Numbered from the stretch's first letter, positions 1 through 64,000 are shown. The stretch is 64,000 nt of DNA from the human T2T-CHM13v2.0 reference genome, Homo sapiens (GCF_009914755.1 NC_060940.1); one strand, 5' to 3'. Notes: generated from the letters alone by a model not told the origin. Made by a program: numbers and translations.

Positions 1-941
1 AATTTCATATCAGCCATGCCAGCAGACGTGAAACCTTGCTCTTCTGGCCAAATACTTTTTTACCTGGTCTTGGAAATGCAGCTTTTGGACAGATGTAGTA
101 GCTCATGCTTGTAATCCCAGCACTTTGTGAGGCTGAGGCAGGAGGATCACTGGAGCCTAGGAGATGGAGGTTGCAGTAAACATTGCAACCATTTGAAGAA
201 ACTTGCAGATGAACCTTGTAGCCTAGAAATATTGAAAAAGTTAAGAAAAAGGTATGTCGTGAATGCATAAAATACTAGCATATTTTTATCATTTACCACC
301 ATAAAACATACATAAATCAGTTATAAACAGTTAAAATTTATCAAAAGTTATGCACACAAACACAGTATATGGTGCCAGTCAAGAGAAATGTAAACAAATG
401 TAAAGATGCAGTATTAAGTCATAATTGCATAAATTAATGGGAGCCCACTGTACTACTGTAATAATTCTGTCACCCCTCCCGCTAGTATTGCAGTGCACTC
501 AGGTGTCCAGTGTCCACTTAAAATGCCATGTGACACTAGCCATCTCCACGTGAGCACTTGTCTCTCCTGTAGATTGTGTATCACAGTGAAAAGTAATCTC
601 TTGTGGTTCTCATGTATTTTTCATGTTTAGTGCAATACCATAAACCTGAAGAAGACAACGAAACGTGTATGAAATGCCACTAGTGATGCTGGAAGTGCTG
701 CCAAGAAGCAGAGAAAAGTCTTGACAGTACAAGAAAAAGGTGGATTGATTGATATGTACTGTAGACTGAGGTCTGCAGCTGTGGTTGCCCACCATTTCAA
801 GATAAATTAATCCAGCCTAAGAACCATTGTAAAAAAAGAAAATGAAATTCGCAGTGTCATCACTGCAGGCATGCTAGCAGACATGAAACTTTGCTCTTTT
901 TGCCAAATACCTTTTTATCTAGTCTTGAAAATATAGCTTTT

Positions 942-1095
942 GGCTGGATGTAGTAGCTCATGCCTTTAATCCCAGCACTTTGGTAGACCGAGGCAGGAGG
1001 ATCACTTGAGCCCAGGAGATGGAGGCTGCAGTAAGCCAAGATCACACAACTGCACTCCAGCCTGGAAGCGAGGCTCTGTCAGGGGGGGAAAAAAA
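942..1095 (+). mobile_element. Alu monomer (FAM/FLAM-type) inside Tigger2
   Basis: TSD GAAAATRYAGCTTTT at ~928-941 and 1132-1146. A second partial copy lies at 85-180. Confidence 0.75.
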
Positions 1096-1284
1096 GGAGA
1101 TGAAAGAAGGAAAGAAGGACAGAGAAATAGAGAAAATGCAGCTTTTATGTGGGTGCAGGATATCTATAAGAAAAGCATATCTATAGACTCTAATATGATC
1201 CAAGAAAAACTGATGTCATTATATGACAACCTAAAACGAAAGACTGGTGGAGAATGGTGACTTAAAATTATGAGATCTACAAAT

Positions 1285-2215
<931 letters not shown>

Positions 2216-2952
2216 GAAAACTGTGTCCAGATGTACAACAGGGCCAATCAAGGAAATCATGAAAGAGAGTGTGCCTGTGGCAAAAAAGGTGGGGAATGTA
2301 GGCTTTCAGGATATGGATCTTGGAGAAATTCAAGAGTGAATAGACATCACACCAGAGGAATTAACAGAAGACCACTTGATGGAGATGAGTGTTTTTGAAT
2401 CAGTGCCAGATTATGAGGAAGAGGATGTAGATGCAGTGCCAGAAAATAAGTTGACATTCAACAATCTGGCAGAGGGGTTCTGATTATTCAAGACTACTTG
2501 TGACTTCTTCTACCACATGGACCTTTCTATGGTACGAGCACCAAAACTAAAGCAAATGGTGGAAGAAGGATTGGTAACATAAAGAAACATATTTAGAGAC
2601 ATGAAAAAGCAAAAATGTCAGACAGAAATAATGATGAATTTCTCAGCGTCTGTGTATCTCCTGACTTCCTTCCCATCTCCCCCACCTTTTCTGCCTCTGC
2701 CATCCCTGAGATGACAGGACCAACCTCTTCTTTTCTTCAGCCTACTCAATGTGAAGACGATATGGATGAAAACCTTTATGATGATCCACTTCCATTTAGT
2801 GATAGTGAATACATTCTCTTCCTTATGATTTTATTAGTACTTTTTCTTTTCTGTAGCTTACTGCATTGTAAGAATACAGTATACAATACAAATCACATAC
2901 AAAATATGTGTTGAGTGTTTATGTTATTGGTAAGGCTTCTGGCCAATAGTAG

Positions 2953-3288
<336 letters not shown>

Positions 3289-3758
3289 TATATGTGGATT
3301 TTTGACTGTGTGGGAAGGTCAGCACCCCATCCCCTTCATGGGAACTGTAGTCTCATTAAATCCTCACATGTTGCAAGATTGGTTTATTATCCCCATCTTA
3401 CAGATAAGAAACTTAAAACCCAAGAGATTTTGTACATTGCCCAGAGTCACATCACTGGTGAGTGGCAGAAACTGGAGCCCCCACCCAGACCATCCCTGAC
3501 CTGAGCACAGGTTGCCAAGTGTGGGTGCAGCAGTCAGAGACACTGGGAGATGGTGACCTGCCCTCCATATTGAGGCCACTTATATATCTGGCTTCTGTGA
3601 AACAGCCTTGCTTAGCTCCACCACTCAGTTTTGGTCAAATGAACCACAGCAGGATCATGTGGACTTTCTGAGCACTGGTTTGCATGTATGAGTTGGACTT
3701 GGTGATCTCTTTGAGGTGTGTGGACATACTAAGCTAGTGGAAAAAGTGCTGAACAGAC

Positions 3759-3870
3759 TGGGACCGGTGGCTCACGCCTGTAATCCCAGCCCTTTGGGAG
3801 GCCAAGGCAGGAGGATCTCTTGAGGCCAGCCTGGGCAACATAGTGAGACCTTGTCTCTCCAAAAAAAAAT
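3759..3870 (+). mobile_element. Alu left monomer (FLAM)
   Basis: Alu 5' consensus plus A tail. Confidence 0.8.
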
Positions 3871-4864
3871 TAAAAATTTTTAAAATGGTGAACAAAAACC
3901 CACCTGTGTTCAATCTTGGCTCCTCCCTGGATAATGTACCCACTCCCAAGTGTAGGTGTTGGTAACTCTTGGCAGTACATCTTAAGCCCAGGTAGCACAT
4001 CAACTGGAGTTCCAGACATTTCCCCAGTTGCCGCCTCAGATGTCTCTACCTGGCTGTCCCACAGGTGCCCGTCACTCCACCCGGCATCCCAGCCAGACAC
4101 TTGGGGTCCCTGGGGTACTCCCCGAAAACCCCTTGTTCCTCAAAACCCCCAGACCCACTACCCCTCCAATGTTACCTCTCAGAGCTCTAGCACCCACCAC
4201 TTCTCCCTCTCTGTGCCTCCTCCCCCTGAACTTCCTGCAAACTATCTCCACCCAGTAGCAAAGGAGCTTTTTGAAAAATGGAAATCTGACCACGCTGTCC
4301 CAGTTAAATGTTCTCCCAGGGCTTCCTGGTGTCTTGGGATGAAGATAGCATCTTAAAGCGGCCTCATCCCCTGCCTCTCTATTTTCCTCCCCAGCTCCTA
4401 GGACTCTCTGCCACTGTCCTGGCTCCAGCCACGCTGGCTTGCAGGCGTCATGCTGCCCTGTGTCACAGGCCTTTCCACATAACATTCCTGTGCTTGACAC
4501 ACTCTTCTGCTTCCCCAACTCCCAGCCTTTGCCGAGTTAACCAACTTCTGGTCATGGCTCAACCATCACTTGCTTCCCTAAGGAAGCCTTCTCCAACTTC
4601 CTACACCATGTGTAGAGCTGTGCAGTCCTCTACGGGACCACTGCCACATGGGGCCATTGAGCCCTTGAAATGTGCAACTGCTGCCGAGAACTGGACATTT
4701 TTTATTTTAATTAATTTGAATTTCAAACAAGTCACTAGGTTCAGTTACATTTGAAACAAGGGGATATACATCTATTTTTTCAACTGTGAATACTGTGAAA
4801 TCTAAATATAGATTATTTCCCACAAAATTTAGATCTCAATTGAGAGATGTTTTAAGAGTACACA

Positions 4865-5177
4865 CCGGGCCAGGCACAGTGGCTCATGCCTGTGGTCCCA
4901 GCACTTTGGGAGGTCGAGGTAGGCGGATCACCTGAGGTCAGGGATTTGAGACCAGCCTGGCCAACATGAAGAAACCCTGTCTCTACTAAAACTACAAAAA
5001 AATTAACCGGGCGTGGTGGCAGGCACCTGTAATCCCAGCTACTCCAGAGGCTGAGGCAGGAGAATCGCTTGAACCTGGGAGGCAGGTTTCAGTGAGCTGA
5101 GATCGTGCCATTGCACTCCAGCCCGGGCAAAAACAGCGAAACTCTGTCTCAAAAAACAAAACAAAACAAAACAAAAC
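4865..5177 (+). mobile_element. AluS within a MER33/MER3-like DNA element (~4612-5285)
   Basis: Full dimer with (CAAAA)n tail. Confidence 0.88.
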
Positions 5178-5289
5178 ACTACACCAAATTTCAAAGACTT
5201 AGCACAAAACAGGAATGTCAAGTAGTTCAATAATCATTTTTATACTGATTCCATGTTATGATGGTATTTTAGGTACACTGGCTTTATTT

Positions 5290-5405
5290 ATTAGTAGACA
5301 GGGTCTCGCTCTGTCGCCCAGGCTGGAGACCTACTGAATTCAGGTCATCCTCCCGCCTCAGCCTCCCGAGTTGCTGGGACCACAGGTGCGTGCCACCACT
5401 CCCGG

Positions 5406-5441
<36 letters not shown>

Positions 5442-5561
5442 TAGAGATAGGGTCTTGCCATGTTGCCCAGGGTGCTCTGGAACTTCTGGGCTCAATCGGA
5501 TCTTCCTGCCTAGGCCTCCCAAGTAGCTGGGATTACAGGTGTGAGCCACTGCGCCCAGCCG
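5290..5561 (-). mobile_element. AluJ-like element with expanded central poly-T
   Basis: Alu motifs; T run at 5407-5440. Confidence 0.85.
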
Positions 5562-5574
5562 GTATACTGGCTTT

Positions 5575-6200
5575 AAATGATAAAAATGTTCTGAACATTC
5601 ACCTTCCGGTGTTGGCGCGCGGGGTGTGGCGCGGAGTGACCAGCCCTGCCCGGGCTCCTTTCGGCAGCAGGTGAAGCGGCTGCAGCGCGTTCTTTAACTT
5701 TCCCAGAAAGACCTACAGTTTGTAAAGCGCGTGATCTCATGCATGTCCCAGCCAGCCCAGCAGCTGGGGGTGCAGGGCCACGTCCAGTCTGGGACGCTGC
5801 AGGGGCTTCGCTCCTGGGTCCCACCTCCTGTGCATCCCAGGGCGCAGCGCGACAGTCCGAGGTCCTGCACGCCGTGGGGAGCCGCGCTGGGGGCGCCTCG
5901 GAAGGACGCGGTTCTCCAGCCCTTTCCGTGCCTAAACAGGACCGAGGCTGAGTTTCTTCGCGTGGGTGGAAACTAAAGCGGGGTTGGGGACTGGGCGCCG
6001 GCCACGGGTGCGGTTCCAGCAGCGGGAGCGGGTCCCAGGGCCGGGGGTGGGGGGGGGGGCTCAGGCACAGCGGGGGGCGAGGGCGCAGCGCCCGGAGCGC
6101 AGATCCCAGGGGCCCTCACCGCAGTAGGTGATGGAGGTGTGCAGCAGCGCCACAAAGCGTTCCACAGGGCACACATACAGCAAAGCAGCACGCTGTGAGC
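5575..6200. promoter_or_regulatory. Small CpG island
   Basis: High GC and CpG density; ETS-like CCGGAAG (minus strand) at 5603-5609; G-runs at 6043-6083. Confidence 0.75.
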
Positions 6201-7049
6201 AGTGAAGATATGTAAGTTTGTCAATTAAACTTTCATAAAGCTGGGGAAAACAGAAGAAAAGGAACCATAACAAAAAAAAAAATAAAGCCGAGAAACATTT
6301 AAGAGATTTATTAGTTTGTTTTAAAATAACAGAAGCAAGCCCATTACATGGTAACATAAGTCGCATATTTTTGTGAGAAATGTTTTCCAAAGCAAAAAAA
6401 AAAAAAAACTGGGAAAATGGCGGTGCTTCAGTTGTGCGAGCTGTCATGTCCTAACACAGCTGCATCCTCAGCCCGCTGTCCCCCGGCGAGACGCTCCCAC
6501 TTCCAGTGAAAAGAGATCAATAACGTCTCCTTATTGTCACGAAACATTCTTGACTCGACCTCACTCAGCTGCTGACAGGGTCGTGAAAATCCCAGGGGTC
6601 CCTGGACGGCACAATTGAGTGCCACTGGTTTTTTGGAGAAAAGTTTGGAGGAGTACTGGGGAGTTTGGAGAGGGTCCAGGGAAGGCCTCACCGACCAGTG
6701 GCCTCAGGGCCAGCATCAGAAGGAGCAGCAAGGAGGTAGAGGCAGGGAGGGGGACGTAGGAGCTGCCGCATTCCAGGCACAGGGAACTGCAAGTGTTGAG
6801 GACCCCAGGCAAGTGCACTGAGGAATGAAAGGCCACTGTGGCCAGAGCTGGAGGCAGCAGAAGAGAGGCCCTAGAGGAGGGCAGGGGCCAGAGCACCAGC
6901 GAGGCCAGACAAGGGCCGCGGCCTAGAAGCAAAGGGAAGCCATGGAAGGAGCCTCGGAAAGTGACATCAAGTTTGCATGTTTAAAAGCCACGCTCAAGAA
7001 GTGCTGTCAATCATTAGAGACAGGTATCAGCCAAATAATCACATAAATA

Positions 7050-8115
7050 CTTTTAAAAAACTAAACAATAATTTGGTAATTTCTTGGCTATGACACTAAA
7101 AGCACAGGCAACAAATGAAAAAATAAATTGGACTTTATCAAAATTAAAAAAACCTTTGCACAACAAAGGACACTATCAGAGTGAAAAGACACCCCAAAGA
7201 ATGAGAGAAAATATTTGTGAATGGTTTATCTGATAAGGGTTTAATATCCAGAATATAAAAAGAACTTCTACAATTCAACAACAACAAAAAATCTGATTCA
7301 AAGGACTTGAATAGACATTTCTCCAAAGAAGGTCTATAGATGGCCAATAAGCACACAGAAAGATGCTCAACATCACTAGTCATTACCGACATGCAGATCA
7401 CAAGGAGATGCAACTTCACACTAGGATGCCTGTTTTTTAAGAAACCAATCAACCAACCAACAAAAAAACAGAGTAATGAGGGTGGTCTAGGCTATGGAGA
7501 AATTGAAACCCTTGTACGTATTGCTAGAAGGAATGTAAGGAATCCACAGCAGCTGTGGATACAGTGTGGCAGTTCCTCACACAATTAAACACAGAATGAC
7601 ATTTGACCCAGCAATTCCACTTTTACACACAGAACTGAAACAGAGACTCACACAGATATTTACACACCAATGTTCAAGCAACATTATTGCCAATAGCCCA
7701 TACGTCCATCAGCAGATGAATGGATAAGCAACATGTGGTAAAGACATTCACAGGGAATATTATTCAGCCTTAAAAGGGAAGGAAATTCTGACACATGCTG
7801 CAACTGGACACACCTTGAAGACAGTATGCTAAGTGAAATAAACAAGACACAAAAAGACAAATATTGTATGATTCCATTTGCAAATGTATCTAGAGTAGTC
7901 ACTCAGAGACAGAAAACAGAATGGTGATTGCAGGGGCTGGGGGAAGGAGGGAATGAGGAGATGTTGTTTAATGGGTACAAAGTTTCAGTTTGGGATGATG
8001 GAAAGGCTCTGAAGATGGCTGCAACAGCACTGTGAAGGTAATTAATGCCACCGACTCATACAATTAAAAATTGATAAAATAAGTTTTATTATGCATATTT
8101 TATCACAAAACAAAA
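7050..8115 (+). mobile_element. L1MB-like ORF2 end and 3' UTR
   Basis: AATAGACATTTCTCCAAAGAAG, GACCCAGCAATTCCAC, AATGGGTACAAAGTTTCAGTTTGGGATGATG. Confidence 0.85.
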
Positions 8116-9317
8116 ATTGGAAAAAACCAACACACACAAAAAACAAACCCACCCCTCCCCCACAAAAAAGTTACAGGACAGGCCACCTGATCTAAATGTA
8201 TGACACATCCTTCTCTCTCTACATGCCAGTTGGCAGCCTTATTTTAGAATGTCCAAACTTTGCTTAAGAAAAGACTTAAAAGATTCCTCCAAATACCCAC
8301 CCAACCAAAGTTTATCTGATTTTCAATAATAAGGTACCATCCCCAAATATGAAATTCTAAGTCTCATAATAAAACACCTTTGGCATTTAAATGTCCAACA
8401 TCTTAACCTTTTGTCTTGTTAAAGGATTATAAAAATGTTCAATACTTTAAAACCATGAAATAAACTAGGTAAAACTAAGAAGACACAAATAAAATACAAT
8501 GTCCTTGCTGAAGACTCTGAATAATGGCTTTAAGAAATACCTGAGTCTGGCAAAATACTAGACACTAGAAGTCAGTACCAAGGGCAATTAAATCGATGCT
8601 CTTTTCCCGTCAGCGGGGTAAGCTCTGAAGCCTCCAGAGAGCTGAATCAGACCCGGTGGCTTTCCTGTTTGCTCAAACATTTATTTCTGAAATGGCAGCC
8701 ATGTCACCAAATGATAATACTTAAAGCAAGTTCACAGGTTTTGTTAAAAAAAGAAAACAATCTAGTACATCCACAAATAGGAAACCAAACACACCTGAAC
8801 ACATCTATGATTAAATAAGAATATTTAATGGCATGGAAAGATACGTACACTATAGGTTCAATATGTTTTCAAAACATACCCAGCACCTATGGCTGCCTGT
8901 GCATAGTAAAAAGATAGAAAGGTATAACAGAATAATTTTTACAATTTACAAAGTTTAATGCAATTGAGAAAGGTTTCTATAAAAATTGTTAAAATAGTTC
9001 AGAGGGCAAATGCTTACTTTGCATAGCAATGCTTCGGTTACCTGGAATGCCCTCCCTTCTTTCTTCCAAGCAATTTTATGCCGCACGATGCTCAGTGGCT
9101 CTACTCTAAGTGCCAACAAGGTGAACAACCCAGTTCCTGCTCTCACGGAACTCACATTCTGGTGGAATTTATTTTTGCAACATACTTGTGACAATATCAA
9201 ATTAATAAGCCATTAGTATTGAAAAGTAATTTACACACTCTCCAGTCTGGTCCTTATTTTGATATATGTCTTCCTATGAGATGGATGCAAACTCACAGCA
9301 AAAACTATGTGTATACA

Positions 9318-9644
9318 TATAGCCACATGCTGCACGACGTTCAGTCAAGGATGGACCACATATACGGCAGTGGTTCCACAATATTGTATTTTTGCTATGC
9401 CTTTTCTATGTTTCGATACACAAATGTTTACCACTCTGTTACAACTGCCTACAGTAGTCAGTACAGTCACATGCTGCCCAGGTTTGTAGCCTAGGAGCAA
9501 TAGGCCATACCATAGAGCCCAGGTGCACAGTAGGCTGTACCATCTAGGTTTGCGTGTCACTCTATGATGTTTACACAATGACAAAATTGCCTAAATGATA
9601 CATTTCTCAGAATATATCCCCATCCTTAACTGATGTGTGACTGT
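9318..9644. mobile_element. Tigger3/MER7-type non-autonomous DNA transposon
   Basis: GGTTTGTAGCCTAGGAGCAATAGG..TAGGCTGTACCATCTAGGTTTG; ends GACTG+TA. Confidence 0.8.
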
Positions 9645-10460
9645 ATTTTACTAACCTGGCCAGGTGGAACCTTCACAAATAAAAATTCTACATAGAAAAT
9701 GCTATTTATTGTTTCTTTCAGACATTAGAGATTCCTTAACTTTAGTTTTAAATAATCTTGATATACAAACTTTTTATTTCCCTTGTTCTCCAAATATGAT
9801 AAACCAAGATTTTTAATATTAACAGGTATGACTTCTGCCTACATACATTGTCTTTGGAAAAGGCAATTATCTGCAACTGTAATTAAACATTCTTTTATTT
9901 CCCCCATTGCTAAACAATTTCACTCTTCTGGCTAAAATATAAAACCATACAATTATAAATACTTATTTGCAAGGCTTCTCTTTGAACAAATTTGCTTGTT
10001 GTATAAGACACTTGCTGATCACCTTGTAAGCTACTTAAAACATGGTATGACTTAGAGTGCCTTGTATATTTTAGTTGAATTATAGTTTTGCATTTTAAAA
10101 TATATCAATTATGCTATATAACAAATTAGTTTTAAATTATAATTGTTATGGGCTTACTATGTGTCAGTCCCCAGGCCTATCAGCATACTGGATGATCAAA
10201 TTCACAATAGCTCTTGAGGAATAGAGGAAAATGTACACCCAGAGTTGCTCAGAGAGGTCTGGGCATGTTCCAATTGTCACTTCCCAAGTGGACCCAGCCA
10301 TGACAGGATTTTCACATCCTCTTCCCTTCTTATGGAGATACAAAGCTGAGCACCTGTCTGCTGACAACTTTAGGTTTTTAGAGAGCCTCTCAGACTAGGG
10401 CCAACTGCTCATAATCCTGCCGACCCTCTTTGGCCCCTATGATGTTGTAAAGGCAATGTG

Positions 10461-11169
<709 letters not shown>

Positions 11170-11628
11170 GGCAATGTAGCTAGGCAGGTATAATGCATGA
11201 GCATAATATGGGAAGCCTATCTCACTGATACATACAATTTCCTTGGTCTCTGCACATGAGACAACAATCTCCTAAGTCTAAAGCTTTAAAAAAGTACTTA
11301 CTGTTACCTTGTCACTATACTAATGTGCAGAACATATGACATAAGATAGAAAATGTCCACGAGGGCCAGTGATCAAAGGAACCCATAGATCCCAGGTGCA
11401 TAGTAGGCTGTACCATCTAGGTTTGTGTGTCACTCAAACAAAAAACACAATAAAAACACTACACACTCTTCTCTAAAATTTTGCATGAGAGCTGAGGGTT
11501 CAAGTGAATATTTCTTTCTCTTCTGGAAGACTCCTCATGAAGGTGGTAGCATAAATAATTATCCACAAAGAATTGTCAGGCATTCATCCCTAATGAAAAC
11601 TACTAAGCCAAAACTAACAAAAAAAAAA

Positions 11629-11634
11629 TTTAAT
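11629..11634 (-). terminator. Candidate poly(A) signal ATTAAA in the BMS1P 3' UTR
   Basis: Minus-strand ATTAAA about 290 nt after the stop codon, followed by a U-rich/GU tract. Confidence 0.45.
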
Positions 11635-11917
11635 GGTATTTTTGCAGGACAAAATAATTAAACTGAGGCAGGCAGAGGAAAGTAAGAGAATCCACACAAC
11701 CACAGCTTACATCACTTTAAATCTCAACAGCCCCAAGTGATGAGAATGAACCCGGTCCAAGTAGTTCAGGCTTCTCTGTTCCTCTTGCAGGCACAGTTTG
11801 TGTAGAGACATCTCTTGAGTTCTTGCCCACTGACTTGTCATTCACAGGCATTCAAACTGTGATGTTTGAAACTGTCCACCTCTGCAGATCCAGGGACAGT
11901 CCCTCCAGTCCAAAGGC

Positions 11918-12148
11918 TCACTGAAACTGGCCCTCAGCCCCCTTCAAACTGGACTTCTGGTTTCTTCTTTCCTTCTGCCCCTGAATTTGGAAGAGCTTCT
12001 TCCTGAGGTCCTTCTGCCGCTTCAGCTTCTCCTCCTCCTCCTTCTGCTTGGCTCTGAAGTGCTCTTTATTGTGCAGGTGCCGCTGCTCCTTGGCCTTCTT
12101 CATCTTCTGACTGTGCACCATACTCAGAGCATCCAGCAGTGCGAGGAT
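11918..12148 (-). pseudogene. BMS1P: BMS1P last coding exon ILALLDALSMVHSQKMKK...KSSLKGAEGQFQ*
   Basis: CTTGTCAG acceptor; TGA at 11918-11920; matches the recalled BMS1 C-terminus. Confidence 0.95.
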
Positions 12149-12591
12149 CTGACAAGGACAAAAGCCGGTGAGTATCAGAATGCTCTCAGCCACCACACAC
12201 TCACATCCTAAGCACTAAGACTAGAGGCAACCCACGATCCAAATGAATATTAACCGCATGAAAATGCATCCTGCGCTAGGAAGTCATTGTTGGCATGGAG
12301 ACACAAGTGTGATCGCATTTTACCTTTACTACCTCTGTTCATCATTCTGTGGACACTGTGTGCAGCTAACCAAGACAGAAGGGTTCCCCAGTCATGTGCC
12401 TGTTATACCCCATCAAAAGAACAGGGCAGAGCAGGACCAGGCAAAGGAAGGGAAATTGACTCCAGCTCTTCCTCTGACTTTAGTTCCAGTGCCCTGAATA
12501 ACTGAGACTGCAGTAGAAACAGGAAGTGTGCTACTGAGAGTGTTCTTTTCCTATCTAAATGCAGCGTGCAGTACGGCATGGGCGACAGTAC

Positions 12592-13057
<466 letters not shown>

Positions 13058-13442
13058 CTGAAAAGAAAAATAAAGACTGTGACATATTCAAATTATGATC
13101 AATGTGCATTTAAAACTTCTGCATAAAATCTTCTCATTGGGTTGACTTTTCCACAAGATCAGTAACACCAGAGTCTGCTGGCCCTGAGAAATCAGGACTC
13201 AATCATCCGCCAAGTATGAACTGCCTCAGTGGACACCCAAATTCTCACTAAACAGTAAACAGAGGTACAGAGAGCTTATACTTACAACTCTCCCCCCGAA
13301 ACCCACTGTGTCTATTTCTATGGTATGGAACTATGTCTCAACAGAACAGATGAACAGATCCCAGTTTCTTTTCATGGAAATTTCAGGCCTTGTCTTTGGG
13401 CCACTAAGGTGCTTAGTTCTCAGGCTAACAAAAATAATCTAG

Positions 13443-13835
<393 letters not shown>

Positions 13836-13948
13836 TAAGAAGTTTAAGTTGGTATTCTATTTCTGATGGAAGGTTGGCTAAAAGAAGGGAGACTCAAACA
13901 ACAGATGAAGACAAAATACTCTGTACTGAATTTTCAACATAATCTTAA

Positions 13949-14189
<241 letters not shown>

Positions 14190-15424
14190 TAACTGCCTCA
14201 TAAATACTGTTAATATATTGAAAGTTTTGCCCTAAGCTTTTTATTAAAGTCAACTATATAGAAAAAGTTTCTCCTGTCTTGAAATGTATTATTAAAGACA
14301 TCATCCCTAATAATATTCCATATTCTCTGTTTAGGAACCCCAGTTGTTTTCAAATTCAAGAATTCAGAGAAATCTACTTGTTACAAAAGAGTAGAATGGA
14401 TAATGGGCACCACATCCGGAAGTGTATTTTAATAAAAATTCATGTAAGATGGTTCAAAATTTCATTAACTACTTTATATAAAAAGAAATGCCTGGGAGAC
14501 TTCTGTTTCTAGCAGAGTGGCAGAGTGATGCCTTGAACAACCCTCTTATTACAAAACTGAATACTCCACATGAAAACAAATCTTTTCAAATGCATTGTTA
14601 AGCTGTGAAGAGAAAAACAAAAGTTCTAAGAAACCAAAATCTAAATGAAAACACAAGTCCAGGCAGGCACTGAAAACTTAAAAAAAAAAAAAAACTCAAG
14701 AGGCCAATTGTTGGCAAGCATGTGGAACAGCAGGAACTCTTTAAGCTGCTGCTGGTGGTGGAGGCCAAGCCACTGTGCTCCCAGAACACGACACAGAACC
14801 CTCCACACTGAAGCAGAGCACAGGTGCCCTGGAGTCTCCACCCCACCCAGGGAACCCCAGCAGAAGTGCGTGTGCCCCTGCATACCTGCAAGTCCCATAT
14901 CCAGACCTAGTGTTCAGGGCCGTGGGATAACAGCCAAAAATAGGAAATCACTTTACTCATCAATGGAAAAATGGTGACACAGTCATATAATGGAACTCAA
15001 CAATGACAATAAATCAGTATCTGCCATAGACAAGAACACAGATGTATTCTGTAATACTGAACCAAAGAAGCCAGGTTAAATAGAATATGCTGTATTTTAT
15101 AGAAGTCAAAACCAGGTAGAACAAATCTACATCAGGAACTGGGAAAGTAGCTATTTTGTGGGTTGGGGCAGCAGTGCCTGGGAGAGGCCACAGGTCAAGG
15201 CTACTGCTTGGTCCAGGGCGTGGCAGCCTGGTGTGCTATAGTTCATCTAGATGCACACTTATGATTTGGGCACTCTTCTGTATGGACATTAACATTTCAA
15301 TAAAAAGCTTATTAAAACATTAAAGCTTTCAGAAAAATCCACATTGCTTCAGTAGAAATTAGCACATTAACATTTAAAAAAATACATGTATACGGTGGGG
15401 GAAAAAATAGTTCAAAAGAGTACC

Positions 15425-19285
<3,861 letters not shown>

Positions 19286-19501
19286 GAAAAGTTTGTCTTC
19301 AATCCAGAAAGAACCACTATTACCCTTTTTTGGTGTTCCATTCCAAAATATCCCACAAATATACAATTGTTCAATCAAATTTAACGTTAGACTTTATACT
19401 CGAATATTCAAAGTACATAAGAAATTATAGAAAAGTGTCTGTGTGACTCCCTGTCTGTAGAGCACAGCCTTCATCTCCACTAACACACACACGACCAGTA
19501 C

Positions 19502-19677
19502 CTTATACAGAGAGTCCTTGTTTGCCTTTAGTCTGACACCATGGGTGAGCCTGAGTTGGCCCGTGGTCCACGTTCTTGACCAGGTGTCCTTCTCACCCAC
19601 TGGTTTCAACAAAGATGTTACTGGGTTATAGAAGGCTGGGATGGAAACAGGATACCAAGTTCGCGTGAAGACAATAT
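19502..19677 (-). pseudogene. BMS1P: BMS1P exon DIVFTRTWYPVSIPAFYNPVTSLLKP...KANKDSLYK with mutated acceptor
   Basis: Acceptor reads TTTTCGG instead of TTTTCAG; AAG|GTACT donor; 176 nt. Confidence 0.93.
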
Positions 19678-20020
19678 CCGAAAAGAGGTAATTTACTTCA
19701 ACATTTTCAAAGGAAGATTCATATCCATACTGCAAAGAAACAAAAGAACAAAACCTTCACTCCAAACTTCTCTACCTGGCTGCAAAGTATTTGAAGGGAA
19801 AGCTCGCTAAGGAAACTATTCTCATAGATCACAGAACTGTTACTGGGTGTGGCCAGGGGACTGCAGACACAAAGCGAATGGGCACACCGCATAAGACTGG
19901 GAGATCTAAGGCTGGAGCTGCTCAACTCTCTGGAGACCTGACTCCAGCCTCTCGTCACACTGGCTAGAAGTCAAGCATGAATGGTAATACCCTGCCCTGA
20001 ACACTACTTAAGACACTCAC

Positions 20021-20168
20021 CGCTCATCAGCAGCTTATCCTCAAAGCTGGCCTGGAAAGCTCCTTCTGGAGCTCAGAGTGCTTTCTTGATCTGCCCCCTT
20101 ATCCCACTGACAGTTTGAATCACAGCACCTTCAAATTTGGCCACTTCCAAGGCAGAATTAAATATTCC
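20021..20168 (-). pseudogene. BMS1P: BMS1P exon [48 protein letters not shown] with premature stop
   Basis: CTGTAG acceptor, GCG|GTGAGT donor, 148 nt; in-frame TGA at 20073-20075. Confidence 0.94.
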
Positions 20169-20186
20169 CTACAGGTATAGCAAGAT

Positions 20187-20187
<1 letters not shown>

Positions 20188-20217
<30 letters not shown>
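20188..20217. repeat. (CA)n microsatellite near the BMS1P acceptor; others at 17030-17052 (CA) and 57760-57793 (GA)
   Basis: Read directly from the sequence. Confidence 0.9.
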
Positions 20218-20220
<3 letters not shown>

Positions 20221-21093
20221 ATATACTTTATGCTTTACTTCTTACTTCAAACATACATCCTTGATTAAAGAACAAAAACAACTCACTGAAGGGTGATAAA
20301 ATAATCAAAATGTATTTGCCCCTGAAAGTGGAATTACTACCTCAAAAAGAATACAACTCTTTCATTTTCCCCAAAATAATCATGTGAGTTCATGGGCATG
20401 CTCATCACTGCTGTCTGTGTGGAAGAGAAGATCGAAGAGGGATTTACTGGACTGAACTGGCCTAGGAAGCCTTTGCTGGCATCTCTCAGACTGGACTGCA
20501 GCCCAGATCCTTTTACTTAGATGCATGCACTTAGAACATGAAAACAGTAAGATAAACGCCGGTGGTATTATTACTTTATATTCCAATAACATTTTAAGAC
20601 TTCCTAACTCTGTGTTTTCAATAGAAACATCCCCACTAATGAAATTGTCAATATATGTGCTCAAACCACCCTCCCCAAATACTGAAAAACAGTACATCCG
20701 TTTCTCTGTACCCTTGCCAAGTTGTCTGCAAATGCTTTGTCAATTTTTCTACTGAGTTAGACAAACTTGTGATTTTTTTCCCTTTCTTAACACAAATTTA
20801 AAAAGTAGGAAACAAAACCTAGTGCATAAAATGACATATTTTCAATATGAGTTATGTGGCAGTCTCACATGGAAGTCAGGAGTAACAGCCTCAATTCCTA
20901 AATAGCTGTTTACCTCTGCTTTTTTGAGCATATTTAAGTAATACAGAATATAAAGGAGCAAACAAAATATGAAGTTTATAAAAGATTTCAAACACTTTTC
21001 TAAAAATATGAGGCCCATATTTTAGATGTATTTCATTCCTTTTCTCAAATAATATGGACATTTATAAATATGAGAATATATAGATATACAGAC

Positions 21094-21216
21094 CTTAATA
21101 AATGAAGTGTTCTTGAAAATTTTATATGGAAAACCAGTTGGCTTTAATTTCTTCACAATTTTTATGGATTTATCCAGATCAAGGACAACTCCTGTGGCAG
21201 CTATGCGAAAATCAGG
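21094..21216 (-). pseudogene. BMS1P: BMS1P exon PDFRIAATGVVLDLDKSIKIVKKLKPTGFPYKIFKNTSFIK
   Basis: GTTAG acceptor, AAG|GTCTG donor, 123 nt. Confidence 0.94.
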
Positions 21217-21391
21217 CTAACAGGAACCCCAAAATTTGAAAATAGGAAAAATATTAGCAAGAGAAAAACTTCAATTCTATTTGACACAATAAATTACCAA
21301 AGTGAATTTTACTTACAATTAGCTAAGAAAAACAAGAGAGACCATCTGAACTTGCAACCCAGTGGTTTGACAAAAGCAATCCAAAACTTTA

Positions 21392-21755
<364 letters not shown>

Positions 21756-22305
21756 TCAGAGGAATGTAATTTTACTATAATGATTTATTTGGAACGAAAT
21801 GGAAAAGAAAAATACAGTTGCAATGTTTAGGAAACTAAAATTTGGACCTCCAGGGAAGATTCCATCTGCTCATTATTCTGCTTCCTTCTCTGTTAAATGG
21901 GACCAGTAAACCCTGCCCTGCCTGACTGGTCAAATGAAAATGGAGTGAACAGACTGCTACCCCAGCACAGCTGCAGGGAGTCTTGTATCTGGGTGGTCTC
22001 TGATGGCTCCTCACAACCTCATATAGTGCTTAGCACATGGTGAGCACTGCTTAAGTATCTCCTTAGATAAATAAATGCAAAAGATGCACAAAAATAGGAA
22101 ATGTACCATCATAATTCTTCCACCTCCCCTCCTCTAATCCCACACCCTACTGAAAAGGATGTACAAAGATTAAAAGCAAAGGGAAATTTACTTTATATTA
22201 ATAAAAATGTGTAATTTTCAACTTAAAGTCTGATGTACATAATAACCCACATTCAGGATATATTTCTCAAACCAATCTGTAAAAGAAATCATCCAAGATA
22301 GTTAC

Positions 22306-22364
22306 CATTATGCCACTGACAGACTGTATTGCCAAGAAACCAGTTCCCTGTGGAGTGACAGGGT
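22306..22364 (-). pseudogene. BMS1P: BMS1P exon PVTPQGTGFLAIQSVSGIM
   Basis: Polypyrimidine tract plus TTTAAG acceptor, ATG|GTAAC donor, 59 nt. Confidence 0.92.
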
Positions 22365-22610
22365 CTTAAAGGAAAAGGAAAAAAAGAAATATAGCAAACC
22401 ACAAATTTTAGATTCTAGTTTAACATACTGGATATGGACATTTAGATTTGGATATAGATTTACATATATACTCCAAACCACCTCCCTGCTCCCAGAAAAG
22501 AGAAAAATCTTAGGAGTGGAATTTTATGAAAGGAAAAGCAAAAAGCTAAAATAACACAGCCTGTAAGGTTTAATCTCGGCAATAGGCAAGTTATTGTAAT
22601 CATATTTTAC

Positions 22611-22791
22611 TCCAAAAGGCTGCTCCGCAATGCATGTGTTGTGGGGTATACTTTAGAAGCCTTTGTCTTCCATTATGGTCTTCGATATAATACAGCGGGA
22701 TGGTCTGAAACCTCCTCCACCCTACAGAAAATATGATTGGATCTCGGGACTTGAGGATTTTCTTATACCAGCGATGTTTCTTCAGACGCAT
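22611..22791 (-). pseudogene. BMS1P: BMS1P exon [18 protein letters not shown]...HMHCGAAFW
   Basis: CCTCAG acceptor, GGA|GTAAAA donor, 181 nt. Confidence 0.95.
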
Positions 22792-22875
22792 CTGAGGGGG
22801 ATGAGAGTGTAAGATGATTGATGGAGGGGAAATCCACAGAGCCTCAGGCACCAAATATGCAGCAAAGGGACCCAC

Positions 22876-23064
22876 CTGCACGTCTCCAACATTTCCCTCA
22901 CTGTTGCCCAAGCCACCCAGGATAATGGGGTAATGGGGGTCAAAGTTCTGCACAAATTCACAGGGAACATTTTCAATCTCAACGCGGACGTACATCCCAG
23001 GTCGAAAACACTCATAAGGAACTCTGGCTTCATCATCTTGATCTTCAAATTCTGTGCGATTCAG
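22876..23064 (-). pseudogene. BMS1P: BMS1P exon [15 protein letters not shown]...[14 protein letters not shown]
   Basis: GTACAG acceptor, CAG|GTGGG donor, 189 nt; lies within ORF 22600..23133. Confidence 0.95.
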
Positions 23065-23207
23065 CTGTACATGACGGGGGGAAAAAAACCTGTATGCTGT
23101 TATCTGTAATAAACATAGGATTAACATGAACAAATGAGCAATTTCTAAGTAAAGGAACTGTGGACAGAATTATGTAGGCTTTATCCTATTAAAAATACTA
23201 CACATTT

Positions 23208-23511
23208 GGCCGGGTACAGTGGCTCATGCCTGTAATCCCAGCACTTTGGGAGGCTGAGGCGGGCAGATCACATGAGGTCAGGAGTTTGAAACCAGCCTCG
23301 CCAACATGGTGAAACCCCATATCTACTAAAAATACCAAAATCAGCTGGGTGTGGTAGTGCGTGCCTGTAGTCCCAGCTACTCAGGAGGCAGAGGTGAGAG
23401 AATCGCTTGAACCTGGGAGACGGAGGTTGCAGTGAGTCAAGATCATGCCACTGCACTCCAGCCTGGGCAATAGAGCGAGATTCCATCTCAAAAAACAAAA
23501 AAACAAAAAAA
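23208..23511 (+). mobile_element. AluS
   Basis: Full dimer; CTACACATTT on both flanks. Confidence 0.92.
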
Positions 23512-23817
23512 ACCTACACATTTTACCTCTACAGTCTGTTCAGAATATGTCTCAACCGTTTTCTTCTCTCCTGCTACAAGGCACGGCAAATGTAGATAAC
23601 TGTGGAGCCCTGCGTGCTTGAACACTGGAAACATCCCCAGTCCACACCTTCTTTCCTTCCTCTCCAAATAATTCTTTCACACTTTTCCCTTGTCTTCAAA
23701 CACCCACCACCATCCTCACCTTCACTCAGCTGATGGCTGTTTCCTGATTCACTCCAAAACCAAAAGAACCTCTACGGTCAACCCTCTACCAGGGTTTCCT
23801 CCCATATCCAGCCTTAT

Positions 23818-25270
23818 CAGAGCTCTGACCTGGCCCATAGAGGAGCTATGTGTGGCTATTTAAATTAAAATTAATTACAATTACATAATATTTAAAATGC
23901 AGTTCCTCAATCACACTAGTCACACTGGAAGCGGCCCATATCAACCTGCGGCCAGTGTTACAATATTGGGAAGCACAGACGTGCATCTCCATGATCACAG
24001 AAAGTTTTATGGGCAGCTCAGGCACAGATGATTTGTCCATGCCTCTACTCAGGGCCACACATCACTTGCTCACTAGACACCATCCACTCTTCCTGGACTT
24101 TATTCCAACAGCTCTTCCCTCTGTTCTCTCTCTTTTCTCAAAACCTTTTGATTCCACTTCTTCCACCAACAACTGCTTCATTTCTCTGCTTCTCTCTGCA
24201 GCAAAACCCCACAAAAGTTTTCTGCAGTTGCAGCCTCCAGTTCCTCTGCTCCCATTCTCCTACATCCATGAAAATTGGTGTTTGCCAAGATTGCTGAAGG
24301 CCTCCACGCTGAAGGACTCCTCCAGTGGTCAACTCTGCTTTCACCGTAGTTAACACAGCAGGGGATCTGAACGGTGCTTCGCCTCTGTGTACAACTGGAC
24401 TCCTGTGTGCCTGCATGCTCACACTGCTTCTCCCTCTCCCTCCTAGGCACTGCTCAGGCCTCACGGCCGCAATCGCCCCATCTCGCCCATGCCAGTCTTG
24501 CTCCTCCCAGTCACTCTGCACTCACTCCCCGGCCACCTCACAGCGTTAAGTGGCATCTACATGCTGAGGGCTGTATATCTAAGTCCCTGGCCAGACCTGT
24601 CTCTCCAGACTTGACACTCCGCTTGTCTGCATGATACCCAGCCGAACCAAACATCATCTTCCCAAAACTACATCTGCAGAGGGTTTCCTATCTAACCTGC
24701 AACAACCCATCCTTCCAGGAACTTCCAGTCGCCATCCTCATTTCCTCTCACACACCCCACATTCAGTCCACCAGGAAATCCTGCTGAGCCAGCTTCCAAA
24801 TAAACTCTATCCAGGTTTGACTCTTTGTCTCATCTCCACTGTCAGCCCTCTGGTTTGTGCCACCAGACTGATCTCTACCAGACTGATCTCTTGGCAGAGT
24901 GATCTGATTACCCGAATGTCTCTCTTCTGCTCAAAACCCTCCAAGGACTCCCATTTCAGAGTGAAACATTCAGTCTTTTCCAATGGCTCACAAGGCTCTG
25001 GGTAGTTTTAAATTGTAAATGGTGTGAAGCAAAAACTTCAGTTAGCCTAGTCATGCCTTTCAAAGGTCAACACAGACTAGCAACCACTAAGCTAATGCTT
25101 AATCAGGAAACAGTACTTTGACTAGATGAAGATCTAGGATGAAACTCCATTTCACAAATCATATACCTAATCTGTTCCAGCTTACACAGGCACTCCTGGC
25201 CTCGCTAACAAGACACAACTCAGATGCTTACCATCAACTGTACACATGTTTCTGTGTCTGTCTCCTTCAG
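23818..25270. mobile_element. MER3-like DNA element (~23818-24015) followed by old L2 fragments
   Basis: AGTTCCTCAATCACACTAGTCACA motif; C/T-rich L2-like text (CTGCTCAAAACCCTCCAA). Confidence 0.55.
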
Positions 25271-25807
25271 AGTGAGATCACTGCCTCCAACAACCTGCTC
25301 AGCACCCCCAGGCAGGAGGGCCACACCATCTCCCTTATCTCCGCATCTGACCTTATACTCCACATGTCCTTCTGAACTCTGACCAGGATGAGTTTTCAGA
25401 GCACTTCCCCTGGGAGCTCTGGTGTGTCCATAAGCCACACAGGCCACTGATCACCTGCCACTCAAATCAGGGAGCAGCGATCAGAATAGGCAGCATTGGC
25501 TTGCACTGAAATGAACACACTGTCTCAGATCACTACATTGTAAAAGTCTCAAAAGTAGAGACCATGTTTCAGTCATTTCGGTTTCCTAATTCTTGTTACA
25601 AAATAGATATGGATCTTTTTCTGGTGACCTTCTGACTGTAGAAACAATGAGCTCACTGCATGAATAAACACACTCACATACATCTACCCAGGAGTCCAAA
25701 TGAAAGGCACAGAAGCAGGATAGGAAGCAGGGACCCAAAGAAAGTCAGGGATTCCTGCACTATGTGACAGTCTTGACAAGGGGCTGAGAGGAACTGAGGT
25801 TTCTCAC

Positions 25808-25979
25808 CTGTGCTTGTTTCTGCATTTCTCCTTTAAGATCATCAAAATATGTGCTTTCTCCTTCATCATATTCCTCATCAAACATCTCCTTCAATTTTCT
25901 CTTCTTATCCAAATGCTTTTTCTTGGCACTTTCTTCTTTGTCGGGGTCAATTTCTTCCTTGTTTCTCTATATCTTCATT
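25808..25979 (-). pseudogene. BMS1P: BMS1P exon NEDIEK/KEEIDPDKEESAKKKHLDKKRKLKEMFDEEYDEGESTYFDDLKGEMQKQAQ, frameshifted
   Basis: TTTAAG acceptor, CAG|GTGAGA donor. The exon is 172 nt between phase-0 junctions, consistent with a net 5-nt loss after NEDIEK. Confidence 0.92.
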
Positions 25980-26625
25980 CTTAAATTTCCAGAAGAAAAA
26001 ATTTTGTGTATGTTTATGAAGGTCTTTTCTTTAAACATTAGATTTTTTAAAGTTCTATTTAAACAAAAATCTTAGCAAAAATCTGTTACCATTATCAATA
26101 AAACGAAACAAACCACAACACAACCTTTTTTCTCTGAATAACATGGTACTGCTACAGGAAATTGTTACATCTGCATTACAATTAGCTGCTATTCCTTAAG
26201 CTGGCTGGGAACACAAACTAGAATAAAAATAACAGACATGTCCCTCACCCAGATGTTCCCAGAACCTGTTCTAAAGAAATATTAGGGAGAACAGGGACTT
26301 CATTCATTTAAATGACACTTAAAATTAAAAAGAGGAGAATGATGGCAATGGTTGAATGTAAGTCTGAGAAGCTAAGACTTCTGTGAGTGAAAAATCACAG
26401 TGGACTTGGCAAATGACTATGGCAAGAAACAGTAGTAACTGTCATCCAAAACTTAACAAGTAAACAAGAAAGCTTCTCTTTGGTCCCCACATCCCCACCC
26501 TTTAGGAAGGAATCTATCCATCCAGTCTGCAATCTTCACACATCACAAGTAAGATTTGCATTTCTCAATGTGGGCCTCTCTCAGAACACAATGACCAAGA
26601 ACAGCCAGCTACGACAAAGTCATAC

Positions 26626-26699
26626 CTGAGTATCGGGGCCCGATTTTCCCTTGTGCACATCCCCTGTTTCCAAGTCTTCAAAGTCACCATAGAGCTCCT
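26626..26699 (-). pseudogene. BMS1P: BMS1P exon EELYGDFEDLETGDVHKGKSGPDTQ (first retained exon)
   Basis: TTTTCCCAG acceptor, CAG|GTATG donor, 74 nt. Confidence 0.93.
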
Positions 26700-26975
26700 C
26701 TGGGAAAAGAACACCCAAAGGCTGCTCTGTGAGCCAGGCATGCATGTGCTGCTGGCCCCACCCACAACAGGCCCACAATGCGCTCCACGTTCCAAGCCTC
26801 ATTCTCACTGTTCCCGTCACTACACACACAGGCAAAACTTTGCACTAGGGAATGCTTCGTAGAACAGTTAGTATTTCATCATCTGTTTAGGTAAACTAAA
26901 TGGACCCAATCCACATTTCTGCACTTCATGTCAAAATCCCAATCTCAATTTTTCCAGTATAGATAATGGACACTC

Positions 26976-27280
<305 letters not shown>

Positions 27281-27598
27281 AATGGACACTCTTTATGAAA
27301 GACACAGAGGTCTATCTGTGTCCCCCAAGCGAATAATTCAAAGAGTGAATGGAAAAGTCCCACGCTGATAACCAGCATATGTGAAAAGGAGTCTCAATGT
27401 AAGTTCAACACAACACAATCATGTAACACACCTAGGGGAAATTTTAGATTATATAAAACATAGCATTTAGATTAAGAGTAGAGCCCCAAACCACACCAAA
27501 CCCATGGGAAGAGCTTATTCACTCATTCATTCCTTCATTTGTTGTTGGAGCTCTGGGCTCAATTATAATTCCCACTCTTAAAAGAAATAGACAGGTAA

Positions 27599-27735
27599 GG
27601 CTGGGTGCAGTGGCTCACACCTGTAAACCCAGCACTTTGGGGGCCCGGGAGGCAGAGGTTGCAGTGAGCCATAATTGCATCACTGAACTCCAGCCTGGGT
27701 GACAGAGTGAGACCCTGTCTCAAAAAAAGGAAAAC
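27599..27735 (+). mobile_element. Internally deleted Alu (left-arm start fused to right-arm end)
   Basis: CCCAGCACTTTGGGGGC joined directly to CCGGGAGGCAGAGGTTGCAGTGAG. Confidence 0.8.
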
Positions 27736-28149
27736 AAAAGAAAGAGGCAAGTTAAAACTCATTTGGGAGAGCAATGTTTAGAAAGCTATTAAAACATTTT
27801 CACATAAGGGCCAAAGAACCAGGTAGACGTTATAAAAGATAGGAAGCTCCTATTTGTAATAAAAGCAAAAAAGGATAAAATAGGAATAAACCTCACAAGA
27901 AGTGCACTGGAACTTTATTTTTTTTAAAAAAAAGAAAAGCTTTAATATGCTACCAAAGGACAAAAGGAATAGCATCACTACCAACACTTGTAAGTGCTCT
28001 CCACACTAGGCACTGTGTTAAGTACTTTCCTTGCCTTAACCACATTCTTCAACCCAAGGAAGTAGGTGTTGTAAATATTATTTACTGAATAATGATATGT
28101 CCTCATTTGAAAAGAAAGACTCGACATCACAAATACGCCAATTCTCCCT

Positions 28150-31100
28150 TTAGCACAGTTACAACCCGAAACCACCACTAAGGATTTCTGGTCTAGAGAA
28201 GATAATACATTATACCCTCCTAAGAAATGTAACCCAAACTCTAGAAATAATAGACAGGAGATGATCAATGGAGAATTCCAAAAGGTGGACAGAAAAAGGC
28301 TGCTGAGGGACTCTAGGACTAGGGAATGCATAGTGGCCAGGTGTCTCCCTGGACCTCATCCAATAGGAAGGTGACCCAGGCCCAGAGTTTCCCAACTCCT
28401 AACGTAGCAATAGAAGGCAACCCAGGCAGACTCAGTCCCCGCAGATCAAAGGAGATCTTCCCCACAACAAGAAAACCAGCTCCACACACCAAGACAACCA
28501 CCATTCCCCACCCATCTAGCTGCAGCAGGTGGCCCAGCCTGGGGCAGCTCCCCTGTTCCCTCAGGTGGGCAACAGCAGGGACTGGTGGGAGAATCCCAGT
28601 GATACATATAAGCCAAACAGACCAAAATAACACCATGAAGGCTCTGAAATTAAATTGCCATTGGAATCTCAGCCCACAAAGTAGACCAAGACCTACAGAC
28701 TAAACCTAAACAGGAAGACTGCCTGCAAAAATAAAAAAAATTACATAGGCAGATGTTGGAACCATCTGACTCATCACTTATAACAGTCAGTATAAAAGTG
28801 CTTCAACAAGCAACTACAAATCCTACAGCAACAATCAAAGAACTGAAAACATCAGCAAAGAAACTGAAGAAGAATCAAATGGAAATTACAGAAATATGAA
28901 ATACAGTAACAGAAATTTAAAAAAAATCTAACTGGATGGGCTCTATTGAGTAAAAGTGGAGACGACAGAGGAGAGAATCAGAGAAGCTGAAACCTGATCA
29001 ACAGAATTCACCCAGCCTAAACAATAGATAGGAAATAACCTGAAAACAAATGAACAGAGCTGCACGGACCTGTGAGATGATAACAAAAGACCCCACATTT
29101 ATGTTATCTGAGTCCCACAGGAGACCAGAGCTGCGAAAGCATGCAAATAACTAATTCCTGACACTTCCCACATTTGGTGAAAGATATAAACTTACAGATT
29201 CAAGAAGCTGAGCAAACCTCAAAGTATACCAAAAGAAAGCAACACTGATTAAACTCTCAAAACTAAAAACAAAGACCAAAAATGGCAGAATGCCTGTAGG
29301 GACACGCCAACTCAAATGCCATGGAGGCCAGAAGGAAGTGGCACAACATTTTCAAGTGCTTAAAAAAAAACAACCAAACAAAAAACCAACCAAACAAAAA
29401 AACTGTTGGCTGCAAATTCTATATCCCATGAAACTACCCTTCAGAAATGAAGAGAGAAATAAAGACATTCTGAGAGGAAGAGAATATAGGAATTTGTCAC
29501 CGGTCAATTTAGAAATGCTAAAAAGTGGCTACAGAAATATGTTGTGTCATTTCCACAATACAAAAAATTAAAACAAAAAAATCAAAATAAAAAAATGGCT
29601 ACAGAAAGTTCTTATGCAGAAGGGATGAATATGGGACTATGGGAGGAGGGACAAAGGAAAGACCAGAAATGTGGATACATACGCGAGACAATCCACAGTT
29701 CTTAAAATCACATTTGACGACTGAAACAAAAACTATACCACCACCTAATACTCAAGCCAGTGATTTATACAAGTGGAAAAGGTAAAGAGACATAAATGCA
29801 AGGCAGGTTTCCACACTTTGAAGTGGTAAATACTGGTACCAGTAGACTACTATATTACAATGCACATATTGTTAACATCCAGAGCAAACACTTTAAGACT
29901 ATACAAAGAGATACACGCAACAACATTATACAGAAATAGATCAAGATGGAGGGAAAGAAAAAGGAAACAACAAAGCAAATAATAAAAACATCAGACATAA
30001 GCAATTATGTAACAATAAGCACCTTAAATGTAAATGGTCTAAATAAACCAAAAGACAGATTGATGGAGAGCCTATAATAAACACATGGTCCAACTAAATA
30101 CTCTTCATAAGAAAATTCAAACTCACTTAAGGTCCTAAGTAGGTTGAAAGTAAAAGAATGGAGAAAGATATCCTGTGAAATCGTTAATTTTTTAAGGAAG
30201 CAGGAGTGAATATATTAATATCTCATGAAGTAGACTTCAAGCAAAATAATTTACCAGAGCTGGAGAGGGTCTTGGCTGAATTTTAAGATCTAAAATTTCC
30301 TATGCTGTCTTGACATCTTTGAGCCTCACAGGGCCCCAAAGGCCTAGCCATAGGTTTTCCTATTTCTACCAGACACCCCCTACCCGGCCACCCAACAGGA
30401 AAGGCTCCCCACCTGGCTAGTTCTTTTATCAGCCAGAACAGTTGCACCTCAGCCTAAAAAGTTTCACTTCACCTGTCTGCCAGCCCATGAATTTATTCAA
30501 ACAAGCCAATTGCATGCCCCCTCGGGAACCATTGGTCATTGTGTGCTCTTGTTACTACCAAGCCTGCCTGCTTCCTCAGCCCGCAGCCCTCACTCCAATA
30601 CAGAGTGCGGTGCCCATCTGACCCTGTGTGGCATGCAGTGTCCTCCTCTGAGCTGTGGGTATATGTGACTAAAACACTGCTGTCAATCTCATCCATCCAC
30701 GCCAGGCGTCGTGTTCAGCCATCTCCTACACTTTAGGGCAGGGACCCCTCCTTCACCAATGGGGTGAAAAGGAAGTGACCCTAACAACTGCTTAATGACA
30801 AAAGGATTAACCCACCAAGAAGACATCTACTTCAACATCCTCCTCTTAGCAACTGTTAAAACTAGGCAGAGGCCGGGCACAGTGGCTCACGCCTGTAATA
30901 CCAGAACTCTGGGAGGCAAAGACAAAGGATAGCTTGAGGCCAGGAGTTCGAGCCTGGGCAACATAGCAAGGCCTCATCTCTCCAAAAAATTTTAAATTTA
31001 GCCAGGTGTGGCGGCACACACCTATAGTACCAGCTACTCAGGAGGTTAAGCCAGGGGAAGTACTTGAGCCTAGGAAGTCAAGGCTGCAGGGAGTCTTGTT

Positions 31101-31308
31101 CGTGCCACCGCACTCTAGTGTAAGTGACAGAGTGAAACTAGGCAGAAAAGGAGCAAGGATTTACAAAAGATCTGAACAGTTCAACCAGCAAAATCTGACA
31201 TCCGTATAACACCCCACTCCCCAACAGCAAAACACACACATTTTTAAAGCCAATAGAAATCTACCAAGATGAAGTACATTTGGGGCAATAAAAGAAATCA
31301 CAGCAAAT
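28150..31308 (+). mobile_element. Old L1M 5'/ORF1/endonuclease region, interrupted by an LTR and an AluJ (30871-31140), cut off at TAR1
   Basis: ACAGATTCAAGAAGCTGAGCAAACC, TTAAATGTAAATGGTCTAAAT, TTGAAAGTAAAAGAATGG. Confidence 0.72.
30273..30787 (+). mobile_element. Solo ERV LTR
   Basis: ~510 bp, TG...CA ends, U3/R-like content; splits the L1. Confidence 0.55.
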
Positions 31309-32172
31309 CTCGCTGTGCGGCCCTCGGCGCCAGCGCCGTGCGCCTCTCTGCGCCTTGTTTTCTCACCACGGGGAAGCATTTGGGGGCCTCTTGAGGGACC
31401 CCCTAGATGCTTCTACTCAGAGCCCCCAAAGCCGGGGAGCCTCCACTCCTCTGTCTGCAGCCTCCCCTGTCGGTTCTCGCTACCCAGGGTTCAGTGGCCT
31501 GGGGGCTGACGGAGGGGGTCGCCTCTGCCAAGGCCCCTTCCGGCGCCTCCCTGGCTCATCCAGCCCACCTCCCTCCCACGCTGGCTTACGCAAAGTGCTC
31601 TGGTCACCAGGAGCCCTTCCTGACCAGCCCCGGCACCTCCTTGGCCTTCGCCCCACCTGGCCTCCCCTGGAGCCCTGACCTGGGTGCAGGGCCTACTGGG
31701 TCCAGAGCCCACCCCGCCCTGAACAACCCCGAGTCTCAGCCACCCTCAGTTCTTACCCTTTCACAGCTGGGGAGTGGAGCCTGGGCCTGCGCCGGCGCCG
31801 TGGGCCTCTCCGCCGCGCCCGCGCTGTCCGCTTCTCCGCCGCTGTCCGCCTCTCCGCCGCGCCCGCGCTGTCCGCTTCTCCGCCGCGCCGGCGCTGGCGC
31901 TGTGTGCCTTTGCCAGGGCGAAGCTGCGTTCTCCTCAACACAGACCCGAAGAGCATCGTGAGCGCGGAGCTGAGTTCTACTCTGCACAGACTTCGGAGAT
32001 ACAGCGAAGGCAGAGCAGTGTTCCCTCAGCACAAACCCGGGCGGGCGGGCCGGTGGCACCGTGAGGGTGGAGCTGCGTTCTGCTCTGCACAGACCTTGGG
32101 GGCACTGCCTCGCTTTGGGACAACTCGGGGCCACATCGAGGGTGAATAAAATCCTTCCTGTTTGTAGCCCTG
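31309..32172 (+). repeat. Interstitial TAR1 (telomere-associated repeat) fragment / CpG island
   Basis: 29-bp-type motifs (GCGCCTCTCTGCGCC, GCGCCGGCGC), then 37-bp-type units (GGCGAAGCTGCGTTCTCCTCAACACAGACCC), then GCTTTGGGACAACTCGGGG..GGTGAATAAAATC. No TTAGGG array follows. Confidence 0.85.
31808..31890. repeat. GC-rich minisatellite, ~44-bp period built from CTCCGCCGC/GCTGTCCGC subunits
   Basis: CTCCGCCGCGCCCGCGCTGTCCGCTTCTCCGCCGC at 31808 and 31852. Confidence 0.85.
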
Positions 32173-32655
32173 TTTGCGGTTGGTGGCAGCGATGGACGCT
32201 GCAGCCAGCCAGAGCGTAGAAAGGCGTCGGAGTAAGTGCGCTATCCAGGCTGCACTGCGGGTGGCCTGGGACGGGTTGGGAGCCCTATCTCAGGCGTCAC
32301 TGCCTGTCCTGGGTGGCTGTTTGGGTGTGCTATCTGGGGCTGTGCTGCCTGCACCAGGGGGGGTGGTTTGGGGGCCCAAACCGGGGCTGCACTGCCTTTG
32401 GCGGGGAGCCGGTTGGGGGCACTATCCCAGACTGTATTGCTGGCAACAGTGAGGTGGGCTAAGTGTGCTATCGGGGGCTGCGCTGTGCGGCTGTGGGGGG
32501 TTGGCGGTTTCGGGTCGAGGGCGCTATGGGGTGCTGTAATGCCCATGGTGCGGGGAGGCCAGGCAGTTTGGGTATGTTGGGTGTGGTATTGGGGGGGGCT
32601 ACACTGAAGGTGGTAGAGGGCAGGGTGGGTTGGGGGCCATATCAGGGACTGCACT
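32173..32655. repeat. REP522-like subtelomeric/pericentromeric repeat
   Basis: Recurrent GGGGGCACTATC / GGGGCTGCACTG motifs. Confidence 0.65.
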
Positions 32656-33945
32656 GATTGCTTTAGCTAGGATTTCTGGTACTATGTTAAACAACAGTGG
32701 TGACAGGGGGCATCCTTATCATGTTCCAGATCTTAGAGGAAAAACTTTCCATTTTTCCCCATTCCATATGATTCTAGCTGTGGGTGTCTTTCCTATAGTT
32801 TTTATTATGTTGCGGTATGTTTCTTCTGTGCCCGTTTATTTGAAGATTTGTAGCATGAAGGGATGTTGAATTTCATCAAATGCTTTTTCAGTTTCAGTTG
32901 ACGTGATCATACTGTTTTTGTGGTTTATTTGGTTGATATGACATATCACATTGTATGTTGAGTGACCCTTGCATCCCAGGGATACATCTCACTTGATCAT
33001 GATGAATTATCTTTTTAATGTATTACTGAATTTGATTCACTGGTATTTTGTTGAGGATTTTTGTATCAATGTTAGAGATACTGGCCTGTAGTTTCCTTCT
33101 TTGATGCCTTTGTCTGATTTTGGTATCACAGTAATAATGGTCTCATAGAATAAGTTTGGAAGTATTCCCTCCTGTTTTTCAAAATAGTTTGAGCAGGATT
33201 CGTACTAGGTCTTTAAATTGTTTGGTGTGAAGCCATCAGCAGTGAAGACATCAGTTCCTGGGCTTTTCTTTACTGGGAGACTTTTTCTGATGGCTTCAAT
33301 CTCATTACTTGTTACCAATCTGTTCTGGTCTTGGATGTTTTCATTGTTTGACCTAAGTAGGTTGTATGCATCTAGGAATTTGCCAATTTCTACTAGGCTT
33401 TCCAATTTATTGGCATGTAATAGCCAGTTATGATCCTTTAAATTTCTGAAGTATTAGTTGTAATGTCTCCTTTTTTTAATCTGTTGATTTTATTTATTTG
33501 AATCTTGTCTCTTTTCTTAGCCTGGTTAAAAGTTTGTCAATTTTGTTTAGCTTTCCAGAAAACCAGCTTTTCGTTTAATCTTCTGTGTTTTTTCTTTCAA
33601 TTTTATTTCTGCTACGATCTTATTTATTTTATTAATTTCAGTTTAGTTTGTTCTTACTTTACTAGTTCTTTAAGATGTATTGTTTATTTGAAGTTTTTCT
33701 TTTGTTTGGATGGTAGGCACTTATAGCTATAAATCTCTGCCTTTGTACTGCTTTCTGCGTAACAAGTTTTGGTATCCTGTGTTTTCATTACCCTTTGTTT
33801 CATGAAATTTTTGAATTTCTGTCTTAGTATCTTCATTGACCTGCTAGTCATTTATTCAGGAGAGTAGTGCTTAACTTCCATGTGATTGTATTGTTTCCAA
33901 AATTACTCTTCTTATTGATACCTAGTTTTATTCCTAGTAGTCAAA
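32656..33945 (-). mobile_element. L1 (L1PB-like) ORF2 fragment
   Basis: The minus strand translates to L1 ORF2-like NRLVTSNEIEAIRKSLPVKKSPGTD. Confidence 0.85.
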
Positions 33946-33949
33946 GAAG

Positions 33950-35220
33950 ATGGCCACGGAGACAGCAGCGTGGTCAGAGTGGTAGGAGCCGGCCATCAGC
34001 GAGAGCTGCTCCATGCCTGGCTGCTGGGTGCTAGAGCCTGTGGCCCGCTGGCTTGCCTCACTGTGGTTGGTGGTGGTGGTGACAGAGACTGCAGCACGAC
34101 CAGAGTGGTAGGACAGGGACTATCCAGGGCTGCACCTTTCGCAGTGTGGGGTGGGTTGGTGGTGCTATCCAGGGTGTCATTGCCTGCATTAGGGGTACTG
34201 GTTGGTAGCACTGTACAGGGCTGCACTTCCCACGGCAGAGACAGTGGGTTATGGGTGCTTTCTGGGGCTACAATGCCCATGGAGGAGGACAGGTTAGGGC
34301 ACTATCAGGTATACGCTACTGGCGGTATTGGGGGACCGAGGTGGGGGCGCTATTGAGGGCAGGACTAGCTGTGGAGGGGGGGCGAGTTCGGTGCTATCAG
34401 GGGCTGCACTGCTGGCAGCAGTCAGGAGAGTTGGCATCCAAGGAAGGAGTGGTTCTCCTCTCCCTGACTCCACACTCCAGAGGGCGACCCACTCTTGGTC
34501 ATATTGGAGTGCAGCAGGGCACCACAGCATTTGCGTGGGAATCCTGAGCATGGCAGAGCCCCCACACCCACTGTGGTTCCTGGGCCTGTGCACTCTGGGT
34601 CTGTGCCTCAGAGGCTGCCAGGCACCCCTGGGGACACCACGGGGGACAGGGCCCTGTGTGTGGAGGCGTCTGGAACAGGAATTGGCACCTGGGTGCAGAG
34701 GGCTGGCTGGGTCTGAATTTTTCTGCTTCTCCTGCTCCCCGAGGAGTGCAGCCCCGGTGGGCCCAATGGTTCCTGTGGAGTGGGGAGCTGGGTGCTGTGG
34801 TGTCTCCAGCACCCTCCCCAGACCCCAGTTCCTGGCCAGCTTGGGCCAAAAGGAGAGGCTGGACTTTGGAGGGTGGGTGTGAGTGCCTTTGCTGAAACTG
34901 GCCCCTGCCACCCAGTGGCCAGCATGACAAGTTGAGGCTCTAACCCTTCCACCCCTCACATCTTCCTCTAGGCTTTTCTGGCTTTGCCCACCCAGCTGCT
35001 CCATGCCAGGAGGAGGAGGAGACACCTAGAGCCTGCGACACCACGACTTGCCTCACTGCGGGTGGGTGGCAGCGACAGAGACTGCAGTGCGCCAGAGCGG
35101 TAGGAGAGCGGCCGCGCTAGGAGGGCAGGCGGCTGCAGCCAGGGTTGGGGGTCAGGCTTACAGCCATGGACGGGCTGCAGCAGTGGCCAGGTGGTAGGAG
35201 CCTTGTAGGGAAGGCTGGTG
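33950..35220. repeat. REP522-like GC-rich sequence, second block
   Basis: Repeated GAGACTGCAG..CAGAGTGGTAGGA and GGGGGCGCTAT / GGGCTGCACT motifs shared with 32173-32655. Confidence 0.6.
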
Positions 35221-35224
35221 CATT

Positions 35225-38200
35225 GGCAATGGGCCTGGCTTTTCCCTGCCCCTGCCATGGATTTGGCCCTGTACTGCCCTGCCTTGCCCTGTACCTGCCC
35301 TACTGTTACCTGGACTCTCGGCCCTGTCCTGCTCTGGTCCCATCCTGACTCTGTCTTGGCCCTGTGCTACCCTGTCCCTGCCCTGGTCTTACCCTGGCAC
35401 TGGCTGTGCCCTGAACCTGCACTGGCCTGACCTTGGCTCTGGCCCTGGCTCTGGCCCTGCCCCTTGTCCTGACCCTGGTCCTGTTGTGGCACTGGCCCTG
35501 CCAATGGTCATGGTCCTGCTCCTGTTCTGGCCCTGACCTGGCCTTGGACATATCCTGGCCCTGCTTTGGCCCATCCCTGCCCTGGCCCCACCATGGGCCT
35601 GCCTTTTCTGCCCTCTCCTGGCACTGACCTTGCCCTGTCATGGCCCAGTGGTGCCATTGCCCTGCCTTACCCTGCACTGGTTGTGCCTTGGCCCCGCTTG
35701 GTGCTGGCCGCTCCCTGGACCTGCCGTGACCCTGCCTTGGCTTTTGACCTGCCCTCACTATGGCCTGTCCCTGGCCCTAGCCCTGGTCCTGGCATATCCC
35801 TGGCCCTACCCTTATCCAGGCCCTGCCCCTGCTGCTGCCCTGGCCCTGGCCTGGAACCTGGTCCTGTCAAGGACCTGCCCTGACTCTGCCATGGCCCTGG
35901 CCCTGCTCTGCCTTGTTCCTGGCCCTGACCCAGACCCAGACCCTTTCCTGTCTCTGCACTGGCCTTTCCCTGGCCCTGAGCTGGCAGTGGTCTGCCCCTG
36001 GTCTTGCCATCACCCTGCCCTGCTGTGCTCTGGATGTGTCATCCCCCTGCCCTGGCCCTACTCTGCCTTTGACCCTGCCCTGGCCTTACCTTGGCCCTCA
36101 CCCTAGTCTTCATTAGGCCCTGCTCTGGAGCTGGCCCTAGCACAGACCTGGCCCTGACCCTGGCTCTGGTCTTTGTCCTGCCATAGCCCTGGCCCTGAAG
36201 TGGACTTGGAGGTGTCCTGGCCCTGGCATGACATGGCTCTGCATTGGCCTGTCCCTGCCCTGCCACTACCATCGCCTTTCCCTGCTCTGCCCTGTCCCAG
36301 TACTGACCTGGCCATGCTATTTCCCTGCCATACCCTGCCTTGGCTGTGCCCTGCCTCGGTTCTGGCCCTGGCCCCGGCCCTGCCCTGGACATGCTCTGAC
36401 ACTGCCTCAGCCTTGGCACTAGCCTGGCTCTTTCTTGGCATCAGCCCTGCTCTCTCTGTGGACCGGCTCTTGTCCTGTCCTGCACTGGCCATACCATGCC
36501 CTGCCCTGCCCTGCCCTGACTCAGCCCTGGCTCAGCCCTGGCCAGCCTTGGCTTTGGCATTGCCCCTAGTCCTGCCATATTTCTTGCCCTGTCCCTACCC
36601 TGGCCTTGGCCCTGACCCTTACCTTGCTCTGGCCCTGCCTTTGCCCTAACACAGCCCCTGGACCTGTCCTGGCCCTGGCCCTTCCCTGCTTGAGACCTTG
36701 CCCTGGTTCTCCTCTGGCCCTGACCCTGAAATGCCTGGCCCTTCCCTGGCCTTGCACTGCTCTGGCGCTTGCCCTGACTCTGGTCCTGTCACTGGCCTAG
36801 CCCCAGCCCTGTTGCTGGTCTTACCATGGCCCAGACCCTGCCTTGGCCCTGCCCTGACACTGTCCTGGACCCTGGCTGTGCCAAGAACCTGCACTGTCCT
36901 TGCCTTTGTTTTGCTCCTGCCCCAAACCTGGTCCTGCCCAGGCCATGGCCATGGCCCTAGCCCTGGCCCTGGCCCTGGCCCTGACCCTGACCTGGCTGTT
37001 CCCTGGCCCTGCCCAGGTCTTGGCACTGGCCTGGCCCTGCCCTGCCTTGGCCCTATGCTTTCCTGGCCCTGCCTTGGCCCTAGCCTGGCTTCGACCCTGC
37101 CCTGGCCATACCTTGGCCTTCACCCTAGCCTTCCCTCGGCACTGTGTTGGACCTGGCCATAGCACAGACTTGGCTGTGGTCCTGGCCCTGCCATGACCCT
37201 GTCCCAGACCCTAGCCCTGCCAGGTACCTGTCCTGGCCCTGTTCTGGGCCTGGCTTTGTCCCTGGTTCTCAGATGACCCTGACCCTGCTTCTGCCCTTGC
37301 CCTTGCCCTGGCACTGGCCTTGGACATGTCCGTGGTCCTAACCCTGGCCCTGCCCGGGAGCTGCCACTGTCTCGGCCCTGCCCTGGCTCTGGCCCTGCCC
37401 CAGCTCTGGCCCTGCCCTGGCCCTGGCCCTGCCCTGGACCCAGCCATAGACCTGCCCTGGTTGGTCGTGTCCTACCTTAACCCTGTGCTACCCTGGACCT
37501 GCTCCACCCTGCCCTCCGTTTGGCCCTGCCCTGACCCCACCTTGGCCCACACACTGGCCCTAGCACAGACCTGGTCCTATCTGTGGCCTTGGCCTGGCAT
37601 TGGCCCCTGCTCCTGACCCTGGTCCTGCCATGGCCCTGACGGCCCTGGCCCTGACCCTGTCTTGGCCCTGGCCCTGAACTGGCCCTGCCCTGACCCTGGC
37701 CCTGAAGTGGATTTGCAGGTGTCTTGTCCCTGAGTTAACCTGGTCCTACCATGGCCCTGTCCCTCTCCTGTCTCTGTCCTGGTCTTGTGCTGACCCTGAC
37801 CCAGACCTTGGCCCTGCCCCAGCCTTGTCCTAGATCTGGCCATGGCCCTGCCTCTGCCCTGGACCGGCGCTGGCACTGGCATGGACCCCCTGGCCCTGGC
37901 CCTTCGCTACTTAAGGCCATACCCTGGCCCAGCCCTGGTCCTGACCCTGTCCTGGCCCTAATTTGGCCTGGCTCTACCCTGGCATGCTATTCTGGCCCTA
38001 GCCCTGACCCTGTCCCTGTCCCTGTCCTGGCCCTAGCCCCGTTGCTGGTCCTCCCATGGTCCTTGTCCTGACATTGCCCTTTCCTGGTCCTGGCCCTGGC
38101 CCTGGCCCTATCCCAGCCCTGGTCTGGCCCGGGTCTGAACTCTGGCCCTGCAATGGACCTGCCTTGGTCCTGCCCATACCCTGGTTCTGGCCCTACCTCT

Positions 38201-38950
38201 GCCCCGGCCATACCTTTGCCCTGGCCTGGACCCCGGTACTGGTCCTTGTCCTGCCCCAGCCGTGGCCCCAGCCCCGCCCTGCCTGTGCCCTGTTCTATCC
38301 TGGGCTGGCCCTGCCATGGCCTGGTCTTGCCATTGCCCTGCCCTAGCCTGCCCCGCTTGTGCCCTAGATCTGCCCCGACCTTTGCCCCTGTCTTGGTTCC
38401 AGCCTTGACTCAGCCCTGGACCTTCCCTGACCTTGCCTCAGCCCTGGCACTACCCTGGCCTTGGCTTGGCATTTGCCCTACTCTCTCTATGGCCTGGCTC
38501 TGGTCCCGCCCTGCTCTTGTTCTGTCCTGGCACAGCCCTGGCCCTGGCCCTGCCGTATCACTGGCTCTGGTCCTGCCCTTATGCAGGCCTAACCCTGCCC
38601 CTGCCTTGGCTTTGGCCTGGACCTTGGCTGTACAGTGACCCTGTCATGACCCTTTCCTGGCCCTGGCCCTGGCCTGGAACCTGGCCCTGCCAAGGACTCG
38701 CCCTGGCTCTGTCATGGCCCTGGCCCTTTCCTGGATTTGGATGTGTCCTGTCCCTTATTTGCCCCGGCCCTTCCCTGGCTCTGCCATACCCCTTCTCTGG
38801 GGTAGGGCCAGGGTCAGGACCAGGGTAGGGCCATGGTAAGTCCTGAAGATGGGAAGGGCCGGGGCAGCGGCAGGACCAGGGAAGGGTCAGGGCCAGGGAT
38901 GTGGTAGGACTAGGGGCAGAGCCGGCACTAGGGCTGAGCCGGGGCAAAGC
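35225..38950. repeat. Degenerate CAGGG/CCCTG(G) satellite-like array; polarity inverts at ~38797
   Basis: Hundreds of CCCTG/GCCCTG/CCTGG units on the + strand, then CAGGG units from ~38800. Confidence 0.92.
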
Positions 38951-39149
38951 AGGAGAGATTACATTAGGCTATTATGTAAAATGTTTATTTTAGATTTTTA
39001 AGATAACTATAGTAGTAGTAATAATGTCTATACTATGTTGTTTGTAATAGTAATAATATTTGCAGTAAATAATCACTAAATTTTAACTAATACTATTTGT
39101 GCTTCCAGTACTGTTCTATGAGTATAATTTTATCAATATGTAAATTTGT

Positions 39150-39372
39150 GAGGCATTGATTCTCACAATAATTCTATGTGCTAGGTACTTAAACCATCCC
39201 CATTTTCCAAATGTAGGAAACAGGCATAAAGAAGTTAAATACTTGGCCAGATTACTCCAGTAATCCCAGCACTTTGGGAGGCCAAGGCAGGCAGATGGCT
39301 TGAGCTCAGGAGTTTGGAACCAGCCTGGGCAACATTGTGAAACCCCATCTCTACTAAAAATGCACAAAAAGA
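39150..39372 (+). mobile_element. MIR fragment fused to an Alu left arm
   Basis: CCCCATTTTCCAAATGTAGGAAACAGGC (MIR core) followed by GTAATCCCAGCACTTTGGGAGG. Confidence 0.7.
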
Positions 39373-39424
39373 ACTGATTTAAGTTTCTTGTAGGATTCTG
39401 GTTATAAAACACTGGTAAAATACA

Positions 39425-39538
39425 CAGGGCATGGACAGGGCAGGGCCAGGGACAAGGTCAGGCCAGGAAGGGGCCAGGGCCAAGGCAGGGCCAGAGCTGG
39501 ACTTGGAGGTGTCCTAGTCTGATTTGCCCTGCCCCAAC
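39425..39538. repeat. Detached CAGGG repeat remnant
   Basis: CAGGGCAGGGCCAGGG units plus the CTGGACTTGGAGGTGTCCT marker seen in the main array. Confidence 0.8.
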
Positions 39539-40559
39539 GTTGATATCTTAAAACTTCATTAATTCATCTCTCTTTGCCCTTGGTTCAACATTGTGCTATA
39601 CCAAAACTCATGTAAAACAATGATCTAATGTAATAAAAATGGCATTTTTCTTTCATGTAGATGCAAGGTAACTGGCATTTTTACAATCAACATATTTCCT
39701 TTGTCAATTTTTCATTCTGTATTGGAAGTAATTGATAGATATTTCTGAAGGGATGAAGGTGTTTCTGTGTTCATTGTGATCCAAACTTTTTTTAGACCTA
39801 GTGGCATTTGTAAAACAATTTGTGCCCGCTGACCAAGGACCACTGTGGCAGAAAGCAGCAAACTTGCATAAGATGTCACTGCCGCATAAGTTGGCTTTGA
39901 AAACTAGGGGCTTACTCTATAGTCTTATGAATCAGAGACATTGATAGATGTAGTATAAGATTACAATCATATTTTCCTTTTGACGGTCACATTATAAAGC
40001 ATGATGTATTGCAATTAATCTCAATTAGCTGATCACAATTAAAATTAATAATGTTGATTATTGCTGATGAACAATCATGACTTCTGTTCTCAAATGTGAA
40101 AGTAATTCTTGTAATTTTAATACAAATTTACATATTATTACTAATTGATTTACTCTCATTGGATTTGGTTCATGGATCCAATTTATTAAAATATTGATAA
40201 TGGGATAATGATTTGTCTCCCCATTTCATTTACACTAAAAGCCACAATTCTTACAATGGTCTGCAAGCCCATCATGATTTGCCGCATGTTAACCGCCAAA
40301 ATTCTTTTATATCTTCACCCTTGATCTTACCAGTGGTCCTGGCCACTTCACTGTCCTCTGGACATGCCAACATGCTGCTGTCTTATGACCAAGACTCTAG
40401 TTAATTTCTTGGCTTGGAAAGATAGCCCTCCATATATCCATTGATCAGCTCATTCAGCTTCCTCAAGTCTTTACTGAAACCTCACATTCTCGATGAGACC
40501 TATTCAGTATTTCAAACTGCCTCCCAGCTGCAGCATTCCAAAACCCCTTAGTCTTCTGT

Positions 40560-43140
40560 GTATTTTTGAAAGGATTTATTGAGACATAATTTACATAGTG
40601 TAGAGTGCACACACTAATGTCTACAAGTCAATGGCTTTTAGTATATGCACAGATAAGTGGAGCCATCATCACAATGAATTTTAGAGCATTTTCATCACTT
40701 CAAAAAGAAACCCCACCTTCTTTAGCTGTTAACCTCCCATGCACCCATCCCCTACTCAATCCTAAGCAACCACAAAGCTGTTTTCTGTCTCTATAGATTT
40801 TCCTATTCTATTTTCATCTAAATAGAATCATACAATAGGTGGCCTTTTGTGCCTGGCTTCTTTCAGTTGGCATAATGCTATCAAGGTTCATATGCGTATT
40901 GGTACTTTATTTCTTTTTATAACTGTATAACATTCAATTTCATGGATATAACATTTTGTTTATCCAATAATATTTTATTGACATTCGAGTTGTGTTCAGC
41001 CTTTGGCTATTTTAAATACTGCTGCTAAAAATACTTGTGTACAATTTGTGTTTGAACACCTCTTTCCAATAATCTGGGTGTATACCTAGGAATAAATTTC
41101 TGGGTCATATGACAATTCTATGTTTAATATATTTAGAAGCCAACAAACTATTTTCCAAAGTGGCCAGTTTTAGCCATAGAGTATCTAATTGTGGTTTTGA
41201 TTTGTAGTTGCCTGATGAGTGATGCTATTGAGTATCTTTTTATGGGATTATTGACCGTTCGTGTATCTTCTTGGGAAACACATCTATTCCTATCATTTAT
41301 CAGTTTTGAGTTGGGATATTTGTTACTGAGTTAAAACAATTTTTCTATATTCAAGATACATATATATACAGACATATAGATACGTGTTTTTCAAATATCT
41401 TCCACAGTTTTTGAGCTGCCTTTTGACTTGCTTGGTTGTCCTTTGAAACACCAATGTCTTTAATTTTTAAGAAATTTTAAATATCTAATTTTTATTATGT
41501 TGCTCATGTTTTTGGTGTTACAGCTATTTCTTTGCTAGATCCAAAATCCTGAAGATTTTCCCATATGCTTTACTCTAGCTCTTGCATGTATGTCTTTAAT
41601 TCATTTGAGTTAATATTTTTGTATGTTCTGGGGTAAGGGTTCGAATTTATTATTTTGCAAGTGGTGATCCACGTGTACGTTGTCAACCCAGTTTGTTCAA
41701 AGATTGTCTCTACCTCATTGAATTGCACATGGCACCACTGTAAGAATCCATTGACTATAGATACATAGTTTTATATATGGACTCTCAATTCTCTTCCAAC
41801 AGTCTATTTTTCCTTCATCAGTATTGTCTTGTCTTGATTACTGATGCCTTGCAGTAAGGTTTGGAGCACGGGGGTGTGAATTATCCTAATATCTTTCTTT
41901 TTTCCAGACTATTTTGGCTATTTTGAGTCTCTTACAATTCCATGTGTATTTTAGAATCGGCTTGTCAGTTTCTAGACAGAAGTCTGTTGGGATACTTGCA
42001 GGGATTTCATCAAATCTGTAGTTCAAATTGTAAAGTACTACAATATTAAATCTTCCAATTCATGGCTGTAAGATATTTGCTAATTATTTAGATCTTCTTT
42101 AAACAATAATTTTTAATTTTCAGAGTAAACTCTTGTATCACATTTTCCAAATTAATTATTTTTTTTTGTGATGCTATTGTAAATTGAAGTGTTTTCTTAA
42201 TTTCATTTTGGGGTTTTCATTGTAGATGTGTGCAATTGATTTTTGTACATTTATCTTGTATGCTGTAATATTGCTGAAATAATTTACTAGTTCTATCATT
42301 CAGTGGATTCCTTAAAATTTTCTATATACAAGAATGTTATTTGCAAATAAAGTTTTATTTCCTCCTGTCCAATATGGGTGACTCTTACTTCTTTACTTGC
42401 TGATTTGTCCTGCATAAAATCTTTAGTACAGTGTTGACTAGAAGAGGTCAAAGTATATATCTTATTCTTATCTCTGACCATAGCGGGAAAGTATCCTTTC
42501 TTTCACCACTAAGTTGAATGTTTGCTGTTGGCTTTTCACAGGTGCCATGTATCAGGTGTAGAAAGTTCTCTATTCCTGGTTCATTGAGTTTTTATTTTTA
42601 TTTTTAATCATTAAAGCATTTGGATTCTGTTAAATGTCTTTTCTGAATCTATCGAGATGATCATGCAATTCTTGTTTCTTATTCTATGGATAAGATGTAT
42701 TACCTTAATGGATTTTGGGCTGTTAAACCAACCTGGGATTACTAGTATAAATTTCACTTTGTCATAGTGTATAATTCTTTTATATGTTGCTAGATCTGAT
42801 TTGTTAGTATTTTTTAAGGAATTTTGCATTTATACTTATAATAGTTTTATTTTTCTATGCTATTTGGACTAACTTTTGTATCAAGGTAACACTGGCCCCA
42901 CAGAATAAATTGGGAAGTGAATATTTCTCCTTTTAAAAAAAGTTAGTCGAGGATTAATATCAATTATCCGATACTAACAAATATTATTAATTTATAAATT
43001 ATTAATTTCTCTAATTTTTATTTTCTTCCTTCTGCTTGCTTTAGGTTTAGTTTGCTATTTTTTCCAGTGCCTTAATATGGAAGGTCATCTTCTCTCATCC
43101 TTTCCTTTGTCTTTTCATTTTCTAAATAGTGTCTTTTTAG
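40560..43140 (-). mobile_element. Old L1M fragments
   Basis: T-rich antisense L1 text; ORF2-like peptide RIIHYDKVKFILVIPGWFNSPKSIKVIH. Confidence 0.8.
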
Positions 43141-43560
43141 CATCAGGTGAGCTCCCCAGGTTGGTAGTACTCCATGTTTATTGCTGTACAACGACAGGTA
43201 ATATGTCCTGAAGACAATGGAAACTTAACATTCAAAATCCTCCTAGAATCCACCTTATGTGGTATGTCTCTTCCTTTGATTGGTCCTAATTTCTACCCTT
43301 TCTCTATTACAAACCATGAGTACAATGGCATTCAATGAGTTCTGTGAGTCTTTCTAGTAAATTCTTGAAACTGAGGGTGTTCTGGGGAAACCCCTGAACT
43401 GGCAGTTGGTGTCAAAAGTGAGAATCGTCTTATATGGCCTCTTCCTTTGAACTTTGCAGCTGGACCCAAACTCTGCACAATTTGGGCCAGAAGTCTCGTG
43501 TTGACTTTGCAGCCTAAAGTATCTTGTAGTTTGTCTAACCCTCAATAAATTTGCTTTCAT
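43140..43560. mobile_element. MER21-like LTR fragment
   Basis: GAGTTCTGTGAGTC..TCTAGTAAATT..CAGTTGGTGTCAAAAGTGAG. Confidence 0.55.
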
Positions 43561-44042
43561 CAAATATTGTATTTGTCACCCCAAAATTACCATCATGTTT
43601 TTTTTCTCCGAATAACTAACATTGGGAGAAAGAGTCAGCTGAATCTGTAACTCAACAGAAACAAGTGATCCATATACCATATAAGTGGCCATTTCATTTT
43701 GCCTCCTTCCACCAAATCTTAGCAACCTCAACCATTGCCATGAGCCACTATAGGCCTACCAGCTACAAACAAACAAGTATCTTTTTAAAACACTTCATAC
43801 TGCCATTTGATAAATTTCCCAGCAAAGAGATGCCTACTTTAACTCTATGCAAGTGGCTCATATTCGCGAAGTCTGGAGATATTATTCATGTAGTGTGAGA
43901 AAATCATCCCAGCGATGCCAGCACATTCTCCTTCCCATGATCTGCTTAGTTTGCAAACATATTCAGGCCATGGGTGAGAGATTTGTATTTCACAGTACAA
44001 CAATTTTATGGAGGGCATTGAAACTTAGATTGAGCATTTTAG

Positions 44043-44384
44043 TACAGTCACACATCACTGAATGATAGGGATACGTTCTAAGAGATGCATCCATAGGCAA
44101 TTTCTTCATTTTGCAAACATCACAGAGAATATTACAAACACCTAGATTGTACAGCCTACCACGTCTAGGTTAAATGGTATAGCCTCTCTCTCCTAGGCTA
44201 CAAACCTGAGTACTACATTACTGTACTGAATACTGCAGGCAGTAAGAACACAGTGATAAGAGTTTATGTATCTAAACATACTTAAACATAGAAAAGTATG
44301 TAAAAATATGTATTGTAATCTCATGGGACCACTTTTGTATATGTAATCCATCTTTGAAATGTTATTATGCATGACATGACTGTA
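44043..44384. mobile_element. Tigger3/MER7-type element
   Basis: TA-CAGTCA...TGACTG-TA inverted termini; CTCCTAGGCTACAAACCTG core. Confidence 0.82.
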
Positions 44385-47300
44385 TGACAAAAATAAAATA
44401 ATACATTGTAAAAAATGTACACATGTATCAAACATATTAATATTATAAAAATAAAAATATTCAGTGTAAGAATTTGTAATGATCACAAAATGTTCACAGC
44501 TTATATTTTAGTACAGTTTCAAATGCCTAGTGCAATTACTATTTATTTCTGTGTGTATTTTAAACATGTATATAATAAATATTTTTCAGGTTCAACAATA
44601 TATATCAATCCTACTGGCTCGTATAAATATTGGTTAAAATCATTTAGTAAATTCATGTATATATACACACACGTGTATCAGTGAGTGTGTGTGCATGTAT
44701 GTGTGTGTAAATGTAATTGTATGTGTGTGTAAATGTAATTGGATGCATCCTAATATTTACCCTTACCTACAAGATTTCCAAGATTCATTTATTATCTTTA
44801 GATGATGTATATTTAAAGATTTACCAAATAAAACTGTAATCATGGAAAATATCAGATGTTTTTAAATTCACCTTGTGCACATAATTGTTTCTTTAAATTT
44901 ATGTTTCTTGCAAAACTTGCAGTAATGCTCATGCACAAAATAATTTTCTAAGTAAAAAATAAAAACATTTTGTCATTCTTAATAATTATTTCTCCCCAAT
45001 AATTAATGTGAATTAATTCTTAATTCTTAATTATAGAATAATGTTGCCCTTCAGAGTTCTGAAACTTTTGCATGTTGTATACATTTCACTAACTAGAACA
45101 ACTTCTGAAATATTGGCATTAATTAATGTCACTCAGCAATTATTGATTTCAAAGAAATTAAATACCATTCATATTCTGAATCACAAGGGTACTTTGGCAT
45201 CTAATTTAATCAAGCTCTTTGTATCATCATCTACACTTTAATTACTTAACAAACATTTCGCTGTGTGAGAAAGACTGAGGAGGTTATTGTGCTTTTTTAA
45301 GATGCAACTGTTGCTTAACCTAGAGATAGGCAATGCTCCCTATAAGGGACAAAGAGAAAAATGAATGAGCAATAGAGATGTGACAGGCATGGAAAAAGAC
45401 AATACATTTATAAAACAAATAGGGCCACAGATGATGAAAATGGGGATCAAATCTTGAGATACTGACTCATTTTATAACGGCACTGTATAATAGAGCAAAT
45501 CATTTGTTAATTTTTTACAAATGGATTTTAATTTAATTAAGATGAATACAGTGTTTTAAACAAGGCAGGTCATCTTAAAATAAATTAGTAGAATAAAGTG
45601 ATAAAACCAAAGTAAAAATCATAAATATTTTATAAAGAATTTTTGTCATGTAATTTAATATTTTTGTTTATTTAAAATCACCCAAATCAAAATAATTTTA
45701 TCTTCATTAATAAATAATCATCAGAAGTTTAACTAATTTTTACTTTATAATACTAGGTTTAAAAATTCTTAACTATATTTGTAATCATATGCTTATATAT
45801 AAAATAGGATATATATTTACATGTTCACAATATTATATTGTAATTGTTCCTATGGATGTGATTTTTCAATAGAATTAATAAGTACTTTTAAAAATTTTCA
45901 ATTTCAATGATATATATGTTTGACTTTTCTTTGACAAAGCATACATATATTGATAGGTAATAATATGAAAATCTTCTAAAGACATTACAGGAACATGAAA
46001 ATGTAATTAAATCCTCACTAATTTGTAATGTTTTATGTAAGCGGAACACATTTAACTGAAAATTGCTTTTATATAATACTCAAACGAGACTAAAAACATT
46101 TTAACTAGCGGAGTAAGTCTCCAAATTGATAATCTGAACTATATAAGAGGAGAAACTTCAGGCACTAAAATATTTGAAATGCTACAAAATATTTATATAA
46201 ACTATTATTTAACAATTTCTGTTTGTAGAGTGCTATACAGTAATCAATATAAATGACATCTCAAGTCTTTCTATAGCTTTGACCACATTTACCTCCTAAT
46301 TTTAATTATTAATATGTTGGAGCAGTGCATACAACTAGATTCCGATCTTCCTTTTTAATGAGTAAAAATGTGTCCTTTGAGACAGCATTAAAGAAAGAGC
46401 ACCTTGTATAAATTCAATGCCAAGAGACAAGATATTCTTGATTCTGAAGTCTTGTTCTTTTATACAGCACTGTAATTAATAAGAAGAAGAAAAGCAGGAC
46501 ATAGATGTGGAGTCTATTTTAATAAAAAATTGTCTATAGATTTTGATGATAAAATTTAAAAATCTACTATATTTAGTTACAAAAAAACTAGGTTGTGGGA
46601 ACATATTTGGTTAATAAACACCCCTACCAAATGCTGACAAGAAAAAAAGTTAGGTGCCACCTTTCTTCTCTGCAGATGTCCTGAGATGAGTTAATTTGAA
46701 AGAATGCTTCCAAACCTGAGGTGACCCCTGAGAACAGCATAATCCACTGCTGTCTCCCACATTCAGTTTCTCAGTTTGTGCTCTTTTAATTTTGGGGGGA
46801 GGGAAGCCAGTCCTTTCAACCGATCTTCAGCATGATGACAGAGCCAATGAGTGTGGACAGGTGGCACGGTGTCTGACTTTGTTCCAGCAGCCACTTGGGC
46901 TTTCTCTGGGTCTTCTCTGCCCTAGGGATAGCACCACTATGGAAAACATGTCTTTGTGACATTCTCTATGCCAGGAACTCCCAACACATTTTCCTTGAAA
47001 CTGATGAAATGAATAAAAATAAACCAAGAGGTGTGCTGTTTGTTTCTGTTTCCTCCTTTCTGCAGCCCTTCTTGATCATCTAATATTTTTAAATACATTG
47101 TTGATCACCAAAAGGAGCATAAGGGGTATATTGATTTGTAGCAGATGTATTAATAGCCCAGCCCCTATTCCTTACTTGTAGCTGCTGGGAAGAAAAGGAA
47201 TCTTAACACTCTACAAGGTCTCATCTCCAGAACTTGCACCTGTTTCTAGCTGAGGACTTTCTCTAGCAGCACGGGAGCTTGTTACTGGGCATGAAGTGGG

Positions 47301-47867
47301 AAGAAAAGGTGAGGGTAACTAAGAAGAATCTCCCTGGATTCAGTGATGTAATTCTGAGGCATGTTCCACATAGCTTCCCAGAGAATTAAGCCCAGATACC
47401 TAATAATAATGGCTACATCAGGGGTCTTGTTAGTTCTCGTTCTACACTGTCTACGGGTTATTACTATCAGTTTTCTGTCTTTTTTTTTAGCAGTACGACG
47501 TGACATCTGTAAAATCTATATTTCCTCTCTTTCTCCTTCCAGCCTTAGTGAAACTATGCTGTAGAATTAAAGCAAAATTATGTTGTGCCCCAGAGCCCCT
47601 TATGTCTTGAACTGCTCTCCATATTTCTTCTTCCCAATCTCAATGTGGGGAAGTAAGACCAATTTCAATGTAGTCTTACTGCGAAGATCATGTTCCAGAC
47701 CAGCAGCTTTAGTGTCACCCAAGAACTTACTACAAATGAAGAATCTCAGGCCTGCTCAATCAGAATGTGCAGCTTCAGCGAGCCCCCACCCCACACCCCA
47801 CCCCCTCCCCCCGCTGATTTATGCGGGGAAGAGAAGTTCTTCTCTATGTGGATTGAACATGACATTA

Positions 47868-48008
<141 letters not shown>

Positions 48009-48058
48009 TCAAAGACTATATATTTAAAAGTTCACAATATAAATGAGAGTTTAATTAC

Positions 48059-48087
48059 CTTCAAGGCTGGTGGTTTCTGAGAAGACA
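48059..48087 (-). pseudogene. ANKRD36 29-nt repeat exon VSSQKPPALK
   Basis: TTTCAG acceptor, AAG|GTAAT donor. Confidence 0.92.
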
Positions 48088-49748
48088 CTGAAAAACAAAA
48101 GGGATACATAATCACTCATATATAAATATGATAAAGTAATCCATACATTCACACAGTGTTAGCATCAAGCTGTAACCTTCTGCCTGTACTGGTGTAGGCT
48201 CTGATGTCTTCTACTTTGTGTCTTGGGACTGGAACATGACAGAAATACACTGATAAAAGGGAATACTGTCTCCATGAAATATACCCTTACAATTTCAAAC
48301 ATGTTATGATTTGTCATATGTCGAAAACTAAAAACCGTGTCAATATCAATGTGGATATGTCGATGATGAGGACAAACATGATTTAAAATCAGAGGAGCAA
48401 CTCATACACCTGAGAATCAATGTCAAAGCAGGTGCTACATGATCCCACATGTCTTTCACGCAAGAAATCAAAAGGATTTACACCATTATACTACAAACAT
48501 TCATCATGCTCTTTAACTTGCCCAATAACTGAGAAGGCACACAATTACGATGACACTTCAGTTGAACGTACACTTCACATCACTTCAGTGGAAGTGTCCT
48601 AAATTGATAATCTTGGATATCTGTTTGCTGATACCTAGTAGATAACATTCATTATCTCTCACACCCATCTGGTGTAATAATGTGCCTAAGTTTCTTTTAT
48701 CCACTAGTTTAGCCTCCTGAAAGTTTCTTCATCCACTCATGGCACCAAAGGATAATACATTAGCCTCAAGAAAAATATCATCAATTATCAATTTTGACAT
48801 ACTTCTACAAAGTAAAACTGCTACAAGCATTAGATATTAATAAGTTTTTCATTCAGAAATCACTCCAATGTTCATTGAAAATGATCACTTTAGGAGTTCA
48901 TTAGAATTCTACACAATTTTTGTTTCTAAAATAGTCTTGTTTGGGAATATCACACTATTCTCTATAGAAGTTTCATTAAATAGCTATTTTATCCAAGAGG
49001 TAGCTCCTTGAACAAGGAAGCCAATGTATTCATATTCAAGTTTGTCTCATTTCTATTACTAAAATCAACAAAACATGTATCTCTGATGCCTCCTAGTAAC
49101 AAAGAAGAGTAATGAGTCATTGTGCTTTATCCCAATTCTAGCATTGTTTCCTGCTTCCAGTAGCTCCTGGAGCTGCCAAAATCAAATATTTTTTAGGCAA
49201 ATATTCCAAATGCATCTGAAGTGAGTTCACTCAGGTTTCCTCAGCAGAAACCCCAAAATTATATAAATAACTTCTTTTCCCTCCTTCCTGCCTCACGATC
49301 CGTCTTCCTTGGGAAAATAATTGCTACATCAGGGGTCTCCTTAGTTCTCATTCTACAGTGTCTATGGGTTATTACGATCAGTTTTCTGTCTTTTTTTAGC
49401 AGTACGATGTGACGTCTGTAAAATCTATACTTCCTCTCTTTCTCCTTCCACTCTTAGTGAAACCATGCTGTAGAGTTAAAGCAAAATTATGCTTTTCCCT
49501 GAGCCCCTTATGTCTTGAACTGCTCTCCATATTTCTTCTTCCCAATTTCAACGTGGGGAAGTCTATAATCTTACTGCAAAGATCATGTTCCAGACCAGCA
49601 GCATTAACGTCACCCAAGAACTTATTACAGATGAAGAATCTCAGGCCTGCTGAATCAGAACATGCAGCTTCGAGGAGCCACACCCCCGCCCCGGCTGATT
49701 TATTCGGGGAAGAGAAGTTCTTTTCTATTTTGACTGAACATGACATTA

Positions 49749-49892
<144 letters not shown>

Positions 49893-49935
49893 CTATACAG
49901 TTAATAGTTCAACATATAAATGAGACTTTAATTAC

Positions 49936-49964
49936 CTTCTCAGCTGGTTGTTTCTGAGAAGACA
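49936..49964 (-). pseudogene. ANKRD36 29-nt repeat exon VSSQKQPAEK
   Basis: TTTCAG acceptor, AAG|GTAAT donor. Confidence 0.92.
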
Positions 49965-51188
49965 CTGAAAAGCAAAAGGGATAATCACTCATATGTACAT
50001 ATGATAAATTTATCCATACATTCATGCAGTGTTAGCATCAAGCTGGTATCTTCTTGCCTGTACTAGTGTAGGCTTTGATGTTTTCTACTTTTTGTCTGGA
50101 GACTGGAACACGACAGAAATACACTGAGAAAAAAGGAACACAGGCTTCACAAAATATACCCTTACAATTTCAAACATGATATGATTTGTGATACGTCTAA
50201 AACTAAAATAAAACCGTGTCAGTATCAATGTGGATATGCCGAGTGACGAGGACAAATCAGAGGAGTAACTCACACACCTGAGAATCAATGTCAAAGCAGG
50301 TGGTACATGATCCCGCATGTCTTTCTTGCAAGAAATCAGAAGGATTTACACCATTATACTACAAACATTTGTCATGCTCTTTAACTTACCCAATAACTGA
50401 AAAGGCACACAATTATGATGACACTTCAGTTGAACATACAGTTCACGTCTCTTCAGTGGAAGTGTCCTAAATTGATCACCTTGGATATCTCTTTGCTGAT
50501 ACCTAGCAGATAATATTCATTATCTCTCACACCCATGTGGTGTAATAATTTGCTTAAGTTTCTTGTATCCACTAGTTTGGCATTCTGAAAGTTTCTTCAT
50601 CCACTCATGGCACCAAAGGATAATATATTAGCCTCAAGAAAAATATCAATTATCAATTTTGGCATACTTCTACAAAGTAAAACTGCTACAAGCATTAGAT
50701 ATTAATGAGTTTTACATTCAGAAATCATTCCAATATTCATTGAAGATGATCACTTTAGGAGTTAATTAGAATTCAACATAATTTTTGTTTCTAAAATAGC
50801 CTTCTTCGGAGTATCATGTTATTCTCCAAAAAAGTTTCATTAAACAGCTATTTTATCCAAGAGGTAGCTCCTTGAACAAGGAAGCCAATCTATTCATATT
50901 CAAGTTTATCTCATTTTTTTAACTAAAATCAACAAAACATGTATCTCTGATGCCTAATAGTAACAAAAAGGAGTAATGAGTCAGTGTGCTTTATCCCAAT
51001 TCTAGCATTGTTTCCCACTTCCAGTAGTTCCTGGAGCTGCCAAAATCAAATATTTTTTATGCAAATATTCCAAATGCATCTAAAGTGAGTTCACTCAGGT
51101 TTCCTCAGCAGAAACCCCAAAATTATGTAAATGACTTCCTCTTTTCCCACCTTCCTGCCTCATAATCCGTCTTCCTTGGGAAAATAAT

Positions 51189-51325
51189 GCCGTAAACCCG
51201 GGAGGTGGAGTTTGCAGTGAGCCGAGATCCCGCCACTGCACTCAAGCCTGGGTGACAGAGCGAGACTCCGTCTCAAAAAACAAAAGAAAAGAAAAGAAAA
51301 GAAAAGAAAAGAAAAGAAAAGAAAA
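51189..51325 (+). mobile_element. 3' fragment of a young Alu with (GAAAA)n tail
   Basis: AACCCGGGAGGTGGAGTTTGCAGTGAGCCGAGATCCCGCCACTGCAC..GAGACTCCGTCTC; no convincing TSD. Confidence 0.88.
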
Positions 51326-51613
51326 TGTATCATTCACTTCTGCTTGCAGGAAGTGCTCTCAATCATTAGTTTAGATATCTACTTGGAGAAAAATTGTTTC
51401 TAAAAATACTCATGTTATCCACAGTCATGAAGACTTCTGATATTTTCAACTTCTGGATTCTCAACTTAAGTTCTCTTGCCATCTTTTCATTCACTTATGC
51501 AAAAAAAGTATGCATTACACATCAAATAACTAATGAGTACTCAGATTTTCATTTACAAAATGTAACCAAAAATCTCTGAATCATCATTGATTTTTTTTTC
51601 ATAATGATCAACT

Positions 51614-51915
51614 TTCTTTTTTTTTTTTTTTTTGACATGGAGTCTTGCTCTGTTGCCTAGGCTGGAGTGCAGTGCGCACAATCTCGGCTCACAGCAACCT
51701 CCGCCACCGGGGTTCAAGTGATTCTCCTGCCTCAGGCTCCCTAGTAGCTGGGACTACAGGCACACGCCACCATGCCTGGCTAATTTTTTGTATTTTTAGT
51801 AGAGATGGGGTTTCACCATGTTAGCCAGGATGGTCTCCATCTCCTGACCTTGTGATCCTCCCACCTCAGCCTCCCAAAGTGCTGGGATTACAGCCATGAG
51901 CCACCGCGCTTGGCT
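51614..51915 (-). mobile_element. AluSc/Y-like element
   Basis: Full dimer; TSD ATCAACTTT. Confidence 0.9.
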
Positions 51916-52762
51916 TAATCAACTTTTACATATCAAAATATTTGCCATGATTATGGACAGTTACACTTTTAGTACTCAAGAAATAAATTTCTCGTTTGTT
52001 TTTTTCTAGTCAGTTTGATATGCAATAGCATAGCAGCCTCTGAGGTACTTTTATACAATGGCTATTTCATCAAAAACAGCACTGTTTTTAAAGAAAACTG
52101 CCAATGTTTTGATATCCAAGTGCATCCCAGTTCACTAACAAACATGAATGAAGCACATATCATTGATGTGTAACCCCTATAGAGAGAAGAAATGAGTTCC
52201 TGTGGTTTCCTGTCGTTCTTCTATCCTCTGCTTCCAGTAAGCTCCAAAGCAGCAATAATTTAGTCTTCTCTTTGAGTGGGAATATACTGAGTCTACATAA
52301 AGTGAATTCCCTCGAGTTTCCTCATCAGAAACCTCCGAATTACCTAGCCAGCTGCTTTCTTAATTTACACCATCCCACCTCACATTTTTTTTTGCAAATA
52401 TACATTAATGTCCATTTCTCAACAATGAATATTATATTTTGATCTGCAAGTTTAAGTGTTCACCAAAGTTTTAAGAAAAAGAATGTTTAAATTACATTAT
52501 ATTTACTATTAAAATTTAATAAATTATATTTACAATTTAATTAAAATTAGGCTTATAATTTAATGTAATTTAACAATTAATTTTAAATTTATTTTAAATT
52601 ATATTTAAATTAGTTATATTTATTTTCAAAAATTATATTATTAAAGCATAGAAAATTATTCAGCTATATTCACTGCCTCACCACCTTTGTTTTTTTGTAC
52701 ACAAAAAATAACATTATCATTATTTGATTGCTCTCATGAAGCACTTTTTATAATACCAATAC

Positions 52763-52802
52763 CATTTGCTTTTTGTCCAGTTGCTGGTAGTGCTTTTCAT
52801 TC
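52763..52802 (-). pseudogene. ANKRD36-like exon E*KALPATGQKAN with nonsense codon
   Basis: AATAG acceptor, ATG|GTATT donor, 40 nt; TGA at 52797-52799. Confidence 0.85.
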
Positions 52803-54808
52803 CTATTTAAAAAAAAAAAAGAAATCTTCAGAAAATGTTATATTTACTACTCAGTCAGTAATTCAAGAAACATTTTCTGTGTCTATAAATTCATAAGGTC
52901 TATACTGGAAAATCTGATAATATGAATAAAATACTAATTTTATTTATTTATCAAGTGAAAAAAGAAATTTATAAAAACAAACAAAAGCAGAAAGACACAA
53001 TTCATTATTTCTACAATTCAAGTCAATAAAAACAGTGATAGCACAAAGGTAATAACACTTATTTCTACTTGGGAAGCTTCTGAGACACTGCAAATTCAGG
53101 GTTCTATTTTTAAAATAGACAAGTGAAGAGTAAGAGTGTGAAGTGTTTCTAGTGAGGGCAGCATGTGCAAAAAAATAAAGCATGAAACAGCATAGCCAAT
53201 AAGAAATACCACAATAACGTGGTAAAACTTGGACACAGACCGAGAAAGTGGAGTGGAGAGATAAAATGGGAGAAACAGGCCAAACCGCAAAATAAGTGTT
53301 ATGCTAGAATGTAAATGTTTCTTTCGTGTAATGAGGGTCCAGCCATAAGCAGATGAGTTAGATAAAAGTAAACATGTTTAAGAAAGGTCACCCTGAAAGA
53401 CATATATAGATAGATAAACATGGGGAGAAGAGAGAAACAAAAACAAACATTCCGAAAGTATAGGGCAGACAGTGTATTACAGTAATAAGATATGAGAAAT
53501 GGTTAAAGGTAGAAAATACAAAATTTGGTGAGTCACTGGATTGGCAATGTGAGGGAAACCTGGAGTGCAGTTTTTTCTGCTTCAATGTTTCATTGCTACT
53601 TTCTTGGTGTTATTTACTAAAATTGGGAAGCCAGATGACAGAGTAGATTACAAAGAGTCAGGAAAGAATCTGGAAGGCAGTTTGAGACCTATTAAACTGG
53701 AGGCACAAAGGGGACTTAGAAGACTGATCTGGGTAAATACATTTGGAGTAGAAATAGATGACCTTACTCAAAAAAAAACCATACGTTGTTGAGAAGGTCA
53801 ACATTTGTAACATATACTAAACTGGTAGGATTCAATAATTTAAACCTATGAAGAACACTGAAGTTTTGAAAATAAAAAGAAAACAAAACATGGGATTCAA
53901 AATTTCAATTATATATTTCTATACTGGATTAAAAGATATAAAATATATTTTCTTAATATATGCAGATATTTATTTCTGGAATATTATGGTCATCTGCATT
54001 TTTGAACTTAATGAAAACAGTTATCTAAACCAGTAATTCAAGGTATCCTAAGAAAGCTCATTTTTAAAAAATCATCTTAAAAGTTTAACTTGCACAAATG
54101 TTTATTCTATTATAGAATTATAAGGCATTTTAAGTGCTACTAAAATATAAGAGAGAAATGTAAAACCTATTTTAAAGTTCATATGGTTTTCTGATTCTCC
54201 TGTAAATTATATACTAATAGCTCTAATTGCCTACTTATGCCATAAAGATAATAGTTAAAAATCAGAGAAAGGATCAAGTAAAATAATCATATGACTATGC
54301 AAGCTGAAGATTTACATGTCTTCAAATACACTATGCCTGTCAATCAGGACCCAATACTGACATGAAGAGAGAAGAAATTTATTTTAAACATCAAGTCAAA
54401 AGGATTCCTGAGTTTTAGAGCTGAATCAATTTATATGCAAGGTATAACAACTATAAATACTAAAGTTAATAATGCTTCCAGAGAATAATACAAAATGTCC
54501 CAACTGTAGGAGATAGTTTTAAAAGTAAAAAGTAATATTCCAGAGATAATTCTGTGTACTCTGTTGGCAATATTTCTTTCCTTACAATTCTATCAAAATA
54601 GGTACTTTGTTTAGAAAACAATCATGAGTGTTGATTGCATTCATCACATGTATGTTCTTAAGTACAGACGTTATCAGCACAAGGTAAGTCAGACTAGCTC
54701 CAGAAATAAGTAATAATTTATTTCTTTAAGAGGGTTCCAGGTTAAAAATATATTTTTTCTCATTCAATGAATATAAATTAGAAACCTCATTTAAAATTAA
54801 CCAGAAAT

Positions 54809-55124
<316 letters not shown>

Positions 55125-56241
55125 TTATTAATTTATGTATTAATTAATTTTTATTATTTTTTATTATTTAATTACTTATTTATTTTCTCTCTTATTATCA
55201 AAAAAAGGCTAAAACAGCTGCCAAGATTATGTAAAAGTGAAATAAATTAGTTAAGCAACTTAGGAATATACCAAATATTACTTTAAAAAACTTTTAACAA
55301 GAGTCAAAAATTAATGATTCATTCAAAATCTGATATAGCCTAAAACACATTTTACTTTGCATTATCTATGAACACGGCATTCACTAGATAAAATATGAGA
55401 CACCACTTTACTGAAATTTTAAAAAGTGAGGATTAAATTTTCTTTCCATTTAGAATTTTTAAATTAATAAATAGATGCATATATTTTCAGTGTACGTGTG
55501 ATGATTTGATCCATCTATATAATCTAATGAGGGTAACAGAGAGACACATTACCTTAAATATGTATGTTTTATTTAAACTAGAAATATTCAAGTTATTCTC
55601 TCCTGGCCGTTTTTAAATGTAAAACAGAATGTTAAATATAGTCACCCATAAATTTTCTTCCAATCCTTTATTAAAATCACCCGTAAGTCACTCAGAAGAA
55701 TCTGAGCATTTTTTTAATTACTTGGCTTTCTTTTCCTAATCTATATTTAAAATAATTCTATAATATGATATGGAGACATTCTACTGTCATTTAAATTCAC
55801 CATTTTTGAGGTGTTTTATACTAATCTTTGTCATCTTGACACTCTTATTCAACTCTGTATTCTTACTTCTTTCCCCTCCTCACCTTTGTATTTGTGGAGC
55901 TGTTCTTTCAGGTTGCTTTCTACTTCTTTCCTTCCCTAATGGCAAACCTAACAATCATTTACTCCTACGACCTTTTAGGAATCCTAGTCCCATGCGTATA
56001 TTTCCCTTGCTGTTACACTTCTTTTCTATTATTACCTGGAGAACTTCCATTCCTTTATAGGATCCTTGTCATCGTTATAAAGACAGGGAGATGGCAAGTG
56101 AATAAAGCATGGGAAAAATATTTTCCAAATAAAACAATTTACCATTGTAAAACTAGAGATCATTAACAGATAAGAGTGAGTTGGTGAACAGGACTGGACT
56201 CTGATTATTCTATGTTGGCTTTTAACCATATCTTCATTTAC

Positions 56242-56309
56242 CTTATCAACATTTTGGTCTTCAAACAAGGTTTCATTTTCTGTTTTTTCAATGCCACATG
56301 CAGCATCTA
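56242..56309 (-). pseudogene. ANKRD36-like exon LDAACGIEKTENETLFEDQNVDK
   Basis: TGTAG acceptor, AAG|GTAAAT donor, 68 nt. Confidence 0.87.
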
Positions 56310-56372
56310 CTACAGTAAAAACAAAGTCAAGAGTAGATGAAATGCGTGTAATTAAGAATCAATAAATAAGAA

Positions 56373-56685
<313 letters not shown>

Positions 56686-56727
56686 GAATCAGTAGATAAT
56701 ACAATAGTCAGGTTTCAAATAGCTTAC

Positions 56728-56787
56728 ACTTTTCTGCAGATTGTTGAGAAATAGTCCTCTGTTCTTAAAGTATGGTTCTGAAATGCT
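56728..56787 (-). pseudogene. ANKRD36-like exon SISEPYFKNR/RTISQQSAEK, 1-nt frameshift
   Basis: TTCTAG acceptor, GTAAGC donor; 60 nt where 61 are needed to keep phase with the next exon. Confidence 0.82.
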
Positions 56788-57759
56788 CTAGAAGAAAGTC
56801 AATAGGTTTAAGAATAACATGCAGCAAGTTAAAATAATGATAATTGCCACCATTACTACACGATCTAACACAAAAAGGATAGACTTTGAAGTCACTCATA
56901 TGTAGATCCAAACCTCAAGTCTGCCATTTACTTATTTACATATTCACATGAGATGATGATTATGATTGGTGATACAGATATTCTCAAAATGTTACTCCTT
57001 TCAACCCCAGTTGATTATTATACAAATACTATGATATCTATCAGTTTCTTTTATTAACCACAACAAACTGGGACAAAAATTTACTCATATGTAATTTAGA
57101 GTAATATTGAACAAAACTAACAATAAAAAGTCAATTAATCACTTTAGTTTTCAAAATATTTATGCATGATATATATTTGTGTGAATTACTTTCTGTGGGA
57201 AAAAATGTGAGAATGTAGTTTTTAGTAGTACTATATTTAAATGGGCTATCATCGCAATCGGTATAAGTTGCTTCTATTCTGTGTGTCAAAAGCTAAAAGC
57301 AAATTATTGTATAACTTCAGCTCCTTCCAAAAAAGACAGAACAAAGCAACCATCCACCTTATGGAGCAATGATTCACGAATGAAGGCCACACATAGCTAC
57401 TAAATAGAAAGCTGTAACTAAGTATCCTGACAACAGAAACAGAGGTGAAACAAAAGAATAGACACTAAAGACATGTGGTCTGCAAGGAAAAAGTTAGACT
57501 GAGGTAAATCATTCTTAAACAAAGGGGAAGGAGGGAGAAACAAACAAAAAAAGAGACATGACCAGTCAATCAAATATGAGCTTAAAAGAAAAGCTTGTGT
57601 TCATAATATATGCCTAATAATGCTGGTTAGCATTTACTCAACAATTTGTTTTGTGTAAATACTTATGTAATAAAAAGTTTAGTTTGTTTACTATAAAATA
57701 ACACATCCCAAGAGTTAAACATGATCATTCACCTGAAAGCTGAAACATTCTTACTACAA

Positions 57760-57792
<33 letters not shown>

Positions 57793-59322
57793 GGAATAAA
57801 AAACACAATAGAATTCCAGCAACTTAACACCTGGAGAAAGAATTTTTATTCAGAATTCAAAAGAGTAATGTATGCCCTGAAAAATATGTATTTAATAGAA
57901 CATGGTTGGGGCTTTGAAAATTTAATCTAAAATCCTAATCTAAGCTTCCAGTTGGAAGATATTAGAAGACACGCTGTATCCACCTTTCCTATTTCCTTTC
58001 CATCTTTTCCAATTTTCATTTTATTCTATGACATATTTTCTCAGCATAACTCACCTCAACTTATAGATTCTCAACATTAGAAGAAAAGATAAATTCAGAA
58101 CATTCAAGACATTTAATAGATTTAATTATTAGATATCTTATGCATATTATGTTACCTGTAACATTCCATTAAAAAAAAGCCCATTTCCCTGTTTGTTGAT
58201 TCACATTAAAAACTATTAAAATGTTTCTTACATGCAAGACCTTATTCTGGGTACTCAAGATACATACAAATAGGTTTTCTAGCTTCAAGTGGCTCGTAGT
58301 AATGCAGGAGCTTTACAATTATTTTTTCAATAACTAAGCACAAAAGCCTCTGAAATTTGAAATTTAGAATGAGATACAAAGACCCTGAGTGGATTTTTTT
58401 TAATTACAATGCAAAAACCTTGTGAAATTAAAGTCTGACCACAGAAATATGAAGAGTCTCTGCTTATCAAACAGGTTGTTATTTTAAACAAAATGCATAT
58501 TCTTAGATTAGATAAAGATTTTACAGTATACTCTTAATAAAAAAGACTTGGAAAACACAGTGTAAACCCTCTCTAATACAGGTGTGAGAACAGAATTTAA
58601 ATTTCTAATATTCCACAACTTTTTTAAATTAGAGATAAGCTCTTGCTATATTGCCAAGCTTGGTCTTAAACTCCTGGGATCAAGAAATTCTCCTGGCTTG
58701 ATCTCTTGAATAGGTGGGACTACAGGCACATGGTACCATGTCTAGTTAAATTTCCACAATTTCTAATATTATTTTAGTCTAATTATATAGAACCAAGAAT
58801 AAAAATAAAGAAATAGCTCTCTGCAAAAATACTGTATGATGTTAAAATAGGTGTACAAGAAATAAAAAGAACCTATATGCTATGTGTAACAGGGTGATTC
58901 CATGATTCCCATAATAAGTCATCTGATGTAACAAACATTCATTTAAACAGAGGTATTATTAGTCATACTCATATGATATACAACTCAAAGTAAAAACACT
59001 TACTCAGATAAGCCTAGACCAAAATTTGTATCTCCTCTGTTGTGGGAAAGCGTTCCCAAACAACATTTTTCTGTCACTATGTATTTTCCAACAATTTTTT
59101 TTTCAGATCACACCTCTCAAAGTATTTATCAACTATTTCTTATTTACAAAGTAAAAAAATTAAAATTAACCCCTCCTATTTCTTTAAAATAGTTATCTCT
59201 AATAAAAGTTTTAATACTAACATAAAACAATGATAGGTAGACAATTGCTAAGTTTTAGAAGAAAATAATACAAAAAATGAGATTCAGAGTGAGAAAATTA
59301 ATTTCACAAGAGAGTACTCTAC

Positions 59323-59389
59323 CTCAGATTCCAAAGCAAACTTATCCTTTGTCACAGGCTGTGCAACATTATCCAGTAGGTAGCGACAC
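59323..59389 (-). pseudogene. ANKRD36-like exon CRYLLDNVAQPVTKDKFALESE
   Basis: TGTAG acceptor, GAG|GTAGAG donor, 67 nt; paralog of 61653-61719. Confidence 0.88.
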
Positions 59390-61616
59390 CTACAGAGCAA
59401 AAAGATATGACAAAAATGAGCACGCTCATTTTTTAAAACAAAAACCATCAGTCTATACATGCATGTCCCCTCCAAAAAAAAATGGTAAAACAAAGTCTGA
59501 GGAAGGTCAGTTATCCTTATATTAAATAATATTTCTTGGTATAATTAAGATATGGCTTCTGTATTAGAAAACATTTCAGTTACCTATTTCTGCCTCCACC
59601 TCTCCCAACCTATGAAATATCCAGTGCAGACTCACCCTTAAACCCGTAACAAATAGTGACAGGCATTATAACAGCATGGCCAGACAATAATTTGTCTTTA
59701 TAAATTATCTACCCTAAAGACTAAACTGAAAATCCAATTGATATCTGACACAACTTTTGTTACTGAACTGCAGTAAACCTGATAACCTAAAACAAGGTAG
59801 AAAAGGCACTGTCTCTTCTGCGTTATCTATTTCTGATTCAAAGACTAATCTGTGTCACGGGAAAAGGGGAGTCTTGGATCTTCAGCATGTAAGCTACTTA
59901 GATTGCCCATCGATTCTCTTTACTCTAGAACTCTACAGGGAGCCCCCTGAAACACTGCAAATGTTTGAAAGCTGAGTGTAAAAAAAGTCAAAGTACAAAT
60001 GTACTTTTGGAATATTCTTCACAGAAGATTAAAACATTAAAAATTATAAAATCCAATTAATGTCATTATATAGATCCTGCCTTATTCAGGTCCACAAAAA
60101 CCAGCAAGCTTAAGAACCTTCATAGACACTCAGATACTCAAGAGACAGACTGCTGGAAAAGTCTCCCTCCTGAGTACTTACAGCTTAATTTCATTCATCA
60201 CTATCTAAATATCTTCCTTCCTATGGGCTCCCCCTTCTGGATCCCTCTTCTGCAGGGATCCATGGCAATCTCCAATCTACATCTTCAAATTTGTCTGTCC
60301 CCTGCAAATTCCATTCTTATCCACTTTCATTGGGTTCAACAGCTCATTATTCCATTCTCATCCTTTTCCACTGTGTTCACTAGAGCCACTCCCTCTTTCT
60401 AAAACTAAAATCACTCAATGACAGAATGATGTAAAAGAAGACTGGGTTTTGAACTAGAATTATTAGATATGTCATGCATATTATGTTACCTGTAACATTC
60501 CATTATAAAAAAAACCCATTTCCTTGTTTGTTGATTTACATGAAAAACTACTAAAATGCTTCTTACATGCAAGACCTTATTCTGTGTATTCCAGGATACA
60601 TACAAATAGGTTTTCTAGTTTCAAGTGGCTCGTAGTAATGCAGGAGCTTTACAATTATTTTTTCAATAACTAAGCACAAAAGCCTCTGAAATTTGAAATT
60701 TAGAATGAGATACAAAGACCCTGAGTGGATTCCTTTTAATTACAATGCAAAAACCTTGTGAAATTAAAGTCTGACCATAGGAATATGAAGAGTATCTGTT
60801 TATCAAACAGGTTATTTTAAACAAAATGCATATTTTTCAATTAAATAAAGAGTTTAAAGTATACTCTAAATAAAAAAGGCTTGGAAAACACTGTGTAAAC
60901 CTTCTCTAATACAGATTTGAGAACAGAATTTAAATTTCTAAACTTCCACGACTTTTTGAAATTAGAGATAAGCTCTTGTTATATTGCCAAGCTTGGTCTT
61001 AAACTCCTGGGCTCAAGAAATTCTCCTGGCTTCATCTCTTGAATAGGTGGGACTACATGGACATGATACCATGTCTAGTTAAATTTCCACAATTTCTAAT
61101 ATTATTTTAGTCTAATTATAGAGCCATGAATAAAAATAAGGAAATAGCTCTCTGCAAAAATAGTGTATGATATCAAAATATGTGTACAAGAAATAAAAAG
61201 AAACCACATGCTATGTGTAACAGAGTGATTCCATGATTTCTATGATAAGTCATCTGATGTATTAAAGATTCATTTAAACAGAGGTATTATTAGTCACACT
61301 CATATGATATACAACTCAAAGTAAAAACACTCAAATAAGCCTAGACCAAAATTTGTATCTCCTCTATTGTGGGAAAGCGTTCCCGAACACCATTTTTCTG
61401 TCACTGTGTATTTTCCAGCAAATTTTTTTTCAGATCACACCTCTCAAAGAATTTATCAACTATTTATTATTTGCCAAAGTAAAAAAAAATTAAAATTAAC
61501 CCCTCCCATTTCTTTAAAATGGTTATCTCTAATAAAAGTTTTAATACTAACATAAAACAATGATAGGTAGACAACTGCTAAGTTTTAGAAGAAAATAATA
61601 CAAAAAATGAGATTCA

Positions 61617-61787
<171 letters not shown>

Positions 61788-64000
61788 TTATACATGCATG
61801 TCCCCTCCAAAATAAATGGTAAAACAAAGTCTGAGGAAACTCAGTTATCTGCATATTAAATAATATTTCTTGGTATAATTAAGATATGGCTTCCATTTTA
61901 GAAAACATTTCAGTTACCTATTTCTGCCTCCACCTCTCCCAACCTATGAAATATCCAATGCAGACTCACCCTTAAACCCGTAACAAATAGTGACAGGCAT
62001 TATAACGGCACGGCCAGACAATAATTTGTCCTTATAAATTATCTACCCTAAAGGCTAAACTGAAAATCCAGTTGATATCTGACACAACTTTTGTTACTGA
62101 ACTGGAGTAAACCTGATAACCTAAAACAAGGTAGAAAAGGCACTGTCTCTTCTGCATTATCTATTTCTGATTCAAAGACTAATCTGTGTCACGGGAAAAT
62201 GGGAGTCTTGGATCTTCAGCATGTAAGCTACTTAAAGAGGGCCCATTGATTCTCTTCACCCTAGAACACTACAGGGAGCCCCCTGAAACACCGCAAATGT
62301 TTGAAAGCTGAGTGTGCAAAAGTCAAAGTACAAATGTATAGGTTGTTAGGTTGTTATTGGGAATATTCTTCACAGAAGATTAAAACATTAAAAATTTTAA
62401 AATCCAATTATTGTCATTATATAGATCCTGCCTTATTCAAATCCACAAAAACCAGTAAGCTTAAGAACCTTCATAGACACTCAGATACCCAAGAGAGAGA
62501 CTGCTGGAAAAGTCTCCCTCCTAAGTACTTGTAGTTTCATTTCATTCATCACTATCTAAATATCTTCCTTCCTATGGGCTCCCACTTCTGGATCCCTCTT
62601 CTGCAGGGATCTGTGGCAATCTCCAATCTACATCTTCAGCCTAGGAAAGCCCAGATTCCTCAAAAGATGGGCTAACATAATTGAGAGTAGGATCTCTCTA
62701 TTCCTCTGCTTCTGGAAAGTAAGTTAGTCTCAGTCATCCACCCCAAGCATATGCATGTTACCAACTACCCAAATGAAGCTTCATTGCCGTTTTGCCGGCC
62801 AATCCTACATTTGCCCTACCCTACATGTACATGAGAGAATTGAGAAAAGAGTCAGAAAAAAAGAGACATCCACTCTGGGTCATAGATCTATGTACTTAAG
62901 CAATCTCCAGCTCCCTAGTCCTTGAGGGATTCTAAGTCCTCTGTAAGCTGGGATGGAAGAGGATGACACCACATTCCTATCTGCTCCAGAGACTCTTTCC
63001 AGTGGCTCAAATTCTTTTAACATTTTTCAATAAAACCTTGAAGTTTGTCAGTTCCTCCAGTTAAACAAACAAAAAGGCAGCAACCTCTTCAGAACTCCTT
63101 GAATGCCGTATTCTAATATGCCTTTCTTGATAGCTCCCAACATCCTGTGTTTTCAATTCCCTTATCTTTATCAAACTTGCATTAAACCAAATATTCAGAT
63201 TTTTTCCTAAAACCTTCATTTCTATCCAACTAAGAGTTTGTTTCTCTTCAAATTTGGCTGTCCCCTGCAAATTCCATTCTTATCCACTTTCATTGGGTTC
63301 AACAGCTCATTCCATTCTCATCCTCTTCCACTGTGTTCACTAGAGCCACTCCCTCTTCCTAAAACTAAAATCTCTCAATGACAGAATGATGTAAAAGAAG
63401 ACTGGGTTTTGAACTAAGAAATCTGAGTGCAATTCTCATTTCTCTGATTTACTGTATCCAAATAATTTTCTCTCTTTAAGTTTCAGGTTCTCCACCTGAA
63501 CAACCACTTCATCAGGATGTTAAGCAAGGATTCAAGTACTAGAGGATATTTTGTTTAGTCTCTAGGATTTCTTAACATTCTGAAATTCTATGCACCTCTG
63601 ATTGTGTCTGTAAGAAAATGGGGAATATTTAGCTGCCATACATGAAAACTATAAAAGAAGTTCTTAAACCCTAAGAAAAGCAGTAGAGAAAGTGAAAAGA
63701 AATCAAGAAAATACTAAAATGTCATAGAAGGAAAAAAGAAGAATCCAGAAAATAAGAAAAAGCTACAGCGAACTAGGCAGGGTACTCACTTAAAGAGAAA
63801 ACCTAACTGGGCAGGCAGTAAGTAGAGAAATGAATTAGAAATATCCTTTTAATATGTGCTAAATATAGTTAACATAACATGGTCTATATTTAGATAATCT
63901 CCATGCACAGTAAGGTAATATTTTTCAAGGACTGGACTGGTCTTGCTTATGAAAAACTTAGGGTCCTGTGGACACAGGTAACTGATATCTGCCTTTAAAA

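What the first reader, a model, noticed from the sequence alone, without database searches (positions are those of the whole stretch)
11620..32172. Subtelomeric TAR1 CpG island positioned as a new promoter/first exon for a decapitated BMS1 copy
Seen: the BMS1 duplicon breaks off at ~31308, inside an intronic L1, and abuts a CpG-rich TAR1 block. That block carries two good minus-strand donors, AGG|GTAAGA (intron starts 31756) and GTG|GTGAGA (31366). Both point at the intact acceptor of the first BMS1 exon (26699), and a candidate poly(A) signal survives at 11629. Known: TAR1 29/37-bp repeats are the CpG-island promoters of TERRA. As I recall, BMS1P/DUXAP-type spliced lncRNAs exist, so the transcript class may already be annotated. 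Inference: a telomere-type promoter firing in the anti-TERRA direction revived a gene fragment as a chimeric lncRNA controlled by subtelomere-like methylation.
Basis: partly seen in the sequence, partly recalled or inferred. Interest (0 to 1): 0.8.

Follow-up and report, generated by a model that had tools for sequence, protein, structure and literature searches.

The report
BMS1 pseudogene fused to TERRA-like promoter
A broken copy of a ribosome-assembly gene lies beside a worn telomere-type promoter in a much-duplicated stretch near the chromosome 16 centromere; the layout could make a hybrid non-coding RNA, but nothing here shows that it does.

Summary
The anatomy is real. A BMS1 3' copy (residues 777-1282, minus strand) ends at window 31308-31310, where homology to the chr10 parent stops. 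It abuts a CpG-rich block that aligns to the Xq and 16p TERRA promoters.

Three corrections:
1. The junction is not private. It occurs in 16 copies on chr1, 2, 9, 15, 16 and 22, and 10 of them keep the BMS1 acceptor exon.
2. Both donors lie in a 437-bp module (31353-31789) copied from the LSP1 region of 11p15.5, not in telomere-associated (TAR1) repeats. Both already exist on chr11.
3. The promoter remnant lacks the 61-bp repeats and telomere repeats. Its 29-bp units are degenerate, and it is the most CpG-poor of the family.

Donor-like sites are no commoner than chance. CpGs decay at near-bulk rate. RefSeq has no transcript here. The BMS1 frame is broken.

Interstitial TERRA-like promoters beside pseudogenes (bioRxiv 10.1101/2025.05.15.654290) and the DDX11L family are printed precedents. 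Verdict: a new member of a known kind; transcription untested.

The parts
7437..31310 (-). BMS1 duplicon: the 3' part of the gene, its introns and downstream DNA. The left limit is only the end of the parental stretch I fetched.
   Evidence: Megablast to chr10 parent: window 26744-31310 at 94.9%; window 7437-12641 at 95.5% and 12968-17739 at 93.3%.
26626..26699 (-). First retained BMS1 exon (residues 777-801) with an intact acceptor and donor.
   Evidence: Read. PDB 7mq8_SI residues 776-801. The acceptor AG is kept in 9 of 10 copies and the donor in 10 of 10.
25808..25979 (-). Second BMS1 exon. It carries a frameshift relative to the first exon.
   Evidence: Aligns to BMS1 810-863 in its own frame. 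The frame spliced in from exon 1 hits a stop after about 10 further codons. Borders aag| and |gtgaga.
22600..23064 (-). Third and fourth BMS1 exons (23064-22876, and 22791 to about 22600) with the RIBIOP_C domain. The 84-bp intron between them is included.
   Evidence: PDB residues 857-985. Pfam PF04950, E 8.2e-32. Borders.
12642..12967 (-). Alu-sized insertion inside the penultimate BMS1 coding exon.
   Evidence: 326 bp in the window against 22 bp in the parent. The flanking ORFs carry the same five residues twice, and BMS1 1174-1205 follows.
11918..12148 (-). Coding part of the last BMS1 exon, with stop codon at 11920-11918.
   Evidence: PDB residues 1206-1282. Acceptor read.
11629..11634 (-). 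ATTAAA poly(A)-signal candidate.
   Evidence: Read. Conserved in the chr10 parent. Its use as a poly(A) signal was not tested.
28900..31307 (+). Ancient interspersed repeat (L1-like by eye) in the BMS1 intron, which holds the breakpoint. An Alu lies at about 30865-31052.
   Evidence: 645 first-look candidates, 40 scored, dispersed hits at 68-73% identity. Pfam and PDB gave no L1 hit.
31311..31352 (+). Filler of 29-bp-repeat type between the BMS1 break and the chr11 module.
   Evidence: Window 31327-31355 matches Xq 29-bp units at 89.7%. Tandem repeat 31311-31354.
31353..31789 (-). 437-bp module copied from the LSP1 region of 11p15.5. It is CpG-poor (observed/expected 0.30) and carries the candidate donors.
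   Evidence: 93.4% to chr11:1960306-1960743. 26 near-full-length copies among 29 matches. CpG statistics.
31748..31759 (-). Donor 1, AGG|GTAAGA (first intron base 31756).
   Evidence: Identical in 20 of 20 derived copies; chr11 has TGG|GTGAGA. Score 8.73.
31651..31659 (-).
   Evidence: Score 8.69.
31358..31369 (-). Donor 2, GTG|GTGAGA (first intron base 31366).
   Evidence: Altered in at least 3 lineages of the family; chr11 has ATG|GTGAGG. Score 7.65.
31781..31910 (+). Degenerate 29-bp-type repeats, the core of the TERRA-type promoter.
   Evidence: 72% identity to the Xq, 16p and 1p arrays. Period 18-26. 0 canonical GCGCCTGCGC motifs against 8 in the Xq array.
31911..32172 (+). 37-bp-type repeats and the first ~77 bp of pre-tel. 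The TERRA-sense direction is +.
   Evidence: Aligns to Xq L011 up to 6306 and to 16p L014 2609-2534. ChIP-R and sub3 oligos of PMC6600276 match the + strand.
31661..32320 (.). CpG island by the 200-bp scan.
   Evidence: GC 0.66, observed/expected 0.74, 54 CpG.

Best explanation
This is one copy of an old pericentromeric segmental-duplication mosaic. With its chr16 twin it is the most eroded copy measured.

Shown:
- The last 40% of BMS1 (residues 777-1282, with introns and downstream DNA) was cut inside an intronic dispersed repeat.
- It is joined to three pieces: a 42-bp filler of 29-bp-repeat type, a 437-bp module from the LSP1 region of chr11, and a truncated TERRA-type promoter.
- That promoter remnant has degenerate 29-bp repeats, 37-bp repeats and about 77 bp of pre-tel. 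It has no 61-bp/CTCF repeats and no telomere repeats.
- The BMS1 fragment points away from the TERRA direction.
- The junction then spread to at least 16 loci.

Inferred:
- The layout could produce an RNA that starts in or near the CpG-rich repeats. It would use one of the chr11-derived donors, splice to the acceptor at 26699 and end at the parental poly(A) hexamer.
- Such an RNA would be non-coding, because the BMS1 frame is broken.
- At this copy the block is most likely methylated and silent, or at most weakly or conditionally transcribed.

The juxtaposition is therefore best read as a by-product of duplication, not as a selected promoter capture.
For: - Junction shared: 16 of 27 matches span the whole 321-nt junction probe. 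The parent matches only nt 1-161.
- 10 of 16 copies keep the acceptor exon; 6 are truncated at window 29412.
- Orientation and truncation of the promoter.
- The module comes from chr11 and both donors pre-exist there.
- Donor 2 changed in at least 3 lineages and the acceptor AG was lost in 1 of 10 copies.
- Donor-like sites are at chance level: 3 seen against 1.06 expected, P = 0.086.
- CpG loss per site-copy is 0.113 (29-bp part) and 0.086 (37-bp/pre-tel). The flanks give 0.132 (BMS1 intron) and 0.199 (minisatellite). Pooled by my own sum, that is about 0.107 against 0.156.
- This copy has 42 CpG in 391 bp; its chr16 twin has 41 in 393. The 13 other copies measured hold 63-164 CpG.
- No canonical NRF1-type motif is present.
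- Frameshift and Alu insertion in the BMS1 frame.
- The RefSeq table supplied with the finding lists only an alignment-type pseudogene model and no transcript from the block.
Against: - No expression or methylation data could be consulted, so silence is an inference.
- CpG observed/expected is still 0.95 in the TAR1 part. Its CpG loss is about two-thirds of the flank rate rather than equal to it.
- Donor 1 is invariant in 20 of 20 derived copies.
- The same module plus TAR1 sits at the LSP1P-type loci. LSP1P5 and LSP1P4 are reported as expressed lncRNAs, with RACE and CAGE support (PMC11184311 passages; 10.1101/2020.07.28.225193 passages). I could not map their first exons.
- BMS1P paralog names occur in 47 papers, mostly expression-signature and copy-number studies (search listing only).
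- The CpG counts use related copies, so the cells are not independent.
Confidence: 0.6

Rival explanations
1. The TERRA-type CpG island fires in the anti-TERRA direction and gives a spliced chimeric BMS1P lncRNA at this copy, switched by subtelomere-like methylation.
For: - Correct orientation.
- A CpG island is present.
- Donors, acceptor, downstream exon borders and the poly(A) hexamer are intact.
- The first minus-strand poly(A) hexamer comes only at 30497, whereas the + strand meets AATAAA at 32145.
- The 61-bp repeats are missing. [quoted passage not shown]
- DDX11L is a precedent (PMC2705379 passages).
Against: - The donors are not TAR1-derived.
- The 29-bp core is degenerate and this copy is the most CpG-poor of the family.
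- CpG decay is near the bulk rate.
- Reported TERRA CAGE tags lie in the 37-bp repeats in the sense direction (PMC12242772 section 25).
- RefSeq has no transcript model at the block.
Confidence: 0.2
2. The working unit is the LSP1-derived module. It is a portable first exon with its own donors, and perhaps promoter elements, shared with the LSP1P lncRNA loci. The TAR1 repeats only supply CpG-rich context. BMS1P transcripts would then be LSP1P-BMS1P chimeras.
For: - The module and both donors exist at chr11, 5.2 kb upstream of an LSP1-like coding exon on the same strand.
- It lies 10 kb upstream of a Caldesmon-family exon.
- The long copies carry 3.97 kb of chr11 sequence beginning exactly at the module edge, next to TAR1.
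- LSP1P5 is RACE-supported.
Against: - I could not see any annotation of LSP1 or of the LSP1P genes, so it is unknown whether the module is an exon.
- The module is CpG-poor, with observed/expected 0.22-0.30.
- My probes for the LSP1 N-terminal exon found nothing within 30 kb.
Confidence: 0.12
3. BMS1P RNA from this copy, if any exists, starts elsewhere: at an Alu or dispersed-repeat promoter in the intron, or as read-through from upstream duplicons. The TAR1 block would then be irrelevant.
For: - The RefSeq pseudogene model starts at 26745 and has no upstream exon.
- 6 of 16 junction copies have lost the BMS1 exons altogether, and 2 further loci kept only 42 nt of BMS1-side sequence. Block and cargo are therefore not held together.
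Against: No candidate start site was identified here. The RefSeq model appears to be built from a protein alignment and says nothing about start sites.
Confidence: 0.08

Closest known systems
Interstitial TERRA-like promoters of T2T-CHM13 (Santagostino et al., bioRxiv 10.1101/2025.05.15.654290)
   Same: - 29-bp and 37-bp repeat homology to the Xq promoter.
- No 61-bp repeat, as in 97 of their 106 loci.
- Location in 16p11.2, a band they name as enriched, and inside segmental duplications.
- Pseudogenes or ncRNA genes alongside in forward or reverse orientation (sections 7 and 8).
- The paralog bands found here (1q21, 2p11, chr9 pericentromere) match their list.
   Different: I could not check whether this locus is one of the 106, because Tables S3 and S4 are closed. 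Their gene criterion is a start within 100 bp of the promoter. Here the annotated pseudogene starts 4.5 kb away. The main text does not mention BMS1 (0 occurrences); LSP1 I did not search for.
DDX11L family (Costa et al. 2009, PMC2705379)
   Same: A rearranged fragment of a cellular gene lies about 400 bp from telomere-associated repeats. It is oriented telomere-to-centromere (anti-TERRA), spliced with GT-AG introns, and spread by duplication to many loci including an interstitial one (passages).
   Different: - DDX11L transcripts are documented; none is shown here.
- DDX11L sits beyond the 61-bp repeats at true chromosome ends (my recollection for the 61-bp detail).
- Here the 61-bp repeats and the telomere are gone, and an LSP1-derived module intervenes.
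Canonical subtelomeric 61-29-37 TERRA promoter (Nergadze 2009, as described)
   Same: A CpG island of 29-bp and 37-bp repeats in the same order and orientation, followed by the start of pre-tel.
   Different: - No 61-bp repeats and no telomeric tract.
- Pre-tel is cut after about 77 bp.
- The 29-bp units are 72% identical to the Xq array and lack the NRF1-type motif.
LSP1P-type loci (chr2:90.147 Mb and chr1:143.816 Mb examined here)
   Same: The same chr11 module, with the same boundary to TAR1 repeats.
   Different: These loci keep 3.97 kb of chr11 sequence, the full pre-tel and an interstitial TTAGGG tract, and they have no BMS1 sequence. That they are the genes named LSP1P4 or LSP1P5 is my guess; it was not checked.

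Membership tests
TERRA-type 61-29-37 CpG-island promoter (TAR1) | 29-bp tandem repeats (core promoter) | tested here: inconclusive
   Window 31781-31900 aligns to the Xq, 16p and 1p arrays at 72%. That is within the 55-100% range accepted in 10.1101/2025.05.15.654290 (section 12). But it holds 0 canonical GCGCCTGCGC motifs against 8 (Xq) and 25 (16p).
TERRA-type 61-29-37 CpG-island promoter (TAR1) | 37-bp repeats downstream of the 29-bp repeats | tested here: met
   Window 31781-32105 aligns colinearly to Xq L011 5967-6306 (76.7%, E 2.6e-67).
TERRA-type 61-29-37 CpG-island promoter (TAR1) | 61-bp repeats with CTCF sites upstream | tested here: not met
   No alignment to Xq L011 5311-5850. No CTCF-like core in 31308-32172 against 2 in the Xq promoter. 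The position is taken by the chr11 module.
TERRA-type 61-29-37 CpG-island promoter (TAR1) | Pre-tel followed by TTAGGG repeats | tested here: not met
   Only window 32096-32172 matches pre-tel. The window has no run of two or more TTAGGG or CCCTAA units.
TERRA-type 61-29-37 CpG-island promoter (TAR1) | Promoter activity and methylation control | not testable with these tools
   No RNA, CAGE or methylation data were available. The indirect CpG-decay test points to germline methylation.
Unprocessed (duplicated) BMS1 pseudogene | Homology to the parent gene that includes introns | tested here: met
   94.9% over window 26744-31310 (intron), and 93-95% over 7437-17739.
Unprocessed (duplicated) BMS1 pseudogene | Truncated or disabled coding frame | tested here: met
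   Only residues 777-1282 are present. There is a frameshift between residues 801 and 810 and an Alu-sized insertion in the exon for residues 1174-1205.
DDX11L-like gene fragment transcribed away from telomere-associated repeats | Gene fragment within about 0.5 kb of TAR repeats, oriented away from the telomere side | tested here: met
   The BMS1 side starts 473 bp from the 29-bp repeats and lies on the anti-TERRA strand.
DDX11L-like gene fragment transcribed away from telomere-associated repeats | Documented spliced transcripts | not testable with these tools
   No transcript data. RefSeq's table for the window lists none at the block.

The most novel reading that the evidence does not exclude
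The degenerate 29/37-bp TERRA-like CpG block plus the 437-bp LSP1 module may be a portable promoter-and-first-exon cassette. It would have travelled with pericentromeric duplications and fire in the anti-TERRA direction into whatever lies beyond it: LSP1-derived sequence at the loci flanked by interstitial telomere repeats, and BMS1 3' halves at the 10 loci that keep the acceptor exon. A family of chimeric lncRNAs would then be co-regulated with TERRA by DNMT3B-type methylation.
Probability: 0.15. Interest if true: 0.55.

Novelty: new member of a known kind. Interest (0 to 1): 0.3.

Why it matters
If the cassette were active, it would tie a set of pericentromeric pseudogene RNAs (BMS1P, LSP1P) to the regulation of telomere transcription. 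It would also explain why several bands named as rich in interstitial TERRA-like promoters are the bands that carry this duplicon.

As it stands, the value is mainly descriptive:
- An exact three-source anatomy (BMS1 on chr10, the LSP1 region on chr11, a subtelomeric promoter).
- A breakpoint placed to within 3 bp.
- A list of 16 paralogous junctions that any read-mapping test must distinguish.

Tried and rejected
- **First orientation guess.** I first took the 31910-32140 units for the 61-bp repeats, which would make the minus strand TERRA-sense. The alignment to the Xq and 16p ends showed the opposite. The oligos of PMC6600276 gave only partial help: ChIP-R and sub3 matched, while TF, TR, ChIP-F, PR, sub1 and sub2 did not.
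- **A truncated BMS1 protein.** Splicing donor 2 to 26699 puts an upstream ATG in the BMS1 frame, but the frame stops about 10 codons into the second exon. Rejected.
- **The module as LSP1 exon 1.** Short recalled peptide probes found nothing in chr11:1945501-1975500. Unresolved.
- **L1 identity.** Pfam gave 0 families and PDB gave no relevant hit. One translation request failed on stop codons and was not pursued.
- **A second TAR1 copy or telomere repeats in the window.** None found.
- **Literature.** BMS1P + TAR1: 0 papers. BMS1 + pseudogene + segmental duplication + pericentromeric: 0 papers. BMS1P8: 4 papers, listing only, none structural by title. Other BMS1P names: 47 papers, listing only.
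- **Sources not available.** Nergadze 2009 was not held under the id I tried. Tables S3/S4 of the Santagostino preprint, the Hsieh supplement zip and the LSP1P5 primer tables were therefore not seen and may bear on the claims.

Full report
**Observation.**
- The minus strand carries AGG|GTAAGA (first intron base 31756) and GTG|GTGAGA (31366).
- The acceptor ttcttttcccag|AGGAGC opens an exon at 26699 that closes at 26626 before gtatga.
- ATTAAA lies at 11634-11629, and the same hexamer is present in the parental gene.
- A 200-bp scan finds a CpG island at 31661-32320 (GC 0.66, observed/expected 0.74, 54 CpG).
- The minus-strand reading frames match human BMS1 (PDB 7mq8_SI, 1282 residues) at residues 776-801, 810-863, 857-985, 1174-1205 and 1206-1282, and Pfam RIBIOP_C.

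The copy therefore holds residues 777-1282 and lacks the first 776.

**The break.**
The window's assembly could be searched. A 321-nt probe across the junction (window 31150-31470) gave 27 matches:
- 16, including the window itself, span the whole probe: chr16 twice, chr2 six times, chr9 three, chr1 three, chr15 twice, chr22 once.
- 2 (chr22:11.35 Mb and chr14:8.55 Mb) cover nt 117-321.
- The BMS1 parent on chr10 covers only nt 1-161.
- The rest cover only the right-hand side.

The parent aligns to window 26744-31310 at 94.9% and then stops. Beyond that point the parent shares only Alu-sized matches with the window. On the other side, parental homology runs on past the gene's end to at least window 7437.

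The break is therefore at 31308-31310, and the duplicon is at least 24 kb long. The stretch that holds the break is an old dispersed repeat: 645 first-look candidates, 40 scored, dispersed hits at 68-73% identity. I could not confirm the L1 label, because Pfam and PDB gave nothing.

**What the "TAR1 block" is made of.**
I fetched the Xq end, whose TERRA promoter coordinates are given in bioRxiv 10.1101/2025.05.15.654290 (section 5), together with the 1p and 16p ends.
- Window 31781-32105 aligns in the + orientation to Xq positions that lie 0.8-1.1 kb before the TTAGGG tract (76.7% over 343 nt, E 2.6e-67).
- The same stretch aligns in the reverse orientation to the 16p end, where the telomere lies to the left.
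- Window 32096-32172 matches the first part of the 16p pre-tel region (83%).

My own first guess was the opposite and was wrong.

Nothing in the window matches the 61-bp part of the Xq promoter. The window has no telomere-repeat run.

The stretch 31353-31789 matches none of the three chromosome ends. It is a 437-bp copy, at 93.4%, of chr11:1960306-1960743. On chr11 that segment lies on the same strand:
- 5.2 kb upstream of a coding exon that I recognise, from memory, as LSP1;
- 10 kb upstream of a Caldesmon-family exon (E 3.2e-4, below the family cut-off).

Between the module and the BMS1 break sits a 42-bp filler of 29-bp-repeat type.

Both are already present on chr11, as TGG|GTGAGA and ATG|GTGAGG. 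They are not features of telomere-associated repeats.

**The family.**
The module occurs near full length at 26 places among 29 matches.
- Two long copies that I examined (chr2:90.147 Mb and chr1:143.816 Mb) hold 3.97 kb of chr11 sequence starting exactly at the module's edge.
- In chr2:90.147 Mb, 29/37-bp repeats, a complete pre-tel and TTAGGG repeats follow. chr1:143.816 Mb shows the same TAR1 match to the window and the same TTAGGG count.
- The chr11-to-TAR1 join is thus shared with the BMS1-bearing copies and probably came first. That order of events is my inference.

Among the 16 junction copies:
- 10 keep the region of the acceptor exon, and 6 are cut at window 29412 and continue into unrelated DNA.
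- The acceptor AG survives in 9 of 10, and the exon's own donor in 10 of 10.
- Donor 1 is identical in 20 of 20 derived copies.
- Donor 2 differs in the two chr16 copies, the two chr15 copies (GTGAAA) and the two chr2:94.7-95.0 Mb copies, which means at least three changes.

Copies differ from the window by 1.6-3.5% over 29420-31890.

**Is it promoter-like?**
- On a crude donor matrix whose frequencies I recalled, donor 1 scores 8.73 and donor 2 scores 7.65. Three true BMS1 donors score 8.1-10.8.
- Sites as good as donor 2 occur at 1.05 per kb per strand in the window. The 865-bp block has 3 against 1.06 expected (P = 0.086).
- A third site, CAG|GTGGGG at 31656, scores 8.69.
- The minus strand meets its first poly(A) hexamer only at 30497. 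The + strand meets AATAAA at 32145. This asymmetry is mild support for the minus direction.

Against promoter function:
- The 29-bp units here are degenerate. They hold 0 copies of the GCGCCTGCGC motif that Le Berre et al. relate to NRF1 binding (PMC6600276 passages), against 8 in the Xq array and 25 at 16p.
- The TAR1 part of this copy has 42 CpG in 391 bp; its chr16 twin has 41 in 393. The 13 other copies measured have 63-164 CpG in 402-970 bp.
- Across the family, a consensus CpG has been lost in 11.3% of site-copies in the 29-bp part (27 sites, 345 cells) and 8.6% in the 37-bp/pre-tel part (7 sites, 105 cells).
- The corresponding losses are 13.2% in the BMS1 intron flank (19 sites), 12.1% in the module (15 sites) and 19.9% in the minisatellite beyond 32172 (12 sites).

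That is about two-thirds of the flank rate. It is not the several-fold protection expected of an island kept unmethylated in the germ line; that expectation rests on general knowledge. The cells are not independent, because the copies are related.

**Coding potential.**
The first four exons keep AG and GT borders. Splicing donor 2 to 26699 would put an upstream ATG in the BMS1 frame, but the frame stops about ten codons into the second exon. A shift between residues 801 and 810 causes this. An Alu-sized insertion also splits the exon for residues 1174-1205. Any RNA from this copy would be non-coding.

**Comparison with what is known.**
- Santagostino et al. (preprint; abstract and sections 3, 5, 7, 8, 10 and 12 read; supplements closed) list 106 interstitial TERRA-like promoters in T2T-CHM13. 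Of these, 97 lack the 61-bp repeat, and 105 lie in segmental duplications. They are enriched in 1q21.1, 2p11.2, 9p11.2, 9q21.11 and 16p11.2.
- At 47 of those loci a pseudogene or ncRNA gene starts within 100 bp, in forward or reverse orientation. The authors speculate that loss of the 61-bp repeat allows transcription both ways.
- Several of those bands overlap the regions where the paralogs of this junction lie (the band assignment of T2T coordinates is my own).
- I could not check whether this locus is in their tables. BMS1 is not mentioned in their main text; LSP1 I did not search for.
- Hsieh et al. (PMC12242772; passages and section 25) place sense CAGE tags in the 37-bp repeats.
It is a rearranged gene fragment about 400 bp from the telomere-associated repeats, oriented telomere-to-centromere, spliced and multi-copy (PMC2705379 and PMC7374410, passages).
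- Searches for BMS1P together with TAR1 found no paper.

**Verdict.**
The structure is real, and its composition is more interesting than described: three sources and 16 shared junctions. The functional claim is untested. For this copy it is weakened by the eroded promoter, chance-level donors, near-bulk CpG decay and the absence of a RefSeq transcript.

I put about 0.15 on a family-wide promoter-and-first-exon cassette.

Noticed in passing
window 5481-6260: A second CpG-rich stretch (GC up to 0.72, observed/expected 0.65-0.72, 36 CpG in the densest 400 bp) lies downstream of the BMS1 copy. Its origin was not examined.
   Followed up: no
window 33950-35250: This stretch belongs to a much larger duplicon family than the BMS1 junction. 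It gave 128 first-look candidates; 40 were scored, all at 93-100% identity, on chr1, 2, 9, 10, 14, 15, 16, 22 and Y.
   Followed up: partly
window 35266-37000 (to about 38000): Long runs of degenerate 5-6-bp repeats of CCCTGG/CCTGC type, with telomere-variant hexamers on the C-rich strand. It is unclear whether this is a decayed telomere-like tract or an unrelated minisatellite.
   Followed up: no
window 32172-32660 and 34100-34420: A G-rich minisatellite of roughly 45-bp units starts exactly where TAR1 homology ends. It is interrupted by a T-rich insert at about 32660-33950. It does not match the Xq 61-bp repeats.
   Followed up: partly
L033 (chr5:29.03 Mb), positions 4570-5060: In the chr5 copy, the module and its 29-bp-type filler are followed by the first ~35 nt of another module copy. 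This hints at an ancestral tandem arrangement.
   Followed up: partly
L032 (chr11:1955501-1965500), positions 3533-4804: On chr11, a GC-rich tandem repeat with long open frames on both strands lies immediately upstream of the module. It occupies the place that the 29-bp repeats occupy in the copies.
   Followed up: no
G000:C16:35273443-35280643 (L015): A twin of this locus 1.4 Mb away on chr16 is 98.5% identical over 7.2 kb and shares the A-to-G change in donor 2.
   Followed up: partly
L030 and L031 (chr22:11.35 Mb, chr14:8.55 Mb): Two acrocentric or pericentromeric copies keep only 42 nt of BMS1-side sequence to the left of the junction and then continue into a different shared flank.
   Followed up: partly
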